IMG/VR virus record: IMGVR_UViG_3300028591_000139
Location: 35,510 to 99,509 of that record
Length of the DNA stretch: 64,000 bases
Source: a virus
Taxonomy: Duplodnaviria > Caudoviricetes
Strand: one strand, 5' to 3'
Notes under the pieces: model-generated
Told to the model about the DNA's origin: nothing
Databases searched by the model: none
What the model saw: only the letters and a program-made list of their open reading frames with translations
Translations under genes and position numbers: made by a program
Shown here: positions 1-64,000 of the stretch, piece by piece
Numbering within the stretch: the first letter of the stretch is position 1
How the letters are laid out: every line of letters begins with the position of its first letter

Positions 1-91
1 CAGTATATTCGTTCTTATTGGCAATAATCCAATCAGCCAACTTACTGCCAAGCAAACCGGCAACACCAGTAATTAAAACATATTTCTTCAT
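1..91 (-). CDS. NAD-dependent epimerase/dehydratase (SDR), N-terminus only; runs off the window edge
   Basis: Manual translation of the minus strand from ATG at 91: MKKYVLITGVAGLLGSKLADWII, a Rossmann TGxxGxxG motif. Confidence 0.75.
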   Translation of the reverse strand, partial: MKKYVLITGVAGLLGSKLADWIIANKNEYT

Positions 92-160
92 AAAAAAATA
101 AAAAATTTTAATTAAAAAATAAAAAATTATTCCGCTAAATAAATATTTTTCAATATTTTT

Positions 161-190
161 TTTGTTTTTAAAATATTTTTTGTATATTTG
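161..190 (+). promoter_or_regulatory. Bacteroidota-type sigma70 promoter
   Basis: TTTG (161-164), 18 nt, TATATTTG (183-190), upstream of the gene at 212. Confidence 0.6.
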
Positions 191-211
191 TCTAAAATAT
201 TTTAACGCCAT

Positions 212-592
212 ATGATAAAAATACTATTTTTAATGCTTTTATGCCACATTATCGATGATTTCGTTCTTCAAACAAAATTCTCATATCTAAAACAAAAATC
301 ATGGTGGATTAAAGCATGTCAGGAAGATAATCTGCCAATAGAAAAATATAAAAACGACTATAAAATGGCAGTATTTGAACATTCATTGGAATGGTCAATT
401 GTAATTATAATTCCAGTAATGCTGTTTTATAACGTTTCATCTATTGCATTAGCAACAATAATATTAATAAACACAATTATACATTATATTGTAGATAATG
501 CAAAAGCAAACCAATTAAGACTTAATTTAATACAAGACCAAATACTACATTTTCTACAAATAATAATCACATTTTTAGCCTTAATAATATAA
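212..592 (+). CDS. DUF3307-like membrane protein
   Basis: Hydrophobic helices with HxxxDFxLQ, HYIVD and DQILH motifs. Confidence 0.7.
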   Translation: MIKILFLMLLCHIIDDFVLQTKFSYLKQKSWWIKACQEDNLPIEKYKNDYKMAVFEHSLEWSIVIIIPVMLFYNVSSIALATIILINTIIHYIVDNAKANQLRLNLIQDQILHFLQIIITFLALII

Positions 593-673
593 AAAGTGGC
601 CAAATTAAAAGGCCACCACATGGTTAAATTCATTACAAACTTTCTAGGTAATTTCCGCCATATAACGTTTGTC

Positions 674-1003
674 TCAAGAAATTCTGCGAATTATAGGATA
701 TTTTGTTCTATTATTTTTATATTCTGTAATTAAAGAATAATCATATTTTCCATTATGTATAGCCTCACATAAATGTTTTACTTCGTCTAATTTCATACGT
801 TTTTTCTCTGACGCTTTTTCACGCCCGCAAATAGGACAGCCCTCCCCTCTAAATAAATTATCAGGTAATGCCCAAAAGTCACCGTGCTTTTTACAAACCA
901 AATTTATTTTTGTTTTTGAGTTTACATGATTAACTTTTGACAAGTCATACTCATCAGAAAATACATTTTTTATTCTTTGCTTAACTTCGTCATTTGATAA
1001 CAT
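674..1003 (-). pseudogene. Truncated homing endonuclease (CxxHG zinc-ribbon repeats only)
   Basis: YDLSKV..CKKHGDFW..GEGCPICG repeat as in the intact HEGs here; no nuclease domain and an abrupt end. Confidence 0.65.
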
Positions 1004-1083
1004 AAAATTACTTTTATATAAAATATAAAAAAAAATCCTAAGAAAGTAAATTCTTAGGACTTTTAATATAAATTTTATTTACT

Positions 1084-4000
1084 TTAAATGTCATTGAAGT
1101 TCACCCCTTCAGGAGTTAGAGTAAATGTGAGCAGCACATATTCCAATGCATTATACGGTTTGAAGTATATAGTTGCCGGAAGTTCCCTTCTATCTCGTGA
1201 CTCAACCGAATCATTAACTTCAATTCTATAATCAGAAATACCTCTATTAGCTCTTATATTATCCATAATAGGAGTTACTGCTGTTAAGAACATATTCTTT
1301 GTCACTGCATCATTTGGCTCGAATATGAGGCTTCTGCAAGCGATTGCAATGAGTTTTCTCATTCTCAAGAGCAATCTACGAACTGCGATTCTATTAAGTT
1401 GTGACTCACGAACTTGTAAGTTTTTCTGCCCCCATATCTTAACACCGTCAGTTGCAAATGTCTTAACCGGGTTAATTCTTCCGTCGTAGAGGGTATCTTC
1501 ATCAGCAAGTTTTGTAATATAGTGCGCTCTTACGCAGTCTACTTTACCACGTATTGAAACGCCTGCTGGAGCGTACCAAGGATAGGTTGTGTTATCTGTT
1601 GCTGCGAAGTTTCTAACTACGTCTTTAGTTGCGGGCAGATAAATATACTGACTATTTTCCTGGTCAAGGTATTTAACCCAAGGATAATATGTACAAGTGT
1701 AGTTTGAATCAATCTCTGTATATTCAAGATTTTCTACAACTTCTTGTGGTGTATACATTTCATCCACGAAGTCTGCTGCTCCACTTGGTTTATCAGGTGT
1801 TGTAACAACATAGATTGAGTCAGCACGCTCTTCTTCTACCATATCGATTACTTCATTAACAAGTTGTGTGTTATTAACATAATCGATACCAGGTGTTGCA
1901 AGCACATTAATATCTATTGCTTCAGGATTTGCGAACTGTCTGTATGCTGCCAAATAAGCGTACCAGTCTGAAGTAATACCGTTTTGGTTAAGTCCAAGTG
2001 CTTCAGGATTTTCTATTCTATTGAAATTACGTCCTTCTCCGCTGTTATTATCATATGTTCCTCTATAGAGTGACATTTTGAAATCGTCTGTGTTACTTCT
2101 CTGGTCACGGAATACATCCCATCCATCGAAGCCACCATAGAAGTATACAGTAAATTTACGAAGGCTAACATGTTCATATATAGAACCAATCATAGACTCT
2201 TCTTTGCCAATAACAGGAATATCTGTTAACATGGCTGTTCTGTTATTTACTGAAACGGCATCAAACTTATATCCGCTTACACCATCAACAGTGATTCTTG
2301 GTGTGTGCTGATTATAGTTCTGTGGGTCTAATCTTGAGTCAAGGTGGAAACCTTGTGTAAGCATTTCAGGTATGTTAATGTAAGCTGCCTTTCCTTTATA
2401 GGTAAACAAATCTACATCAACGCCAACTCTTGTTGACAAGCCGAAGTACTGTTTTCTATCTTTTGTTTCCTCGTTATAGTTCAGATTATACTTAATAAAT
2501 GGTGCTATAACATTTTCAGTATTGCCACTCTGTATTTGAACGCCGTCATAAGCAACCATAGGATAGCCTAAGAAACCAGCAGGTGCTGAATTCTGAACTG
2601 AATCGCCTTCTGCTACTTCAACGGTAATGAACTTAGATTTGCTTTCATAAATTCCATCGAATGAACCAATCTTGAATGCAATGTAGTTATTGTCACCAGG
2701 TATCAATGTACATTTTGAGAATTTCTCCAATATTGTTACATATTCATCTGTATCATTAATATCTCTAACAACCACATCAAATGTGCCTGCATCAGGTAAT
2801 ATATTTTCAATAGAAATCTTTATTTCATAGTTTGAATTATTACCATCGGATATTGTATGGAATCTAAACAGTTTATTTAACTCAATATGGTCATAATCAC
2901 CCTTTAAGTTAGAAACTATCCAAGGAGTTGAAGCATATCTATATGCTGAAGCATAGTTATTCAAATCACAGGTGATGAAAACACAATCTGATTTGTCTTC
3001 CTTTATTTTGTAATACAAGCCATCAGCTTCATTTTTAACCATCACCAATCTTGTCGATGAATCTTCTGTATGAGCAGTTCCGCCGGTATTCACAATATAC
3101 TGTTTATTTGTCGGCTTACCATCAACAAGTTTATCGACAATAGGAACTAAGTCTACATTTTCATTACCGGGTTTCTTGCTCCATTCTATCACATTAGCTT
3201 CAGGATAGTATGCGTAGAAGAAGTGACGTTTTCCTTTACTGTCAGTATACTGTCTAACAGTAAATACTTGGCCTAACAATGAATTATCAATAGCAACCTT
3301 AACTAGACCGGTTTTATCATCCTCTATCGGATTTGCGGGATAACCTGTTGTGCCTGTTTCACCAAACACCATTGGAGTGTTGGTTTCATAGTCATAGGGA
3401 TGCGCGTATATTGTTGGGTCATTTTTGGTCTGACCTGTTTCCACGGTGTTTCTATCTGCTAAGTATCTCTGTCCCAAGTTCTTTCTTGACAAGAAGTCTT
3501 CCTGCATTTTAAGAAGTCCGTTAACGGGTTTCAAGCCGCAGTAGTCAGATGGGTCATAAACATTGTAGAATGTTAAGCCACTATTAATACCGATAGCTTT
3601 GGTATCTCCGCTTTCTGTTATAGCCTGTGACAGCGCAACGTCATATAATGATTCTACATATAAAGGCGCGTCACCGTTATTGGGGTCAGTTCCAAGAACT
3701 TTAAGGATGTAATCCTTATCATAGGGGTTCAATGATACTGGATATTCGAAGAAATAATCTTTCAATTCATCATTTGAATAGCTATCCTCATTAAAGTCAA
3801 CATCTTTTTCTTGGTAGCCTTTCAAGCCGTAAATTGTGAATTTGCCATAGTCTGTTGCGCTAACCAGTGAAACTAAGCCTTCTTCTGTATAAGCGCTACC
3901 TCCGTTAATTTTATAGTCATCGCAATCATTTCCGGTTGCATATAATGGATTATATGGCTTCAATCTAACAACATTATTATATCCAACAACGTTGCAAGTA

Positions 4001-4500
4001 TCGCCGCTTCTTTTTATTTCTCCAACTTCATAAACAAGCATGTCATATCCATCAATTGGGCATTCGCACGACCCTGATGCCGCATCAAATTTATGATATT
4101 TCTCATAGTGTGCTCTGGAGCGAAGGACGGCAACCACCATATTTTTATCATTCTTCAATCTTACGGTCACTGCCCATGCAGGACCTGCTTTATAGCCGCT
4201 AAGTCCAAGTACGCGAACAACTTCAAGCTGTTTTGATTCAGACAGATAAGATTTTGCGATATAAGGCAACTCATATTTAGGATATTGACTTCCTTTAAAT
4301 TTTTCTGTACTAGTTCCACCAAATACATCAGCAAACTGGCGCCAATCTTCTATGTGCATTGGTTGAAAAGCAGGGCCACGCAATGTTTCTCCTGCCAAAC
4401 CAAGTGTAGTAATTCCAAGACTTTTTACTGCGTAAGTTAATTCATTTTCAGCAGTATATACGCCAGGGCTAACATGGATTCCTCTAACATTATTTGCCAT
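1084..4500 (-). CDS. Contractile tail sheath protein
   Basis: N-terminal SPGVY; C-terminal PWYAPAG..RG, GVKIWGQKNLQ, LNRIAVRRLL and FEPND sheath motifs. Confidence 0.95.
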   Translation of the reverse strand: MANNVRGIHVSPGVYTAENELTYAVKSLGITTLGLAGETLRGPAFQPMHIEDWRQFADVFGGTSTEKFKGSQYPKYELPYIAKSYLSESKQLEVVRVLGLSGYKAGPAWAVTVRLKNDKNMVVAVLRSRAHYEKYHKFDAASGSCECPIDGYDMLVYEVGEIKRSGDTCNVVGYNNVVRLKPYNPLYATGNDCDDYKINGGSAYTEEGLVSLVSATDYGKFTIYGLKGYQEKDVDFNEDSYSNDELKDYFFEYPVSLNPYDKDYILKVLGTDPNNGDAPLYVESLYDVALSQAITESGDTKAIGINSGLTFYNVYDPSDYCGLKPVNGLLKMQEDFLSRKNLGQRYLADRNTVETGQTKNDPTIYAHPYDYETNTPMVFGETGTTGYPANPIEDDKTGLVKVAIDNSLLGQVFTVRQYTDSKGKRHFFYAYYPEANVIEWSKKPGNENVDLVPIVDKLVDGKPTNKQYIVNTGGTAHTEDSSTRLVMVKNEADGLYYKIKEDKSDCVFITCDLNNYASAYRYASTPWIVSNLKGDYDHIELNKLFRFHTISDGNNSNYEIKISIENILPDAGTFDVVVRDINDTDEYVTILEKFSKCTLIPGDNNYIAFKIGSFDGIYESKSKFITVEVAEGDSVQNSAPAGFLGYPMVAYDGVQIQSGNTENVIAPFIKYNLNYNEETKDRKQYFGLSTRVGVDVDLFTYKGKAAYINIPEMLTQGFHLDSRLDPQNYNQHTPRITVDGVSGYKFDAVSVNNRTAMLTDIPVIGKEESMIGSIYEHVSLRKFTVYFYGGFDGWDVFRDQRSNTDDFKMSLYRGTYDNNSGEGRNFNRIENPEALGLNQNGITSDWYAYLAAYRQFANPEAIDINVLATPGIDYVNNTQLVNEVIDMVEEERADSIYVVTTPDKPSGAADFVDEMYTPQEVVENLEYTEIDSNYTCTYYPWVKYLDQENSQYIYLPATKDVVRNFAATDNTTYPWYAPAGVSIRGKVDCVRAHYITKLADEDTLYDGRINPVKTFATDGVKIWGQKNLQVRESQLNRIAVRRLLLRMRKLIAIACRSLIFEPNDAVTKNMFLTAVTPIMDNIRANRGISDYRIEVNDSVESRDRRELPATIYFKPYNALEYVLLTFTLTPEGVNFNDI

Positions 4501-4641
4501 AATTATTTAATTTAATAATTTATTTTTTTATTATTTTTCTTTATGTTTGGTACATTTTTTATATAAATATTTAGCAGAAATTAAAAGTATAAATATATAT
4601 AAAATTATTTTTACGCCTTTAACAAAAAATAACATATTTCA

Positions 4642-4673
4642 TTTGTTTATCATGTGTTTTTTTTGTATATTTG
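4642..4673 (+). promoter_or_regulatory. Bacteroidota-type sigma70 promoter
   Basis: TTTG, 20 nt, TATATTTG, upstream of 4702. Confidence 0.6.
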
Positions 4674-4701
4674 CGTAAAAACTAATTTTATTTATTAAAG
4701 A

Positions 4702-5799
4702 ATGTTAAGCGAAAGTATAAAAAAGAAGATTATTGATGTCGCAAGTGACATGAAGATAGATTCTTACGAGGGTCTCACCAAAGCAAGTCTATTTGCGTAT
4801 TTATTTAATGAATTAGGCTATTTATATGTCATTAATAAGGCTGACAATGGTTATTCTATTGATTTAAGGGGTGACGATGAACCATTATTGGCAGAAAAAA
4901 GCAAAATCATTGATTATTCGCCGACAATAAAAAATTTATTGAAAGCATTTGATGGCATTGCGTTTCAACAGCATTCATCTTATATTTATATTATAGGTGA
5001 AAAAATAATTTTGAAAGTATTTTCTGAAAAAAATGGAAATGAGATTTCAGTTGATACAATTGAGATTGCCACAAATCTTGAAAATCTTGAAGAAATAAAG
5101 GAAAAGATAGTCTCTTCCTTTGTTATTAAAGAAGTGATTAATGATGAAAACAGTTATAGAATTGCATATCGTGGTCAATATTCAATAGATACAACAGTTT
5201 GCAAGTTTGATGATTGGAAAAGTAACATAAAGGACAATTATAACGATAACGTACCTTATGACAAGATAAATAAGATTATACGTTCAGATAAGTCAGGCTT
5301 GATAATGTTCTACGGTATACCTGGTACCGGCAAAACGTCATTGGTCAAATCATTAATAAATGATAATAGGGACACCAATTTCATTTTTGTTGACACATCT
5401 GTATGCGAATCAATAAGTGATGGCCTATTTTTGGAGTTCTTAAAGGACAATAAAAATTCAGTTATAGTATTTGAGGACTGTGAAAAGTTATTGGCAAGCA
5501 GGGATGAAAATGGAAATGAATCGTTGGGAACTATTCTAAACCTTACCGATGGCATTATTGCAGAATCAATGAAAATAAAGTTCATCTGCACATTTAATTG
5601 CCCATTGGAAATGGTTGACAAGGCGTTACTGCGAAAGGGAAGGCTATCTTTAAAATATGAATTTGATAAACTATCTCTTGAAAAAACAAAAGCAATTTAT
5701 CCAGAGGCGACAGAGCCATTGACATTGGCTGACGCACATAACGCATATGAAAATAATGATTATTCAGAAAAGAAAAAAAGAAAGATAGGCTTCGTATAA
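4702..5799 (+). CDS. AAA+ ATPase
   Basis: Walker A GIPGTGKT, Walker B VIVFED, arginine finger ALLRKGR, C-terminal KIGF. Confidence 0.9.
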   Translation: MLSESIKKKIIDVASDMKIDSYEGLTKASLFAYLFNELGYLYVINKADNGYSIDLRGDDEPLLAEKSKIIDYSPTIKNLLKAFDGIAFQQHSSYIYIIGEKIILKVFSEKNGNEISVDTIEIATNLENLEEIKEKIVSSFVIKEVINDENSYRIAYRGQYSIDTTVCKFDDWKSNIKDNYNDNVPYDKINKIIRSDKSGLIMFYGIPGTGKTSLVKSLINDNRDTNFIFVDTSVCESISDGLFLEFLKDNKNSVIVFEDCEKLLASRDENGNESLGTILNLTDGIIAESMKIKFICTFNCPLEMVDKALLRKGRLSLKYEFDKLSLEKTKAIYPEATEPLTLADAHNAYENNDYSEKKKRKIGFV

Positions 5800-5820
5800 A
5801 GAGCCTATCTTTCTTTTTCT
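5773..5820. terminator. Bidirectional intrinsic terminator
   Basis: aaaaagaaagataggc / gcctatctttcttttt inverted repeat between convergent genes. Confidence 0.7.
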
Positions 5821-6122
5821 ACTATTTTTAGTTTTATATTGTTCAAAAACGATATATATTTACTGGTGTCGATGTTTATATTGTTGTTAATTAACTTATT
5901 TCTATATTCAGTTAATTTGCGTTTATAAGTGTCTGCATCAGTTTTATCTATTTTTTCTCCATATTCAATTTGCGTTTTAAAGAATATATCAGTAATTTTA
6001 CCAATTTCTTCCAAATATTGATTACTGGTAATTAATTCATCTAACGAATACTCAAATTTATATTTTGAATTTAATTTAAGTAATTCATCTTCTATATCAA
6101 TTAATTCTTTTATTGTAGTCAT
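5805..6122 (-). CDS. Hypothetical protein (start probably MTTIKEL)
   Basis: ORF track; the internal ATG avoids overlap with the upstream gene. Confidence 0.55.
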   Translation of the reverse strand: MTTIKELIDIEDELLKLNSKYKFEYSLDELITSNQYLEEIGKITDIFFKTQIEYGEKIDKTDADTYKRKLTEYRNKLINNNINIDTSKYISFLNNIKLKIVEKER

Positions 6123-6144
6123 CGAAAAACAGTTTAAAAGCAGT

Positions 6145-7413
6145 TTATTTAATGTATACATCTTCTTCTCTTGATGGCTCATCTAATTGAGACTCATAAT
6201 CTATTCTTGTGTCAATAACAGTTTCGGGGTCGCTGCCCACTATAATTATTGATGAATCTTTATATTCATCTTTTCTTGTTATAATTATTTCTACTTTATC
6301 ATCAACGTTTAATTTAACTTCATTTTCAAAGTTTTGAGCCTCATCGTTGATTTTGATTACGAAATCATTAACATTATTTGTTTCTATTGTTTCAACATCA
6401 ATAACTGTATCTATTATAAATGTTACCGAGCGTTCTTCGCAATATGGAAATTCAACTATTAACTTAATTATTTTATTTACATAGTAATTATCTTTTTTAT
6501 TGCAGCATTCCGGAATTTCTTCTTCTATTTTCACTATTGGTTTTTTTGGCTTTTGTGCGTCAACCATGTTTAATGATGGGTCGCACGCATCAAATCCCCT
6601 GTTCATACCATAAAAATCAAGCCAATTTTTGTTGTTTATTTTCTTATCTTTGCCTTTATTCTCATTCACAACGGTTCTAACTTTAAAACGTGAAGGCACT
6701 TTTGTTACTTTAAAGTCTTCTTTTCTTATAATATACCCCATCAGCTTTATTACATATGATTGAGCATAATATTTTCTATCGTCTATGCTATATTCAGATT
6801 CGTCATTTACGCTCTCTATCACCATTGGCATGGGATGATTATTTGGCCATAAATAGCACTCTAATGCGTTAAATTCGTGCTGCATTAATTCAGCAAATTT
6901 ATTTAATAACTCATATTTGTTGCATATAATAGACACCGTATACATAAAATTAACAGATAGCGGCTGTTTCATCGTATATAAATCATATGCCTCTTCGCCA
7001 TTTTCCTGAAGAACGGGAACACAGAACATAGGATAATCTCTATTACCAGGTATATTATATGAACTACCTTGGCTATCTCCATGTTGGGGGTTATTTTCCC
7101 TCGTAATAGTTTTAAAGTTCATTATAAGATTACCGGCATCATCAAGATTATTCCATGTTTGAGAATATTCGCTTAATTTTTGATTGCTAAATAACTTATA
7201 TGTTGATAAACGCTTTCCATCATGCGTTATTTCTAATTTTTTATCAACCCATTCATAAAAAGCATTATCAATATCCTCAAATTCAACAGGCTTGGGAAAA
7301 AATGTCTGATTTTCTAACATTATTTTAGACAAATTTCTCCTACGCTCAACTCCAACGGCATGTCTTCTATGGCGTAAAACGTCCATATATGGTTTTGGCT
7401 GAATTAAACTCAT
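6145..7413 (-). CDS. Putative virion protein (possibly tail completion)
   Basis: Lies in the sheath/neck module; the product assignment is weak. Confidence 0.45.
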   Translation of the reverse strand: MSLIQPKPYMDVLRHRRHAVGVERRRNLSKIMLENQTFFPKPVEFEDIDNAFYEWVDKKLEITHDGKRLSTYKLFSNQKLSEYSQTWNNLDDAGNLIMNFKTITRENNPQHGDSQGSSYNIPGNRDYPMFCVPVLQENGEEAYDLYTMKQPLSVNFMYTVSIICNKYELLNKFAELMQHEFNALECYLWPNNHPMPMVIESVNDESEYSIDDRKYYAQSYVIKLMGYIIRKEDFKVTKVPSRFKVRTVVNENKGKDKKINNKNWLDFYGMNRGFDACDPSLNMVDAQKPKKPIVKIEEEIPECCNKKDNYYVNKIIKLIVEFPYCEERSVTFIIDTVIDVETIETNNVNDFVIKINDEAQNFENEVKLNVDDKVEIIITRKDEYKDSSIIIVGSDPETVIDTRIDYESQLDEPSREEDVYIK

Positions 7414-7494
7414 TATTTAACTTTTTTTAACTGTGAAAATTTGCTTATTTTAATATAAATATGTATTTTTGCACAAAATAAAATAAATAGTTTT

Positions 7495-7731
7495 ATGAAA
7501 TTATCAAATAAAAAGTTTCAAATATTATGCCAAGATAACCCTCAATCAATGGCAGATAAATTAAATGAAAGCATTGTATATGTGTTTTTTGAAGATAAGT
7601 TCTATACAGAATCACAATATAGGGCTTTATGCGAAAAAACAAAATTGGCATATGATAATGAATATACTGAAGAGGATTGGATAAAGGCAAAGTCAAATGA
7701 CACGTTAACATGGTTCTATCCAAAAAAATAA
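7495..7731 (+). CDS. Hypothetical protein
   Basis: Preceded by TTTG-N20-TATTTTTG (7440-7471) and followed by hairpin aggcgga/tccgcct. Confidence 0.6.
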   Translation: MKLSNKKFQILCQDNPQSMADKLNESIVYVFFEDKFYTESQYRALCEKTKLAYDNEYTEEDWIKAKSNDTLTWFYPKK

Positions 7732-7750
7732 GGCGGATAATATTCCGCCT

Positions 7751-9547
7751 TTAATAATTTGTAAATCTTCCATCTGGATTAGGTTTATTAACCATAACAC
7801 CTGGGCCTAAATTATATTTTGAATCCATTTCCCCAAATGTTATTGGTATTATATATCTTATGCCCAATTTTTTAGCATTATAGCATATATCTGATAACGT
7901 TGCACCACCACTTATATTATCGTCAAATATTACAAAAACAGTAGCCTTAATTTTTTCTATTTCTTTATTAACATAATCCATATTTGGCGAAAAATAATCC
8001 ATCATTCCCATTCTTATATCGTTGCTAAGATTTTTTATTTGAAAATCATCCTGTTGTAATCTATGCATGGGTATTGGCTTTTGACCAGTGCCACGGAAAA
8101 ATGGCTTAACTATTTTCCATATATTTTCAGTATTCCGTATTTCTGATGGCGTTTTTGTTCCCTTTAGTTTTTCAAACGTTTTATGCATTTTACCGCCGCT
8201 ATAATACAGGCAATTATCTATTTCGGCAAGAATGTCTGAAAGCTCTTTGTAAAATTTCGCTAAAGCTTCGGGAAATCTATCTCCATATTTTTTCCTGTTT
8301 ATAGCATAGCATCTATATAATCTATCAAATGTATAGTTATATTGGTCAATTAATTTTTTTATTTTGCCAATTTGATTTATTTTAGATACGGTATTATTAA
8401 CAAAATCCCTATGCGTTTGATTGTTACTTCCATTTGTTAACATTTTGCTGTCAAAATATGAGGAATTCTTTCTCATAAAATCATCATCAGCTTTAATGCT
8501 TTCCATGTCCTTATTAAATAAAGAGCTATCTATTGCTATAGTTGGTAAATTGGCGAATTTAACTTTTCCTGCCAACTGCTTAACCATGGTTACGTTAAAA
8601 TTACTACTACTAGGTACAGGATAAATAGATACACCCCTGAAATTTTCAACCACGCCCATTTTTCTAATAGCATATGTCACAACATTGTTAACCTTTTCGC
8701 AAAATTGATTTATAAAATCCCTATATTCAGAATCTTGCATCATAAGCTCATATGATTCTTTAACACCATCTCCGTCGAGGTCTAAATTCATTTTAGCAAA
8801 CTTATTCTTAAAATAATGCATAATTTCAGTACCCCTAATTGATGTAATATTATATGAGTCTATCCCACCCTTTAATGGCACAATAAAAGTATCAGAATTA
8901 TTTTGGTCCATTTTACCTGTATTTAATAATTCTTGTGGATTAAGCTGCCCTTTATTTTTTGTATGACCATTGGAAGTTCTTTTATCATAAGTTAATTGAA
9001 GCTTATTTTTACCAACCTTTTTATTAGCAAAAACATCTTCATTAACAAATAGCCTTTTAAACTGCCCCTCACTCAGTTTAATATTTTTTTTAAAATTAAT
9101 CTCAAATAAATTTAATTTATCTTCAGAAATTCTAACTATCTTTTTATTTTCATTTGTATTATATAACTCATTCTCATCAGCACCAAATACGCCATCATTG
9201 GCCAATAATTCTCTAGAAGCAACACCCATATCACTTCTTCCATAATTCATATTGCTATTATCAATTTCGTCTTCAGATTGACGTTCTTTGGAATTCGCCT
9301 CCAAATTATCGGCAATATTCCTCAAATCGAATATATGCCTATCAATACAATCACAAGCATTCTTCTTATTAAAATAAGCCTTTCCTCCCCTTCTCGTCTT
9401 TGGCTTGATTCCACACTTATCAAAAAGTACATATATTGCTTGCTCAGTAAAATTACCACTATACCCATGCTGCACCATCTTTTTCACCAATTGCGCAGTG
9501 GAAATTAAATTTTTAAAACGCCTTGTATTATCTGCCTCGTTTAACAT
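7751..9547 (-). CDS. Protein with a C-terminal type I phosphoribosyltransferase-like domain
   Basis: PRPP-binding loop FVIFDDNISGGATL and an IYPVPSSS motif. Confidence 0.65.
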   Translation of the reverse strand: MLNEADNTRRFKNLISTAQLVKKMVQHGYSGNFTEQAIYVLFDKCGIKPKTRRGGKAYFNKKNACDCIDRHIFDLRNIADNLEANSKERQSEDEIDNSNMNYGRSDMGVASRELLANDGVFGADENELYNTNENKKIVRISEDKLNLFEINFKKNIKLSEGQFKRLFVNEDVFANKKVGKNKLQLTYDKRTSNGHTKNKGQLNPQELLNTGKMDQNNSDTFIVPLKGGIDSYNITSIRGTEIMHYFKNKFAKMNLDLDGDGVKESYELMMQDSEYRDFINQFCEKVNNVVTYAIRKMGVVENFRGVSIYPVPSSSNFNVTMVKQLAGKVKFANLPTIAIDSSLFNKDMESIKADDDFMRKNSSYFDSKMLTNGSNNQTHRDFVNNTVSKINQIGKIKKLIDQYNYTFDRLYRCYAINRKKYGDRFPEALAKFYKELSDILAEIDNCLYYSGGKMHKTFEKLKGTKTPSEIRNTENIWKIVKPFFRGTGQKPIPMHRLQQDDFQIKNLSNDIRMGMMDYFSPNMDYVNKEIEKIKATVFVIFDDNISGGATLSDICYNAKKLGIRYIIPITFGEMDSKYNLGPGVMVNKPNPDGRFTNY

Positions 9548-9573
9548 AAATCGTAAAAAATAACCTATTTTTA

Positions 9574-10113
9574 TTATACCTTAAATTCGCTCACATCAAC
9601 ACTGTAACATAAAACCTCGTAATAATAGTTTTTTCTACCATACATGGAATGAGCGTTATCATAGTTTTTATTAATCGCAGAAACCGAAAAGAACTCCATA
9701 TGCTCCTCATTCACTTGGCATCCAATATAGTCTCCAGGCTTAATTTCTATTCCAAGTTCATCAAGCGTTTCTTTATACACGCCAAATGTAAGTTTGCCGG
9801 TTTTCATATACGTACCTATGTTCTTTGTTTTATCATATGATTTAAGTTCTGGTTCTTCTAACGTATAAACACAATGAAATTCTACTGGTGTTTTAAATTT
9901 GACATTATTTGCTTGTGTTTCTCCATATATATTATTTATATTTGATGACGAAATGTCAACAGAATATAAAACCAAAGTTTGATTCATATCCTGCTCAATA
10001 TAATTTTTTCCAACTTCTATATCAAATTCAAATGATTCATCAGAATAAAAAAGATTATTCCTATTTATTGGAACTCTTTTTATATTTTTTGTATTAAATT
10101 GCAAATTGGCCAT
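9574..10113 (-). CDS. Neck/head-closure protein (T4 gp14-like)
   Basis: IYGE..KFKTPVEF..EIKPGDYI pattern, size and context. Confidence 0.55.
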   Translation of the reverse strand: MANLQFNTKNIKRVPINRNNLFYSDESFEFDIEVGKNYIEQDMNQTLVLYSVDISSSNINNIYGETQANNVKFKTPVEFHCVYTLEEPELKSYDKTKNIGTYMKTGKLTFGVYKETLDELGIEIKPGDYIGCQVNEEHMEFFSVSAINKNYDNAHSMYGRKNYYYEVLCYSVDVSEFKV

Positions 10114-10115
10114 AA

Positions 10116-10805
10116 TTAAAATGTTTTAATATGTTTTCTGTAAAACCTATTATCTACTTCTTCGCTTAAACCGGAATCCAAAATAACAATTGTTGGCTCT
10201 CCATCCCTCTGAGTCAAGCCCCAATTATTTACATCTCTCAAATCTCTTATAGAATGGTCATACGAATAATATAATTCGCGCAAATTGTTAAACAAATGCT
10301 CAACTTCGTCATTATTTTCATAAATTTTGTACAATTCATGCACCCAGTCTTCGGCACGTTTATTGTACCCGGCCCTTCCACACATGTCAACAAATGAAAT
10401 AAATCTCTGTACATCTGTAAATGGTATTCCATAAAGCTCTTGAAATTCTTCTCCATGCTCTCTAAGCGGCAAAACAAATTCACTTATAATCCACAAACCA
10501 TTCTCTTCATCCGTTCCATTCATTACCTTTGGGAAACAGTCTAAATAATTATCGTTACCCAACGTTATTTCTCTTAGATTTTGCTCTACGCCTCTTATAT
10601 TTTTTGCTAATTTCAAACAAGCAAAATCATCTATTTGGAACACAGTCCTACTTGAGCCATTACCTATTGGTTTGCCAAGCATTTGTCTACAGTAATTTAG
10701 CCTCTTCGAAAAAGAAGAACAACTGCGCAAATAATCAAGACTAAATCCAGGCATGGCCGCCTCAAATAATCGTTTATGTTGATTTTCAGTTATACGAATT
10801 TTCAT
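10116..10805 (-). CDS. Protein kinase-like protein
   Basis: IGNGSSRTVF glycine loop, LKLAK lysine, catalytic RDLRDVNNWG, ILDSG. Confidence 0.7.
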   Translation of the reverse strand: MKIRITENQHKRLFEAAMPGFSLDYLRSCSSFSKRLNYCRQMLGKPIGNGSSRTVFQIDDFACLKLAKNIRGVEQNLREITLGNDNYLDCFPKVMNGTDEENGLWIISEFVLPLREHGEEFQELYGIPFTDVQRFISFVDMCGRAGYNKRAEDWVHELYKIYENNDEVEHLFNNLRELYYSYDHSIRDLRDVNNWGLTQRDGEPTIVILDSGLSEEVDNRFYRKHIKTF

Positions 10806-10909
10806 GCTTATTTTTTTTCCAATTTACAATAAATAGCAAATAAAACGTAAAACTTGACTTTTTAAAAAAAAATCTTATATTTTATATAATAAAATATAAT
10901 ATATAATGA

Positions 10910-11836
10910 ATGAAAAAAACTAAGTATAATTTTTGGACAAAAGAAGAAAATGTTATCAATGAGGCAAAAAAGTATAGTACGAAAAAAGATTTTTATACTA
11001 ACTCTGCTTCTGCTTACTATGCTGCGTTAAAATTGGGCATTTTAAATGATTTTACTTGGTTTACTAAAAAACAAGATTTAACTAAATTACAGGATTGTAT
11101 ATATGTTTATATATTTGAAAAGCAAAAATGTGTATATGTTGGAAGAACATTATTAGAAAGAGTTAAACAAAGAGATAACGAACATTTTTCAGAAAATAAA
11201 AACGAGCCCACATATAGATTTATTAAAGAAAATAAAATAGAAAGAGTACCATTAAAAATTATTGAAAGTGGCATAACTGTATGCGAAGGCATAGAAAGGG
11301 AAAAATATTGGGCTTCTTTTTATGAAAAAAATGGTTATAATTTAATAAATTCTGTAAAATGTGGAGGCGTTGGAGCGTTAGAATATAAAATTTGGAATAG
11401 TAAAAACGTTGAAGAAGAATCCAAAAGATACAAAACTCGCAGTGAGTTTGCTAAAGGCTCTCCATCCGCTTACAAATATGCATTAAAAGAAAAATTACTA
11501 CCAAAATTTGTATGGCTTTCAACAAGTATGAAAATGCCATTTGGCTATTGGATAATAAAAGAGAATGTGGTTAAAGAAGCGAAAAAATATACATCAAGAA
11601 CAGAGTTTTATAAAAAATGTTCTCCGGCCTATCGTTCAGCAATAAAGCATAAATGGATTGACGAAATGACTTGGCTTAAATGTGAGAGAATGGTCAAACG
11701 TGGCTTTTGGAGCTATGAAAATTTAAAAGAAGAATCAAAAAAATACAAAAATAAAAAGGAATTTTTAAAACACAATAAAAGCGCCTATATGATTGCTTAC
11801 AAAAAGGGCTTACTTAATACATTATATAATGAATGA
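10910..11836 (+). CDS. GIY-YIG homing endonuclease with helical repeats
   Basis: CIYVY..VYVGRT..R..H..E core plus KYxxRxEF..AY..A repeats. Confidence 0.8.
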   Translation: MKKTKYNFWTKEENVINEAKKYSTKKDFYTNSASAYYAALKLGILNDFTWFTKKQDLTKLQDCIYVYIFEKQKCVYVGRTLLERVKQRDNEHFSENKNEPTYRFIKENKIERVPLKIIESGITVCEGIEREKYWASFYEKNGYNLINSVKCGGVGALEYKIWNSKNVEEESKRYKTRSEFAKGSPSAYKYALKEKLLPKFVWLSTSMKMPFGYWIIKENVVKEAKKYTSRTEFYKKCSPAYRSAIKHKWIDEMTWLKCERMVKRGFWSYENLKEESKKYKNKKEFLKHNKSAYMIAYKKGLLNTLYNE

Positions 11837-13787
11837 AAAATTAGAAAGAATAAATAAAGCTTATAAAAGCCTAAAAGAATATTCTGGTGCCAATCCATAC
11901 ATTATTAACTTGAAAAATATGGTTTATGCCTATAAAACAAGAGGATTAAATGATTTAGAAATAGGCTATATTATCAAAAATATCAATTTTGAACCAAAAG
12001 AAATAAATAAAATCGTTAAAATCGCAGATTGGTACGGGGAAAAACTATATAATGAGTTGGAATTGGATTTTATACCAGAAAAATTGAAAATAACATGGTT
12101 TCTTGGAGAAACTGATTATGCGTACCATTTTTTCTTTATATATAGAAGGTCACAAGATAAAGCAATAGAAGCGTTTGCGCCAAAAAACGCAATATTAACA
12201 AACTTTTTAATAGAAGATTATAATAAGTTAGATATAGATTTTACAGATGTTGAGAAAAAAAGCGGCAGAAAAATAATGGAACACCAAAAAGAAGCCTGCA
12301 AGTTCCTAATCTCAAGAAAAAAATGTATTCTTGCCGATGAAATGGGTGGCGGGAAGACATACAGTGCTATTTTGGGGGCATACCTGGGTAATTTTGAACA
12401 TATTCTTATCATTTCCCCATCATCAGTTAAAAAAACGTGGGAAAACGAACTAAAATTACTCATAAACGATGAAGATATTACCATAGTACAAGGTTCTAAA
12501 TGGAAAGATGCAAAATATACTATTATAAATTATGATATATTAGATAATTTCTACAAAATACCGACACAAAAAATAAAAAAGAAAGAACTTAATGTTGATG
12601 ACGAAGGAAAAGTAATTACAGAATATAAAGAAAAAGAAATAGTATCGAGAAACCAAAAAATAATAAATGAAGCAATGTCCGAAAGTCAACTATTTCAAGC
12701 AAAATATGACTTAATTATCATAGACGAGGCTCATAAACTTTCAAATAGTACCTCCGGAAGATTTAAAATATTATCTGACCTCATCAAAAGAAGCAATCCA
12801 AAAGGAATATTTGAATTAACCGGTACAATGATAACAAATAATTCAAATAATTTATATAACTTGCTTAAAATTATTGATGTTCCCATTACAAAAGATTGGA
12901 AATATTATATGACAAGATACTGTGGGGCTAAAATCTTCTACAAGAAAAATGAAAGAAACGCTTATACTGCACTATTCTGCAAATCTGTTGGAAAAAAAGA
13001 ATGGATGGATTTAACATATGATGAAAAACAGGAGTTGAACGAAGTTCTTGAGAAAAAATGCAAGAAAATATGTATCCCAGGAGAAGACACTAACATGGAA
13101 GAGTTGCAAGAAATCATAAAACCTTACTATTTAAGACGATTAAAAGAAGATTTTGTTAAAATGGTAAAAAAAGATATAAGATGCTTGCACTACGAAATGA
13201 CAGAAGAAGAAAAAGAATCTTATAACGAAGTGTGGGAACAATATCTGGCACTACAAGAAGATAAAGAAAAAACAGAAAAAAATAAAAAACTTATAGAAAC
13301 ATCATTAATGAGACAGTGGCTCGCAAATAAAATGATACCAAAAACAATAGAATTAGTGAAAAAATCTATAAGTCTGGGACATAAAATTATTATATTTTGC
13401 GCATATGATAACGAAATAGATAAGTTTAGAGAAGAATTTGGCGATATTTGCGTATACCATAACGGAAAACAAACAGAAAAAAAGAAAAATGAAGCCGTCG
13501 AAAAATTTCAAAATGATGACTCAATAAAAGTGTTTATCGGAAATATAATTTCAGCAGGAGTGGGATTAACATTGATAGCTGCGGACATTATCGTGTTTAA
13601 TAATTTTAGTTTTGTCCCAAGCGATAATGTACAAGCTGAAGACAGATGCCATCGCATAGGGCAAACAAAGCCTTGCACAATTTATTATCAATCGTTCAAT
13701 GGAACGTATTATGATAAAATGTTGGAGATTGTTCACAACAAGGAAGAGGTTATAGATAAGATAATCATTACGGAAAAAGAAAAATAA
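11829..13787 (+). CDS. SNF2-family helicase
   Basis: ILADEMGGGKT, DEAH, LTGT, GVGLTL, QAEDRCHRIGQ; start probably MNEKL. Confidence 0.93.
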   Translation: MNEKLERINKAYKSLKEYSGANPYIINLKNMVYAYKTRGLNDLEIGYIIKNINFEPKEINKIVKIADWYGEKLYNELELDFIPEKLKITWFLGETDYAYHFFFIYRRSQDKAIEAFAPKNAILTNFLIEDYNKLDIDFTDVEKKSGRKIMEHQKEACKFLISRKKCILADEMGGGKTYSAILGAYLGNFEHILIISPSSVKKTWENELKLLINDEDITIVQGSKWKDAKYTIINYDILDNFYKIPTQKIKKKELNVDDEGKVITEYKEKEIVSRNQKIINEAMSESQLFQAKYDLIIIDEAHKLSNSTSGRFKILSDLIKRSNPKGIFELTGTMITNNSNNLYNLLKIIDVPITKDWKYYMTRYCGAKIFYKKNERNAYTALFCKSVGKKEWMDLTYDEKQELNEVLEKKCKKICIPGEDTNMEELQEIIKPYYLRRLKEDFVKMVKKDIRCLHYEMTEEEKESYNEVWEQYLALQEDKEKTEKNKKLIETSLMRQWLANKMIPKTIELVKKSISLGHKIIIFCAYDNEIDKFREEFGDICVYHNGKQTEKKKNEAVEKFQNDDSIKVFIGNIISAGVGLTLIAADIIVFNNFSFVPSDNVQAEDRCHRIGQTKPCTIYYQSFNGTYYDKMLEIVHNKEEVIDKIIITEKEK

Positions 13788-13789
13788 CA

Positions 13790-14749
13790 ATGCCAAAGAA
13801 ATTAACAACGGAAGAATTTATAAAAAGAGCAAAACTGCTTCATAATAATAAATATGACTATTCAAAATCTGAATATAATACAGCAAAAGAAAAAATTTGC
13901 ATAATATGTCCGGAGCACGGTGAATTCTGGCAAACTCCAACCGACCATTTAAGTGGAAGGGGATGTTATAAGTGTGGAATAGAAAGGACAAAAGAATCAC
14001 AAAAATTCACTACAGAACAGTTTATAGAAAAAGCTAAACAAACCCATGGTGACAAATATAATTATTCAAAAGTTAATTATGTTAACTCACAAACACCAGT
14101 AATTATTACATGTCCAAAACATGGAGATTTTATTATGCGTCCAAACGACCACATTCAAGGCCAAGGTTGCCCAAAGTGCAAGTTAATATTTCTAAGGAAT
14201 AAATTCTCTCTCACAACTGAACAATTTATTAAAAAAGCAAGAGAAATACATGGTAATAAATATGTTTATTCTAAAGTAAAATACGTGAATAATAGGACAA
14301 AAGTTTGTATTATATGCCCAAAACATGGTGAATTTTGGCAAACTCCGGACAAACATTTGCAAGGGTGTAATTGTCCCAAATGCAATAAAAGCAGATTAGA
14401 AGAAAAAGTTAGCCTTATTTTATCAAAAAATAACATTGACTTTGAAGAGCAAAAGCATTTTGAATGGCTTGGTAGACAAAGTTTAGATTTTTTTCTTCCA
14501 AAGTTTAGTATAGGAATTGAATGTCAAGGAGTAGAACACTTTAAACCTGTGGAAAGATTTAAAGGAAGCGGAGGCTTTGAAAATACCAATGAAAGGGATG
14601 TATTAAAATATAGGCTTTGCGGTAACAATAAAGTCAAATTACTTTATTATACAAATCTTAAAGAATATAACACATTTCTCAATGAATCTTTAATTAAAAA
14701 TGAAGATGATTTAATCAAAGTAATCACAGAAAATAATAAAAATATATAG
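13790..14749 (+). CDS. Homing endonuclease: CPxHG zinc-ribbon repeats plus Vsr/DUF559-like nuclease
   Basis: Three YDYSK..ICPxHGEFWQ..GCxxC repeats; SLDFFLP..GIECQGVEHF. Confidence 0.85.
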   Translation: MPKKLTTEEFIKRAKLLHNNKYDYSKSEYNTAKEKICIICPEHGEFWQTPTDHLSGRGCYKCGIERTKESQKFTTEQFIEKAKQTHGDKYNYSKVNYVNSQTPVIITCPKHGDFIMRPNDHIQGQGCPKCKLIFLRNKFSLTTEQFIKKAREIHGNKYVYSKVKYVNNRTKVCIICPKHGEFWQTPDKHLQGCNCPKCNKSRLEEKVSLILSKNNIDFEEQKHFEWLGRQSLDFFLPKFSIGIECQGVEHFKPVERFKGSGGFENTNERDVLKYRLCGNNKVKLLYYTNLKEYNTFLNESLIKNEDDLIKVITENNKNI

Positions 14750-14790
14750 AATATAAATTGAAAAATAAATAATTATAAAAAAAAATAGAT

Positions 14791-15111
14791 ATGGATGATT
14801 TACATTTAAACAAATACAGAATTAAAGAAATTGTTTACGAATTAAACGAGCATAAAACGGCAATTTTTAAGTTTAATAATTTTTGTCTGAATGACGTGGA
14901 AGTTATCGATAAACTTCAAAAACCAAAAGAATTACATGAATATGAGCCGACGTCTTGTTTGCGAACAGAAGAAGGAATGCAAGAAACACTAAATGCCTCA
15001 AGAAAAAAAGAATGGAAAGAAGGCTTTTTGAAAAATAAACTCAAAAACACGCTAAACAGTCCTGATGAAGTAAAAAAAGAAAATGAAAATAAATCAGAAG
15101 AATTAGATTAA
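14791..15111 (+). CDS. Hypothetical protein
   Basis: ORF track; co-oriented with neighbours. Confidence 0.6.
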   Translation: MDDLHLNKYRIKEIVYELNEHKTAIFKFNNFCLNDVEVIDKLQKPKELHEYEPTSCLRTEEGMQETLNASRKKEWKEGFLKNKLKNTLNSPDEVKKENENKSEELD

Positions 15112-15131
15112 AATTTTAAATATTATTAAAA

Positions 15132-15536
15132 ATGAATAGTGAGTCAAAAAACCTATCCCTCTGTTTTGTCAACCTTGTTGGAGAAGAAAACGATGGAAAT
15201 TACAGATATGAATTTATGTTCACAGACAACCCAGATGAAGTTTTCGGAGAGAATTGGGAGTATATGCCTGCGGGGATGGTTAATAATTTAATGCCATCGG
15301 AAGAATATATAACGGAAATACACGTTGTTAAAACAAAAATTAAACTAGACCTAATACAAAATAATAATTGTTTTTCAATGCAAGACGCTCTTGACGGCTG
15401 CGTTGGTATCGCATATGAGAATATTTCATTTTATGATGACTATCCTGAAGACGGAAGGTTAATTTTTATGTTTGGGGAGTCATTTGATGATATTGAAAGA
15501 AAGCTTGCAATGAAAAATATATTATTTGAAAAATAA
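15132..15536 (+). CDS. Hypothetical acidic protein
   Basis: ORF track; followed by hairpin agagcaa/ttgctct. Confidence 0.7.
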   Translation: MNSESKNLSLCFVNLVGEENDGNYRYEFMFTDNPDEVFGENWEYMPAGMVNNLMPSEEYITEIHVVKTKIKLDLIQNNNCFSMQDALDGCVGIAYENISFYDDYPEDGRLIFMFGESFDDIERKLAMKNILFEK

Positions 15537-15636
15537 AAAATAGAGCAATCATAATAGTGGTTGCTCTTTCTTTATGCCACGTTATTACGTGCGTACCAAG
15601 CATAGTACAGTTCATCAGTTCAAAATAGGACGTTAC

Positions 15637-15658
15637 TGCCAACAGATATATCGTTACT
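15637..15658 (+). repeat. Solo copy of the 22-bp TIR of the TnpB elements
   Basis: tgccaacagatatatcgttact matches the TIR at 47146-47167 at 20/22 positions. Confidence 0.7.
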
Positions 15659-15663
15659 TTTTT

Positions 15664-16050
15664 TTATTTTAACTCTCTTATTGTTATCATAAGTTGCTCC
15701 CTAATTGGAACAATCAAATTTCCACTTGGGTAAGTATATTCATCATTTTTTATCTCCCCAAATTCAATATCGAAATAACCAATATAATTGCCAGCCTCAT
15801 TAACATCACGTTTTCTCCAATCATAGCAGATAACGTACTCTTCTACGCAGCCGCCCGTTTCCTTTTTCTTAATATAAGCAGGAGCTTTTGCAATCTTTGT
15901 CACACCACTCTCCCTATTAATCATGGTAAAAGTAATGGAACAGTTTTGCAAAGCCTCGAAAGCCTTTCTATAGTCGTGCCTTCCGTCATTTATTAACTCA
16001 AGCCGTATGGACGGATTCAATGAGTTTTGATTCAAATACCACTCTTGCAT
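15664..16050 (-). CDS. BppU-like baseplate/structural protein
   Basis: YDW..DV..AGNYIGYFDIEF..TYPS pattern resembles the BppU N-terminal domain. Confidence 0.45.
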   Translation of the reverse strand: MQEWYLNQNSLNPSIRLELINDGRHDYRKAFEALQNCSITFTMINRESGVTKIAKAPAYIKKKETGGCVEEYVICYDWRKRDVNEAGNYIGYFDIEFGEIKNDEYTYPSGNLIVPIREQLMITIRELK

Positions 16051-16174
16051 TTATTTAAAGTTTTTTTAATAAATATTTTATTTTTTATAAATATTTTTGT
16101 ATATTTGCAAATGAATTGATGTTTTTTAAAAGTAAAAACTTAAAATTCTAACTAAATTTAAAAAAATTTTTAAT

Positions 16175-18634
16175 ATGGCAAAAGAAATTACAACAGAAAT
16201 GGTAAACACATTCCTTAGTGGGCACGACCCAATGGAACATATTGTTTCAATTGAATGTGATTATATGGATAGTATGGCAAATATTATCTATAATAATGAA
16301 AACGGAGAAAAAAGAGTTAAAAGAGAGCCATTTAAACCATTTATATGGGTCAAAAATAGCGCGTGCATAAGAATGTTTGGTGGCAATAGAAGCTTGTTAA
16401 TCAGAAAATTAAGGGAATATAATATAAACGTCAAAAAATTAACAGACAAAAGAGAAGACGGCACTAAAATAGAAAGACTTGAAAACGGATATAAATATCT
16501 GTTCTACGCCACTAAAAATATGCCATATTCAAGATTCCTAAACTTCTTTACAGAAGCAGGAACACCAATATATGATAAAAATGCGGCAACAGAAAGAGGA
16601 GGCGGCTCAAAAGAATTTATGGCAATTACACCAATTGAACAATTTATGATTCAAACTGGAAAAAGACTGTTCAAAGGATATGAAAACTATGACGATTTAA
16701 AGAGATTCTTGTTCGACCTTGAAACACAAGGGCTTAACCCAAGAATACACGCCATAGACCAAATTGGTATGAGAACCAATAAAGGTTTTGAGAAAATTAT
16801 TACAATAACAGGCGAAGGGGAAGAGAGAAATAAAAATGAATTAGAGGCAATTGACGAATTCCTAAAAACAATATATGAAGAAAAACCCGATATTATAGCA
16901 GGACATAACTCAGAAAACTTCGATTGGGACTTCATAATCATCAGATGCGAAGTGTTGGGCACAACACTACAAGAAATGTCATCAAAATACTTCAAACACC
17001 CAATATATAAAAAGAAAAAAAACGCAGTGCTAAAACTCGGAGGAGAAATGGAATATTATAAACCAACTATGGCTTGGGGCTTTAGCGTGTTAGACTCACT
17101 ACATGCAGTCAGAAGAGCACAAGCACTTGACTCCAATATGAAATCTGCGTCACTTAAATATACGACAAAATATCTCAACCTTAAAAAACCAAATCGAGTA
17201 TATGTTCCAGGAGGAATAATTACAAAAGTATGGAACGTCACAGAAAAAAAATATGCCTTTAGAAATACAGACGGAGATTGGTATGAAATAAAAGACGATA
17301 GAAAACTACTAGACGGCTATGAATTAACAAGTGGAAGATACATAGTAGAAAGATACTTGTTGGACGACCTTTGGGAAACTGATAAAGTAGAACTTACACT
17401 AAATGAGTCTAACTTCCTCGTGGCAAAATTACTCCCAACGTCATTTACAAGAGCGTGCACAATGGGAACAGCAGGAATTTGGAAATTAATTATGCTTGCT
17501 TGGAGCTATGAAAATAATCTTGCAGTACCGGCAACAAGCGAAAACGCTCGCTTTACAGGAGGCCTATCACGATTATTAAAAGTGGGATATGTCGATAGAA
17601 TCGTAAAATTAGACTACAACTCACTTTATCCATCAATAGACTTAACGTGGTGGGTTAGCACGGGATTAGACATAGATAATATTATGCTCCATCTTCTCGA
17701 ACATATATTAACAAACCGAGAAAAATATAAAAAAATAAAAGAAGAATACGGAGAAAAAGCAAATAAACTAAAAGATAAATTAAATTCAACCGATTTAACA
17801 GAAGAAGAAAAAACAAATATAAAAAACGAAATTGCACGCTGTAAATCAATCAAATCAGCGAATGATAAGAAACAACTACCTTTAAAGATTTTGGCCAATA
17901 GCTTTTTCGGGTCATACGGGTGTCCACAAGTGTTTCCGTTTGGCGATTTGGAAGCTGCTGAGAAAACAACTTGTATTGGAAGACAGAGTTTACGTTTAAT
18001 GATTTCTCATTTTTCGACATTAAGCGAAAAGTTTGGCATTAATAATTCTGACTATAATTACACTCCTGTTGTGGGCGACTCGTTCACAGGTGATACACCA
18101 TTATTTATAAAGTACGATGAAAACGGGTTAATTGATATAAAGCCAGTTGAGGAGTTAATTGGCGAAACGGAAGTTGATGCGTTGGGCCGTGAATATGATA
18201 CGTCCCAGAAGCCATTTAAAGTGCTCTGTAGAAGCGGTTGGATGCATCCTGAGTATATTTACCGTCACAAGACAGAAAAGCCGTTGTACGAACTTTCTGA
18301 TGGCAATATGAACGTTGTGGTAACAGAGGACCACAGTTTGTTTAATAACAGACAGGAAAAAATCAAGCCAAGCGAAATAAATGCCGAAACAAAATTGGAA
18401 TATTACAATGAAAAGCTTGACCACAGTTATACTGACCCAAGTATTAAGCAAATAATAACGATAGCCAAGATGGTGAAGAACGGCACGTTTGATAGAATAC
18501 CGATTAGCATTCTTAACTTAGACAAAAAACAAAGAATACAGGTGTTTTTAGATGTTCTTGGAGATGTGGACTACTCAAAAATTAGCAAAACTTGTGCAGC
18601 TGGAATATTATTTTTAAAAAAGCAAATTATTTAA
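16175..18634 (+). CDS. polB: Family B DNA polymerase, N-terminal part, fused to the N-half of a split intein
   Basis: ExoI FDLET, ExoII HNSENFD, ExoIII YLLDD, motif A DYNSLYPS, motif B KILANSFFG; motif C is cut after VVGD by intein sequence. Promoter TATATTTG at 16100-16107. Confidence 0.95.
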   Translation: MAKEITTEMVNTFLSGHDPMEHIVSIECDYMDSMANIIYNNENGEKRVKREPFKPFIWVKNSACIRMFGGNRSLLIRKLREYNINVKKLTDKREDGTKIERLENGYKYLFYATKNMPYSRFLNFFTEAGTPIYDKNAATERGGGSKEFMAITPIEQFMIQTGKRLFKGYENYDDLKRFLFDLETQGLNPRIHAIDQIGMRTNKGFEKIITITGEGEERNKNELEAIDEFLKTIYEEKPDIIAGHNSENFDWDFIIIRCEVLGTTLQEMSSKYFKHPIYKKKKNAVLKLGGEMEYYKPTMAWGFSVLDSLHAVRRAQALDSNMKSASLKYTTKYLNLKKPNRVYVPGGIITKVWNVTEKKYAFRNTDGDWYEIKDDRKLLDGYELTSGRYIVERYLLDDLWETDKVELTLNESNFLVAKLLPTSFTRACTMGTAGIWKLIMLAWSYENNLAVPATSENARFTGGLSRLLKVGYVDRIVKLDYNSLYPSIDLTWWVSTGLDIDNIMLHLLEHILTNREKYKKIKEEYGEKANKLKDKLNSTDLTEEEKTNIKNEIARCKSIKSANDKKQLPLKILANSFFGSYGCPQVFPFGDLEAAEKTTCIGRQSLRLMISHFSTLSEKFGINNSDYNYTPVVGDSFTGDTPLFIKYDENGLIDIKPVEELIGETEVDALGREYDTSQKPFKVLCRSGWMHPEYIYRHKTEKPLYELSDGNMNVVVTEDHSLFNNRQEKIKPSEINAETKLEYYNEKLDHSYTDPSIKQIITIAKMVKNGTFDRIPISILNLDKKQRIQVFLDVLGDVDYSKISKTCAAGILFLKKQII
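18080..18634 (+). other. Split intein N-fragment (184 aa)
   Basis: Block A SFTGDTPLFI directly after VGD; block B VVVTEDHSLF (TxxH); stop codon before any block F or G. Confidence 0.9.
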
Positions 18635-18681
18635 GTAATTTTTATTGGAGTATCAGATATTTATTCTAAAGGCGGTATAAT

Positions 18682-20397
18682 ATGGGAAGATTTAATGAAG
18701 AAAAATTTATAAAAGAATTTAATGAAATTCATAATAATGAATATGAATATTTAAGTTATGAAAATGGGCTGGTGAAATTTTTATGTAAAAAGCATAATGA
18801 AATAAATTATGACACGCCATCGCATTTAAGGGACCCAAAAAGGGGGTGTAAGATTTGCGGAAAAGAAAGACAATCACTTTTTAATAAAAATTCAAATAAA
18901 TTAGCGAAAGAAACTTTTATTGAAAAAGCCAAAAAAATACATGGCGATAAATATGATTATTCTAAAACAGTATATGTAAAAAATAGTATTAAGGTTATTG
19001 TAACATGCCCAACTCATGGGGATTTTACAATAACCCCTAATTCCCATTTAAATGGAGAGGGGTGTTATCGGTGCGGATTAGAGCATTCGCATGAAAAATT
19101 TAGAAAAACAAAAGAGCAATTCATTGAAGAAGCAAAAAAAATTCATGGGGATAAGTACGATTATTCAAAGGTAGAATATGTTAATACAAATCAAAAAGTA
19201 TGCATAATATGCCCAGAGCATGGAGAATTTTGGCAAGTTCCTTTTAAGCATCTAATGGGTCAAGGATGTCGAAAATGCGGCATAAAAAAACGTTCGGCGC
19301 AACAAATGCTCACAACAGAACAATTTATTGAAAAGGCGAGACAAGTTCACGGGGACAAATATGACTATTCCAAAGTTGTTTATAATGGATATGACAATGA
19401 AGTCATTATAACGTGCCCTAAGCATGGAGATTTTAAACAAATACCAGATTCTCATATTCATGGAAGTGGCTGTCAAAAATGCTCTAGTAGCATTTCTAAA
19501 TATGAAAGCGAAATATATGAATTTATATGTAATTTAATTGGTAAAGATAATGTAATACAAAGAGAAAGAAATATACTAAAAAATAAAGCAGAACTTGACA
19601 TTTTTATACCATCAAAAAATATAGCAATAGAATATAATGGCTGTAGATGGCACTCTGAACAATTTAATAAAGATAAGAACTACCATTTAAGTAAAACTCT
19701 TCAATGTAGAGAAAATGGTATAAAGCTAATACAAATATTTGAAGATGAATATATAGACAAAAAAGAAATAGTCTTATCTAAATTAAAACATTTATTGAAT
19801 ATAGATGACGGCGAAAAAATACAAGCTAGAAAATGTTTAATTTATGAAATTTCTTACTATGAAGCAAAAAAATTTTTAGAAAAAAATCATATACAAGGTA
19901 AATGTAAATCAACTATATATTTGGGGGCATATTACGAAAAAAACATAGTAGGAGTAATGGCGCTCACAAAACTAAATGATGATAACGAGTGGGAATTAAA
20001 TAGATTTGCCACCAAAATAAATACTATTAGCCAAGGCATAGGTAGTAAAATGTTCTCATTCTTTATTGAAAAATATAAACCAGAAACTGTAAAATCTTTT
20101 GCCGATAGAAGATGGACTATTAATGAAAATGAAAATCTATATACAAAATTAGGTTTCAGGTTAAAAAGCATTTTACAGCCAGATTACAAATATATTATAG
20201 ATGGCACATATAATAGAGTGCATAAATTTAATTTTAGAAAATCTATTTTATCAAAAAAATATAATTTACCAATGTCTTTAACAGAAAGAGAAATGTGTGA
20301 GAAAATAAAAGCATATAAAATATGGGACTGCGGCTTGCTAAAATATATTTGGAAAAAATCTAAAATCAAAATAATTGATAAAGAAATTATAATTTAG
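18682..20397 (+). CDS. Free-standing homing endonuclease between the polB halves
   Basis: CPxHG repeats, ELDIFIP..AIEYNG.RWH nuclease core, C-terminal GNAT-like region (WELNRFA..SFADRRW..IWDCG). Confidence 0.85.
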   Translation: MGRFNEEKFIKEFNEIHNNEYEYLSYENGLVKFLCKKHNEINYDTPSHLRDPKRGCKICGKERQSLFNKNSNKLAKETFIEKAKKIHGDKYDYSKTVYVKNSIKVIVTCPTHGDFTITPNSHLNGEGCYRCGLEHSHEKFRKTKEQFIEEAKKIHGDKYDYSKVEYVNTNQKVCIICPEHGEFWQVPFKHLMGQGCRKCGIKKRSAQQMLTTEQFIEKARQVHGDKYDYSKVVYNGYDNEVIITCPKHGDFKQIPDSHIHGSGCQKCSSSISKYESEIYEFICNLIGKDNVIQRERNILKNKAELDIFIPSKNIAIEYNGCRWHSEQFNKDKNYHLSKTLQCRENGIKLIQIFEDEYIDKKEIVLSKLKHLLNIDDGEKIQARKCLIYEISYYEAKKFLEKNHIQGKCKSTIYLGAYYEKNIVGVMALTKLNDDNEWELNRFATKINTISQGIGSKMFSFFIEKYKPETVKSFADRRWTINENENLYTKLGFRLKSILQPDYKYIIDGTYNRVHKFNFRKSILSKKYNLPMSLTEREMCEKIKAYKIWDCGLLKYIWKKSKIKIIDKEIII

Positions 20398-20458
20398 GTA
20401 TAGAATACCCATATCAAGTTTTTGAGAATAAAGAAGAACTTTTAAAAGAAATACTAAA

Positions 20459-22012
20459 ATGATTGAAACAAAAAACATAGGAAACACAAGTGATTACGTG
20501 TATGATATATCTTTGGACGGCACAGTTATTAACGCTTTGGGAATGAATGTAATGTCAAATACCGATGGTTTCAACTTCCAAATGCCAAAAAAATTCAGGT
20601 ATACTGATGAAAATCCATATGTTGGAAAGGGCCTTGGAAGAAATGTTGAAAAGGGAAAGACGTATACAAAAGTGGAAGCAGACGTTGCAGAATTTGAAGA
20701 CTTATATTTTAATTCGCCGTATAACGGAGGCATTAATAAAATGGGTTTGGGAATAGATGAGTATTGTGACGCTTGTATACAGTTCGCAAGAAAAAATTAC
20801 GCGGACCTTATGCCGGATGGTTCTACAAAAAAAGTTGGAAATACCATTAAATCAAGAAAGATGTCGGGTTATTTGGAGAAGTTTATTGATGATGGAATAA
20901 ATTTATTGCTTCACGGTAATGGTTCAAAATTTTTGGAAAATTATTATGATTATATTTCAAGGATTTACAATTATCAAATTCCGATAAAGGATATTGCTTC
21001 AAAGGGTAAGATTAAGAAGACTATTGATGAGTACAAGACTGACTGTAACACTTTAACGAAGGCAGGTAATAAGAAGTCTCGTCAGGCGTGGTATGAGTTG
21101 GTTATCAGGGAGAATTTAAATGTAAATGTGAGTGACACCATTTATTACATAAATACGGGAACGAAGAAGGGTCATTCTGACGTTAAGAAAGTTACGCATC
21201 AATTTATAAAGGATGAGAATGGCGATATTATTGAGTTGACCAACAAATTAAAGACCGAGTTATTTAAGAAAGAGTTGGAGAATTATGGCGTTGAGAATGT
21301 TAAGGGGTTATCTTCTGATAATAAGAAGGAGATAATAAAGAAATATGTTATTCGTGAGGAGGATGAGATTATTCTTAATTGTCAAATTGTCCCTGCTGAA
21401 ATAATGGAAGATGAGAAGGATATTTTATGCAGCGATATTGATGGTTTGGAATATAATTCCGAAAAATATATTGAGCAGTTTAATAACAGGATAAAGCCAT
21501 TATTGGTTTGTTTTTCTCCAAATATAAGAAATGAGATATTAATTTCAAATCCGGAGAATAGAAAATATTTTACCGAAGAGGAGGCAAAATTGGTTGCTGG
21601 TTATCCCAACAAAGAGTCTGACCAAGACACTTATGAAGCTTTAATGACTCCCGAGAAGAAGGAGATTGCTTATTGGTTAAAGATTAATGAAACACCGCCA
21701 TTTATTAAGGAGTGCAACATAGATTGGGATAATTTGGTTAAAGATTACATTAAGGAAAAGGAGGAAAATGATAATGAATTATTTAAGGTTGAAAATGAAA
21801 AATATTTGGAGGCTTTAAATAATTTAACTGATAAAGATGTTGAAGCGTTTGAAGAAGATGGTGTTTTACCTCAAACAATATTAGATGTTGTAACATTAGA
21901 TAGTGATATGCATTTTTATTTCAATAAAATACCTTCCGTAGTTCCATCAACTGGCGGCTTTGTATTTGATGACATATCTTATGACTATATTGATAAAAAT
22001 GGAGATGAATAA
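20459..22012 (+). CDS. polB: Split intein C-fragment (34 aa, 20459-20560) fused to the polymerase C-terminal part
   Basis: Block F YVYDISL, terminal Asn (MSN) and +1 Thr give TDGF; followed by ARKNYA and KGKIKK polymerase motifs. Confidence 0.92.
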   Translation: MIETKNIGNTSDYVYDISLDGTVINALGMNVMSNTDGFNFQMPKKFRYTDENPYVGKGLGRNVEKGKTYTKVEADVAEFEDLYFNSPYNGGINKMGLGIDEYCDACIQFARKNYADLMPDGSTKKVGNTIKSRKMSGYLEKFIDDGINLLLHGNGSKFLENYYDYISRIYNYQIPIKDIASKGKIKKTIDEYKTDCNTLTKAGNKKSRQAWYELVIRENLNVNVSDTIYYINTGTKKGHSDVKKVTHQFIKDENGDIIELTNKLKTELFKKELENYGVENVKGLSSDNKKEIIKKYVIREEDEIILNCQIVPAEIMEDEKDILCSDIDGLEYNSEKYIEQFNNRIKPLLVCFSPNIRNEILISNPENRKYFTEEEAKLVAGYPNKESDQDTYEALMTPEKKEIAYWLKINETPPFIKECNIDWDNLVKDYIKEKEENDNELFKVENEKYLEALNNLTDKDVEAFEEDGVLPQTILDVVTLDSDMHFYFNKIPSVVPSTGGFVFDDISYDYIDKNGDE

Positions 22013-22057
22013 TTAAAAAAAGGTTGAGATTTTTTTATCCCAACCTTTTAATTTATT

Positions 22058-25000
22058 TTAGACATTATTTTGTCTTGCATAGTTTCCATAATTAATATTG
22101 GAAGCACCAGTGCTGTCATCAATTTTATACTTATTATTAGGAGTTCCTGCTCCATTTGCTGTATATTCTCCGCAATTCCAAATGTTGCTCAGATATAAGC
22201 CATTAAATGTTGAGTCATCTGCTTGGCCTGTTATTTCAACTAATCTAAGGGCGTTTGTATCTGTTATTTCAGAATCATTTGTGCCGCTTATGATTAGTTC
22301 GCTGTCGCTCATTCCCGGTGTTGTATTACCGTGTGACAGTCTCACATCAACTTTCAATGCGTCATTTTCAATATATACGTGTGATGAAGTTGTATCGCTT
22401 CCATCGAGCATATTATCAACTTTGTCATCCAACGCTTTAACTGCGTTATCCAACAGTTGGTCAGCGTTATATAATGATGTTGCTGCGCTAATGACTGAAC
22501 CGGTACTTGGGTGGTATTCGCAAGTTCCAGAGCCAAATCCTATTCCATTTTCTAAGCAGTTAATCTCATTTGACAAATCGTCAATATCATCTGTAGCAGC
22601 GCTAAGTGAATCTCCAATAACAGACATTATATCATTTGTGTTCTTTATTTCTCTGTCGAGGATAATATCTGCATTATTAAATGACGTAGCGCTTGCAATA
22701 TAATTTGTGCCTGCGTTTGCCAAATATCTAAATTCAGTGCCATTATCATTCAATCCGCACTTAGGAACTGACATTCCAAGAACGTTATCTTGTGTGATAT
22801 TGAGTTCATTTTGTACGCACTGAGTATCACCGGATGATTCAGTTATTTTGCTTTCCAAGCTTGCTGTATATGAAGAGAGTTCTCTAACGGTTTGGTCAAG
22901 CAAATATGTAGCGTTATTGATATTAGTTGCGTTTGCAATATATGTGCTTCCATTAGGAGCGTGGTAAACAAATCCGGCTCCGCATTCGGGAATGCTCTCA
23001 TTTCCAAACACTGCTTTTTCTACACTTGTAAGTTCAGATTTAACGCACTCACTTGAAGCGGTTGCGGCACTTATTAATGCTCCTGATACATATAAGCCAT
23101 TGCTAACTATTTTAACGATATTGTCATCAAGATTAGTTAATACAATTCTTCCGCTTAATGTATCACTATATCCACTACCATTAGTGACTTTAGTTAATTC
23201 AATTGCGCTATCTTCTGAAGGATTATCTACAACCCAATCATTGAACAGTTCATTAACAGGAACATTCATTGTATGAGATACGCCATTTGAATCGTGGTAT
23301 GTGATAACCAATACTCTATTAATGCTATCGTATACTATGGTGTCAAGTAATGCGCCTGCGTTAAGTTGTATTTCATCTTGTGCTCCGTTAGATGTGATAA
23401 TACGTATCTTATTAGTGGCCGAGTCATATCCCAATCTTACTGATGCAAATATGCCGGCATTTTCTCCACTAATTTTGATGATATTATCATTGGAGTTGGC
23501 AACTTTAACATTGGCAGTAACCACATTTTCGGCAGATTTATTCAAATCTATTGTTGTGGTATCGTCGAACGTTAATGTGCTAGCGGTTAATGTTTCGCTT
23601 AATTCCTCATCTTTTGCAATTCTTGCTGCTGTTTCGGCTGAAATTAAGTTTGCGAGCTCAGTTTCTTTAGCGGTTGAGCGGGCGATTTCGCCGTCAATCT
23701 TAGTATTAAGAGTTGTTTCAGCATTGGTTGCGCGTGTGGCTTCATTGCTAATAGCTGTTTGCAGTGCTGTTTCAGCGCTTGAAGCGCGAGCGATTTCTCC
23801 GCTTATTCTATTATCCAAAGCCGTTTCGGCACTAGTGGCACGATTTTCCTCACTACCTATTGCTGTTTGCAGTGCTGACTCTGCGCTTGTTGCCCTTGAA
23901 GTCTCATTGGTTAAAGAAGTTTGCAGTGCGCTCTCTGCACTTGCTGCGCGGCTTGCTTCATTTGTGATAAGTGTATTCAAGTTACTATCTGCATTATCGC
24001 GTAGCACAGCTTCATTGCTTATTCTTTCTTGTAAGAGAGTTTCTGCGTCGGTTGCCCTTGTCACTTCAGCATTTAAGCTATTTGTAATAGCGCTTTCAGC
24101 TTCTTTTGCGCGAGTTATCTCTTCTGTTAAATCATCAGTTAAAGCAGATTCAACATTTTTAGCTCTATTTACTTCATTTTCTAAGTTTGAAACGACTGTA
24201 TTGATTGAAATTTGCAATTCGCTATCTTTTTGAGTTGAGCGAGAAACCTCATTATTGATTTTCGTATCAATGGCTGTTTCTGCATTTGTGGCACGTGCGC
24301 TTTCATTATCAATTGCGGTCTGTAGAGCTGTTTCTGCGCTTAATGCTCTGGTTCTTTCTGTATTAACAGATGTCGTCAAAGCTGCTTCTGCGTTAGTAGC
24401 ACGAGAAACTTCTGCTGTCAGTGCTGTTTCTAGGTCTAAGTCTTTATCAGCCGAACGGCTCACTTCTGCGTCTAAATCGTTTCTTAGAGTTGTTTCAACA
24501 CCGACGGCACGATTTATTTCAGTATCAAGCTTAGTATTGATAGTTGTTTCGGCATTAGTAGCACGTGTGGTTTCGCTATTAATAGCTGTTTGCAAAGCAG
24601 TTTCAGCACTTATTGCGCGAGTTTTCTCTGTTTGTATATTAGAGGCGTTTGATGTGGCTGATATTGCCAATTCTTCATCTTTAGCGGTAGAGCGTATGAT
24701 TTCTGCATCTAATTTATCTTCAATCCTTGTATCTTCTCCTGTGGCTCTACTAATCTCACTTGCCAAATCAGTTGAAAGGGTTCTCTCTGCATCAGTTGCT
24801 CTACTTACTTCGGCAGTTAATCTGCTGTCTAAAGAGCTTACGTTTGTTTCAAGAGTGCTTGTTCTGTTCTGCAATGCTGTTATATCTGTTGCATTTTTAG
24901 TAATGCCTGATGATGTAACATATAATGTTCCTCCATCATTTACCAATATATTATCATTATGGGTAGAGATAACAACGGCAGCTTTAAGTATGTCTTGTTC

Positions 25001-27556
25001 AGACGTACCGCTTGCTTTTCTTTCTTTGGTGAGTTGTATCGCTCCTTCGTGTCCATCCCACACTCTCCATTCTGTAATTAAATCGCCAACGGGAACAACT
25101 ACGTCAGGTTGTCTCACACCATTTATTGTATATTCAATAATAATAGCTTCTTTTACAGAATCATAATATATTCTATCTACAACAGAATTTGTTTTTAATT
25201 CAATATATTTAACGCCATTTGTAGTTGAGAAAATTAACTCATTTTTACCTGCATTTGGGTCAAAATTATAAGTTAAATCAACGCCTGCATAAAGTCCATC
25301 ATTATTAAGTTTAATAATATTTTCTTTACCTGATTCAATTTCAGTACTTAAATTAACTTTAATAACGGGATTTACACTATCTGTATTATCAACATCGATT
25401 GAATGGTCATTATTAACAATGGAGTCTACTTTGCCGCCTGTATCAGCACTAAGTTCTGCAATTGCTTCATTAATTTCTTGTATTTTGGCGTCGTGTTCAT
25501 TATCTTTTTCTATTGAACGGCTTGCCTCATAATTTAAATCATTTCTTAATGAAGTTTCAATGCTTGTGGCTCTTTCAATTTCATCATTTAATGAATTTTC
25601 TATTTCATTAAACTTATATGTTACAGTTTCATGGCTATCTGTTGAGAATCCTGTACCAATAGTTGTTTCAACGTTGCCTATTTTAACATCATGTTCTCCG
25701 TCTTTAGTAGTAGAGCGTGAAATCTCTGAAGAAAGTCTTTCATTGATTGAAGCATCTTCATTAACTAAATTGTTGATTTCTGAGGTAACGTTTGCGCTAA
25801 ACTCGTTAAATTTATATGTAACGGTTTCATGGCCATCTGTTGAGAATCCTGTACCAATAGTTGTTTCAACATCAGCTATTTTAGCATCATGTTCATTATC
25901 TTTAGCGGTTGAACGTACAATTTCAGTTGCAACTCTTTCGTTTATTGCAGCATCTTCACTAACTAAACTGTTAATTTCAGAAGCAACATTTCCACTAAAT
26001 TCATTGAACTTATATGTTATATTCTCATGTGGGTCAGTTGTAAAGCCTGTACCAATAGTATCATTAAATTTATTATCACTTTGTATTCTATTAGATATTT
26101 CTTCATCTATTTTTTCATCAAGTGATGCGGTAGATGCTGAAAGATTATCTAATACACTTTTAACGGTAGTATCATCTAATGAAGTATATTTTATATTATC
26201 AGATACACCATTTACATATAATGTATGGTCTTTATCTTCCAATATATTATTAGCTCCATTATATATTTTAGCGTCGGCAGAAAGCATATCTTTTCCGCTT
26301 CCAGTACTACGTTGTTTATTAAGTAAAATAGTGTGCCCTTCATTTACAACGTCCCATTCTTCGATAATATCTTTAACAGGTATTTCTACTCTTTGATAAT
26401 CACCCTTTTCATCTATATAACGAATAACTAAAACCTCATTGGTTGGGTCATAAGTTATATCATGTAATACCTGAAGGCTATTTAATTCAATTTCAGAGGT
26501 AATTACACTTTCTGATTCTCCATCGGAATACTTATAGATAAGGGTATTTCTTGTCTTATCATATGTAAGCATTGCTGCGGCAAATATGCCATCGTGACGT
26601 TTATAAATTAAATTACCGGCACTTGTAGAAATATTAGTATCTATATTATCCAACGCATCTTTAACCGTCAAATCGCTCTTATAATGTATATTATCAGCAG
26701 TACCTTCAACCACCAAATATCTACCTGTTCCATCTTTATGCAAAATATTATGGGGAACGTGCTCTGCCACTCTAACATCTGCTGTTAAAAGGTCTTGCCA
26801 TCCATATATACCTTCATGTGATTCTGTATATGAGCTAACGTGTTCTTTAAATAAAACAACCGGTGTTGTACTTGCTGAACCAACTACGGTCCACTCATCT
26901 ATAAGCTTTACAACATCAATTTTAACTTTGGAATCGTCAGCAAGTGTCAACACAATCTCCTCATTGATTTCATCATATTCCCCCTTTTTAATATGTTTGT
27001 CTTTGGGTAACTCAAATTCCTTGGTAACACCATTAACATTAAACGTTATTGCAAATGTCTCAGGGTCATAATTCATATCAACAAAGGCATATAAACCTTT
27101 ATTTCCCTCAGTCTGTAATATGTTGTAATTAACTGTACCAGCTGTAGAAATTCTATAATCTGCCAATTTAACGTCACCACTTAAAACCGTGCCATCTTCA
27201 TTATTGTCTGAAAATAGCTTAACCGTATTGCTCTCCAAAGGAATGACAGTTAATGATTTAATAGCCTCTTCTATTTTCTCATCAAGAGCTTCTATTTCTT
27301 CAGCGGTTTTTTGGGTATCAATAAAGAAAGTTCTATTATTGGCATTAGGCCTTCCATTTCCAACAGAACCAATGGCCAAAATAACATTTGGCCCCTTGGT
27401 AGCATCACTATTTTCATACAGCAAAACCATAGGCTCGGCAACAACCGTTGGTCTTTCAACCACTTGTTTATCAAGCACGTAGTTTATTGCCTCTTCTCTG
27501 GTAGCAAAAACATTTTCATGTTTTACAAATTGTAATCTATCAAATATATTTTCCAT
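22058..27556 (-). CDS. Large coiled-coil fibre-like virion protein
   Basis: 1832 aa with many ExxRAxxAExxL repeats and about three TIGTGFSTDxHETVTYKFNE repeats. Confidence 0.7.
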   Translation of the reverse strand: MENIFDRLQFVKHENVFATREEAINYVLDKQVVERPTVVAEPMVLLYENSDATKGPNVILAIGSVGNGRPNANNRTFFIDTQKTAEEIEALDEKIEEAIKSLTVIPLESNTVKLFSDNNEDGTVLSGDVKLADYRISTAGTVNYNILQTEGNKGLYAFVDMNYDPETFAITFNVNGVTKEFELPKDKHIKKGEYDEINEEIVLTLADDSKVKIDVVKLIDEWTVVGSASTTPVVLFKEHVSSYTESHEGIYGWQDLLTADVRVAEHVPHNILHKDGTGRYLVVEGTADNIHYKSDLTVKDALDNIDTNISTSAGNLIYKRHDGIFAAAMLTYDKTRNTLIYKYSDGESESVITSEIELNSLQVLHDITYDPTNEVLVIRYIDEKGDYQRVEIPVKDIIEEWDVVNEGHTILLNKQRSTGSGKDMLSADAKIYNGANNILEDKDHTLYVNGVSDNIKYTSLDDTTVKSVLDNLSASTASLDEKIDEEISNRIQSDNKFNDTIGTGFTTDPHENITYKFNEFSGNVASEINSLVSEDAAINERVATEIVRSTAKDNEHDAKIADVETTIGTGFSTDGHETVTYKFNEFSANVTSEINNLVNEDASINERLSSEISRSTTKDGEHDVKIGNVETTIGTGFSTDSHETVTYKFNEIENSLNDEIERATSIETSLRNDLNYEASRSIEKDNEHDAKIQEINEAIAELSADTGGKVDSIVNNDHSIDVDNTDSVNPVIKVNLSTEIESGKENIIKLNNDGLYAGVDLTYNFDPNAGKNELIFSTTNGVKYIELKTNSVVDRIYYDSVKEAIIIEYTINGVRQPDVVVPVGDLITEWRVWDGHEGAIQLTKERKASGTSEQDILKAAVVISTHNDNILVNDGGTLYVTSSGITKNATDITALQNRTSTLETNVSSLDSRLTAEVSRATDAERTLSTDLASEISRATGEDTRIEDKLDAEIIRSTAKDEELAISATSNASNIQTEKTRAISAETALQTAINSETTRATNAETTINTKLDTEINRAVGVETTLRNDLDAEVSRSADKDLDLETALTAEVSRATNAEAALTTSVNTERTRALSAETALQTAIDNESARATNAETAIDTKINNEVSRSTQKDSELQISINTVVSNLENEVNRAKNVESALTDDLTEEITRAKEAESAITNSLNAEVTRATDAETLLQERISNEAVLRDNADSNLNTLITNEASRAASAESALQTSLTNETSRATSAESALQTAIGSEENRATSAETALDNRISGEIARASSAETALQTAISNEATRATNAETTLNTKIDGEIARSTAKETELANLISAETAARIAKDEELSETLTASTLTFDDTTTIDLNKSAENVVTANVKVANSNDNIIKISGENAGIFASVRLGYDSATNKIRIITSNGAQDEIQLNAGALLDTIVYDSINRVLVITYHDSNGVSHTMNVPVNELFNDWVVDNPSEDSAIELTKVTNGSGYSDTLSGRIVLTNLDDNIVKIVSNGLYVSGALISAATASSECVKSELTSVEKAVFGNESIPECGAGFVYHAPNGSTYIANATNINNATYLLDQTVRELSSYTASLESKITESSGDTQCVQNELNITQDNVLGMSVPKCGLNDNGTEFRYLANAGTNYIASATSFNNADIILDREIKNTNDIMSVIGDSLSAATDDIDDLSNEINCLENGIGFGSGTCEYHPSTGSVISAATSLYNADQLLDNAVKALDDKVDNMLDGSDTTSSHVYIENDALKVDVRLSHGNTTPGMSDSELIISGTNDSEITDTNALRLVEITGQADDSTFNGLYLSNIWNCGEYTANGAGTPNNKYKIDDSTGASNINYGNYARQNNV

Positions 27557-27582
27557 TTTAATACATGTTTTCTTTTTTTATG

Positions 27583-29925
27583 TTAAAAATTACCAAAATC
27601 CGCATTTAATCTAATGGGAATATCATTAGTACCATCTTTTGAATATAATATCATTCCGCCATTTACATTCATTACATAATATTTAACGCCATCTATTTCC
27701 TTAATAGCACCTTCCGGAATATTTACATTCTTTGGATTACTTGGGTCATCAATTATCTCATTCTCAATTCTCTTTTCTTCAGCTTTGGCTCTGTCAACCT
27801 CTTCATGCAATTCTTCCAAGATTTGTTCGTCAGCACTTTCCCTGTCAGAAGATTCTTGATGTATGGCATCCCATAATTGATTGTCAACCTCAGTTCTTGC
27901 AGATGCTTCATTTTCGATAGCCTCCCACAGCTGATTATCAACATCGGTTCTTGCAGATGCCTCTTCTTCAATCTTTTCAAATAATTCAGCCTCCACGGAT
28001 TGCGCTCTCTCAGCCTCTTGATTTATAGCACCCCAAAGTTGATTGTCAACCTCAGTTCTTGCAGATGCTTCATTTTCAATGGCTTTCCATAGTTGATTAT
28101 CAACATCGGTTCTTGCAGATGTTTCAGCATCAATAGCTGCCCATAAATCCTGCTCAACAGTTTGCGCTCTTTCAGATTCTTGGTTTATGGCATCCCATAA
28201 TTGCTGTTCAACGTCCTGTGCCCTAGTTGCTTCGGTTTCTATCTCCTCTTGAAGAATAGCATCAGCTGCTTCACGTTCGTTTTTCTCCTGTTCATCGGCT
28301 GATATTCTATTTTCAATTTCTTCATTCAAGGTTTCCATTATCTCCGTATCGGCAGAAATTCTTTCTTCCCTTTCCTCTTCAATTAATGGAACTATCCTAT
28401 CAATAACACGCTCAACTATAGTGTCATCGGCATTAACCAAAATTTGGTTGCAATTATCCTCTGTATAAACCTTATACTCAATATTATACTGACAGCCTTC
28501 ATTACCATCGTTAATAACAATGCTTTCGCCTTCTACCAAAGCTCTCTTATCCCACTCTTTACCATTCCATACGTTAATGAAATATGCAACTCTATTATAA
28601 GGGTTGAGATTCATATTAACACTATGAGGGTCATATGACTCTTTTGTGCCTGCAAAGTTTGACGCGGTCCAAATTAATCCACATTCGGGGAATAATTTAG
28701 TTTCATAATTAATGCCATCAATGGTCTCAGTTACAAAATGATTTCCTCCGGTATAATCTTTAACAAGTCTTAAACTGAATAAAGCATCAGGGCACTGAGC
28801 CTCCTGAACCACACCTGATTTATTCCAATCAAACTCTTTTACATAGTAATCTTGGCCTAAATCATTATAAACATGAGTAGAAGTCCAAAATATGGTCTTT
28901 TTGTTAAAATAATGCTCAATTTCATCGCCATCACCATATCCGGTAGGAAGAATCTTCATACCAAACTCATCAGTTCCCCAATAATCTGCTCTAACGGGTG
29001 TTGGCTCTACATCGTTGTCATCAATAACGGTATCATTATCAAAATCATCATCACCATTGATTCCTTCACCTGTGCTTCCACTTTCGCCATTACCACAGTA
29101 CTGACCACCAAGTGGCTTTGTGTTCTTACACTCACAATCAGGCTCCTCTAACCAACCACAAGTTGATTTTAGTTTAGTACCAGCATACTTACCAAGAACT
29201 TGATGGCAAATAGCTGAGTCGTGATTTCTATATTCACATGGCTCTATAGAGTTAAGCAAGCAATCCCAATCTGCTTTGGTTGGAATTCTCCACCCTCTAT
29301 CTTCCATCTCCAATGTCTCTGCAATCTTCTCAACACCGCCATAGTTATATAAATAACCATATTCACTTACATACTCCTTTGTAACATATCTGTCACCAAT
29401 GGTAGCATTTTCAGGAAGAGTATAGCCACTCGTAGTATCTATTAACCTAATTGCAGGCCTAACCTTTTCGGTCTCGTTAATTCCAAGAGGAGAATCCATA
29501 GTACCATATCCGGTAAGGCTTCCATCTGTAATAACATGTCTATCGCCTAATAAAGAATCTAAATTATCAACTGTGACTAATCTGTTTATAGGAACAGTTA
29601 CAGTAGTTTTAACATCATTTTCGTCTAACATGGTGTACGTAACATACACAGTAGCGCCTTCGCATGAGCCTTCCGGATTCTCATAGACGACATTAAGGTC
29701 GTAAACCGTACCACTTAATACCGGAGTTAAATCTACAACCAACTTGTCGCCATCATTTCTTGTAAGAATCACAGATTTATTGTCCTCGTCAAGCTCTGCA
29801 CTCTTAATGTCTGCATCTTTGAGCGTTTTGAAGTTATGGTCAATCTCATTAACGGTCAATTTGCATTGCTTCGTCACATCGTCAGGATAATTTGATATTA
29901 ACTTATAATAATACAAACCTGTCAT
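27583..29925 (-). CDS. Virion protein with a FISUMP (Fib_succ_major)-like domain and coiled-coil repeats
   Basis: YGYLYNY, GWRIPTKADW, AGTKLKS..GW, FWTST, SLRLVKD; 18-aa SARTxVDNQLW repeats. Confidence 0.7.
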   Translation of the reverse strand: MTGLYYYKLISNYPDDVTKQCKLTVNEIDHNFKTLKDADIKSAELDEDNKSVILTRNDGDKLVVDLTPVLSGTVYDLNVVYENPEGSCEGATVYVTYTMLDENDVKTTVTVPINRLVTVDNLDSLLGDRHVITDGSLTGYGTMDSPLGINETEKVRPAIRLIDTTSGYTLPENATIGDRYVTKEYVSEYGYLYNYGGVEKIAETLEMEDRGWRIPTKADWDCLLNSIEPCEYRNHDSAICHQVLGKYAGTKLKSTCGWLEEPDCECKNTKPLGGQYCGNGESGSTGEGINGDDDFDNDTVIDDNDVEPTPVRADYWGTDEFGMKILPTGYGDGDEIEHYFNKKTIFWTSTHVYNDLGQDYYVKEFDWNKSGVVQEAQCPDALFSLRLVKDYTGGNHFVTETIDGINYETKLFPECGLIWTASNFAGTKESYDPHSVNMNLNPYNRVAYFINVWNGKEWDKRALVEGESIVINDGNEGCQYNIEYKVYTEDNCNQILVNADDTIVERVIDRIVPLIEEEREERISADTEIMETLNEEIENRISADEQEKNEREAADAILQEEIETEATRAQDVEQQLWDAINQESERAQTVEQDLWAAIDAETSARTDVDNQLWKAIENEASARTEVDNQLWGAINQEAERAQSVEAELFEKIEEEASARTDVDNQLWEAIENEASARTEVDNQLWDAIHQESSDRESADEQILEELHEEVDRAKAEEKRIENEIIDDPSNPKNVNIPEGAIKEIDGVKYYVMNVNGGMILYSKDGTNDIPIRLNADFGNF

Positions 29926-30038
29926 AATTAATTTTATTTTATTTTTATTTAAAAATAAATAGTTTTTTTATTTACTTTATTTAAAAATTACTCATATTTT
30001 ATATATAGAAATAAATATAAAGAAAACAAATATGAAAT

Positions 30039-31127
30039 ATGGCTCATAGATTATCATTTTGGGAAGATAAAAATGTTACTTTTGAAGAGAGTAAAAAATA
30101 CTCATCCAGAATGGAATTTTATAAAAAAGCTCATGGCGCTTATGTGGTTTCAAAAGATAAAGGATGGCTTGATGAAATGACTTGGTTGAACAATAAAAAT
30201 GTATATACTGACCCGGTTGATACTGTATACAAGTATCATTTTATAAATGAAAACGCTGTATATATTGGAAGAACCATTTACTTGGCATTAAGAGACCGTC
30301 AGCATAGAACAAGACAAAATGATACTGTTTATAAATTCGCAAAGGAACATGATGTTGAAATTCCAAAGATTGACGTTATTGAAAGTGGTTTAACTGTTGT
30401 ACAAGGAGCTGAAAGGGAAAGATATTGGGAAAATTATTACAAAGACAATGGTTTTACATTGTTAAATAAGCAGCCTTGTGGCAGCATTGGATATATGGCA
30501 AAAGGCAAGTGGTCAAAGAATAAATGTTTTGAAGAGGCCAAAAAATATAAAACCAGAAGCGAATTTGAAAGAAATGCAAGCCAAGCATATCATAAATCCA
30601 TGGAAAATGGTTGGATTGATGAAATGACGTGGATGCCAAAAATAGAAAATCATCCAAAAGGATTTTGGAAAAATAAAAACAACATTATTAATGAGGCAAA
30701 AAAGTATAAATCTGTGACAGAATTTCAAAAAAATGCTGGTGGGGCATTTAATGCTGCAAGAAGGCTTAAAATATTTGATGAATTCACGTGGTTTAATAAA
30801 AATAATCGTTTGCCAAATTATTATTGGAAAAACAAAGAAAATTGTTTAAATGAAGCTAAAAAATATAAATCAAAGAATGAATTTCAAAAGGCAAATCAAA
30901 GTGCATATTGGGCTTCTTTAAAATATGGGTACTTAAAAGAATTTACGTGGCTAGCTAAAAATAAAGTCACAAAACAAGGTTCTTTAAAAAATAAGGAATA
31001 TATTATGGAAATTGCCAAAAAATACAATTCAAAAAGTGAACTTATGAAAAATAACAAGAGCGTTTATGATGCTGCTCAAAGATATGGATGGTTAAAAGAA
31101 CTTGATTTACTATATGAGAAAATATAA
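30039..31127 (+). CDS. GIY-YIG homing endonuclease with helical repeats
   Basis: TVYKY..VYIGRT..RDRQH..E; paralogue of 10910..11836. Confidence 0.8.
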   Translation: MAHRLSFWEDKNVTFEESKKYSSRMEFYKKAHGAYVVSKDKGWLDEMTWLNNKNVYTDPVDTVYKYHFINENAVYIGRTIYLALRDRQHRTRQNDTVYKFAKEHDVEIPKIDVIESGLTVVQGAERERYWENYYKDNGFTLLNKQPCGSIGYMAKGKWSKNKCFEEAKKYKTRSEFERNASQAYHKSMENGWIDEMTWMPKIENHPKGFWKNKNNIINEAKKYKSVTEFQKNAGGAFNAARRLKIFDEFTWFNKNNRLPNYYWKNKENCLNEAKKYKSKNEFQKANQSAYWASLKYGYLKEFTWLAKNKVTKQGSLKNKEYIMEIAKKYNSKSELMKNNKSVYDAAQRYGWLKELDLLYEKI

Positions 31128-31599
31128 AGGATATTGGAAGATAAAGGAGAATGTAATAAAAGAATCTAAAAAATTCTCATCAAGAACCGAATTTAAAAAG
31201 CATTCCGGAAATGCTTATAATTCGGCAATTAATAATGGATGGATTGGCGACATGCCATGGTTGGATGCAAATAACAAAAAACATCCCAAAGGCTATTGGA
31301 AAAACAGAGATAATATTATGAAAGAAGCCAAAAAATATTCAACAAAGGAAGAATTTCAAAAAGGCAATCTCAGTGCATTTTTGGCAGCGCATAAATATGG
31401 CTATATTGAAGAAATGCAATGGTTGGCTCAAAAGAAACAGCATAAGTGGGGATATTGGAATTATAAAAACATTGAAAATGAAGCCATTAAATATAATACA
31501 AAAACAGAATTTTATAAGGGAAATCAAACGGCATATAGAGCCGCATTAAAATTGGGCATAATTGATGATTTCTTTATTGATAATTATGTAACATTCTAA
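31102..31599 (+). CDS. Repeat-only derivative of the GIY-YIG HEG
   Basis: Only GYW..EAKKY..EF..AY repeats; no catalytic core. Confidence 0.6.
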   Translation: MIYYMRKYKGYWKIKENVIKESKKFSSRTEFKKHSGNAYNSAINNGWIGDMPWLDANNKKHPKGYWKNRDNIMKEAKKYSTKEEFQKGNLSAFLAAHKYGYIEEMQWLAQKKQHKWGYWNYKNIENEAIKYNTKTEFYKGNQTAYRAALKLGIIDDFFIDNYVTF

Positions 31600-31726
31600 A
31601 AAATGGTATATAAATTTTGTTTTTTAAAATATTATTTGTATATTTGCACACAATAAAATATTTATTCAAAAGGGGCGATTAGCTTTATTTTTAAACTAAA
31701 TTTGTAATAGATTAATCTTTTTAATT

Positions 31727-33553
31727 ATGAAGAATTTTATATTTTTATTTTTAATGTGCTTTGTATGTTCTTGTGTTAATCATGACGCTTATGATTTCGA
31801 TGGCAAGAACAACGAGGTGCTAAATCATGCTGAATCTGTATTTGGTGTTTCATTCATGAAAAACCACGATTGGAACATGACAAATCAGCAAACCATTACA
31901 ATCAACGTCAATCCCGATGATTTTGACGTTGCTGATGTTAGAATATTAACATGTTCTCCTTTTGGTAATGGTGATGGAAATGGCAGCATGTCTCTTAATA
32001 GGACTATTGTAAGAAATGGTGATGTTATTACCATGGTATATGACGTACCAGTTGGTATTGAGAGGTTATATGCCGCATGTTTTAACTCTGAGGGTGAGTG
32101 CCGAATTAAGGGTTTTAATGTTGGTGACGCAAGTGTTTCTTTCTCAAAGAAAGCCACAAGCAGGGCGATTAGCACTGATGACTTAAGTGCTTTGTCTAAC
32201 CTTCCGGAGAATCCCGTTCTTGGTGATGTTGTAATGTCATACTCAAGGCTTCGTGGTTATGATGGCTTTGACAACGACACTCTGTATAACGTTGTTGACG
32301 GCATTCAGCAAATGATGGTGTTTAATGACTATGATGAAGAAACAAAGACCGATTTAAGGGATGTTATTTTTACTTATTTGCCCAATAAGAAATCAAATAT
32401 TGAGAAAATAAGGAATCATAGGTATTACAACGAGAATTGCTATCCTATCACAACTGGAAATGAGCCAATTATTGTTGACTTAATCTATAAGAATGATGGT
32501 GGATGGAAGGAGATTGAAAAATGTGCCTTGTATTACTACTATTTCAAGGAGTCTGACTTAGCTGGCTTATCTGAAGATGAGGCTGTTCAGTACATAAAAG
32601 ACCTACCCAAGTTTAGAATGATAGACTTTGGTGATTGCGTTCTTGGAAGAGGAGTTAGTACAGGCATGAAAGATGACGTGTTGGTAAAACGCCTTGGATA
32701 TGTATTGATATATTGGGGTGAGAATCCAAAGACCGGTTCAATTGGTTCTTATCAATTTCCAGAAGGCTATAAGATTGGCTTCATGATAAGAAACGAAGGC
32801 AAAAACGTACATAGGGGCGAACTATACTGCGATGGAAGGCTTAATGGACAAGTTAATAAATGGGGCGACCTTGCAAGCGCAAAGCTTGGCGAAACTGACG
32901 CAAGAATGGCTTGGTTAAGCTTTAATGGCAAGAATTTCCTCTGTGGAGAAAGCGGCACTGATAGAGACTTCAATGACATTGTAATGGAAATTGATGGCGG
33001 CATTGAGCCAATTGGCGATTTACCAGAAATCGAATACAACAAATACACATACTGCTTTGAAGACACTTGGTTTGGAGATTATGACATGAATGATGTTGTA
33101 ATTAAATCAAGAAGATTAAGTGATACAAGCATTGAATACAGTATTGTTGCATGTGGCGCAATGGATGATGTTTACGTTAAGAACATTAATGGCAACAGAA
33201 TAAAAGATGACGTTGAAGTACATTCATTATTTGGCGTATCAAATAGATTCATAAACACTGTAAAAGGTGATACCATATTTGCTGCCGTTGTTGACACGGT
33301 AACGGTTGACAAGAGCTTCAGCTTTACAAATGAGGAAACAATGCCTTATATCTATGATGCCACAAGAGATTATACAGTTCACATTTCAAAGGCAGGAGAA
33401 GACCCACACGGAATAATGATTCCATTTGATTTCAGATACCCTCTTGAGAAGATTTGCATAAAAGATGCTTATTTGAAATTCAATAATTGGGGACAAAATA
33501 AGGTATTAGATACCGATTGGTATAGATATCCGGTTGAAGAAAAGGTTTGGTAA
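31727..33553 (+). CDS. Bacteroidota LruC/DUF4842-type lipoprotein
   Basis: Signal peptide with lipobox CSC; DRDFNDIV, FED..GDYDMNDVV, YPLE..I.DAY..F..W motifs; promoter at 31616-31646; terminator near 33581-33618. Confidence 0.8.
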   Translation: MKNFIFLFLMCFVCSCVNHDAYDFDGKNNEVLNHAESVFGVSFMKNHDWNMTNQQTITINVNPDDFDVADVRILTCSPFGNGDGNGSMSLNRTIVRNGDVITMVYDVPVGIERLYAACFNSEGECRIKGFNVGDASVSFSKKATSRAISTDDLSALSNLPENPVLGDVVMSYSRLRGYDGFDNDTLYNVVDGIQQMMVFNDYDEETKTDLRDVIFTYLPNKKSNIEKIRNHRYYNENCYPITTGNEPIIVDLIYKNDGGWKEIEKCALYYYYFKESDLAGLSEDEAVQYIKDLPKFRMIDFGDCVLGRGVSTGMKDDVLVKRLGYVLIYWGENPKTGSIGSYQFPEGYKIGFMIRNEGKNVHRGELYCDGRLNGQVNKWGDLASAKLGETDARMAWLSFNGKNFLCGESGTDRDFNDIVMEIDGGIEPIGDLPEIEYNKYTYCFEDTWFGDYDMNDVVIKSRRLSDTSIEYSIVACGAMDDVYVKNINGNRIKDDVEVHSLFGVSNRFINTVKGDTIFAAVVDTVTVDKSFSFTNEETMPYIYDATRDYTVHISKAGEDPHGIMIPFDFRYPLEKICIKDAYLKFNNWGQNKVLDTDWYRYPVEEKVW

Positions 33554-33675
33554 AAAATAAAAGAGTTAAATGAATATATAAAAATCTGCAAGACATTTAA
33601 AATCTTGCAGATTTTTTTGTCAAATGTTATGATACCTTTTTATGTGCCACACTTTATTATATAAAGTGACAAATG

Positions 33676-35007
33676 TTAAGCAGTCTTAACTTCCCAATTG
33701 CATGGATAAGTTGATAATCCACAACTACTTGTCCACGTTGCAGTGCTGTTTTTAACAAATGTGCCACTACTTGCAACGCCTTTCACCCAATTTGACGTAT
33801 AAGTTGAACTTGGTCTTGTTGTAAACATTGCCTTAATATAATTCAATTTACTACAGCCATTGAACATATCAGTATAACAGCCGTTTGCCAACGTTGTAGC
33901 GGGTAATTCAGGTGCTGTCATTAACGATGTGCAACCAGCGAACATCTGATAATAACAGTAGTTTGCCAACGTTGTAGCAGGTAACTTAGGCGCTGTCGTT
34001 AATGATGTGCAATCTCTGAACATATTACGATAACAGTGGTCTGCCAACGTTGTAGCGGGTAATTCAGGCGCTGTTGTTAACAAGGTGCAACCAGCGAACA
34101 TACCTTGATAACAGTAGCTTGCCAACGTTGTAGCAGGTAATTCAGGCGCCGTCGTTAACGAGGTGCAACCATTGAACATATTATAATAACATCTTTCTGC
34201 CAACGTTGTAGCAGGTAATTCAGGTGCTGTCGTTAACGAGGTGCAACCTATGAACATATGACCATAACAGGAGCTTGTCATTGTTGTAGCAGGTAATTTA
34301 GGTGCTGTCGTTAAAGAGGTGCAACCATAGAACATACTATTATAACATGATTCTGCTAACGTTGTAGCAGGTAATAATTCAGGCGCTGTCGTTAGACTTG
34401 TGCACCAAGAAAACATAGAGGCATAACATCTTACTGCCAACGTTGTAGCAGGTAAAACAAGGTTTCTTGCATTCACCACTTTACATTCCTTTTCCCCGTC
34501 AAAATCATTGAATAAATAAGCAAATTGTCCATCATATTCCAACGTTTCCTCACCCTTAAAGTCATCACCGTATAGGAGTGACATTACATTGCCTTCAATA
34601 TCAAACTCGCAATCAGAAGAGAAGAATGAAAAACAATCGTTATCAATATATCCAGTTTGCTGTGCATTTCCTTTCCATGATACCTTATCACCAACATTCA
34701 CATCAACATCAATGGCAAGATGCTCTTCCTTATTATCTTGGTTCTCTACCATTGTCCATGTTTCGCCATTGTCAGTTGAATAAGATATGGACGTAATATA
34801 TTCAGTTCCCATGCTTTTCCCTATATTGAACGATATTGTGCCATCTTCCAATGCCACTGTGGTTAAGTAGTCTTGTGAATAGTCATGCACAGGTATATAA
34901 TGCAAAGCCATGTTATCTTTTGTTAGGCTTACATGTGGTTTTGCCAGACTGCTTTCAACAGCTTCAAATTCTGCTGTTGTATTAAAGTTAGTTATGTATT
35001 CTCCCAT
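33676..35007 (-). CDS. BspA-type leucine-rich-repeat adhesin
   Basis: About eight ATTLAxxCYxxMFxGCTSLTTAPELP repeats. Confidence 0.85.
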   Translation of the reverse strand: MGEYITNFNTTAEFEAVESSLAKPHVSLTKDNMALHYIPVHDYSQDYLTTVALEDGTISFNIGKSMGTEYITSISYSTDNGETWTMVENQDNKEEHLAIDVDVNVGDKVSWKGNAQQTGYIDNDCFSFFSSDCEFDIEGNVMSLLYGDDFKGEETLEYDGQFAYLFNDFDGEKECKVVNARNLVLPATTLAVRCYASMFSWCTSLTTAPELLPATTLAESCYNSMFYGCTSLTTAPKLPATTMTSSCYGHMFIGCTSLTTAPELPATTLAERCYYNMFNGCTSLTTAPELPATTLASYCYQGMFAGCTLLTTAPELPATTLADHCYRNMFRDCTSLTTAPKLPATTLANYCYYQMFAGCTSLMTAPELPATTLANGCYTDMFNGCSKLNYIKAMFTTRPSSTYTSNWVKGVASSGTFVKNSTATWTSSCGLSTYPCNWEVKTA

Positions 35008-35172
35008 GTTTGTTTTGTTTTATTAAGTAATGTTTAGTTATTTTCATTTTTGTCATTTCATTAATATGTCATATATGTCATTAAGAGTTGCCCATCCATT
35101 TGTTAGCCTGTCTTCCATTGAATAATCAACCTTCACTGGGGTTATTGACGTATGAGATTCTTTTATTGGCAC

Positions 35173-37140
35173 TCAGGTGCCAACAGGTATATTATTACCT
35201 ATGTTCATATATTCCATTTCACAGTTATAGAATTTAAATGATTTCATATATCCTATAAATGTTCCAGCGAAGTTTTCTTCCAATGGATATGTTCTTGTTG
35301 GGTCAAGCATATAATTTGGTAAGACTGTTTCTGCCAATCCTTGTGTTCCACCGCCCAACGATATGTTAAATGGCACTCCTTCTTGTTTTTCATATAAATC
35401 ATTAAGTTTATGGAAATTAAATTTGGGCAATGTTTTTGTTACGTATACCAATTTTCCATCAACATAGAAATATAGTTTTATTCCGGTGAATATTGATTTT
35501 ATTTTAACGTGCACAACGTGCCATTCACAATCTTTAATAACATTTGGGAATGAATATCCTTCAATGACTGAATATTTATGTTCATTTTTTGCCTCGCAAT
35601 CGAATATTAAATATCTATATCCAATTTCTCCGTTATCTGTTATTCTTAATGCAAATGCGTTATTATATATATCTTTATATAAATCAGTATATTCTGAATT
35701 TGCTTTATCTCTTAATTTATCAATATCATTTACGGTATATCCTGTTTTTGTTCTATTCATTAAGATAAATAAATTGCCTTTAAATTTATCTTTCTTGCCA
35801 TAGAGCATCATTTTAGTGCCTTCTTCCCAATTATTTATTGTGAAACCTGTTTTTGTTCTATCAAATAATATAAATTTATTATCGGTATAGAAATAATAAT
35901 CATTTGCTGATTTCAGCATAAAATCATTATCTGTTTTATATTCAAAATCGCTTATATTCAATTCTGCCTCAATATAGTCTGAATCATAGTCCAACCCATC
36001 AAAGCCGTCTATATATCCATCTCCAAATAATTCACAACCGGATGATGGTTCATCTTTATCTTCCGCCCTGACATATTTTTGTTTTACGCAGCCGCACGCT
36101 GTAAAGAAAGAAACTTGCTTTGTTTTTGTCTTTTTTTCTTCCAAATCGCAGCACCAACTATCCATTGTAGTATGTGTCAATGTTTCATCTATTGTTTTTG
36201 GTGTAATATCAAAGTCCAAATAATCATCCAATATGTTTTCTCCATCGCAGCTTACTGTTCCTGAGAAAAGTTCTTCTTCACTTGTTCTATAGTATGACTC
36301 ATCATAATAATTAAAGTTCGTATAGTCATCAATATCTAAAAATTCTTCAATATAATCAGGATTTGGATTATAGAAATTACCTATTATATAATCTTTTTTA
36401 TCTATGTGGGCATCTTCAATATAATCATCGTATGATAAGGTTGAACATGATTCTTTATCTTCTTCATCATATAGATAAATCCATTTATTTTCGGCCCTTG
36501 TTCCCATATAGAAGAATATTCCCTTATTATTTGGGTATTTATCATTTAATGTTTTTTCAGATTCCTTTTCAAAATCACATTTATTTAAGGTAAATTCCAA
36601 TTCCCACGTATCTAAATCGTCCATTTTATAAGGGAGAACAGAATATTTATTACATTCTGTCATAAAAAAGCCTTGATAAAATCCGCCATTGAATTTTATC
36701 ATATCATTTTCTATTTTTAATGGATATTCATATAATAAAGTAGTTCCGCTTACAGCATGGAGCTTTAATCTATTATCTCCTTCTTCTATATCATATTTTG
36801 AATTGGTATAATAATTAACAAAATCCTTATTTGATATTCTGTCCTTTCTATATTGTATTAAACCATTATCTATACCGGTATATCCAATATTATTAAGCGT
36901 ATACGTGGTTGTTATGGCGCTTTCCCATTGATACTTGTTTGAACTATAAATCCATGTATCTCCACTAAAGCAGTCTTTATCTGAAACATCTATATATGAT
37001 ACCAAACAATCATCATACATAAAGCTACTATTGAAATTATAGCTTCCATAAGCATCATTGTTTATGAAAAAATCCCAATAGTCATCTTTATTTACCCTTA
37101 ATTTGAAAATATGATAGTTATTTTCTTTTAAATTAGCCAC
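35173..37140 (-). CDS. Putative virion protein with a ConA/LamG-like region; last codons supplied by a TIR
   Basis: WHVVHV..LYFYVDGKLV..FIGYMKSFKFY; the terminal GNNIPVGT is encoded almost entirely by the TIR. Confidence 0.6.
   Translation of the reverse strand: MANLKENNYHIFKLRVNKDDYWDFFINNDAYGSYNFNSSFMYDDCLVSYIDVSDKDCFSGDTWIYSSNKYQWESAITTTYTLNNIGYTGIDNGLIQYRKDRISNKDFVNYYTNSKYDIEEGDNRLKLHAVSGTTLLYEYPLKIENDMIKFNGGFYQGFFMTECNKYSVLPYKMDDLDTWELEFTLNKCDFEKESEKTLNDKYPNNKGIFFYMGTRAENKWIYLYDEEDKESCSTLSYDDYIEDAHIDKKDYIIGNFYNPNPDYIEEFLDIDDYTNFNYYDESYYRTSEEELFSGTVSCDGENILDDYLDFDITPKTIDETLTHTTMDSWCCDLEEKKTKTKQVSFFTACGCVKQKYVRAEDKDEPSSGCELFGDGYIDGFDGLDYDSDYIEAELNISDFEYKTDNDFMLKSANDYYFYTDNKFILFDRTKTGFTINNWEEGTKMMLYGKKDKFKGNLFILMNRTKTGYTVNDIDKLRDKANSEYTDLYKDIYNNAFALRITDNGEIGYRYLIFDCEAKNEHKYSVIEGYSFPNVIKDCEWHVVHVKIKSIFTGIKLYFYVDGKLVYVTKTLPKFNFHKLNDLYEKQEGVPFNISLGGGTQGLAETVLPNYMLDPTRTYPLEENFAGTFIGYMKSFKFYNCEMEYMNIGNNIPVGT
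35178..35199 (+). repeat. Solo 22-bp TIR overlapping the 3' end of the 35173..37140 gene
   Basis: tgccaacaggtatattattacc, identical to 41172-41193. Confidence 0.85.
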
Positions 37141-37201
37141 CTTTAATAAAACATTTTAATTACTTATAAATATTTATATTATAAATAAAAATACATTTTT
37201 T

Positions 37202-37465
37202 ATGAAAATTATAAAAATAAATGAAGGGCAAATCTCATTGCTAACAAAATTAATTGAATCAGAATCAGCACCAGATTTTGAAGATGGCGATATAAAAGAA
37301 TATGGTGATTCTTCTGAAAATGGTACAACTGCCACTGTTCAAGATAATGAGGGTAATCCAAAATATGGAAAGATGCCAACCGGTGATGAATTTGCAAAAA
37401 CTCAAACCCCACAAAGTTGGTGGGCGAACGGAACGATGTCTGGTTCAAAAATGTTTAGGCCTTAA
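37202..37465 (+). CDS. Hypothetical protein with the KIIKINEGQ motif
   Basis: ORF track; shared motif described in findings. Confidence 0.6.
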   Translation: MKIIKINEGQISLLTKLIESESAPDFEDGDIKEYGDSSENGTTATVQDNEGNPKYGKMPTGDEFAKTQTPQSWWANGTMSGSKMFRP

Positions 37466-37489
37466 ATAACAAAAAATAACATTATAGTT

Positions 37490-38638
37490 ATGCCAATAAT
37501 TTTAAAAGAAGATGAAGGAAAGGTACTTGGCAAAAGACAAATAAAAGTACCAGATGAAATAGTTGATAAGCTAAAACTCAATAGAAACCTCTTTGCAGCA
37601 TATACACAAGCAAAGGGGTATAAGCGTATTAACTCAATTATTGACGATGGCTATAATAAAAGGTCAAACAAAAAAGATAAAATACATAATGATGATAAAA
37701 CAGTATCATTTAGCGATTTAAAAAGAATAGATTTCGATTTAAGGCATACGCCAACAAATAAAAATAATTTGGATTATGTGTTACAAGAACCATTAAAACA
37801 ATGGGCAAATGACGAGCTTAAAAAGTTAAGAACATCTGTAAGAAAAGTAAAATGTGTTCCACCAGTGCCAAAAATTGATAAAAAACCATTATCATTACCA
37901 AAGGCACAAAAAGATATAAAAATGGGAAATGCATCTGTTAGAATAACAGAATCAACAGATAGCGATTGGCTACCATATTACGATTCAATTGAAGAAATTA
38001 ATACATATAGTGTATTATACGACTTTATTTTTAGAAAAACAGATAAACAACAATGGTTGCCACTTATTCAACCAGATATGTATAAAAAAGCACTGCTTGA
38101 ATTTGTAAGATATGGCAAATTTGTTTATTTTCCAACAAAATACGTATATCAATGGATGGGAATACTGTTAAATAATACAGCAAAACTTAGAGCAAATACA
38201 GAATGGGTTGGGCATCTCGATAGCGACCCCTTCCCAATTAATGTGCTCGAAGATGCAATAGAAAATTATCCGGAATATTTTGAAAAATATATCAAAGAAT
38301 TTGGAATGCCAAATGAAGATAATTGTTTTGAATTTATGGATGAAATGGGATTCTATGATTGGATGAACATGCCCGATGGAAGCGATGCTTGGTCAGATTA
38401 TGGCTTACCTGCATTGGAAAAAATTATCTGCGAATATAGAGAAGATATGACACCAGAACAAACCATTGTAATAATCAACAAAGCACTTGACTGCACACAC
38501 CCAAGGGGAGATTTATCTTCAATATTTATTGTTGGCGGAAGCAAAACATTAACAAATATCTCAGAATCCATTGAAAAAGGTAAAAAAATAATTTTTACAG
38601 AATCTCAATTATTAACGCTCAAAAAAATAAGCATATAA
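37490..38638 (+). CDS. Hypothetical protein (candidate internal head protein)
   Basis: ORF track; VRITES and KKIIFTESQL motifs. Confidence 0.65.
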   Translation: MPIILKEDEGKVLGKRQIKVPDEIVDKLKLNRNLFAAYTQAKGYKRINSIIDDGYNKRSNKKDKIHNDDKTVSFSDLKRIDFDLRHTPTNKNNLDYVLQEPLKQWANDELKKLRTSVRKVKCVPPVPKIDKKPLSLPKAQKDIKMGNASVRITESTDSDWLPYYDSIEEINTYSVLYDFIFRKTDKQQWLPLIQPDMYKKALLEFVRYGKFVYFPTKYVYQWMGILLNNTAKLRANTEWVGHLDSDPFPINVLEDAIENYPEYFEKYIKEFGMPNEDNCFEFMDEMGFYDWMNMPDGSDAWSDYGLPALEKIICEYREDMTPEQTIVIINKALDCTHPRGDLSSIFIVGGSKTLTNISESIEKGKKIIFTESQLLTLKKISI

Positions 38639-38688
38639 AATATTTATTATAAAAAAATAAGCATATATTTAAAAAATAATATAAAACT

Positions 38689-39099
38689 ATGGCAATATTA
38701 GAAAACGGACAAAGCTGCCTTGAAATCAAAGGTATAGAAGAAAGAGAACATGAAATCGTTAGAAGCGATTATAATGCAGAAAATCCATACGGACCAACAC
38801 ATCCCGACGCAATAAGCGATGGTGATGCACAAGGAAAAGGAACCGGCCATGGCGGTCACTCAGCATTTCTCCCCGATTGCTCAAAACCAACAAATATGAT
38901 TGATTACAGCAATTTCGATACTACACAAGGTGGGGGAAAATATGACATTAAAGGTAGAAATGATATTGGTGGCAGAGAAAGAAGCATGGCTCGTTCATTG
39001 TATAACCCAGAGTTTGAATATGGTGCAAAACTTATAAACACGTCTGAAAATATAAGTCAGGGCCAATTCTTCATTGGTCAAACAACAAAGCATATTTAA
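38689..39099 (+). CDS. Hypothetical phage protein
   Basis: ORF track; same putative operon. Confidence 0.65.
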   Translation: MAILENGQSCLEIKGIEEREHEIVRSDYNAENPYGPTHPDAISDGDAQGKGTGHGGHSAFLPDCSKPTNMIDYSNFDTTQGGGKYDIKGRNDIGGRERSMARSLYNPEFEYGAKLINTSENISQGQFFIGQTTKHI

Positions 39100-39407
39100 T
39101 ATTTACTTTTTAATTTAAAAACCTATATTATATAAGTGTGGCAAGCAATGCTGCACTTATATATTTTTAGGCAATAATATAGCAGTTGGCACAAATGATT
39201 TATAAAATGCAGTCAGAAATGGCTGCATTTATTGTTGAGGTCTCCCCCATCTAAATGAAATATAGTTTAGAATATCTCTTGTGATAAGTTGATAGACTTG
39301 CCTTGCTGAATTCTCATTGCCAAGCGAGAAAGTTACTATTCTTCCAACATTAACAAGCCATATATGTCTTCTTACGTCATACTCTAAACTATTACCATTT
39401 TCACGTA

Positions 39408-39550
39408 CCGTATATAAAATTCTATGAAAATCTATGAATCTCATACATTTTATTTCTTGTTTCAACCTATCACTACTCTTTAGGTGGTAAACCACGTTCA
39501 TCCATAGTTGGATAGTCCACAAGCGTAAATTCGGTAGTACGGCTACCTAT
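39408..39550 (-). ncRNA. Orphan omega-RNA-like sequence of a second TnpB family (possibly IS607-type)
   Basis: Homologous to the 3' region of the tnpB remnant at 63199-63345 (gtactaccgaatttacgcttgtgga..ggttgaa.caagaa); no adjacent tnpB. Confidence 0.65.
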
Positions 39551-39935
39551 ATTTATTTACTTTATTTATCTTTGTACTCATAATATAAATATCACTAAAG
39601 TTGAAAAAGTTTCGTATTTTATCAAATTATTTTATATTCTTTAATAGATTTTTGATGAACAGTTATTAACCCTTATATCTGTGTTTGGATTGTTTTGGAA
39701 TCTTCCAATAGTACCGTTGTTTAGTCTTACTATATTCATAACATCATTATAGACAAATCTTGGAAATAAGAAATTAATTAGATTAACAGAAAGTGATTTA
39801 CATCAAATTGTGAAAGAATCTGTTAATAGAATATTAAACAATATAACGAAGAAAAAGTAAAATTTTTCTTCGTTTTTTGCCACTTTTTAAAACTACGTGA
39901 TATTTATATATAGAAAAAATTAAAAAGTATATATT

Positions 39936-41096
39936 ATGAAACGAGCATACAAATACAAGATTAAACCAACATACAAGCAGCAACATCAGTTGTTGCAAGC
40001 TTTTGGCTGTGCTCGTTTCATATATAACTGGGGGCTTGATAAGAAAACAAAGGCTTGGACTAACGAACGCAAAACCATAACATATTTCCAACTTGCAAAG
40101 GAATTAACTACATTAAAGAACACCGAAGAACATAATTGGCTGAAAGACGTACCAAGTGAGTGCTTACAGCAGTCATTACGTAATCTTGATAATGCATATA
40201 CGCAGTTCTTCAAAGCGAAGAAAGGCTTTCCAAAATTCAAGTCAAAGAGAAAGTCAAAAGATGTTTCAAAATACACACAAGCCATTTATTTTGACTTTGA
40301 TGGTTGGAAGGTTAGAATACCAAAGTGCGGATGGGTTAAGCTTTGCGAGAATAAGTCATTTGATTTATCAACGTCCAAAATTGGAACATTAACAGTTAGT
40401 AGGGATAAGTGCGGAGAATATTGGTGTACCATTGTGGTTGAGGATAACAAACCACAGAAATCGAAAGCCAAGATTTCTGAAGATACAAGTGTTGGAATCG
40501 ACTTGGGCATCAAGGACTACGCAATTCTATCTGACGGAACTAAATACTCAAATCCAAAGTATTACGAGCGTAGCCAACAAAGGCTGAAACTATTACAACA
40601 AAGGTTTGCAAAGACAATGAAGGATTCAAAGAGACACGAGGTAATGAGAGTTAAAGTTGCGAGACAGTATCGTAAGATAACCAATATGCGTAATGACTTC
40701 CTTCATAAATTAACAACAGACCTTGTTAATAGATTTGATACAATATGCCTTGAGAACCTTAACGTTGAAGGTATGATGAAGAATCACAACCTTGCAAAAA
40801 GCATTCAATCAGTTTCTTGGGGAGAATTTGTTAGGCAAATTAAGTACAAAAGTGAATGGTTTGGAAAGAACGTGATATTCATTGGTAGGTTTGAACCAAG
40901 TTCAAAGACTTGCAGCAATTGTGGATATGTCAATCAAGACTTGAAGTTGTCAGACCGCGAATGGGTATGTCCTATTTGTGGTGAACACCATGACAGGGAC
41001 GTTAATGCTGCAATTAATATTAAGAGATTTGCCTTAAATCCTCAAGCCTTGGTAGGCTTTGAGGAAAAGGTTTTAGAAATAACGGACCGTAGGTAG
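39936..41096 (+). CDS. tnpB: RNA-guided endonuclease TnpB
   Basis: N-terminal HTH, RuvC GIDLG / CLENL / DRDVNAA, zinc finger CSNC..CPIC. Confidence 0.95.
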   Translation: MKRAYKYKIKPTYKQQHQLLQAFGCARFIYNWGLDKKTKAWTNERKTITYFQLAKELTTLKNTEEHNWLKDVPSECLQQSLRNLDNAYTQFFKAKKGFPKFKSKRKSKDVSKYTQAIYFDFDGWKVRIPKCGWVKLCENKSFDLSTSKIGTLTVSRDKCGEYWCTIVVEDNKPQKSKAKISEDTSVGIDLGIKDYAILSDGTKYSNPKYYERSQQRLKLLQQRFAKTMKDSKRHEVMRVKVARQYRKITNMRNDFLHKLTTDLVNRFDTICLENLNVEGMMKNHNLAKSIQSVSWGEFVRQIKYKSEWFGKNVIFIGRFEPSSKTCSNCGYVNQDLKLSDREWVCPICGEHHDRDVNAAINIKRFALNPQALVGFEEKVLEITDRR

Positions 41097-41171
41097 GCGG
41101 TTTGATGGGCGGTGAGGGTAAAGTGGTTGCACTCCCTATGAAACGTCAAGATTGTAAATCCTTAAGGCTTA
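41082..41171 (+). ncRNA. omega-RNA 3' scaffold plus 22-nt guide (41150-41171)
   Basis: gaggg..ccctatgaaacgtcaa end is shared with elements 2 and 3 with covarying stems; 5' end undefined. Confidence 0.7.
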
Positions 41172-41209
41172 TGCCAACAGGTATATTATTACCTTTTTTT
41201 TTAACAGTT

Positions 41210-42343
41210 ATGGCAAAAAAAATAAATCTTGAACAATTTATAAAAAAAGCAAAAGAAGTTCATGGCAACAAATATGATTATTCAAAAACTAAATATATCA
41301 ATAACAGGACTAAAATTTGCATAATATGTCCAAAACACGGTGAGTTTTGGCAAGCGCCAGGAATACACTTGGAAGGGCATGGCTGTAAAAAATGCGCAAT
41401 AGAATATAAATCGAACTTAAGAAAATACTCTGCTGAAGAATTTATAAAAAAAGCACGTGAAGTCCACGGTGATAAATATGATTACTCAAAAGTTAATTAC
41501 ATTAATAGCCAAACAAAAGTTTGCATAATTTGTCCGGAGCATGGAGAGTTTTGGCAGAAGCCAAATAATCACTTACAAGGTCAAAGATGCGGAGGCTGTC
41601 ATGGAACGCATAAATTAGGAACAGAATCTTTTATTGAAGAAGCTAAAAAAATTCATGGAAATAAATATGACTACTCAAAAGTTGAATATGTCAATAGTAA
41701 AACTAACGTTTGTATAATATGCCCGGAGCATGGCGAATTTTGGCAAAATCCATATAAACACTTAAATGGAAGTATGTGCCAAAAATGTACTAAAAATCAT
41801 AGCTATACGGCAGAAGAATGGATAGAAGAAGCCAAGCGAGTGCATAACAATAAATATGATTACTCAAAAGTTAATTATATTAATGGCCAAACAAAAGTTT
41901 GCATAATATGTCCGGAACATGGAGAGTTTTGGCAAATACCAAAATATCATTTGCAAGGTTGCGGCTGTCCAAAATGTAATCAAAGTCATCTTGAAGCGGA
42001 AATAGAAAATCTTTTAAAAGAAAATTCTATAGAATATCTTGAATATTATTCGCCAAAATGGTTAGGAAGACAGCATTTAGATTTTTATTTACCTGATTAT
42101 AATATAGCAATTGAATGCCAAGGAGAGCAGCACTTTGAACCCGTTAGTTTTAATTCCGATAAATCTGAAAGCACAAAGCAAAAAAATTTTGACAAAATAC
42201 AAGAAAGAGATAAACGCAAAGCAAAATTATGTGAAGAGAATGGTTTAAAAATGTTATATTTCACACATTATGAAAAAATTAATGAATTAGGAAATATTTA
42301 TAAAAACGGAGATAAACTTTTAAACGAATTAAAATGTCATTAA
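41210..42343 (+). CDS. Homing endonuclease (CPxHG repeats plus Vsr/DUF559-like nuclease)
   Basis: Four repeats; HLDFYLP..AIECQGEQHF; ATG at 41210 lies outside the TIR. Confidence 0.85.
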   Translation: MAKKINLEQFIKKAKEVHGNKYDYSKTKYINNRTKICIICPKHGEFWQAPGIHLEGHGCKKCAIEYKSNLRKYSAEEFIKKAREVHGDKYDYSKVNYINSQTKVCIICPEHGEFWQKPNNHLQGQRCGGCHGTHKLGTESFIEEAKKIHGNKYDYSKVEYVNSKTNVCIICPEHGEFWQNPYKHLNGSMCQKCTKNHSYTAEEWIEEAKRVHNNKYDYSKVNYINGQTKVCIICPEHGEFWQIPKYHLQGCGCPKCNQSHLEAEIENLLKENSIEYLEYYSPKWLGRQHLDFYLPDYNIAIECQGEQHFEPVSFNSDKSESTKQKNFDKIQERDKRKAKLCEENGLKMLYFTHYEKINELGNIYKNGDKLLNELKCH

Positions 42344-43089
42344 ACCTATCTGAAATATTACACAAGGTATTAAATGAATCTGTTAATACTAACGATATAA
42401 TAGACGTAATAGTGAATCACAATTATGTTGATATAAACTATTCCGATGAAGATAATAACGCACCTGGTAGGCGTTTAATACAACCGTATGCCTATGGAAC
42501 GTCAAAGGCTGGAAATCCTGTATTAAGAGCATTTCAGGTGGATGGCGACACACTTCGTGGAGAACCCAAGTGGAAGACGTTTAGGCTTGACAGAATAATA
42601 AGTTGGAGGCCAAGAAAACAAACATTTAATACTCCACCTCCAATGCAGGGATATAACGTTCCTGATTATAATGATTTGGGCGATGGCTCAATGTCAAAGG
42701 TTATAATGCTTGCAAAATTTGATAATATTGACAATGATACATTAAAAAGGGAGAGGGAAATAACTCGGTACATTAAAAACGCCCCAAAGATTGCAAGTAA
42801 AAACGCACAAGGTCCTATACCATTTGCTAGTCAGCAACGCAAGAAGAACGTATATACATCTCAACCGAATAGTAGAAAATATGCTCAGTGGGCTAAAAAC
42901 ATTGATAACACCGCAAATGAATTTAATAGATTTGATGATGATATATGGGCCAACGCAGAGGCGGAAAAAGAGCGTCAGGACAGCGATATGATGCAAAGTG
43001 GTATACGTACACCAAAGCAATCAAAACAAGGCCCTGTTGGCACTAAAAATGGCTTAAATGACAAAGAAAATGACTTTGATGAAAAATAA
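42334..43089 (+). CDS. WYL-domain protein
   Basis: INYSD..RRLIQPYAYG..LRAFQ..KTFRLDRI. Confidence 0.75.
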   Translation: MSLNLSEILHKVLNESVNTNDIIDVIVNHNYVDINYSDEDNNAPGRRLIQPYAYGTSKAGNPVLRAFQVDGDTLRGEPKWKTFRLDRIISWRPRKQTFNTPPPMQGYNVPDYNDLGDGSMSKVIMLAKFDNIDNDTLKREREITRYIKNAPKIASKNAQGPIPFASQQRKKNVYTSQPNSRKYAQWAKNIDNTANEFNRFDDDIWANAEAEKERQDSDMMQSGIRTPKQSKQGPVGTKNGLNDKENDFDEK

Positions 43090-43118
43090 AAAAATATAAA
43101 AAACATTTATTTAATAAA

Positions 43119-43823
43119 ATGGGAATTGATATACGAAAATTTGAGGCCGCCAAAAACAAAGCAAGGCAAATGATACATAACGATGCCAAGCAAGATGCTC
43201 ATATTATAAAAGAGAGGACGGCAGATAGAAATAATCCAAAATATTATGGGGACCAACCCAGGGATGCATTTAGTAATGTTCAAAGCATTGTTTCTGAAAA
43301 TAAAATGGATGCTCAGTCATTTGATGACAGTGAGGAAAGACTTTATTCTGCCATGGACAGCAAAATGAATGCATTTATGGAAAATAAGAAAACGCAAGGG
43401 GTTAATAATGTTGTCGCACCAACAATTAAAAATAATAGACTTCCAAAAGAGATTATAGAATCATTTAGTAAGAACTATATTAGCCAAGATGCGTTTAACC
43501 CAAATATGTCGGTATTGGAAACCATGGGAATAGAGGGAGACCCATTAAAAGAAGAGGTGCAAATGAATAATAATAATCATAATAATATTTCTTCTTCACC
43601 GGTTCAAAAAATAGATTATGAATTAATTAAGAATATTGTTGAGGGGGCTGTTAAGAAATATATAAATGCCCTCGGAAAGAAAATGCTAACTGAAAATAAA
43701 AATCAAGATAATGATGGAATAAAAGCAGTACAATTTACAGGAGATAAATTTAAATTTGTTACAAAAGAAGGAAATTTATATGAAGCAAAACTAACATTTA
43801 TTAAAAATATTAATAATAAGTAA
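43119..43823 (+). CDS. Hypothetical protein
   Basis: ORF track. Confidence 0.65.
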   Translation: MGIDIRKFEAAKNKARQMIHNDAKQDAHIIKERTADRNNPKYYGDQPRDAFSNVQSIVSENKMDAQSFDDSEERLYSAMDSKMNAFMENKKTQGVNNVVAPTIKNNRLPKEIIESFSKNYISQDAFNPNMSVLETMGIEGDPLKEEVQMNNNNHNNISSSPVQKIDYELIKNIVEGAVKKYINALGKKMLTENKNQDNDGIKAVQFTGDKFKFVTKEGNLYEAKLTFIKNINNK

Positions 43824-43845
43824 AGAAAAAAAAGGTAACTATTTT

Positions 43846-44607
43846 TTAGTTACCTTTTAATGTATAATCTTTAATAACATCATCAGAATATTTTGATAAT
43901 TCCTTATTGGCAACCTTTAAGACATCATTCTTAATTGCCATTGCCAAATGCTCTTTATAATATTCTAAACTAAAATCAATACCTTCTGTGCAAACCTTTA
44001 CTCCCTTTGTATCAGTTTCAGCAGTTGCGCTTGGACTTGTGATTCCTGATGATTGTTTGATAAACCATACCGGAACGCCAAGTTTATCCATCTTTGTTTC
44101 GCTGACTCCGCTATACTTTGTCTCGCCGCTCTCAATATATTCATGTTTAATCAACTTATAATAAGATTCATCTTCCCCAATTGATTTGTCATAGTTCTTC
44201 AATATTGAATCTTCAAGAGTTGATACGCACAAATCACTGAAATAGTCTTTTAATGACTTGGTTTTATCTTCAGCGCCATGAATTGTTTTACTTGCCACCA
44301 TGGTATTTCCACTTCCAGTGGCAACATCGCCAACTTGTATTAAGCTGTCCAAATAGTAAGAGTCGCCTCCTTGAATATCATATTTCATTGCGGTCGGACA
44401 AACATATTCAACTCTTTCGTTTGTTGGCGTATTATTTACAATAATTGGAACTATCTGTCCAGTTTCTTCATCTTTCTTTGTTGACTGTGATAATGCTAAG
44501 ATTTTGCAGTTATCATTTTCGTAAATGTTGTTGTTAATGGCGTATATTGTTTGACCTTTGGCAAAGAAGGCCAACAATGATGGCATTTTTTTAAGATTTT
44601 TTTCCAT
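43846..44607 (-). CDS. Hypothetical protein
   Basis: ORF track; convergent hairpin near 43829-43858. Confidence 0.65.
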   Translation of the reverse strand: MEKNLKKMPSLLAFFAKGQTIYAINNNIYENDNCKILALSQSTKKDEETGQIVPIIVNNTPTNERVEYVCPTAMKYDIQGGDSYYLDSLIQVGDVATGSGNTMVASKTIHGAEDKTKSLKDYFSDLCVSTLEDSILKNYDKSIGEDESYYKLIKHEYIESGETKYSGVSETKMDKLGVPVWFIKQSSGITSPSATAETDTKGVKVCTEGIDFSLEYYKEHLAMAIKNDVLKVANKELSKYSDDVIKDYTLKGN

Positions 44608-44689
44608 ATTGTTTTTGCATTTTTATAATAATAAATATTGATTTATTCATTAAAAATATTATTTTTTATAAAAAATCATAAAATAAAAC

Positions 44690-45934
44690 ATGGGTAAAAA
44701 ATTGTCTAATGAACAGGCGTTGAATAGAATTTTTGAAAAATGTAAAGAAAAAAATGTTGAATTTATCGGTTTTAAAAATGAAAATAACACTTACGAAAAC
44801 AATAAAACGTATCTTATTTTAAGATGCAACAAATGTGGCCAAATATGGAATACAACTTGTTATAATAAGTTTATTTCAGCTGGAAGGTCTTGCCCAAATT
44901 GTTCGCCAACACAAAAATTAACAAAAGAAGAAATAATTGAAAACATTAATAAGATATGCAAAGAAAAAGATTTCAAATTTATTGGATTTAATGGCGAATA
45001 CAAAGGGATAGGCACAAAACTATTACTAAAATGCAATAAATGTGGTAAAGAATGGAGCACCACAACATATAATAATTTTAGAAAAAAAGATAGAAAAAGT
45101 CATTCTTGCGGAAGGAAAAGCGCATTGCTAATGCCAGCAGCATTAAATGAGAACAAAGCAATAGAAAAATTAAATAAATTATTAAAAAACACTTCATTAG
45201 AATTCGTCTCATTTGATAACAATGGATATATTGGAAGGAATAAATCACATGTTTTACTAAAATGCAAAAAATGCAATAAAATAAATGCATATTCATATCA
45301 ATGTTTATTTAATAGCATGATAAAATGCAAAAATTGCGAAATAAATGGCAAATTTTCAAATGAAGAAGCAATTGATATGGTTAATAAAAAATGTGATTAT
45401 TTAAATTATACTTTTATTGGCTTTGATACTTGTGACAGAAAATACGGTGGCAAAAATACATATTTAATCTTAAAATGTACCAAATGCGGAATAGAATGGA
45501 GCACAACAACTTTCAGCAGCTTAATTCATAATGACATTAAATGCCCGGGTTGTACGAACTCGTGGAAAATGGAAAAGGAAGTTGAATGTGAGCTACAAAA
45601 AAATGGCATAGAATACATAAAGCAATGTAGGAACAGGGTGCTACCTTGGCTCACAAATAAAGGCTCTCTTTCACTAGATTTTTATATACCAAAGCTAAAG
45701 ATTGCTATTGAATGCCAAGGAAGGCAACATTTCGAACCAGTTAAAGACTTTGGAGGAGAAAAATCTTTTAAGGAAAGTATTTACAGAGACGAAAAAAAAC
45801 TTATGCTTTGTAAAAATAATGGCGTTAAGCTTCTATATTATGATAGTGAGTGCAAACATACTGAATTTTTAGGAGAAAAAATATTTAACGATAAAACAAA
45901 ATTAATAAAAGAAATTCTTAATTATGGAAAATAA
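44690..45934 (+). CDS. Homing endonuclease (CxxC repeats plus Vsr/DUF559-like nuclease)
   Basis: Four LKCNKCG repeats; SLDFYIP..AIECQGRQHF. Confidence 0.8.
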   Translation: MGKKLSNEQALNRIFEKCKEKNVEFIGFKNENNTYENNKTYLILRCNKCGQIWNTTCYNKFISAGRSCPNCSPTQKLTKEEIIENINKICKEKDFKFIGFNGEYKGIGTKLLLKCNKCGKEWSTTTYNNFRKKDRKSHSCGRKSALLMPAALNENKAIEKLNKLLKNTSLEFVSFDNNGYIGRNKSHVLLKCKKCNKINAYSYQCLFNSMIKCKNCEINGKFSNEEAIDMVNKKCDYLNYTFIGFDTCDRKYGGKNTYLILKCTKCGIEWSTTTFSSLIHNDIKCPGCTNSWKMEKEVECELQKNGIEYIKQCRNRVLPWLTNKGSLSLDFYIPKLKIAIECQGRQHFEPVKDFGGEKSFKESIYRDEKKLMLCKNNGVKLLYYDSECKHTEFLGEKIFNDKTKLIKEILNYGK

Positions 45935-47144
45935 AAAAATTAAAATCTTAGTTATCCCATCTGATAGAAGCGGATGTGGAAAGTTTCGCTCAGTTAGCCC
46001 TCATACTTATATACAAGAGCACTATCCCGATGAATTCGATGTGGACATTGTATATAACCTACCAAAAGAAAACCTGGATACATATTTAAAACAATATGAT
46101 ATTATACACATCCACAAACAATTGGATAAAAATTGTGAAATAATGAAAATGATTAATTTCCTTGAGATACCGGTAATCATTGATGTTGATGATAATTTTT
46201 ATTTGGGAAATGACCATCCAATGTCATTAACCGCCAAAAAGGAAAAATGGCATGAGCCAATAATTAATCATTTGAAATTGGCAAATTATGTGACAACAAC
46301 CACGTCAATATTTGCCGAAAAACTTAAAAAATATAATAAAAATGTATATGTATTTCCAAATGCCATAGACCCAACGGAAAAGCAATATGAATATAAAAAG
46401 AATCCAAGCAATGGAAAATTAAGAGTTGGTATAATTTGTGGCTCATCTCATTTGCATGACATAGAGCTATTGGGTGATTTGGTAACAAGGACGGCAGATA
46501 ATGTACAGATTGTGCTTTGTGGCTTTGATACAAATGGCACTATAACAACATATAATGCACAAACCGGAGAAAAAACGCAAAGGCCAATTAAACCGGAAGA
46601 AAGCGTGTGGTTCACATATGAAAAAATATTAACCAATAACTTTAAAGGACTCAGCAATGAGCATAAAGAATTCCTTCTTAAATTCATGAAAGGAGTTGAT
46701 GACCCATTCATTAATGAAAAATATAGAAGAATGTGGACAAGAAATATAACAGAATATGCAACGCACTATCAGAATGTTGACGTGCTGCTATGCCCCTTAA
46801 AGGAAAATGATTTTGATTTGGTAAAATCTGAGCTTAAATTTGTGGAAGCAGGCTTTTCTCATACCGCCGTTATTGCTCAGAATTTTGGCCCATATACAAT
46901 TGGTTCCGTTCCAATGATTAAATATGGTGGAAAAATAAATCCAAATGGAAACTGTTTATTGGTTGACCCAAGAAAGAATCACAAGGATTGGGTTAAATAT
47001 ATAAATAAACTTGCAGCAGACCCGGAAATGCTAAAAGCGCTGCAAGAAAATATGTATAATCACGTTAAGGATAGATATTCATTAGATACGGTATGCAGAC
47101 AAAGAGTGGAATTTTATAAGCAAATCGTCAATAATAATAAATAA
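45924..47144 (+). CDS. Glycosyltransferase (GT-B, GT4-like)
   Basis: GCGKFR..P, IIDVDD, VFPNAID, DVLLCPL..KSELKFVEAG. Confidence 0.8.
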   Translation: MENKKIKILVIPSDRSGCGKFRSVSPHTYIQEHYPDEFDVDIVYNLPKENLDTYLKQYDIIHIHKQLDKNCEIMKMINFLEIPVIIDVDDNFYLGNDHPMSLTAKKEKWHEPIINHLKLANYVTTTTSIFAEKLKKYNKNVYVFPNAIDPTEKQYEYKKNPSNGKLRVGIICGSSHLHDIELLGDLVTRTADNVQIVLCGFDTNGTITTYNAQTGEKTQRPIKPEESVWFTYEKILTNNFKGLSNEHKEFLLKFMKGVDDPFINEKYRRMWTRNITEYATHYQNVDVLLCPLKENDFDLVKSELKFVEAGFSHTAVIAQNFGPYTIGSVPMIKYGGKINPNGNCLLVDPRKNHKDWVKYINKLAADPEMLKALQENMYNHVKDRYSLDTVCRQRVEFYKQIVNNNK

Positions 47145-47168
47145 AGGTAACGATATACCTGTTGGCAC

Positions 47169-47385
47169 AAAAACCTCCTTGCTGTAACAAGGAGGGGAAA
47201 CCACAAAGGGGTTTTGGCGCATGTGTCTTACCGAGCTACATGCAAAACTCTGCCTATCAAGTCCTTGACTTGCAGACACCATCCCTTTGACAAGATGGGG
47301 CAACGTTTAAGTACCACCATAGTTGCTATTGTACTTACTTCACTATGTAATTTGGCGTTCTGTACATATGGCGGCTAAACGCTAC
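47169..47385 (-). ncRNA. Candidate structured small RNA transcribed divergently from tnpB
   Basis: Promoter TTTG-N19-TAATTTTG (47418-47388, minus strand), several hairpins, terminator cctccttg/caaggagg plus U-tract. Confidence 0.55.
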
Positions 47386-47510
47386 CGCAAAATTACAAAA
47401 TCTCGCCGATATAGCAAAAACTTTTCGGAGAGATTTAATAAAAAAGTTTGAGTAAAAACAGTATTTTTTGCTTTAACTTGATATTTATTAGTAGATAAAC
47501 TGATAATACT

Positions 47511-48638
47511 ATGATTAAAGCATACAAATACAAAATAAAACCAAACAAACGCCAAGAGGAACTTCTATCAAAGTTCTTTGGGTGTTGCAGGTATATATAC
47601 AATTGGGGGCTTAATCGTAAAACATCAGCTTACAAAGAAAATGAAACGCATATTAACTATGTACAGCTTGCAAAAGAGCTTACCACCTTAAAGCAAACAG
47701 AAGATTGCAATTGGCTTAAAGAAGCACCTAATGAATCATTGCAGCAATCGCTAAGATGCCTTGACAATGCTTTCACTGCATTCTTCCGCAAGAAAGCAAA
47801 ATATCCAAGATTCAAGTCAAAGAAACATACAAAGGATTCGGCAAAGTTCATTAACTCCGTTCACTTTGATTTTGAAAATTGGAAAGTGAAACTTCCAAAA
47901 CTTGGATGGATTAAATTATGTGAGAATAGGACATTTGGCCAAAGCATTTGTAAGCAAGGTACTTGTACTGTCAGTAGAGACCATTGTGGAACTTATTGGT
48001 GCTCAATAACGGTAGATGACATGCAGCCAAAACCAGCGAAAACCAAGTTGGTTAAGGATAATGCGGTTGGAATCGACCTTGGCATTAAGGATTACGCAAT
48101 ACTCTCAGATGGAACTAAATACTCAAACCCAAAACACCTTGAAAAGACGCAAAGAAAACTTGCGTGGTTACAAAGGGATTTTGCAAGAACAAAGAAAGAT
48201 TCAAAGAATCACGAAAAGATGAGGATAAAGGTTGCGAAGTGCTATAGAAGCATCACCAACCAAAGGAATGACTTTTTGCATAAGCTATCCACTCATCTTG
48301 TAAGGAACTACGATGTGATTTGTCTTGAAGATTTGAATGTTAAGGGAATGGAGCAGAACCATCACCTTGCAAGAGCAATCCAAGGTGCAAGTTGGGGTGA
48401 GTTTGTTAGACAGTTGGAGTATAAGAGTGAATGGTACGGTAAGAATATACTGTTTATTGGTAGGTTTGAGCCAAGTAGCAAGTTATGCCACAAGTGCGGA
48501 TATATCAACCAAGAATTGCAGTTAAAAGACCGTGAATGGGTTTGTCCTGTTTGTGGTGAGCTCTTGGATAGGGATGTTAATGCTGCAATTAACATTAGAG
48601 AGATAGCCTTCGACAAGCAGAACCTTGTTGGAGTATAG
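47511..48638 (+). CDS. tnpB: RNA-guided endonuclease TnpB
   Basis: GIDLG / CLEDL / DRDVNAA, zinc finger CHKC..CPVC. Confidence 0.95.
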   Translation: MIKAYKYKIKPNKRQEELLSKFFGCCRYIYNWGLNRKTSAYKENETHINYVQLAKELTTLKQTEDCNWLKEAPNESLQQSLRCLDNAFTAFFRKKAKYPRFKSKKHTKDSAKFINSVHFDFENWKVKLPKLGWIKLCENRTFGQSICKQGTCTVSRDHCGTYWCSITVDDMQPKPAKTKLVKDNAVGIDLGIKDYAILSDGTKYSNPKHLEKTQRKLAWLQRDFARTKKDSKNHEKMRIKVAKCYRSITNQRNDFLHKLSTHLVRNYDVICLEDLNVKGMEQNHHLARAIQGASWGEFVRQLEYKSEWYGKNILFIGRFEPSSKLCHKCGYINQELQLKDREWVCPVCGELLDRDVNAAINIREIAFDKQNLVGV

Positions 48639-48655
48639 AAAAAATAACTAAATTA

Positions 48656-48744
48656 AAGCCCATCGGGAAGTGGGATTAAGGCTGTGGAGGGCAAGAACAT
48701 TAGTTTCCCTATGAATCAGCAAGATAGTAAATCCTTAAAAGTCC
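48656..48744 (+). ncRNA. omega-RNA 3' scaffold plus putative guide (48723-48744)
   Basis: Aligns with the element 3 scaffold with compensatory changes. Confidence 0.7.
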
Positions 48745-48799
48745 ATAATTAATTTTTTTAAAAAAATAAGAGCGTAGTTATTTTTTAACCGCACTCTTA

Positions 48800-48976
48800 T
48801 TATTTTTTTAATTCTTCAATTAACTTATCAGCATATTGTACAGCTATATCAGATATTTGTTTTTTGAAAACAAATTGAAACAAAAACGCCATTATTGAAC
48901 TGCTTAATATTGCGTTCATTATGTTAACTGCCGCATCAATTCTAACTTGCTGCCAATCTATTGATTTATCTTCCAT
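48800..48976 (-). CDS. Small hypothetical protein (58 aa; below the ORF-track cutoff)
   Basis: Manual translation MEDKSIDWQQVRIDAAV..AVQYADKLIEELKK. Confidence 0.65.
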   Translation of the reverse strand: MEDKSIDWQQVRIDAAVNIMNAILSSSIMAFLFQFVFKKQISDIAVQYADKLIEELKK

Positions 48977-49012
48977 AATTGCTATATTTTCTATATAAAT
49001 ATTTTAAACAAC

Positions 49013-50383
49013 ATGAAATATGACAAAATAGTTGAAAGAGCGCGTAAAATTCATGGCGATAAATATACTTATCCGCCATTTGATGAAATTCCTGTTGGCA
49101 AAAAAATGAAAATAATATGCCCAATTCACGGTGAATTTGAACAAACAGCATTTGCTCATATGAAAGGCCAAGGTTGCCCAAAATGCGTTGGAGAAAAAAG
49201 AGGATATACTACCGAAGATTTCATCAAAGACGCAAAATTAAAATTTGGTGATAAATTTGATTATTCAAAAACAGAATATACCGGAAGAAGAAATAAAGTC
49301 CTTATCATGTGCAAGGATTTTATAACAGATGAAAACCCAAATGGAGAATTTTGGCAGTTACCATTTAATCATTTGAAATCAAAAGATGGTTTTCCGTTTA
49401 TGGGTGAAAGAGGTAGAAAATACGGGAAAATATCTGATGAAGAACAAATATTAAAAAAAACAAAAAAATTCATTGAAAAAGCAAAACAAATCCATGGCGA
49501 TAAGTACGATTATTCAAAAGCCGTATATAATGGATGTTTTCAAAAAATATGCATTGTTTGTCCAAAGCATGGCGAATTTTGGCAACTTCCTGGTAATCAT
49601 ATAAAAGGCTGCAACTGCCCAACATGTTCAAATAAAACGCCAATAACAAAGGATGAATTTATTAAAAAAGCAAATGAAATTCATAATTTTAAATTTGATT
49701 ATTCAAAAGTTGTTATTGGAAAATCAAATGATAAGGTATGTATAATATGCCCGGAACACGGTGAGTTTTGGCAAACAACATCAAATCATTTAAGAGGAAG
49801 AGGATGCATTAAATGCTCAAGAAACAAAAAACTAACAACAGAAGAATTCATAGAAAAATCAAAATCAATTCACGGAGATAAATATGACTACTCAAAAGTA
49901 GAATATGTAAATAATGCTACCAACGTAATCATAACATGTAAAAAACATGGTGATTTTAAACAACTTCCTTCGGTACATTTATATGGTGGCGGATGCCCAA
50001 TATGCAACGAAAGCCATATGGAAAATGAACTAAGTCTGTTATTCAATGACAATAATATAAGATATGAAAGACAAAAAACATTTGAAACAATCAAATATAA
50101 AAAGGAACTTCCATTTGACTTTTATTTGCCGGATTATAATGTTGTCATAGAATGCCAAGGAGAGCAACACTTTAAAAAACATCACTTTTTTAATGATGAA
50201 AATAGATTTGAAAAGGATAAAATAAAATATGAAGGCTGTTTAAATAACAATATTAAAATATTGTACTACACAAATTATAACAGCTATAAAAAATATTTTA
50301 ATGAAATCTATAATGAAAACAATACATTTAACAATAAAATTAAATTATTAAATGAAATCATAAAACAAAAAAATACCGAGTAA
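49013..50383 (+). CDS. Homing endonuclease (CPxHG repeats plus Vsr/DUF559-like nuclease)
   Basis: Five repeats; PFDFYLP..VIECQGEQHF. Confidence 0.85.
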   Translation: MKYDKIVERARKIHGDKYTYPPFDEIPVGKKMKIICPIHGEFEQTAFAHMKGQGCPKCVGEKRGYTTEDFIKDAKLKFGDKFDYSKTEYTGRRNKVLIMCKDFITDENPNGEFWQLPFNHLKSKDGFPFMGERGRKYGKISDEEQILKKTKKFIEKAKQIHGDKYDYSKAVYNGCFQKICIVCPKHGEFWQLPGNHIKGCNCPTCSNKTPITKDEFIKKANEIHNFKFDYSKVVIGKSNDKVCIICPEHGEFWQTTSNHLRGRGCIKCSRNKKLTTEEFIEKSKSIHGDKYDYSKVEYVNNATNVIITCKKHGDFKQLPSVHLYGGGCPICNESHMENELSLLFNDNNIRYERQKTFETIKYKKELPFDFYLPDYNVVIECQGEQHFKKHHFFNDENRFEKDKIKYEGCLNNNIKILYYTNYNSYKKYFNEIYNENNTFNNKIKLLNEIIKQKNTE

Positions 50384-50426
50384 TAAATGCTCGGTATTTT
50401 CTTTATATTAGCATGTGTGTAATTGC

Positions 50427-52625
50427 TTAATACGTGCCTGCGTCAATCGTTCCTAAAGCGAAGGTTAAACCACCATTTGCATCGGTTGTTATAACAATAC
50501 CGCTTCCTTCGGTTGCAGCGCTAGTGGCAACAGCTGAGAATACTAATGTATTACCGGTCTTTGACACAGCTTTGCCATTCATTGTTGCACCACTTACGTA
50601 GTTGTCAGCAACACCAACAATAGCGTTGTTCAAAGCAACATCGGCAGCGTTCATGTCAGATGCGCCACTAATGTATCTTGAAGAAGCATTTGCTGTATAA
50701 GAAGAAGCGCTCTGTCCTTCAATTCTTCTACGTTCTGCTATCTCGGCAGCGAGGTCAGCACTAGTACCACCACTCAACTCATTAATTCTATCGTTAAGGT
50801 CATTTAATGCGGAAGAGATGACTTCCTCGTTTTCAAGAGTGAAAGCCTCAACAGCCTTAAATGCTTCAGTAATAGAAGAAGACTCTGATATTGCGGTAAA
50901 TCCACTTTCATCAGCAGTGAAACCACTCATCTTAATCTTAGAAGCATCAGTGATAATGTCATATTTAACAGTACCATCACCAGTAGATGCACTTGTTGCT
51001 TCAATACTGCCATTTGAAGAAGTAATTTCAGTTACAGTCTTTGCACTAAGTTCTTCTAACTTATTTTTGTCAGCAACATTTGTTTCAGTAACTGTAACGC
51101 CTGTTAATTTACCATCAGCCTCGCCAACAACAACCTGAACGTGTTTTGAAGTTTCCGTACCAGCTGTAGTACCACCAGTTACAACGGCGTCAAGTTTGTT
51201 AATCTTGGTGTCAATTGCATTTTCAATACCGCTAACTTTGAAGCCATCAGCACCAACAGTTAAGAATGCAGCATTAGATTCATCTTTTTCAGATGCGGGG
51301 TCAACAACACCATGAACAACATGTGTACCCGAGTCTACAGTTACACCACTTGCAAACTCAGCCTCCTGTAAGAATGATTCAACATCAACGGCAGCAAGTT
51401 TGTAATTACCGTTAGCTAACTGCATTATGTATACAAGAGCTGTATTTCCGGTACCATTTGTTACTCCGGATGTAGGTGATTCATGTGTAGTTGGGTCTGC
51501 ATCGGTCAACTTGTCATCAATATGACCAAGACGGAAGTCTACAAGAGAGCTATCCTTATAAATTTTAATGTATTCACCAAGTTTAGTGCCATCAGTACCA
51601 ACAAGTTTGTAAGCTTCTTTAACGTTTGTACCAAGATTTGTTGTAAGCTCACTATCGCTTACAGCAGAAATTGCAATATTGGTATAAATACCGGCATTGC
51701 CATCATTTGCAAGAACGTGCTCACCACTCTTAATATTAACATTAATATCAGTACCACTTGAAGCAGTTGTTACGTTAATAGAGCCATCAGCATTTGCAAT
51801 TGTAATAGCAGCAGCTTTGTTTTCCAACTTGCTCAAAGCAACGTTTATGGTGTCGGCAGAAGCAATATCACCGGTATCATTTGTCTTAGCATAACCGCCA
51901 AGCTGCAAGTCCTTAACGTTAGCCTTTGTTTCAGTAACTTTACCATCGGTCTCTGCTACAGTTGTTACAACCTGTCCGGCTACAACATCTGCATCCTTGT
52001 CCATTGCATTAATCTGTGCCTGCAATTTTCCAAGAGCCTGACCGAGAGTATCAGTAGCGGCTATGTCAGCATCGCTTCCTTCAGCATAGCCACCAAGTTT
52101 AACACTTGTAATGTTTGCTGATGTGCCACTGATTTTACCATTTGTCTGCTCAAATGAAACAACGACCTTATTATCATCTTTAGCAAGAGTATAATCTAAT
52201 GCATCAAGTTTACCATCGGTATATCTCTTAGCGCCCTCAACAGATGTCTCAGCGCTTGTTGAAGCGGTGCTACCACTTAATGCGGCTAACTGAGCTTCTG
52301 CGGTGTTGGCGCTGGTTATACCATCTCCAAGTCTGTTATTAATCTCTGTACGTAATTTCTCAACATCAGCAGCAGCGCCCTCAACGTCAATGATGGTCAT
52401 ATAATCACTTCTGCCTGTTGCACCTGAAATATCGCTAGCTTTAGCATAGTAACCAACAAGAGTCTTAACCACGTTGCCGTCAGCCTTATAACGAGCAAGA
52501 ACTGCCACACCGTCCTGTGTTACACCGGCAGTGTTGGCACTCAAGGCGTTATAAGCCAACTCTTTGGTTTCAAATACTGTAGAGTTACGTAAAAGTTGTA
52601 ATGAATAAATATTATTATTCGCCAT
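50427..52625 (-). CDS. Fibre-like virion protein
   Basis: Ala/Thr/Gly-rich; DTxxxALxKL repeats; VISSALNDLN motif shared with 53250..55781. Confidence 0.6.
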   Translation of the reverse strand: MANNNIYSLQLLRNSTVFETKELAYNALSANTAGVTQDGVAVLARYKADGNVVKTLVGYYAKASDISGATGRSDYMTIIDVEGAAADVEKLRTEINNRLGDGITSANTAEAQLAALSGSTASTSAETSVEGAKRYTDGKLDALDYTLAKDDNKVVVSFEQTNGKISGTSANITSVKLGGYAEGSDADIAATDTLGQALGKLQAQINAMDKDADVVAGQVVTTVAETDGKVTETKANVKDLQLGGYAKTNDTGDIASADTINVALSKLENKAAAITIANADGSINVTTASSGTDINVNIKSGEHVLANDGNAGIYTNIAISAVSDSELTTNLGTNVKEAYKLVGTDGTKLGEYIKIYKDSSLVDFRLGHIDDKLTDADPTTHESPTSGVTNGTGNTALVYIMQLANGNYKLAAVDVESFLQEAEFASGVTVDSGTHVVHGVVDPASEKDESNAAFLTVGADGFKVSGIENAIDTKINKLDAVVTGGTTAGTETSKHVQVVVGEADGKLTGVTVTETNVADKNKLEELSAKTVTEITSSNGSIEATSASTGDGTVKYDIITDASKIKMSGFTADESGFTAISESSSITEAFKAVEAFTLENEEVISSALNDLNDRINELSGGTSADLAAEIAERRRIEGQSASSYTANASSRYISGASDMNAADVALNNAIVGVADNYVSGATMNGKAVSKTGNTLVFSAVATSAATEGSGIVITTDANGGLTFALGTIDAGTY

Positions 52626-52804
52626 AATTTTTAAAATATTTTAAAAGTTATTAATTTTTTAATCTTATTAATAAATATTTTAATGATTCATAAATTTCAA
52701 AAAATATATATGCTTTATATAAAAATTTTTCCCGGAAAATTGCTTTTGAATTTTTAATACAATTATCCGGGAAAAATTGTTTGATTGGTCAGATAAACAG
52801 TATG

Positions 52805-53242
52805 TTAAATTGAATTTCTTGTTAGTCTGTATTCCTCATAAGCCTTTTTGCGCTGCTCGTCAGAGAGAGTGAAGCTGCTATTACCGACATAGGCATCGTA
52901 AATAATCTTCTCATAAGAGTGCTTGTCGTCAAGCTTGACAAAAAGCGGCTCCAGCTGCTTGAGGTCATCTATTGTCAGCCCAATATACTCTGCATACGCT
53001 GGTACGAGGAACTTGCCTACACGCATCGGAATGTCTGCCTTCAGCGTTTCCTGTATCATCTCATCCTTCGGCGCATCCTTCACGAAGAAACAATCCTTGC
53101 CGTCCTTGCGGAAATTAAGTACCGATGCTTTAGCGTCCCACCCCGCCATTACATAGAGAATGTCACTGTCCTTGCTCTTGAAGTCAGGATATTCCCCGAA
53201 AAACGCGCTTGAGCCTATCTGAAACTTTATCTTCTCTCTCAT
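52805..53242 (-). CDS. Possible Pol-beta-type minimal nucleotidyltransferase
   Basis: N-terminal IGS-x13-DSDIL resembles the GS..DxD motif; visibly GC-richer than the surroundings. Confidence 0.45.
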   Translation of the reverse strand: MREKIKFQIGSSAFFGEYPDFKSKDSDILYVMAGWDAKASVLNFRKDGKDCFFVKDAPKDEMIQETLKADIPMRVGKFLVPAYAEYIGLTIDDLKQLEPLFVKLDDKHSYEKIIYDAYVGNSSFTLSDEQRKKAYEEYRLTRNSI

Positions 53243-53249
53243 CTTGTTG

Positions 53250-55781
53250 TTATACGCTTATCGTCTGTGAGTTTATTGGCTGATAGACCGTCTGGAAGGT
53301 GTCATTTACCGTATCGTGAGAAATGGTCTTAACCGCGCTAGTGTTGTTCACGCCTTGTGCTATCTTGAAGTTCCGAAGCTTACTAGAGATTGAAGTAGTC
53401 TTGGTGGAGGTGATGTCAATATACTGATTGCTATTTTCTACAATTACGTTATAGATGTTGTCCTTTAGGAAACGGATGTGATGGCAATTATTTCCTATAG
53501 AATTATAGGAGGAAATGTTTCCTATAGAATTACTGCCGAAATCGTTTCCTATAGAATTACCGCCGAAATCGTTTCCTATAGAATTACTGCCGAAATCGTT
53601 TCCTATAGAATTACTGTTGAAACTGTTTCCTATAGAATTACTGCCGAAATCGTTTCCTATAGAATTATTGTAGAAATCGTTTCCTATAGAATTACTGTTG
53701 AAATAGTTTCCTATAGAATTACTGCCGAAATTGTTTCCTATAGAATTACTGCCGAAATTGTTTCCTATAGAATTACTGTAGGAATTGTTTCCTATAGAAT
53801 TATTGTAGAAATAGTTTCCTATAGAATTACTGTAGAAATCGTTTCCTATAGAATTATTGTAGGAATTGTTTCCTATAGAATTACTGTAGAAATCGTTTCC
53901 TATAGAATTATTGTAGAAATAGTTTCCTATAGAATTATTGTAGAAACCGCTTCCTATAGAATTATAGTTGCAGGCCGTGCCAAATGAGTTAGAGTAAATA
54001 AATGTGCCAAACAACACATTGTTTGGAAGAAAAGCTACTTCTTTTTCAAACACATTACTATATACATCATGGCCGCCAAGAGAATAATCTGTTTGTGCGC
54101 CGCCACCACTATCACTGCTGAAAGTAAAGGCCCAAATAAAATCATCAGAATCAGCCTCTAAACCCGTGGGCACTTCATCAGGATTCGCAATCATATATAA
54201 GCCACTTAATCCTTGGCGCTCGCTCACGGTATCTGTAGCCTTGTATCGCTTGAACTGAATGTTCTTAAAGTCATATGGACACTCGTTATTAAACTCGTCT
54301 CTCATCCATGTAATTGTTCCCTTGCCGCCATTCTGTTCAATGGTAACGGTATCAATCACTCCAAATTCTTCATCTGGGCCTTCATCATCACCGTACCATA
54401 CATACAATTGGCTATCAACTGTTTCGCTTTTTGACACAACACACACACAGCCCCAATCTTCTTCAAATAGGCTGTTTCTCCACATTATGTAAGTGGTTCC
54501 GTTTATCTCAACGGTTCCATCCTTAAAGAAGATATACCGGCCATCTGATGTGCTTATCATGTGTGTTCCAATCTTCGACGACCAATTAATGTTGTCGAGT
54601 CGGTACTTAAGTTCCCATGCTTCAAGCTTATTCCTGTAGAAATAACCGCTTCCTTCTACATACACCAATCTGTCACCTCTGTTAGTTTCCCTATCACCAT
54701 ACAATGTATCATCTACAAGGACTATGAAGTCTTCTGAATAATTTTCAACAGACAACTCATTTGGAAGCCATAAACGTCTGGTTAAAATACTATATTCTGT
54801 TTCATCATTTTTTTCATATTTCTGCCAACGATAATAAGTGACTCCATCAAAAGAGAACGTTCCTACATAATCAAAATACTCTTCTGTATCTACTTCATTT
54901 GAGTATTTTAGGCCGTCTGTTTTATAAAGTCGTCTAATAGACGCGATTTCCGCATGTAATGCAGCGTGAGCGTTCTCATTGAGCTTATCGGGGGCATCTG
55001 CCGTTACGATAATATCGAATTGGTGTCCGGCGCTTCGCGTATTTGGTTGCATTGTTGTGGTAACATAGTCGGTGATTCTATATTTTGCTCCCGGTTCTAG
55101 TTCGCCATTATTTCTCAGCGTTACCAACTCAGCATATGTTATTTCCTTTAAGAATTTCTCATCGAGCGCATTTAATGCATATGAAATGGTTTCAATATCA
55201 TTTGCATTTGCAACGGTTCTTGAGTTCAAATCAACAAGTGCTGCTGCAACGGTTTCGCACTGTCCGCTTAAATCATCAATTTCAGACCTGACAGTTGCGC
55301 TAAATGCGCTATATATGTCTGTATCAAGTTTTCCGCTTATGCTATTATTTATTTGTGTTTGAACGGTTCCTGTTGTAAAATGTATTGTTGTGTCTGCCGT
55401 GTGTGCTGTCACTGTTGTATTAACAGCTCCACTATAGGTTTCAAACTCACTAACATTTAATTTATTTTCGTTCAAATCGTTCAAAGCGCTTGATATAACT
55501 TTCTCGTTATCCTCAATGCACTTTGTGACTGTTATTGCGCTATTTTCGCCCGTAAATGCGCTGCCAAGTTTTTTCTCAGAATAATAATCATCGGATGAAA
55601 ATGTTACAACATTTCCGCTTGATGACTTGATGGACAAGGTTTCATATCCATCAGCATAGTTTACCGCAATTTCTCCGTCAACAAATAAGTCCGGAGTTGG
55701 CAATTTAGGAGATACCGTCCCTCCGTTTTCCACAACAACGCTACTTTTGAGGTGTTGTATGTGATTAATGTTTTTTCCCAT
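53250..55781 (-). CDS. Tail fibre / receptor-binding protein with a 9-aa NSIGN repeat solenoid
   Basis: N-terminal GEIAVNY and coiled coil; PYDFKNIQFKR; 18 NSIG repeats. Confidence 0.7.
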   Translation of the reverse strand: MGKNINHIQHLKSSVVVENGGTVSPKLPTPDLFVDGEIAVNYADGYETLSIKSSSGNVVTFSSDDYYSEKKLGSAFTGENSAITVTKCIEDNEKVISSALNDLNENKLNVSEFETYSGAVNTTVTAHTADTTIHFTTGTVQTQINNSISGKLDTDIYSAFSATVRSEIDDLSGQCETVAAALVDLNSRTVANANDIETISYALNALDEKFLKEITYAELVTLRNNGELEPGAKYRITDYVTTTMQPNTRSAGHQFDIIVTADAPDKLNENAHAALHAEIASIRRLYKTDGLKYSNEVDTEEYFDYVGTFSFDGVTYYRWQKYEKNDETEYSILTRRLWLPNELSVENYSEDFIVLVDDTLYGDRETNRGDRLVYVEGSGYFYRNKLEAWELKYRLDNINWSSKIGTHMISTSDGRYIFFKDGTVEINGTTYIMWRNSLFEEDWGCVCVVSKSETVDSQLYVWYGDDEGPDEEFGVIDTVTIEQNGGKGTITWMRDEFNNECPYDFKNIQFKRYKATDTVSERQGLSGLYMIANPDEVPTGLEADSDDFIWAFTFSSDSGGGAQTDYSLGGHDVYSNVFEKEVAFLPNNVLFGTFIYSNSFGTACNYNSIGSGFYNNSIGNYFYNNSIGNDFYSNSIGNNSYNNSIGNDFYSNSIGNYFYNNSIGNNSYSNSIGNNFGSNSIGNNFGSNSIGNYFNSNSIGNDFYNNSIGNDFGSNSIGNSFNSNSIGNDFGSNSIGNDFGGNSIGNDFGSNSIGNISSYNSIGNNCHHIRFLKDNIYNVIVENSNQYIDITSTKTTSISSKLRNFKIAQGVNNTSAVKTISHDTVNDTFQTVYQPINSQTISV
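53491..53964 (-). repeat. 27-bp in-frame tandem repeat, 18 cores
   Basis: Invariant ttcctatagaatta core every 27 bp. Confidence 0.95.
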
Positions 55782-55962
55782 AAGTTATTTTAATAGTTTT
55801 TTTTAAAGAAATAGAAATTTCAAAACAAATCGGTAAGAATACCATCGGTTAAAAAATCCTATTAATATCATTATTTTTTAATAATAAATATAACGATTTC
55901 TTTAAACATATTCCATGTTAAGAAAATATTTATAAATAACAAAAAAATATTTTTATAAAAAT

Positions 55963-58900
55963 ATGGCAAACTATTTAAAATTATTTAAAAATCACGAAGA
56001 CTATATCAGATATAAAGAAAGTGTATCTATAATGCCGAACATTTCGCATTGTATAAAAGATATAGAATTGCACACAGATGAGTGTGTGCCTTCGGTAGTA
56101 TATGAATTAATAGGTGTCCCCTCATACCCATCTACAATTAGCGCTGTAGATGAATCGTTTGACCTTTCATTTAGCTATAAAAAAACAACAAATACAATAG
56201 CTTGTTCTACTATTGTTACAATGGGGTCAGATACCGTAAATGTATATGTTGGGGAGAACACAAGCACTGAAAATGACAGGGTGATAAGTGATACATTTAA
56301 TTATAATGGCCTGCTTATTCCATACACGGTTACGCAAAGCAAACTATGTGTGGAACAAACAACGTATGAATTAAATGGCACTCCTTCATACCCAAGCGAA
56401 ATTGAGGGTGATACTACAGCATTTACTCTTTCATTTAACTATAACAGAATTGATACCGATGATGAGTGTGTTGAGCAAATAACAACTGGTAATCAAACAA
56501 CATCAATTGTGGTTGGCGAAAATACAACTTCGGAAAATAGAACCATTACAGGTAATTATGAATTTAATGGCTTAGATGTGCCATATACAGTTGTACAGAA
56601 AAAAATGTGTACTCCTGATACTGCATATGAATTAATTAACACTCCAAGCTATCCAACGGAAGTAGAAGGAGATGTTACAGCATTTACACTATCATTCGAT
56701 TATAGAAGAACCGATTATGATACACACTGTAGTCAAAGTTCAACAACCGGAAGTGATAGTACAACAATCATAATTGGAGAAAATGAAACAGGCGCAGATA
56801 GAACAATATCGAGCGCATATACCTATAATGGCATAAACGTACCATATACAGTCTTACAGAAGAAATTATGCACCGTAAGCACTGTTTATGAACAAATAGG
56901 TAATGCAACATATCCAAGTGAAATTGAGTGCGATGACAGCACATTTAATCTATCATTTGATTATAGAGTAACAAACACCGATAAATACTGTAATCAAACA
57001 GTAACTACCGGTAGTGAAACTACCGTAATCACCGTTGGAGAAAATATGACATCAGAAAATAGAACAATTTCTGATTCTTACCCATATCATGGAATTAATG
57101 TTGCATATACCGTTTTACAGAAGAAACGTTGTACAGTAAGCAGTGTATATGAATTGGTTGGGAATCCAACATATCCAAGTGCAATAGATGGAAATGTTAC
57201 ATCATTTAACCTGTCATTTAACTATAAAAAGACAGATACTGATATGTACTGTAATCAAACCGTAACAAATAGCAGTGATACCGTTTCAGTATACGTTGGA
57301 GAAAATACCACAGCACAGGATAGAACAATTACAGATAGCTATGATTATCATGGAATGAGCGTGCCATACTCCGTTCTTCAAAGAAAACAATGCTCAGTTG
57401 GAACATTTTATGAACTAATTGGAACTCCAACGTACCCAAGCGAAATTGAAGGTGACGTTAGCACATTTACGCTGTCATTCGATTATAAAATGATTGTGAC
57501 AAACGACCAATGTCAACAGACCGTAACAACCGGTAGCGATAGCACGGTAATAAACGTTGGGATAAATCCAAATACGGGTGTTTCAAGAACCATAAGTGAT
57601 GCATATGATTACCATGGAATGAGCGTACCATATACAGTAACACAGAAAAAGATGTGTGTTGTTGGCTCAGAATATGAACAAATAGGCAGTGCCACTTATC
57701 CAAGTGAAATCGAATATAACGTTACATCATTCACGCTTTCATTTAATTATAGAAAGACAGATACAGATAAATACTGTGGGCAAACAGCAACTACCGGTAG
57801 TAATAGCACAGTAATTACCGTGGGAGAGAATCCTTTATATGAAGATAAAACAATAAGTAGCAGCTATACATATAATGGGATGTCCATTGCATATTCATTA
57901 ACGCAGAAAAAGAGAAATCATTATCAAGTTACCGGCGTGTTTAATGTAACAAATACTGGTAGTAATACCAAGATTGTTGACGGAACAAATTTAGTAGATT
58001 GTGTAGAAATAGACAATACCGTGTATAGAACAGTTAACAGTGGATTTACTTTTAGCACAACAGGAGAACATACCGTTAAATATTCTTTAAAAAATGTAAC
58101 TGAAACAGGGTTTGGACTTTTAGATGATTGTGATAACTTAGTAAATGTAACAGTTGAAGAAGGAATATCAGGTATAAGCCAAAATTCTTTCTCTAACTGT
58201 AGTAATTTGTCCGGCGTCACATTACCAGAAAGTACTAAAATCATAGGAAATGCTGCTTTCATGATGGACACCAATTTAGCTAATTTGAACAATAATACAC
58301 AATATTATACAAGGGTTGTCATACCAAGTGGTGTTACTGCAATTGAAGCCAATGCATTTAGTTCATGTCAAAGTATAAGGACAGTAAACACAAGTTTATG
58401 CATTTTATTAACCTCTATAGGCGAATCTGCATTTGCGCTTTGCACAGCTCTTAGTAATTTTATTATACCAAGCGGAGTTACAACAATTGAACGGGAAACA
58501 TTTGAAGGGTGTACGAATCTAACTACGATATATATTCATACCGGTATAACAAGCATTGGCGAAGAGGCTTTCCGTAGTTCCGGACTAATCGACGTTGATA
58601 TTCATAACGGCGTGACAAGCATCGGCCAACGCGCATTTATGGATTGTTCATCGCTTACAAGGGTTGATATGAGGCCATTAACACCCCCAACATTAGGTTC
58701 ATATGCATTTGATAATAATGCAGCCGGAAGAGTCATATATGTGCCATGCGACAGCTTTGAGGTATATAAAACAGCCAACAATTGGAGTAGGTATCAAAAT
58801 AGTATGTTTCCAATTGGATGCCCATTAGTTGCCACGTTCAATGTAACATCTACCAGTGAACCAACTAAGTTAAAGAATAGCTTTGCCGGCACAAATGTCT

Positions 58901-60045
58901 ATTCTATGGAAATAGATGGAACTGTATTACCTGATGTCGTTAATGAATATGCATTCAACACTACAGGAATGCATACGGTTAAATACAGCATTTGGTCATT
59001 AAAAATAGCGAATGGATTATTTAGCGGATGTACTGAACTTTATTCTATTGTTTCATTCCCAACAGCTTTGAATGAAATAGGCAACGATGCGTTTAGAGGA
59101 TGTAGCAGCCTTACGGGTGTAACAATACCTGATAGTGTTACAACTATTGGCACACTTGTTTTCAGCGATTGTGGGTCAATGCTACGTGCAGAAATAGGAA
59201 GCGGGGTGACCTCAGACATGGATTATACATTCTCACGATGTAGCGGATTAACCAGCTGTACATTTGCACAAGGTGTTCAAATTAGTGCTTTTACCGCAAC
59301 TTTTAGTGATTGCACTAGCCTACAAAACACCTCAATTCCTGATAGCGTTACGCATATTGGTGGTGTGTCTTTCAGTAGATGCGGTAGTATTACAAGTATA
59401 ACTATTCCAAATGGAGTCACAACTATTGGTAGTGGCGCTTTCGAATATTGTAGTGGCCTAACAAGTATTGCAATACCGAGTGCCGTTGAATCTATTGGAG
59501 ATAGTGCTTTTTACTATTGCAGAGCTATAACTAGTTGCACCATAGGCCAAAACTCACGGCTTACAACAATTGGCACAAACGCATTTTCAAATTGTACATC
59601 GCTTGAATCTATAAATCTGCAAGAAGGGCTGACTAACATTGGCAGTTACGCTTTTTACTACTGTGAAAATTTATTAAGCATTTACATACCAACAACATTA
59701 ACAGAGATAAATGATTATACGTTCCAAGGTTGCCAAAGCTTAACAGCTTTAACGTTCCCAGATAGTATAACAGCAATAAAGAATCAGTCATTCCATTTAT
59801 GCAAAGGCTTAACAAATATTAGTGTAGGTACCGGAATAACTTCAATAGAGTTAAATGCTTTCTTGGGTTGCAGCAATCTAATAAGCGTTACAATAGCCGC
59901 AACAACGCCACCATCACTTGGCGCTTCAGCATTCCATAATAACGCATCGGGAAGAAAATTCTATGTACCAAGTGGAAGTGTAACAGCTTATCAATCTGCA
60001 ACCGATTGGTACGAATATAGAAATGATGTTGAAGCGATACCTTAA
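55963..60045 (+). CDS. Large adhesin-like protein: about seven ~87-aa beta-rich repeats plus two BspA-LRR blocks
   Basis: YPSEIEG..FTLSFxY..VGEN..RTI..PYTVxQKK repeats; IGxxAFxxCxxLTSIxIP LRRs. Confidence 0.85.
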   Translation: MANYLKLFKNHEDYIRYKESVSIMPNISHCIKDIELHTDECVPSVVYELIGVPSYPSTISAVDESFDLSFSYKKTTNTIACSTIVTMGSDTVNVYVGENTSTENDRVISDTFNYNGLLIPYTVTQSKLCVEQTTYELNGTPSYPSEIEGDTTAFTLSFNYNRIDTDDECVEQITTGNQTTSIVVGENTTSENRTITGNYEFNGLDVPYTVVQKKMCTPDTAYELINTPSYPTEVEGDVTAFTLSFDYRRTDYDTHCSQSSTTGSDSTTIIIGENETGADRTISSAYTYNGINVPYTVLQKKLCTVSTVYEQIGNATYPSEIECDDSTFNLSFDYRVTNTDKYCNQTVTTGSETTVITVGENMTSENRTISDSYPYHGINVAYTVLQKKRCTVSSVYELVGNPTYPSAIDGNVTSFNLSFNYKKTDTDMYCNQTVTNSSDTVSVYVGENTTAQDRTITDSYDYHGMSVPYSVLQRKQCSVGTFYELIGTPTYPSEIEGDVSTFTLSFDYKMIVTNDQCQQTVTTGSDSTVINVGINPNTGVSRTISDAYDYHGMSVPYTVTQKKMCVVGSEYEQIGSATYPSEIEYNVTSFTLSFNYRKTDTDKYCGQTATTGSNSTVITVGENPLYEDKTISSSYTYNGMSIAYSLTQKKRNHYQVTGVFNVTNTGSNTKIVDGTNLVDCVEIDNTVYRTVNSGFTFSTTGEHTVKYSLKNVTETGFGLLDDCDNLVNVTVEEGISGISQNSFSNCSNLSGVTLPESTKIIGNAAFMMDTNLANLNNNTQYYTRVVIPSGVTAIEANAFSSCQSIRTVNTSLCILLTSIGESAFALCTALSNFIIPSGVTTIERETFEGCTNLTTIYIHTGITSIGEEAFRSSGLIDVDIHNGVTSIGQRAFMDCSSLTRVDMRPLTPPTLGSYAFDNNAAGRVIYVPCDSFEVYKTANNWSRYQNSMFPIGCPLVATFNVTSTSEPTKLKNSFAGTNVYSMEIDGTVLPDVVNEYAFNTTGMHTVKYSIWSLKIANGLFSGCTELYSIVSFPTALNEIGNDAFRGCSSLTGVTIPDSVTTIGTLVFSDCGSMLRAEIGSGVTSDMDYTFSRCSGLTSCTFAQGVQISAFTATFSDCTSLQNTSIPDSVTHIGGVSFSRCGSITSITIPNGVTTIGSGAFEYCSGLTSIAIPSAVESIGDSAFYYCRAITSCTIGQNSRLTTIGTNAFSNCTSLESINLQEGLTNIGSYAFYYCENLLSIYIPTTLTEINDYTFQGCQSLTALTFPDSITAIKNQSFHLCKGLTNISVGTGITSIELNAFLGCSNLISVTIAATTPPSLGASAFHNNASGRKFYVPSGSVTAYQSATDWYEYRNDVEAIP

Positions 60046-60149
60046 AAAAATAAAAAAAAAAAACAATAATAATTGCCGGAAAAATATAATAATTTTTTTC
60101 CGGCATTTTTATTTATTTTAATTTTTAAATTTTTATTTTTTATATAAAA

Positions 60150-60461
60150 ATGGGTTATATTTATTTAATTGGAGAGGTTGGAAATGAAAATCGTTTTAAA
60201 ATTGGTTCAACACGTGGAAAAAATGCCAATAACAGGCTCAAACAACTTCAAACGGGCAATTCAGAAGAATTATATGTAAAACATATATATGAAACGTCAA
60301 GGCCATTTAAACTTGAAAAGATGCTTCATAACAAGTTTAAATCATCAAACCTTGTTGGAGAATGGTTTGAGCTTTCAAAAGATGATGTTGATAATTTTAT
60401 AAACACTTGCAATGAATTTCAAAACATAATAAATGCCTTAAAAGAAAATCCATTCTTCTAA
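60150..60461 (+). CDS. GIY-YIG (T5orf172-like) protein
   Basis: GYIYLI..FKIG.T..RLKQLQTGN..LEKMLH..GEWF. Confidence 0.85.
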   Translation: MGYIYLIGEVGNENRFKIGSTRGKNANNRLKQLQTGNSEELYVKHIYETSRPFKLEKMLHNKFKSSNLVGEWFELSKDDVDNFINTCNEFQNIINALKENPFF

Positions 60462-60835
60462 GGCATTGCTTTTTTATTTTCCATTATTAGTTTTTGTTGC
60501 AGTTTTTTCTTTATAATATCAGCATGACATGGCTGTGGATGACAAAAACATCCCAAGTATATATCCATTCCGGATTTATAACACTCATATATCGTATTAA
60601 AAGCATCTGTAAAATCTTTATCCGTTCCATACATTTCATCAAAATAAAGCTCATATGCTTCTATGGCTTCTTTTCGCGTTCTAAAGGATAATTTTGCCAA
60701 ACTGCTTCGTTTGCCATCATGTGTGTATGGATTACCCAACGGTGATTTTAACGCTTTGCTTCTTGCAACATAGAAATATCCGGGTTTATTGGAAAAATCC
60801 TCTTGCTTTATATTAACAACATATATCTTCCCCAT
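60458..60835 (-). CDS. DUF4326-like protein
   Basis: SPLGNPY and LGCFCHPQPCHADII motifs. Confidence 0.8.
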   Translation of the reverse strand: MGKIYVVNIKQEDFSNKPGYFYVARSKALKSPLGNPYTHDGKRSSLAKLSFRTRKEAIEAYELYFDEMYGTDKDFTDAFNTIYECYKSGMDIYLGCFCHPQPCHADIIKKKLQQKLIMENKKAMP

Positions 60836-60840
60836 TATTA

Positions 60841-61239
60841 TTATATTTCTCTTTTGCTTTCATCTTTTAATGAAAATTCCAAATAATGATAGCCATTTCT
60901 AAATTTTCTATCATAATAACGTGTCTCTTCTTCCGAATAATCTGGTATAAATACTTTTAAATAATTGCCATTTATATTGTTTTTTAAAAAGGCGTGGAAC
61001 TTTTTTTGCAATTCCCAATAAGGCACTTCGAGCGGTATAAACGATAACACATAAAACAAAGAACACCTTTCACTTTTTAAAACAATATCAACCGCGTTTC
61101 TTTCAATATCATGTTCTCTTAGACTGTACACGTTTTTAGGGACTCTTTTAGCACGAGCAACCATGTTGCCACATTTAAAAAAAGAAGTATATAAACCCTC
61201 TTCTTTTAAAAATCTAAATAATACTTGCGTTGCATTCAT
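60841..61239 (-). CDS. Hypothetical protein
   Basis: ORF track; start probably MNATQV. Confidence 0.6.
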   Translation of the reverse strand: MNATQVLFRFLKEEGLYTSFFKCGNMVARAKRVPKNVYSLREHDIERNAVDIVLKSERCSLFYVLSFIPLEVPYWELQKKFHAFLKNNINGNYLKVFIPDYSEEETRYYDRKFRNGYHYLEFSLKDESKREI

Positions 61240-61243
61240 TTTT

Positions 61244-61444
61244 TTAAAAATTCTTATCAATAAGTTCTAGCAGCTTATTCACATCTTTTGTTGGGAGTTT
61301 TGATATTTTCTCTCCCACCCTTGCAAGAAGATTTTTATCAATCTCGCCATTTTGCAAGGCTGTTGAAAACTTATCAATGGTATCAAACTGTTCCTTTGAA
61401 AGCATTGATTTCATTGCTTTTCTAACAAATATATTATCTAACAT
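61244..61444 (-). CDS. Hypothetical protein (start MLDNIF)
   Basis: The upstream extension in the ORF track runs into the TIR; the likely promoter (63054-63061) is now displaced by element 3. Confidence 0.6.
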   Translation of the reverse strand: MLDNIFVRKAMKSMLSKEQFDTIDKFSTALQNGEIDKNLLARVGEKISKLPTKDVNKLLELIDKNF

Positions 61445-61490
61445 ACCTATAATAACAATATTTTTTAAGGGAACTATATACTTGTTGGCA

Positions 61491-61580
61491 CTAAACCAAT
61501 ACAATATATAACTTACTGTTTCATAGGGAAACTAATGTTCTTGCCCTCCACAGTCTTAATCTCGCTTCCCGACGAGCATT
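61491..61580 (-). ncRNA. omega-RNA 3' scaffold plus 22-nt guide (61512-61491)
   Basis: ccctatgaaacagtaa, then gttatatattgtattggtttag, then the TIR. Confidence 0.7.
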
Positions 61581-61595
61581 ATTTTCATTATTTTT

Positions 61596-62723
61596 TTATA
61601 CCCCAACAAGATTCTGCTTGTCAAAGGCAATCTCCTTGATGTTTATTGCAGCGTTAACATCCCTATCAAGATGCTCACCACAAACAGGACAAATCCACTC
61701 ACGGTCTGACAACTGTAACTCTTGGTTGATGTAACCGCACTTGTGGCATAACTTGCTGCTTGGCTCAAATCTGCCAATGAATAATACGTTCTTCCCATAC
61801 CAGTCAGACTTGTATTCAAGTTGTCTGACAAACTCACCCCAAGATGCACCTTGGATTGCCCTTGCAAGGTGATGGTTCTGTTCCATACCCTTTACATTCA
61901 AATCCTCAAGACAAATCACATCGTAATTCCTTACAAGATGGGTTGACAACTTGTGCAAAAAGTCATTACGTTGATTGCTAATGCTTCTATAGCACTTTGC
62001 AACCTTAATCCTCATCTTCTCATGGTTTTTGGAATCTTTCTTAGTCCTCGCAAAATCCCTTTGTAACCAAGCGAGTTTCCTTTGTGCTTGTTCAAGATAC
62101 TTTGGGTTGGTGAACTTTGTACCATCTGAGAGTATTGCATAGTCCTTGATGCCAAGGTCGATTCCAACTGCATTATCCTTAACCAACTTGGCTTTCGTTG
62201 GTTTTGGCTGCAAGTCATCAACCGTTATAACGCACCAATATGTTCCGCAATGGTCTCTACTGACAGTACAAGTGCCTTGTTTACAAGTGCTTTGGTCAAA
62301 GGTTTTATTTTTACATAGTTTAATCCAACCAAGTTTTGGCAGTTTCACTTGCCAATTCTCAAAGTCAAAATGAACTGAATTTATAAATTTTGATGAATCT
62401 TTTGTATGCTTCTTTGACTTAAATCTTGGATACTTACCGTTTTTCCTAAAGAAGTTTGTAAATGCGTTATCAAGGCATCTAAGTGATTGTTGTAACGATT
62501 CATTTGGTGCTTCGTTGAGCCAATTACACTCTTCAGTTTTCTTTAGGGTGGTAAGTTCCCTTGCAAGTTCGACATAACTAACCTTTGTGCCATTTTCCTT
62601 ATATGCTGATGTTCTTTTATTTAGCCCCCAATTATAGATATACCTGCAACATCCGAAGAACTTTTGTAATAGTTCCTCTTGCTGTTGGTTTGGTTTTATT
62701 TTGTATTTATAGGCTTTCAGCAT
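61596..62723 (-). CDS. tnpB: RNA-guided endonuclease TnpB
   Basis: Close paralogue of 47511..48638; D-E-D triad intact; start MLKAYKY. Confidence 0.95.
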   Translation of the reverse strand: MLKAYKYKIKPNQQQEELLQKFFGCCRYIYNWGLNKRTSAYKENGTKVSYVELARELTTLKKTEECNWLNEAPNESLQQSLRCLDNAFTNFFRKNGKYPRFKSKKHTKDSSKFINSVHFDFENWQVKLPKLGWIKLCKNKTFDQSTCKQGTCTVSRDHCGTYWCVITVDDLQPKPTKAKLVKDNAVGIDLGIKDYAILSDGTKFTNPKYLEQAQRKLAWLQRDFARTKKDSKNHEKMRIKVAKCYRSISNQRNDFLHKLSTHLVRNYDVICLEDLNVKGMEQNHHLARAIQGASWGEFVRQLEYKSDWYGKNVLFIGRFEPSSKLCHKCGYINQELQLSDREWICPVCGEHLDRDVNAAINIKEIAFDKQNLVGV

Positions 62724-62849
62724 AATATTCATCAGTTTTCTACTAATAAATATCACGTTAAAGCAGAAAATACCGTTTTTACTCAAACTTTTTTATTAAA
62801 TCTCACTGAAAAGTTTTGTTGTTTCAGTGAGATTTCGTAATTTTGCAAA

Positions 62850-63002
62850 CTGAACTACGCTTGTGTTTTTTTAGTATACGTTTAAAGCGGAAATCACACG
62901 AATTGTGCGGTCAGATGTTAAGTATAGAAATAGGCACAACACAGTTCAAAAAAACATTTTAGTTTCCTCCTTGCCCTTCCAAGTGTGAGGAGGTTTTTGT
63001 TT
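62850..63002 (+). ncRNA. Candidate structured small RNA transcribed divergently from tnpB
   Basis: Promoter TTTG (62815-62818), 19 nt, TAATTTTG (62838-62845); terminator cctcct/aggagg plus T-tract. Confidence 0.55.
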
Positions 63003-63198
63003 ATTGCCAACAAGTATATAGTTCCCTTTTTTAATTATTAAATACGCTTTAAGCAAATATACAAAAAAAACATTAAAAATATAAATTCTTACGGTTAAAT
63101 ATTGTTAAATTGCCTTCTTTTTAATCACTTTAACTCATCGTAAAATTTGAAAACGCATCCATTATGTTTAATTGCTTTATGCTCACAAACGCATCTGA

Positions 63199-63425
63199 CA
63201 GTATGTTAAAACTTGAACAAACTTGTCTGCCCATTATTAACTTCTTGCTTCAACCTACCACTGCTTTTTAGTGCCTCATTACTGAGTCTGTCATCCACAG
63301 TTGGGTAATCCACAAGCGTAAATTCGGTAGTACTGCTACCTATTATTCTTAAACCTTCATCAAGTATGTTTAACGCTGCATTGTAGTCCCTTTCAATTAC
63401 CTCACCACATTGGGGACAAACCGCT
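63199..63425 (-). pseudogene. tnpB: 3' remnant of a second-family tnpB with its omega-RNA/right end
   Basis: Manual translation VCPQCGEVIERDYNAALNILDEGLRIIG; ends ttttaacatactg. Confidence 0.8.
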
Positions 63426-63546
63426 CTTCCTTAATTCCTTAATTTTTAAAATTTCATTTTTATCCATATAGTATAATCGAATTTATATATAAATATCATG
63501 GAAAATATATAAATTCGATTATACTACAATAAATTTAGTAAAAATG

Positions 63547-63619
63547 TTCCCGAGGCAGGGCTCAAACCTGCAACACTCACAGCCAAATTGTGATGCTCTA
63601 TCAATTGCGCTACTCAGGA
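63547..63619 (-). tRNA. tRNA-Gln(UUG), atypical
   Basis: Cloverleaf tcctgag/ctcggga; anticodon arm tcaca-atTTGgc-tgtga; T arm gcagg-tttgagc-cctgc; D and T loops are non-canonical. Confidence 0.65.
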
Positions 63620-63836
63620 ATTAAAAAAAAATTCCCACCAACATTTCTGTTAATGGGAACATAAGAATAAATGTTATGCGAACAACAACTTCAATCATTA
63701 TTGCATTACAAATGAGTACTGACCGTTCCCTTGGCCAATATACTCATCATAGGATTGCTGTTGTCGTATAATATTGTAAATCATAAGGCAATATAAAACT
63801 ATTTTAAATATAAATATCTTTAACATTTAAAAAATG

Positions 63837-63874
63837 TGCGGATACCCGGATTTGAACCGAGACGCGTCTTTCAG
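63837..63874 (-). tRNA. 3' half of a tRNA (probably Leu) abutting a mobile-element end
   Basis: T arm ctcgg-ttcaaat-ccggg, acceptor tatccgc plus A, long variable-arm remainder; the 5' half is not in the window. Confidence 0.6.
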
Positions 63875-64000
63875 CAGTATGTTAAAACTTACACAAAGTT
63901 GAACTTCGTACTTTATTAACTTCTTGCTTCACAGAACCACTACTTTTTAGCGAACTGTTTCCAGTTGGGTCATCCACAGTTGGGTTCTCCACAAGCTTAG
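63875..64000 (-). mobile_element. Right end/omega-RNA of a second-family TnpB element, running off the window
   Basis: Homologous to 63199-63325 with the same ttttaacatactg terminus. Confidence 0.7.

Follow-up and report, generated by a model that had tools for sequence, protein, structure and literature searches.

How can a phage make a working replicative polymerase from a gene that is broken between the two catalytic aspartates of motif C, with an endonuclease gene lying in the gap? This arrangement occurs in the 64,000-nucleotide stretch of phage DNA analysed here (the window), on which only one family B polymerase gene was found. The original prediction was that the two polymerase halves carry the parts of a natural split intein (IntN and IntC) and that an active enzyme requires protein trans-splicing. 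The explanation that best accounts for our results, and which we hold with considerable confidence, is that the interruption is a mobile cassette at the pol-c site, that the polymerase is trans-spliced and that the split intein originated from a LAGLIDADG intein.

All three reading frames of the locus are intact, and their layout is as predicted. Gene 1 (16175-18634, 819 aa) encodes residues 1-635 of a family B polymerase, the last four of which are VVGD (632-635), and then a 184-aa IntN whose first residue is Ser636 (codon 18080) and whose residues 82-85 read TEDH. Gene 2 (20459-22012, 517 aa) opens with a 34-aa IntC ending in SN, after which TDG resumes the polymerase from Thr+1 (codon at 20561), and the predicted 571-aa endonuclease gene lies between the two halves (Table 1). 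Since in-frame stops are present 12 codons 5' of the gene 2 ATG, without an alternative start between, the IntC start is fixed at 34 aa. The N-extein matched Pfam DNA_pol_B, DNA_pol_B_exo1 and RNase_H_2, as well as phrog_262. Together, IntN, the endonuclease gene and IntC form a cassette of 2,481 bp (18080-20560). A consensus scan found no terminator-like site between the three genes, and a promoter scan of the region performed no better than on shuffled sequence.

Table 1. Features of the interrupted polymerase locus (positions in the window)
Feature	Position	Strand	Basis
N-extein, PolB residues 1-635: exonuclease domain, motifs A and B, first Asp of motif C, ends VVGD	16175..18079	+	
IntN Hint N-lobe, intein residues 1-115: Ser1, NX motif R62-H63, block B T82-E-D-H85	18080..18424	+	
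IntN tail, residues 116-184 and stop: basic, helical, conserved LAGLIDADG repeat 2 stump	18425..18634	+	
Free-standing homing endonuclease gene (putative), 571 aa	18682..20397	+	Pfam, PHROG matches
IntC, 34 aa: block F VYDISLDG, block G ending SN; acidic, net -3	20459..20560	+	
C-extein from Thr+1 (TDGFNF...), 483 aa and stop	20561..22012	+	
Hairpin terminator (candidate) between polymerase C-half and convergent 1832-aa gene	22018..22049	.	Consensus scan only

Excision of the intein would restore motif C as VGDTDG, as originally proposed. Intein-less relatives read VGDTDGFNF uninterrupted across the same point, and the intein boundaries are therefore exact. In total, 17 intein-less relatives from two IMG/VR samples (10 in the first sample) have the exteins contiguous in a single frame, and the junctions read out in five intein-less relatives follow the pattern (V/L)(G/L)DTDG(F/V)N. 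The assignment to pol-c was likewise upheld, with VVGD/TDG (here and below a slash within a junction marks the break) agreeing with the published definition of the site, YGD/TDS, which is also the Nanoarchaeum split point (PMC549080). PI-TkoII gave the best fold match, with Neq Pol and Mja TFIIB also near the top, at sequence identities of only 16-22%.

The two intein parts carry the features of a class 1 intein, namely Ser1 directly after the N-extein, a T-x-x-H block B and blocks F and G with SN/T. They also show those of a Ser1 oxyester intein (S1, T+1 and an NX motif, R62-H63, within YIYRHKT), the signature of which is an R/K-H NX motif 5' of block B combined with Ser1 and Ser/Thr+1 (Pasch et al., 2023, PMC10189870). 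In a 65-row alignment, S1, D5, T6, P7, R62, H63, T82, E83, D84 and H85 were invariant, and all 120 of the 120 best protein relatives of gene 1 had the same split (802-831 aa, ..GD/S). At the other junction, 103 relatives had a TDG match; IntC ended in Asn in 98 of them (SN 80, HN 13, KN 3, RN 2) and in Gln in 2, while the remaining 3 rows were intein-less or mismatched, leaving 100 relatives that carry an intein C-terminus. In Pfam and NCBIfam searches, IntN alone gave weak, sub-threshold intein matches. An AlphaFold2 model of IntN alone (pLDDT 91.3) has a Hint fold, and its residues 1-115 superposed on solved inteins with VIA-align Z of 9-11 and rmsd of 2.2-3.2 Å. The best structural matches were inteins throughout, PI-TkoII being first (Z 11.2, 178/184 residues aligned).

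Both Hint halves are acidic (IntN 1-115 net -9, IntC -3), unlike the charge-complementary DnaE pair, and the penultimate residue of IntC is Ser rather than His. Absence of the penultimate His is common among active inteins, and as Npu DnaE ends in ASN, a penultimate Ser is unremarkable. The further proposal that this is a cysteine-independent split intein of biotechnological use stood in part. The Ser1/Thr+1 pair and the NX motif agree with it, but two non-catalytic cysteines, C50 (invariant) and C172, remain in IntN. The suggested use was overstated, as Ser1/Ser-or-Thr+1 PolB split inteins are already known and used; natural Ser1 examples include Neq Pol, Aes123 PolB1, CP21, LCGC14, GOM-OPS-1 and PolB16 OarG (PMC10189870, PMC12707363). 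For engineering, the present family offers hundreds of natural variants of a mesophilic Ser1/Thr+1 split intein with a short C-part of 33-38 aa; several such tools exist, and the present intein has two cysteines and a long IntN, well above the usual 100-120 aa.

Taken together, we propose the following mechanism. The three genes are probably co-transcribed, PolN-IntN (819 aa) and IntC-PolC (517 aa) would be translated separately, and the intein halves would associate as a class 1 Hint fold. Ser636 would then undergo an N-O acyl shift and the resulting ester would be attacked by Thr+1, after which cyclisation of Asn34 of gene 2 and an O-N shift would release a 1118-aa polymerase with the motif C sequence VGDTDG. 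The endonuclease would be dispensable for splicing, its role being to spread the cassette as a unit to polymerase alleles without it. Considering the invariant catalytic residues, the exact restoration of motif C, the absence of a group I intron and a complete relative with only the split polymerase, it is very likely that the active polymerase depends on protein trans-splicing. That relative (G001; 348,671 bp with terminal repeats) gave no PolB match other than the split gene, and none to PolA or DnaE.

It could be argued that the intein halves no longer splice and instead serve as a tight non-covalent dimerisation module for the polymerase pieces, on the model of split polymerases that have no intein and of the divided NrdA of phage Aeh1. 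Assembly of broken phage gene products without splicing is indeed documented (PMC2677866, PMC3045599), and the missing penultimate His and the lack of charge complementarity between the halves would be in keeping with such a role. We nevertheless consider it unlikely. The residues Ser1, T82, H85, H63 and the terminal Asn, which are needed for splicing only, are invariant or nearly so despite N-parts that are just 49-78% identical to that of the window. Moreover, the break falls between the two catalytic Asp residues of motif C, so that without splicing an intein of ~218 aa would sit inside the active site, and near-identical phages have an uninterrupted VGDTDG. It is also very improbable that the split polymerase is decaying while replication relies on another polymerase, either the host's or one encoded in the missing 71% of the phage genome. 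The source record of the window is only ~29% complete, which leaves room for a second enzyme, but the three frames are intact, the split arrangement recurs, strongly conserved, in over 100 protein clusters drawn from many samples, and the complete relatives G001 and G002 each encode a single PolB without PolA or DnaE. Joining of the halves at the RNA level, whether by trans-splicing of the transcripts or by a self-splicing intron that houses the endonuclease gene, with intein-like motifs present only by coincidence, can scarcely be credited: Vsr-like endonucleases occur in group I introns too (PMC2677866, PMC3239194), but a permissive Rfam scan of 15500-22500 found no intron-like RNA family, an RNA splice that removed just the spacer would still leave 218 extra residues, and the flanks make up a complete Hint domain, by sequence and fold, with homology to the contiguous inteins found at this site.

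The protein encoded between the intein halves combines four zinc-ribbon modules with a probable Vsr-like nuclease core, and a GNAT-like domain lies at its C-terminus. Its Pfam matches were to DUF723, DUF4379, MTES_1575 (20 bits, cut-off 38) and Acetyltransf_7 (26.9 bits, cut-off 27). Over its full length it matched phrog_559 (E 1.6e-120) and phrog_3339 (E 2.4e-96), annotated as homing or HNH endonucleases, while residues 308-362 showed a weak match to I-Bth0305I (3r3p; phmmer E 0.09). By its domain content, the middle gene is probably a member of the zinc-ribbon (DUF723/DUF4379) and Vsr-like nuclease family and a putative homing endonuclease.

Three states of the pol-c site were observed among 46 IMG/VR loci: empty, occupied by a contiguous LAGLIDADG intein of ~355 aa, or occupied by a split intein. 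Further examples are L048 and L054 for the empty site and L047 for a contiguous intein. The cassette layout of the window is repeated in L001, L002, L004, L025, L049, L055, L059, L063 and L065. Locus L001 (split) and loci L005 and L006 (empty) share ~93% DNA identity over more than 16 kb, and the difference between them is exactly the 2,143-bp cassette of L001; co-conversion tracts beside the cassette were not visible in this comparison. In the N-extein tree (FastTree, on a subsample of rows) the three states are interleaved, even between near-identical phages, and at least 13 changes are forced by well-supported branches. In the intein tree, built from only 126 columns, the split inteins all fall on one side of a single branch (SH-aLRT 91) and, on this phylogeny, group as one lineage. 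Overall, the split intein with its endonuclease gene is, to judge from these comparisons, a mobile cassette, and the pol-c site appears to be a three-state polymorphism that turns over more quickly than the phages diverge.

To gain insight into the origin of the split form, IntN and IntC were compared with contiguous inteins. IntC shares homology with the C-terminal end of the contiguous inteins that occupy this site, and 175-178 of the 184 IntN residues align structurally to the LAGLIDADG inteins PI-TkoII, PI-PfuI and Tli/Pho VMA. An HMM of the IntN tail matched residues ~225-283 of the contiguous inteins with 15-18 bits, compared with a maximum of 9.7 in 1000 shuffles, and hhalign aligned the tail to LAGLIDADG repeat 2 (probability 94%, E 1e-7). 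Pfam gave no LAGLIDADG match in IntN, detection of the stump requiring a family profile and hhalign. MAFFT read IntN residues ~122-137 as LAGLIDADG helix 1, whereas hhalign puts them on the helix before repeat 2; because of this disagreement we claim homology to repeat 2 only. Deletion has removed repeat 1 as well as the G-D-G catalytic loop, and the last ~58 aa of IntN are, on these alignments, a vestigial second LAGLIDADG repeat and not an endonuclease. The ancestor of the split intein would thus have been a contiguous LAGLIDADG intein at the same site, from which repeat 1 was deleted, with the repeat 2 stump kept at the IntN C-terminus and the rest replaced by a free-standing nuclease gene. 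The tail has a net charge of +5 and a pI of 9.6. We tentatively raise the possibility, which we regard as doubtful at present, that this basic stump was co-opted, either as an electrostatic capture or anti-aggregation module for trans-splicing or as a DNA-binding partner that helps the endonuclease to target rival alleles. If so, the split cassette and the contiguous LAGLIDADG intein would be rival selfish elements contesting one site in a natural phage population.

The region gave no megablast match against 50,697 phage records, and a protein search of phage records with the N-extein recovered only polymerases of ~25% identity, from Salinibacter and Nostoc/Anabaena phages; the clade thus either has no cultured members or is not represented in that collection. 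Assignment to the crAss-like phages, which genome size and GC content had suggested, was excluded by a tail-sheath gene and by relatives of up to 420 kb, and genome-wide stop-codon recoding in G001 was not supported. Loci L003, L004, L059 and L065 are variants with an in-frame stop in the context GGC-stop-NTA-GGY, where either a ribosomal hop over two codons (giving TDGF) or read-through (giving TDG-X-L/I-G-F) may operate. Across a large clade of uncultured giant myophages (~270-420 kb), many strains would depend on trans-splicing for their replicative polymerase. Furthermore, the series appears to supply natural intermediates in the derivation of a split intein from a LAGLIDADG intein, its own endonuclease gutted and a free-standing one substituted.

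In accordance with the original prediction, the locus is of a type already known. In the fractured genes of Dassa et al. (2009, PMC2677866), as set out in the sections drawn on here, the host halves with their split-intein parts enclose a free-standing endonuclease gene of the GIY-YIG or Vsr-like type. The same sections describe the order found in the window (host N-half with IntN, endonuclease ORF, IntC with host C-half, on one strand), the zinc-ribbon and Vsr-like endonuclease family to which the middle gene probably belongs and the same region of intein breakage, and a form with a degenerate endonuclease, seen in our locus L003, corresponds to step III of their model. Family B polymerase is absent from the hosts described in those sections, the full list comprising 26 loci, and the present endonuclease has an additional GNAT-like C-terminal domain. 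Their model, as given there, begins from an endonuclease-less intein, whereas here IntN keeps a LAGLIDADG stump and contiguous LAGLIDADG alleles coexist.

Neq Pol, the Nanoarchaeum equitans PolB intein, shares the pol-c site (position III; PMC549080), the natural split and the cysteine-less chemistry (PMC10189870), and the NeqN/NeqC structure was among the top fold matches of IntN. It differs in having its halves in two separate genes, NEQ068 and NEQ528, and in its thermophilic, archaeal source; its IntN is short (solved chains of 79-90 aa) and ~17-19% identical to the intein of the window over the aligned part. The Pseudomonas jumbo phage MIJ3/PA5oct (PMC6892783) and Campylobacter phage CP21 PolB1 (PMC12707363) are likewise cases of a large myophage whose PolB lies in two genes, joined to the parts of a Ser1 split intein and separated by an endonuclease ORF, and there is weak local similarity to the intein of the window around block B. 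CP21, however, is split at another site (VVGD/S ... HN/SCY) with Ser+1, and MIJ3 ends HN/S, also with Ser+1. Their IntN parts are ~115-120 aa long without the LAGLIDADG stump, and the polymerases are distant, the best match to our N-extein in the phage database being 25% identical.

The contiguous pol-c LAGLIDADG inteins, such as PI-TkoII and the Mimivirus PolB intein, have the site and the Ser1/Asn/Thr+1 chemistry in common with the split form. The same is true of the clade's own contiguous inteins of ~355 aa (P0241, P0266, P0269 and L012), among which P0266 and P0269 stand closest to the split lineage. These contiguous forms are single polypeptides with two intact LAGLIDADG motifs, whereas in the split form ~100 aa of repeat 1 are gone, as is the catalytic loop of repeat 2; the N-lobes of the two forms have a median identity of 38%. 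The arrangement itself is thus already known, and what is new here is a further member together with an evolutionary series.

ORF listing and translation placed the polymerase halves, the intein parts and the endonuclease between them exactly where they were originally predicted, to the residue. The polymerase part of gene 1 ends ...YTPVVGD at residue 635 and continues into a 184-aa extension, the intein N-part (IntN), which begins SFTGDTPL and holds YIYRHKT and VVVTEDHSLF. The endonuclease ORF follows after a spacer of 47 nt, and a gap of 61 nt separates it from gene 2, in which a 34-residue intein C-part (IntC) terminates ...VYDISLDGTVINALGMNVMSN and is followed by TDGFNFQMP. Stops in frame lie directly upstream of the gene 2 ATG.

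Features of the split polymerase locus, the rest of the window and related loci (unprefixed positions are in the window)
Feature	Position	Size	Remarks
Gene 1, family B polymerase N-half + IntN	16175-18634	819 aa	Pfam DNA_pol_B, DNA_pol_B_exo1
Endonuclease ORF	18682-20397	571 aa	
GNAT-like domain of endonuclease	19780-20394		Q-G-I-G-S-K stretch kept
Gene 2, IntC + polymerase C-half	20459-22012	517 aa	
GIY-YIG endonuclease ORF	10910-11836		Pfam E 1.5e-6; overlaps SNF2 helicase gene start
SNF2-type helicase gene	11793-13787		
Zinc-ribbon/Vsr-like (phrog_559) endonuclease gene	13790-14749		directly 3' of SNF2-type helicase gene
TnpB-like gene	47511-48638		OrfB_IS605, Cas12f1-like TNB, HTH_OrfB_IS605 domains
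Zinc-ribbon/Vsr-like (phrog_559) endonuclease gene	49013-50383		adjoins TnpB gene
Tandem endonuclease ORFs	L002:9439-13611		three to four ORFs
Different ORF between intein halves	L064:5349-6087		
In-frame stop	L059:6064-6078		GGC TAG CTA GGT
In-frame stop	L065:6064-6078		GGC TAG CTA GGT
In-frame stop	L003:3711-3725		GGC TGA ATA GGY
In-frame stop	L004:11355-11369		GGC TGA ATA GGY
tRNA (ARAGORN)	G001:C1:4253-4325 (L029)		two-base anticodon left undetermined ('tRNA-???')

Two IMG/VR scans, one seeded with the polymerase N-half and the other with the C-half, yielded 46 loci, 17 of which carry an uninterrupted polymerase that joins N-extein residue 635 to C-extein residue 1 in the same frame. The junctions of five intein-less loci inspected read VVGDTDGFNFQMP, IVGDTDGFN or close variants, and the intein boundaries are exact. 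Insertion at VGD|TDG matches the published definition of the pol-c allele, YGD|TDS; the Nanoarchaeum split point is identical (PMC549080). In an alignment of 65 relatives with N-parts sharing 49-78% identity with that of the window, S1, R62-H63, T82, E83, D84 and H85 of IntN are invariant. Ser1 oxyester inteins are recognised by an Arg/Lys-His 'NX' motif, according to published work (PMC10189870). IntC is mostly 33-38 aa long in relatives and ends in SN (80), HN (13), KN (3), RN (2) or RQ (2). The AlphaFold2 model of IntN alone (pLDDT 91) retrieved inteins throughout its top Foldseek matches, including NeqN/NeqC, Mja TFIIB and Aes123 PolB1, and aligned to many inteins with VIA-align Z scores of 9-11, best to PI-TkoII (Z 11.2, rmsd 3.2 Å, 178 of 184 residues). 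Both sequence and predicted fold identify the element as an intein.

The N-lobe of the split lineage and its C-terminal motifs (VYDISLDG...NALG) recur in the nearest contiguous inteins, those of the database proteins P0266 and P0269, whose two LAGLIDADG motifs are both intact. Searched as a profile, the IntN tail matched residues ~225-283 of the contiguous inteins, the second LAGLIDADG repeat, scoring 15-18 bits where 1000 shuffles reached 9.7 at most, and hhalign supported this match (94% probability, E 1e-7, 61 columns). In structural alignments LAGLIDADG inteins cover 175-178 of the 184 IntN residues, and mini-inteins residues 1-115 only. Sequence and model together indicate that the split intein derives from a LAGLIDADG intein. 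Since ~100 aa of the first repeat and the catalytic G-D-G loop of the second are missing, the tail is a stump and not an endonuclease. The stump is well conserved (DRIP..LN, FL, SKTC.AG..FLK) and basic (net +5, pI 9.6), the Hint part of IntN (net -9) and IntC (net -3) being acidic; it may have kept a function.

The 120 best matches to gene 1 are all 802-831 aa long; they have the identical ..GD|S junction, and their tail is conserved. Among longer proteins there are more than 100 polymerases of ~1460 aa with a contiguous ~355-aa intein (Pfam LAGLIDADG_3 and Intein_splicing) at the identical site, the closest being 72% identical to gene 1. A second IMG/VR sample held seven contiguous, seven empty and six split alleles, and the nearest kin of the window there are contiguous (L047) or empty (L048 and L054). 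In an N-extein tree of 90 rows, like the intein tree a quick build on a subsample, the three states are interleaved, with 19 changes, at least 13 of them forced by well-supported branches. Some sister pairs at near-zero distance differ in state: P0113 (split) and P0243 (contiguous), P0089 and P0249, and the locus L001 (split) and L005/L006 (empty), the last being ~93% identical in DNA across more than 16 kb and differing by exactly the 2,143-bp cassette. In the intein N-lobe tree one branch (SH-aLRT 91) has every split intein on the same side, and the median N-lobe identity of split inteins is 75% among themselves as against 38% to contiguous ones. Taken together, the data fit a split lineage that arose once and a cassette that then spread horizontally as a whole.

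The break falls between the two aspartates of motif C, and residues relevant only to splicing chemistry are conserved. G001, a complete relative genome (348,671 bp, terminal repeats) with the split allele, has a single PolB match and no match to PolA or DnaE. The terminator scan found no terminator-like site between the three genes and a hairpin 3' of gene 2. For these reasons it seems very likely that the halves undergo protein trans-splicing. Non-covalent assembly of the halves is improbable given the same observations, a decaying gene somewhat more so, and joining at the RNA level can practically be discounted, as the Rfam scan found no intron at the locus.

In four split alleles of relatives, found in three metagenomes, motif C is immediately followed by one in-frame stop, in a 9-nt insert relative to TDGFNF of the window. 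G001 is the complete genome of one of them (L004), and the stop-bearing gene is its sole PolB; genome-wide recoding was not supported there and a UGA-suppressor tRNA was not found. The pattern of Gly codon, stop, one codon and Gly codon would fit either programmed read-through or a short ribosomal hop that restores TDGF. Among 120 C-half database clusters, about 10 begin at a Met just downstream, as if the same stop were present.

The parent record is a 99.5-kb linear IMG/VR virus record of 29% estimated completeness; since it has a tail-sheath gene and relatives lie on contigs of 270-420 kb, the window is a piece of a giant myophage genome. Its 571-aa endonuclease combines four zinc-ribbon modules (DUF723/DUF4379) with a putative Vsr-like nuclease core that gave weak matches only, to I-Bth0305I (3r3p) and MTES_1575. 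End-to-end matches of the full architecture to phrog_559 and phrog_3339 place it in an existing phage endonuclease family. Its GNAT-like C-terminal domain (Acetyltransf_7, 26.9 bits against a 27-bit cut-off; rimI, E 6e-4) keeps a stretch that, by eye, we take to resemble the acetyl-CoA loop. This domain is present in L001, L004 and L025 and absent from the ~300-aa versions of L049, L055, L059 and L065.

The space separating the intein halves is a hotspot. In L002 tandem ORFs of the same endonuclease family fill a 4.3-kb gap, so that homing genes have accumulated in a single site. L064, whose IntC ends HN, has between the halves of the same split intein an ORF that does not match the zinc-ribbon endonuclease and that looks, by eye, like another nuclease type with a PD-(D/E)xK-like motif (IDAKG). 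In L003 nothing but a fossil C-terminus of the nuclease is left (BLASTP E 1e-4). Elsewhere in the window lie two more phrog_559-type genes and a TnpB-like gene; with a GIY-YIG ORF on one side and a phrog_559-type gene on the other, the SNF2 helicase gene is flanked by homing-endonuclease genes of two families.

The 'fractured gene' of Dassa et al. (2009; PMC2677866) has the layout of the polymerase locus, in agreement with the arrangement originally proposed. The Neq Pol split intein has the insertion site and chemistry of the one in the window (PMC549080, PMC10189870). For jumbo phage MIJ3 a PolB split by a Ser1 intein, with an endonuclease between the halves, is published (PMC6892783); Campylobacter phage CP21 has one too, at another site and with Ser+1. 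PolB split inteins that are naturally cysteine-less have already been engineered into tools (PMC10189870, PMC12707363), so the biotechnological promise originally suggested is overstated. At title and abstract level the literature yielded nothing relevant on a LAGLIDADG remnant in a split intein, and neither 'remnant' nor 'degenerate' occurs in the text of Dassa et al. (2009; PMC2677866). What appears new in detail is the LAGLIDADG stump on IntN, the placing of the split lineage among contiguous LAGLIDADG alleles and the three-state polymorphism among near-identical phages.

Follow-up and report, generated by a model that had tools for sequence, protein, structure and literature searches.

Introduction

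TnpB elements have been studied as the ancestors of Cas12 and as genome editors, and the passengers that travel with them are usually ignored. Among the described forms are TnpB elements associated with DDE transposases and bounded by inverted terminal repeats, which make up the branches DDE-1 to DDE-6 (Altae-Tran et al. 2023, PMC10691335). The elements considered here resemble these in that tnpB and its omega-RNA lie inside a cut-and-paste transposon with symmetrical ends, that solo tnpB copies share their ends with copies carrying a transposase, and that the 3' end of tnpB lies at most 250 bp from the transposon end. Small RNAs derived from transposons are known from IS200, which gives rise to the 5'tnpA sRNA and to the antisense RNA art200 (PMC5435999, PMC12594629, PMC4513863).

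The window, by which we mean the whole stretch of DNA analysed here, makes up the final 64 kb of a virus contig of 99.5 kb and contains three tnpB genes, each within an element numbered 1 to 3. Elements 2 and 3 probably carry small RNA genes, since in both of them a promoter and a terminator bracket bodies that are unrelated to each other and apparently non-coding, one of which is clearly under selection.

The phage and its TnpB elements

The phage codes for a tail sheath, and its relatives are phage contigs of 280-413 kb from rumen metagenomes; both observations rule out a crAss-like phage. Bacteroidetes-type promoters stand ahead of several of its genes. All three tnpB genes of the window carry the full domain set of HTH_OrfB_IS605, OrfB_IS605 and Cas12f1-like_TNB, and a fourth, more distant copy is located elsewhere in the contig, outside the window. 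The HTH, OrfB_IS605 (RuvC) and zinc-finger TNB domains of TnpB, together with a conserved scaffold over and after the 3' end of the gene, mark these as putative OMEGA systems. The features of the three elements are as follows, where leftward denotes the direction from tnpB towards the left inverted repeat.

39170-41193 (+), element 1, with the left repeat at 39170-39191 and the right repeat at 41172-41193
Interior of element 1, hairpin at about 39205-39230, 700-nt cargo, tnpB at 39936-41096 (+)
47146-48723, element 2, from left repeat to scaffold end
47146-47167 (+), left terminal inverted repeat of element 2, GGTAACGATATACCTGTTGGCA; the same 22-bp repeat occurs at elements 1 and 3 and at relatives
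47169-47195 (-), predicted leftward intrinsic terminator of element 2, stem 47174-47195, U-run 47169-47173
47196-47382 (-), body of element 2, about 190 nt, orphan sequence with leftward transcription predicted
47388-47418 (-), leftward Bacteroidetes-type promoter of element 2, -33 TTTG at 47415-47418, -7 TAATTTTG at 47388-47395
47398-47436, palindrome over the promoter spacer of element 2, arms 47398-47409 and 47425-47436
47437-47510 (+), conserved block adjoining tnpB of element 2, presumed tnpB promoter and leader, present in essentially all close relatives
47511-48638 (+), tnpB of element 2, 375 aa, assigned by domain matches
48560-48723 (+), omega-RNA scaffold of element 2, start approximate, ending ...CAGCAAG at 48723 with no right inverted repeat after it
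61469-63026, element 3, from right to left inverted repeat
61469-61490 (+), right inverted repeat of element 3; target duplication at 61461-61468 and 63027-63034
61596-62723 (-), tnpB of element 3, 375 aa counted from the ATG at 62723
62798-62811 and 62822-62835, palindrome of element 3, overlapping the leftward promoter
62815-62845 (+), leftward promoter of element 3, -7 box at 62838-62845
62852-62965 (+), body of element 3, about 113 nt; the same sequence occurs at seven further insertion sites
62966-62998 (+), intrinsic terminator of element 3, 9-bp outer stem with two G.U pairs, then a U-run
63005-63026 (-), left terminal inverted repeat of element 3, assigned by repeat match

The left repeat of element 2 begins 2 nt past the stop codon of a glycosyltransferase gene. 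At its other end (48724-50383) the scaffold is followed by a bidirectional terminator and then by an HNH homing endonuclease gene (49013-50383); as there is no right repeat and a homing endonuclease gene comes next, this region is a cluster of selfish elements. The window also contains three copies of an orphan omega-RNA scaffold that belongs to a different TnpB family, at 63150-63420 (-), 63860-64000 (-) and, within element 1, 39400-39545 (-). The copy at 63150-63420 retains a remnant of the TnpB C-terminus (...CPQCGEVIERDYNAALNILDEG...LKSSGRLKQEV), and a tRNA gene (63547-63619, -, 48 bits) lies between two of these scaffolds.

The carrier is an IS1595-family transposon

The comparison covers 145 loci, most of them relatives drawn from IMG/VR, from JGI and ENA metagenomes and from Logan assemblies. 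Elements 1 and 3, like many relatives, are bounded on either side by the 22-bp inverted repeat GG[N]AA[Y]NATATANNNGTTG[R]C, and 8-bp direct target duplications flank ten elements, element 3 among them (TTAAAAAA); in element 1 the duplication matches at 6 of 8 positions, and element 2 is without a right repeat. No transposase gene is present in the elements of the window. Full transposases are encoded by two relatives, L042 (862-1851, -, 329 aa) and L054 (801-1787, -, 328 aa), directly upstream of tnpB and divergent from it; those of L054 and L042 match PF12762 (DDE_Tnp_IS1595) with E values of 2e-42 and 4e-44, respectively, and PF12760 (Zn_ribbon_IS1595) as well. The N-terminal half of the gene remains in L051 and L057, the last 20-45 codons alone in six more loci (L001, L040, L044, L089, L105 and L045), and the neighbour of P0057, a TnpB 87% identical to that of element 2, is a Zn_ribbon_IS1595 fragment in the same place. 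Taken together, the transposases and remnants in relatives, the 22-bp repeats and the 8-bp duplications identify the elements of the window as non-autonomous IS1595-family cut-and-paste transposons carrying tnpB. An IS200/IS605-type element inserted in a palindromic phage site, with the inverted repeat as target DNA, is ruled out by the 8-bp duplications, by the IS1595 transposase of the relatives and by the absence of the repeat behind the glycosyltransferase gene in L027 and L028.

Solo inverted repeats of the IS1595 type, without tnpB, occur at about 35170-35191 (-) and 15629-15650 (-) and, outside the window, at contig position 988 (-), and a relative record (G003) has several too. Six nucleotides beyond the solo repeat at 35191 are the first 6 nt of an inverted copy, and this repeat may be a deletion remnant. 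The spacer of about 20 nt between scaffold end and right repeat is conserved across sites (61491-61511 in element 3, 3210-3228 in L037). It matches the right repeat imperfectly and in inverted orientation, and the presumed guide is thus similar to the terminal repeat of its own element; a different spacer, ATnGTAAATCCTTAA, is common to elements 1 and 2.

A shared frame around unrelated bodies

When element 2 is aligned to the reverse complement of element 3, about 84-86% of positions agree over a stretch that begins at 47387 and takes in tnpB and the omega-RNA scaffold, the latter being conserved as far as ...CAGnAAG. At the other side the left inverted repeat is conserved between the two as GG[T/G]AAC[G/T]ATATAC[C/T]TGTTGGCA, and the CAAAAACCTCCT...AGGAGG (CCTCCT...AGGAGG) hairpin beside it is kept. 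The bodies, 47196-47382 and 62852-62965, cannot be aligned with each other; since the alignment collapses between terminator and promoter, the two are unrelated, as the first-pass annotation had claimed. A covariance model of the element-3 RNA matches all eight known copies of that body and the remnant in L141 and misses the element-2 body, which rules out common ancestry of the two.

The divergent TTTG-N19 promoter that had been proposed for both elements is found as an exact match to TTTG-N19-TAATTTTG in each, at 47388-47418 (-) and 62815-62845 (+). In the whole window 8 matches of this kind occur where 3.1 would be expected, and several outside the two elements precede phage genes. Among the copies read, 9 of 10 retain TAnnTTTG; the -7 box of L091 has a 1-nt deletion, and L137 is without the -33 TTTG. 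The leftward terminators were likewise recovered, in position and strand, by an independent scan, which finds a single terminator-like site per 2-kb region (46900-48900 for element 2), on the leftward strand. The called terminators, 47195-47174 (-) and 62976-62993 (+), are each followed by TTTTTG; that of element 2 is a 9-bp stem in the minimum-energy fold, and the stem of element 3 includes G.U pairs that are possible on the leftward strand only. Both elements therefore show a host-type promoter and an intrinsic terminator on one strand, 100-250 nt apart. Within the element-3 terminator loop region, 62972-62986 is an exact 15-nt match to 41365-41379 (-), inside the ORF 41102-42343, which is probably a chance match (blastn-short E 0.012).

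The palindrome over the promoter is retained in both lineages. Its arms had been described as having changed together, which holds for one compensatory pair (C-G to T-A); at a second position both arms differ, but element 2 has a G.A mismatch there. Similarly, the minus-strand terminator attributed to element 1 corresponds to a conserved hairpin (about 39205-39230) that adjoins the left repeat and recurs in relatives, although the simple terminator scan does not call it. Elements with all kinds of cargo have a hairpin beside the left repeat, and so does L038, which has no cargo.

The slot is a former transposase and passenger compartment

In close relatives the left repeat may lie as little as about 103 nt or as much as 950 nt and more from the start codon of tnpB, and the final 75-85 nt ahead of tnpB are common to all of them. 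The slot is empty in four relatives (L003, L060, L038 and L138); elsewhere it holds a GIY-YIG homing endonuclease (L002), ORFs carrying a LTESDLHRIVKESV motif, a 63-aa membrane protein (L132, L139) or a 77-aa lipoprotein (L145), and in element 1 its minus strand carries the orphan omega-RNA scaffold that belongs to another TnpB family (about 39400-39545). A family of passenger ORFs, with an N-terminal (K)LIRLTESDLHRIVKESV motif and no Pfam or PHROG match, lies between left repeat and transposase or tnpB in L001, L105, L044, L042 and L054, and a short remnant of it is found in element 1 at 39765-39860.

From the -7 box to the tnpB ATG the distance is 122-128 nt in elements 2 and 3 and also in L042 (TATCTTTG) and L051 (TAAATTTG), and on the strength of this spacing, equal to that of transposase-bearing relatives, the leftward promoter is read as the former transposase promoter, an assignment based on position and motif in sequence that cannot be aligned. 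In L042 and L054 the DNA compared stops short of the left inverted repeat and of the terminator end of the transposase gene. With a transposase in the same slot of two relatives and the same -7 spacing, the "expression slot" is thus the compartment in which an IS1595-type transposon formerly held its transposase and passengers. It is not a device dedicated to RNA expression, and its promoter is where the transposase promoter is in L042 and L051.

Across the elements surveyed, the promoter and terminator pair was found at ten insertion sites only, comprising two body types and one near-empty deletion form, and the slot of most relatives holds protein-coding genes, transposase remnants or nothing. 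Cargo does turn over fast in the wider slot, but the term "exchangeable cassette" overstates what the ten sites show, namely two types of body and a single deletion form. In the same way, the first-pass picture of a conserved slot loaded with different non-coding RNAs agrees with a promoter and terminator pair around two unrelated, apparently non-coding bodies, with purifying selection on the element-3 body, and with the orphan scaffold on the leftward strand of the element 1 cargo, but it does not extend to the majority of relatives. In the deletion form, L141 (three samples), the promoter, about 16 nt of body and the terminator are kept, with about 20 nt of other sequence where the middle of the body would be. 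Because this form and the cargo-less elements have intact repeats, the latter also with target duplications, the body is not needed for transposition and is dispensable for the element.

The element-3 body is conserved as non-coding sequence

The element-3 body and its flanks occur at eight insertion sites (element 3, L037, L091, L128/129, L130, L131, L135/136 and L137), with the following mean pairwise identities.

Body, 93.2%
Promoter with palindrome, 91.5%
tnpB-proximal block, 93.3%
Left inverted repeat, 87%
Omega-RNA scaffold, 83%
tnpB codon positions 1, 2 and 3, 94%, 96% and 72.3%

Third-position identity is low even within the first 150 nt of tnpB, and recent recombination is therefore not the cause of body conservation. 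Copies of the body differ by indels of 1-2 nt in homopolymer runs, and the body contains no ORF that begins with ATG. The identity of 93% against 72%, the homopolymer indels and the missing ORF show that the body is non-coding sequence under purifying selection, and most likely it is an RNA gene of about 150 nt. In its consensus fold a long imperfect hairpin precedes the terminator, with six invariant G.U pairs whose pairing is possible on the leftward strand only. The leftward strand folds at -35.8 kcal/mol (z -1.87) and the other strand at -26.0 kcal/mol (z -0.3). Covariation amounts to one compensatory pair and eight wobble-compatible pair positions, a level reached in 127 of 500 shuffles in an alignment with little variation.

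Conservation by itself is strand-blind, and the bodies might instead be cis-acting DNA or a leader or regulatory region of tnpB: binding sites, a long structured 5' leader transcribed with tnpB, or an insulator that blocks read-in from the upstream phage gene, with the leftward promoter as a relic. This would accommodate the equal conservation (91-93%) of the promoter and palindrome and of the tnpB-proximal block, the palindrome variants among copies that are G.U-compatible on the tnpB-sense strand, and the position of element 2, which begins 2 nt behind a phage gene without a terminator of its own. We nevertheless consider it unlikely, as both bodies fold about 10 kcal/mol better in the leftward direction, the U-run of the terminator exists in that direction only, L141, L038 and L138 have the same tnpB-proximal block without the body, and the bodies are unrelated in spite of the same tnpB and proximal block.

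The element-2 body is a singleton with a strong predicted fold

The element-2 body has a GC content of 45.5% against 33.4% for the window, and its leftward strand folds at -77.2 kcal/mol (z -4.05), the other strand at -67.4 kcal/mol (z -2.20), so that the leftward strand is favoured by about 10 kcal/mol in the folds of both bodies. The description of the bodies as rich in hairpins is accordingly strong for element 2 and weak for element 3 (z -1.87). No homologue of the element-2 body was found by blastn against INPHARED, by blastn and tblastx against the 145 related loci, in five whole relative phage records, or by exact-word scans of IMG/VR; it is a single copy in all data searched, and among 5.8 billion proteins there is no TnpB more than 88% identical to that of element 2.

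It had also been claimed that the bodies lack ORFs longer than about 15 codons from an ATG. This is correct for element 3, but the transcribed strand of element 2 has ATG ORFs of 30 codons (47320-47228) and 45 codons, the longer of which crosses the terminator and the inverted repeat. The 30-codon ORF lies wholly within the predicted transcript, and the slots of this clade do hold small protein genes (41, 63 and 77 aa), so that a micro-protein expressed from the former transposase promoter could be imagined. Such a product is highly improbable: the ORF is without a homologue and sits inside strongly paired regions of the predicted fold, and the small protein genes of relatives are mostly on the tnpB strand, without this promoter and terminator pair.

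A different possibility is that the bodies are functionless, decayed leftovers of transposase or passenger genes, and that promoter and terminator are relics not yet eroded. Many relatives do have recognisable transposase fragments or eroded ORFs in the slot, and L041 retains only transposase codons 2-4 after its -7 box; in the singleton element-2 body a 10-codon ORF begins 21 nt past the -7 box, a distance similar to the 25 nt that separate this box from the transposase ATG in L042. On the other hand, comparison of both bodies with the L042 and L054 transposases (blastx, blastn) gives noise only, by which a transposase remnant was rejected, and neither body resembles any slot cargo (blastx, tblastx, blastn). 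A body that stays 93% identical over eight sites, with neutral sites at 72%, is also unlike decaying DNA, and decay therefore applies mainly to element 2. Overall we regard it as distinctly unlikely.

RNA identity and possible targets

Neither body matches an Rfam 15 family at gathering or permissive thresholds, the best scores being 16-20 bits with E above 1, and the Rfam and Infernal search proposed at the outset thus gives no assignment at gathering score. There is likewise no match above noise to HEARO or to CRISPR repeats, and no similarity to the omega-RNA scaffolds of this genome. A second guide-RNA scaffold, whether an orphan omega-RNA or TranC-like, is ruled out by this lack of scaffold similarity and by the terminator directly after the body. 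Complementarity to the 99.5-kb phage genome (blastn-short) does not go beyond chance for either RNA, and duplex energies with the element's own tnpB and omega-RNA transcript are no better than those of shuffles, which argues against an antisense target. The suggested role as antitoxin or anti-defence decoy finds no backing in these results: Rfam gives no match, covariation is within chance, and complementarity to the element's own transcripts and the phage genome is missing. An IS200-type transposase-leader or antisense sRNA was also rejected, as only the promoter position is shared and the RNA would have the same sense as the transposase mRNA.

A proposed passenger RNA on a surviving transposase promoter

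With moderate confidence we propose that elements 2 and 3 express passenger small RNAs from a short leftward unit on the surviving transposase promoter. In their lineage the transposase ORF would have been lost and the promoter (-33 TTTG, -7 TAnnTTTG, with dyad-symmetric overlap) left behind; with the leftward terminator that abuts the inverted repeat, this promoter would form a short transcription unit that stops just inside the left repeat. The passenger retained by both elements is tnpB with its omega-RNA, and the palindrome over the promoter spacer may be an operator or a hairpin inherited from transposase control. The predicted RNA of element 3 would be about 150 nt long and its counterpart in element 2 about 215 nt. 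The element-3 RNA may act in trans as a passenger small RNA, and the different RNA of element 2 would have come about through a swap of the body between conserved flanks.

A broader reading, possible though doubtful, is that the expression signals of a lost transposase have been turned into a plug-in site for structured small RNAs, by which regulatory or counter-defence RNAs spread among giant rumen phages. Its examples would be the element-3 RNA, the unrelated element-2 RNA and the orphan guide-RNA scaffold of element 1.

The proposed passenger-RNA unit offers a candidate small-RNA gene with clear boundaries, which giant rumen phages conserve at eight insertion sites, as well as an example of transposase expression signals that outlive the transposase gene and of how very fast cargo can be replaced within a single slot of a DDE-type TnpB transposon. 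If the RNAs do act in trans, insertion sequences would be vehicles that carry small RNAs between phages; if they do not, what remains is a clean annotation of a locus that is neither a toxin-antitoxin locus nor a guide array.

Comparison with known systems

The IS200 small RNAs are similar to those predicted here in that a small structured RNA arises from the transposase promoter region, with use in trans possible, and IS200 too has a terminator hairpin at its left end. They differ in that the IS200 RNA is either a processed leader of the intact tnpA mRNA or antisense to that mRNA, whereas elements 2 and 3 have no transposase ORF and their bodies are without similarity to a transposase leader. 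TnpB omega-RNAs, orphan scaffolds and the two-scaffold intermediates between transposon and CRISPR systems are likewise non-coding RNA genes on TnpB elements of large phages; in contrast to these, the bodies of elements 2 and 3 resemble neither the scaffold of their own family nor the orphan scaffold, and the predicted RNA ends in a terminator at the inverted repeat, with no position for a guide. Insertion-sequence passenger genes and MITE-like derivatives show the same fast turnover between repeat and core gene, with unrelated cargo in close relatives, but the two lineages described here hold a non-coding unit bracketed by promoter and terminator rather than a protein gene. Among the DDE-associated TnpB elements, the main text of the earlier survey (PMC10691335) names IS630 for DDE-6 and does not mention IS1595, and no short non-coding transcription unit in place of a transposase is described there. 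DDE-type TnpB transposons are thus already known, and what is new here is one of them with a non-coding passenger unit in the transposase slot.

Follow-up and report, generated by a model that had tools for sequence, protein, structure and literature searches.

TnpB as cargo of IS1595-type elements in rumen jumbo phages, with a predicted guide-RNA hairpin formed on the right inverted repeat

In a large tailed phage, two transposable elements (elements 1 and 3) carry an intact tnpB gene between inverted repeats of the type found in the IS1595 family. The 21 nt that separate the guide-RNA scaffold from the right inverted repeat had been read in a first-pass annotation as a guide that travels with the element. 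Most likely, this segment instead supplies a hairpin with its 5' arm and loop and pairs with the element's own right inverted repeat. The pairing with the repeat, the equivalent layout of canonical relatives and a TAM-like motif at the insertion sites together suggest that the guide is most likely flanking DNA. A probability of about 0.65 is given to the full model, in which the guide is taken from the flanking DNA and the hairpin is built on the repeat.

Genomic setting and anatomy of the elements

The window, i.e. the whole 64,000-nt stretch of DNA that was analysed, spans positions 35510-99509 of an IMG/VR virus contig of 99.5 kb, for which CheckV estimates a completeness of 29%. Genes of this contig include those for a tail sheath and BspA-type leucine-rich-repeat proteins, and near-identical DNA occurs in sheep-gut metagenomes. 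Thus, the contig represents part of the genome of a large tailed rumen or gut phage. The lineage to which elements 1 and 3 belong inhabits rumen jumbo phages. The features of the elements are listed in Table 1.

Table 1. Positions of the IS1595-type elements, their parts and related repeats in the window
Feature	Position	Strand	Remarks
Element 3, TSD copy adjoining the guide-RNA end	61461-61468	.	ttttttaa; in tnpB orientation TTAAAAAA, candidate start of a flank-derived guide
Element 3, right inverted repeat (tnpB orientation)	61469-61490	-	inner half predicted to close the terminal guide-RNA hairpin as its 3' arm; outer TAGTTCCC similar to the tail at canonical right ends, TAGTTCAC
Element 3, 21-nt segment (guide of the first-pass annotation)	61491-61511	-	predicted hairpin 5' arm and loop, with the inverted repeat
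Element 3, omega-RNA scaffold, 3' of the stop codon	61512-61595	-	hairpin 61557-61581, terminal stem 61515-61554, end CCCTATGAAACAGTAAG
Element 3, tnpB	61596-62726 (start 62726)	-	376 aa; intact RuvC residues (D190/E274/D356) and zinc-finger cysteines
Element 3, non-coding left part	62727-63004	-	conserved tnpB promoter region (about -70 to -1), covarying stem-loop 62801-62832, ~170 nt of other sequence
Element 3, left inverted repeat	63005-63026	-	identical to right repeat
Element 3, second TSD copy	63027-63034	.	ttttttaa
Phage promoter-like motif TTTGTATATTTGC	63053-63065	-	separated by element 3 from its gene 61244-61444 (- strand)
Element 1, IS1595-type shell, 2024 bp	39170-41193	+	slightly diverged ends, TSD decayed (6/8)
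Element 1, left repeat	39170-39191	+	
Element 1, extra cargo	39192-39935	+	
Element 1, tnpB	39936-41096	+	63% identical to element 3 TnpB; scaffold reaches 41150
Element 1, 21-nt hairpin arm	41151-41171	+	
Element 1, right repeat	41172-41193	+	
Element 2, truncated copy	47146 to about 48740	+	left repeat 47146-47167, no right repeat
Element 2, tnpB	47511-48638	+	89% identical to element 3 TnpB; scaffold reaches 48723
Solo right-end repeat with small hairpin (ttggcac tcag gtgccaa)	35178-35199	-	supplies last codons and stop of ORF 35173-37140
Solo diverged inverted repeat, same family	15637-15658	-	

The ends of element 3 (GGGAACTATATACTTGTTGGCA) are identical at 22/22 positions and are bordered by a duplication that matches at 8/8, in agreement with the perfect 22-bp inverted ends and ttttttaa duplication first described. 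The distance from the tnpB stop codon to the end of the element is 127 bp, and the scaffold very likely begins inside the 3' end of tnpB. Further, element 3 had been suggested to part a gene from its likely promoter. The promoter-like motif TTTGTATATTTGC is present in five copies in the window, one of which faces element 3 and points into it, with the gene lying beyond. In the absence of the element, this copy would be spaced ~44 nt from the ATG at 61444, compared with 28-80 nt for the other copies. Based on this orientation and spacing, the insertion does split the motif from the small gene.

The layout first proposed for these elements (inverted repeat, cargo, tnpB, scaffold, exactly 22 nt, inverted repeat) is borne out as to its order in elements 1 and 3, whereas the gap measures 21 nt with the boundary used here and is not fixed in the family. 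Similarly, element 1 does have a more distant TnpB and a gap equal to that of element 3, although of 21 rather than 22 nt. Of the three copies, only two have the complete organization, as element 2 has no right end and retains no more than ~16 nt from the start of the hairpin arm. Without a right repeat, element 2 is probably immobile and devoid of a complete guide-RNA 3' module. Rfam scans of the cargo and scaffold, at both gathering and E-value thresholds, returned no RNA family, with tRNA-Gln as the sole match; a group I intron or IStron as the left cargo was not supported by this scanning.

Element ends and the IS1595 family

Members of the IS1595 family have GG-initial inverted repeats of ~20-40 bp, generate an 8-bp TSD and encode a DDE transposase (PF12762) with an N-terminal zinc ribbon. 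The end pattern of the elements was found in 29 other viral loci, none of which (0/29) contains tnpB. In 10 of the 29, the ends are paired at a distance of 165-3087 bp and the 8-bp duplications are mostly perfect. One locus, L024, has identical ends that enclose an IS1595 DDE protein (PF12762, 9e-46) together with an IS1595 zinc ribbon, and a transposase 79% identical to it adjoins such an end in L014 (tblastn). Both genes are combined in L142, a metagenome contig with a 4291-bp element (TSD 8/8) that encodes an IS1595 transposase (tblastn) and a TnpB 80% identical to that of element 3, followed by the scaffold and the right end. A DDE transposase with the same ends, which the first-pass annotation had expected to exist outside the window, was thus recovered in L024, L014 and L142, and the IS1595-like nature ascribed to the ends is confirmed. 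Among 20 relatives with both ends, one of which (L214) has a doubtful left end, the duplication matches at 8/8 in 17 and at 7/8 in 3. Several TnpB-less elements also show 8-bp duplications.

Neither the window nor the complete 99.5-kb contig yielded a DDE transposase. Because the same ends surround IS1595 transposases elsewhere and none is encoded in this contig, elements 1 and 3, as judged from their sequences, are non-autonomous members of the IS1595 family that carry tnpB as cargo and are presumably mobilized in trans. Movement in trans had already been proposed, and the ends shared with the autonomous relatives L024 and L014 support it.

TnpB and the guide-RNA scaffold

The TnpB of element 3 contains the Pfam domains OrfB_IS605, Cas12f1-like TNB and HTH, and aligns over its full length with ISDra2 TnpB (E 2e-83). 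Residues D190, E274 and D356 align with the catalytic D191, E278 and D361 of ISDra2 TnpB, and the catalytic D-E-D together with four zinc-finger cysteines are invariant among six close relatives. The RuvC triad reported from the window is therefore kept. A profile search for TnpB relatives identified 75 viral loci. A midpoint-rooted FastTree tree, read for its topology and not for support values, places the TnpBs with these ends in a single clade within the canonical TnpBs. This clade takes in element 2 and L096, both of which are now without a right repeat. A single nested clade fits one old capture of tnpB by these ends and not repeated nesting.

The covariation of the scaffold stems, initially noticed in three copies, was also observed in a larger set, with compensatory changes at 13 of the 19 predicted pairs among 22 relatives. 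The covarying stems and a terminal hairpin that reaches the element end would form a structured RNA, as expected of an OMEGA RNA. A sheep-gut contig from an RNA library covers the scaffold, the repeat and the flank (61394-61691); it is an assembled contig in which DNA carry-over is possible and transcript ends are not visible.

Layout of canonical IS605 relatives

The same phage also contains, outside the window, a true IS605 element with end hairpins, no inverted repeats and a putative Y1 tnpA, a call that was read from the sequence and not family-tested. The 3' end of this element consists of CTATGAAGTCAGAAG, a hairpin and TAGTTCAC, followed by unrelated flank. An equal plan, with tails of 8-9 nt, is seen in other canonical kin (L047, L076/77, L091, L085, L088 and L094). 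The end of element 3, TAGTTCCC, is alike to the canonical TAGTTCAC at 7/8 positions. Since a hairpin and a tail follow the ...AAG motif in the canonical kin, the guide of these elements starts past both and not right after ...AAG. In ISDra2, the RNA matches the whole right end and its last ~16 nt are derived from the flank (Karvelis 2021, PMC8612924). The layout of the canonical kin agrees with that of ISDra2 in placing the guide beyond the right end (PMC8612924).

The elements described here share with canonical IS200/IS605 elements, represented by ISDra2 (Karvelis 2021, PMC8612924) and the same-phage copy, a homologous TnpB, the scaffold-end motif, the hairpin, the short tail and the boundary, and probably also a TAM core of T-N-A-T. 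The IS200/IS605 family is marked by a Y1 HUH TnpA and subterminal hairpins at both ends, and lacks inverted repeats and target duplications. Unlike canonical IS605 elements, those described here have no Y1 TnpA; the hallmarks of IS200/IS605 are replaced in elements 1-3, in which inverted ends of 22 bp and 8-bp TSDs are present and the left/right hairpin pair is absent. A further difference is that the 3' arm of the hairpin and the tail are the repeat of a DDE transposon.

The 21-nt segment and the right inverted repeat

The order of scaffold (ending CCCTRTGAA.C...AA.), gap and right end recurs in ~20 of the 75 TnpB loci, at 56-89% identity. A pattern scan of viral and metagenome contigs gave 118 matches, or 116 insertions after two repeated flanks were dropped; these insertions are non-redundant by flank but not phylogenetically independent. 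The gap, which had been described as being of fixed length, ranges from 8 to 34 nt over the 116 insertions, with a mode at 21 nt (21/118 matches) and clusters at 21-25 and 8-9 nt. Elements 1 and 3 both happen to be at the modal length, and their equal gap is thus no rule. Most gaps start with a conserved linker of 9-11 nt, ATAGTAAATCC, and those of element 3 and two relatives start with TTATATA. The linker of most relatives is absent from the canonical kin, a point that counts against the flank-guide model.

In its distal half, the gap can base-pair with the inner half of the adjoining inverted repeat, and the two arms covary between subfamilies (CCACaTTGTC/GACAAGTGG, CCTcGTTG/CAACAGG, CTTGcgaGCC/GGCcaaCAAG and GAGTcaACC/GGTcaACTC). 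Real gap-repeat pairs form a mean of 8.8 bp at -8.6 kcal/mol, compared with 6.0 bp and -4.8 kcal/mol for shuffled gaps and 6.1 bp and -5.2 kcal/mol for gaps swapped in from subfamilies with a different repeat. The hairpin is particular to the guide-RNA end, which has a folding energy of -9.3 kcal/mol; the left ends of these elements reach -4.3 kcal/mol (p 9e-8) and the ends of tnpB-less elements -6.7 kcal/mol (p 0.004). In element 3, the predicted fold consists of two scaffold stems and then the hairpin of 61491-61511 with the repeat (-9.9 kcal/mol, z -2.5), which leaves a tail of GUUCCC. The tail past the hairpin varies between ~3 and 12 nt among relatives (6 in element 3), versus 8-9 nt in the canonical kin, and this variable length sits uneasily with a fixed start of the guide.

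Two possible targets of the segment were considered and rejected. The likeness of the segment to the element's own inverted repeat is broken by indels and seed mismatches, and is better explained as a hairpin than as targeting. A search for guide targets in the phage's own genome gave a single notable match (12/12, element 1, at 20960-20971), which was judged to be due to chance.

Insertion sites and a candidate TAM

In tnpB orientation, 97 of the 116 insertions have T as the first duplicated base, whereas the eighth is A in 53/116, which is at background level (Fisher 1.8e-9 versus the first-base T). Of the 20 insertions for which both flanks were available, 16 have A immediately before the duplication, and T is frequent two positions before this A; this part of the motif is drawn from 20 insertions only, in AT-rich DNA. 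A symmetric DDE transpososome should give no one-sided preference. No such preference is seen in tnpB-less elements with the same ends (n=9; 7/18 end positions). The TAM of ISDra2 is TTGAT. The site motif, ~T-N-A|T, shares its core with TTGAT and is placed where the TAM of a flank-derived guide must stand. The one-sided motif may therefore be the TAM of these elements.

Sheep-gut contigs covering 60000-64000 contained no empty-site allele of element 3; two joints, repeat-to-repeat, came from other elements. Relatives of the neighbouring gene, as another route to an empty allele, were searched for and none was found.

Proposed mechanism and alternative explanations

Elements 3 and 1 are proposed to be moved by an IS1595 DDE transposase encoded elsewhere, which would make the 8-bp duplications. 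The 3' module of the omega-RNA would be built onto the right inverted repeat, in the order scaffold (...CCCTATGAA.C...AAG), short linker, hairpin and outer repeat, the last of these as a single-stranded tail. The 21-nt "guide" would be the 5' arm of this hairpin and the inner repeat its 3' arm, an arrangement that would copy the hairpin plus tail of canonical IS605. Past the repeat, where the element-encoded part of the RNA would end, the guide would start with the 8 bp of the duplication and continue for another 8-12 nt into the flank. With a guide of this origin, each insertion would be armed against its own empty site, as has been proposed for canonical TnpB and for Fanzor, and the TAM would be the one-sided motif that borders the target on its left. 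Cleavage by TnpB of empty alleles, whether in co-infecting phage genomes or after excision, would then lead to copying or retention of the element.

The model of the first-pass annotation, i.e. that the 21-nt segment is a true travelling guide against a fixed host, rival-phage or transposon sequence, is unlikely. The segment does lie directly 3' of the last covarying stem and is unpaired in a scaffold-only consensus fold, and its first 9-11 nt are kept in most relatives, as a fixed target would demand. In several insertions, however, the gap is too short for a guide, and its distal half varies together with the adjoining repeat without reference to an outside target. Further, canonical kin have a hairpin and tail at the equivalent place, within the element, and the segments of elements 2 and 3 differ despite their 89%-identical TnpBs. 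The one-sided insertion motif is also not foreseen by an internal guide. The 12/12 match of the element 1 segment in its own phage genome could be taken in favour of such a guide, but no flanking motif is shared, and a match of this kind can arise by chance when 200 kb of AT-rich sequence are searched. An internal, pre-programmed guide is thus most likely the wrong reading of this segment, given the covariation with the repeat, the canonical hairpin and the site motif. It is correspondingly improbable that the sequence after the scaffold (ATAGTAAATCC in most relatives and TTATATATTG in element 3) serves as a built-in guide that makes TnpB a portable, pre-programmed nuclease against transposon ends, a host site or a rival phage.

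Another explanation is that the hairpin serves in termination, in processing or as a signal in the DNA, and that the RNA has no usable guide, with TnpB being either a passenger or using guide RNAs made elsewhere. A stable hairpin at the very end of the transcript unit would fit such a role, as would the tnpB-less derivatives that hold only the scaffold (L040, L125, L155 and L256) and the intact tnpB of element 2, which has neither hairpin nor repeat. Against this, no U-tract follows the hairpin, tnpB and its catalytic residues are intact across a clade that diverges to 56% identity, and the one-sided site motif implies selection tied to the orientation of the RNA; this explanation is likewise unlikely. 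The alternative raised by the first reading itself, an ordinary IS605/IS1341-type tnpB nested in an IS1595 MITE so that the 21 nt are MITE sequence used as a flanking guide against tnpB-less MITEs, is highly improbable. A putative Y1 TnpA is encoded elsewhere in the same phage, and elements 2 and 3 share ...AAATTAC upstream of the stem-loop that precedes tnpB, which recalls a TTAC target. However, none of the tnpB-less loci with these ends (0/29) carries the TAM and the segment. The homology of tnpB units with different cargo starts at the promoter (about -55 to -75 nt; -120 between elements 2 and 3), with no shared left boundary or TAM, and an IS605-type pair of left and right hairpins is missing. 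In addition, the single TnpB clade always adjoins the right repeat, and elements of 1.35 kb hold tnpB alone between their ends.

Relation to known systems and significance

The presence of TnpB in DDE transposons was published in 2023, and the elements described here are not a new principle. Altae-Tran 2023 (PNAS, PMC10691335) reported TnpB in DDE transposons with inverted repeats (DDE-1 to DDE-6), as well as solo TnpBs with the same ends that are presumably mobilized in trans; the main text of that paper names IS630 alone as a partner (PMC10691335). As in that report, the TnpB here lies within an inverted-repeat transposon with its 3' end <250 bp from the end (127 bp), and solo copies bear the ends of transposase-carrying relatives, L142 having both genes. 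The elements differ from those of Altae-Tran 2023 in their IS1595 partner, in the terminal hairpin built from the repeat, in the one-sided site motif and in their rumen jumbo phage hosts. A literature search for TnpB with IS1595 gave nothing relevant.

Fanzors are eukaryotic homologues of TnpB found in TIR transposons. There is overlap between the guide RNA of Fanzor nucleases and the inverted repeat, and Fanzor TAMs can agree with the sites of insertion (Jiang 2023, PMC10530073). Like Fanzor, the elements described here place an RNA-guided nuclease in cut-and-paste inverted-repeat elements with a guide RNA that is predicted to overlap the repeat. Unlike Fanzor, they occur in a prokaryotic-virus setting and encode a plain TnpB, ~40% identical to ISDra2 TnpB, with no introns or nuclear localization signal. 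Fanzors are reportedly also the subject of Saito 2023 (PMC10432273). IS1595 elements with passenger genes and MITEs are similar in their GG ends, 8-bp TSD, PF12762 and zinc ribbon in autonomous kin, and cargo or miniature forms in the same phages. In contrast to ordinary IS1595 passengers, the passenger here is an RNA-guided nuclease and the RNA fold uses the transposon end.

What is added by the present analysis is the anatomy of the rewiring, i.e. a hairpin and tail made from the repeat and covarying with it, and the oriented site motif. A full series was also observed in one phage community, from autonomous elements to tnpB-only shells, cargo-bearing shells, a truncated copy and scaffold-only remnants. 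These elements provide compact natural variants of TnpB and its guide RNA for study.

The elements indicate that the RNA-guided nuclease of "peel-and-paste" IS605 can be transferred into a DDE transposon of the double-strand cut-and-paste type, with the last hairpin and tail of the guide RNA re-made from the new inverted repeat so that the flank would still be read as the guide. Such a transfer would parallel, in a prokaryotic virus, the path by which eukaryotic Fanzors arose. Should the one-sided motif be the TAM, it would be evidence that phage DDE elements, too, are served by homing through TnpB.

Relatives of element 3 and an IS200/IS605 comparator

The metagenome contig L142 holds an autonomous IS1595 element flanked by a duplication that matches at 8/8 positions (TTTAAATA). 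The element encodes both a transposase and a TnpB that shares 80% identity with that of element 3, and its remaining cargo amounts to about 1.9 kb. In a derivative at L256, from which tnpB has been deleted, the guide-RNA scaffold and right end adjoin an IS1595 transposase gene truncated to residues 8-158, and three other loci (L040, L125 and L155) are further scaffold-only remnants or mini-elements. A sister TnpB clade (L066-L073, L090, L095 and L117) shares 46-47% identity with the TnpB of element 3. The ends of this clade are IS1595-like and more asymmetric (GGCAACTATATAGTAAATTAC... / ...GTAAGTGCC), with ...GTCAAT followed directly by the hairpin, and the first flanking base is again T.

The same phage also contains a canonical IS200/IS605 element, which served as the comparator for the IS1595-type shells. 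Its tnpB is 47% identical to that of element 3, and a divergent ORF looks, from its sequence, like a putative Y1 tnpA. Both the left and right hairpins of this element have a CTTTAG loop, and its right-end tail is TAGTTCAC.

Coordinates of the elements, remnants and repeat-containing genes
Feature	Location	Orientation	Remarks
Solo right-end repeat	window 35173-35210		with small hairpin; end of ORF 35173-37140
Relic of a different TnpB type	window 63242-63394 and 63921-63999	both minus	beside tRNA-Gln (63546-63619)
Autonomous IS1595 element, L142	about 5860-10150 (record coordinates)	minus	4291 bp
Derivative, L256	706-1531		826 bp; tnpB deleted
Canonical IS200/IS605 element	G000:C1:9400-11400 (whole phage contig)		outside window
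Paralogous gene family	window 13790-14749, 18682-20397, 41210-42343 and 49013-50383		63-68-aa repeats

Neighbouring genes and remnants in the window

Elements 1 and 2 adjoin members of the paralogous family, which have in common the repeat motif ...KAKEIHGDKYDYS... and a C-terminal ...ECQGEQHF... block. A Pfam search with a single member (41210-42343) gave sub-threshold matches only. Separately, ORF 53250-55781 contains a tandem array of about 25 units of 27 nt (9 codons) at 53378-54072. The left cargo of element 2 (47168-47400) is non-coding and seemingly richer in G+C, with several stem-like repeats; Rfam gave no match for it, and element 3 lacks a counterpart.

The relic near element 3 consists of a stop-codon-bearing C-terminal TnpB fragment with its own guide-RNA scaffold, and this relic shares 77-78% identity with L048/L050. 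Contig depth was very high over 63216-63349 in all four public sheep-gut runs, and the scaffold of the relic is therefore a multi-copy sequence in that community. The final eight codons of a 655-aa ORF, together with its stop codon, come from the solo right-end repeat, and the end of this ORF was apparently remodelled by an old insertion or remnant.
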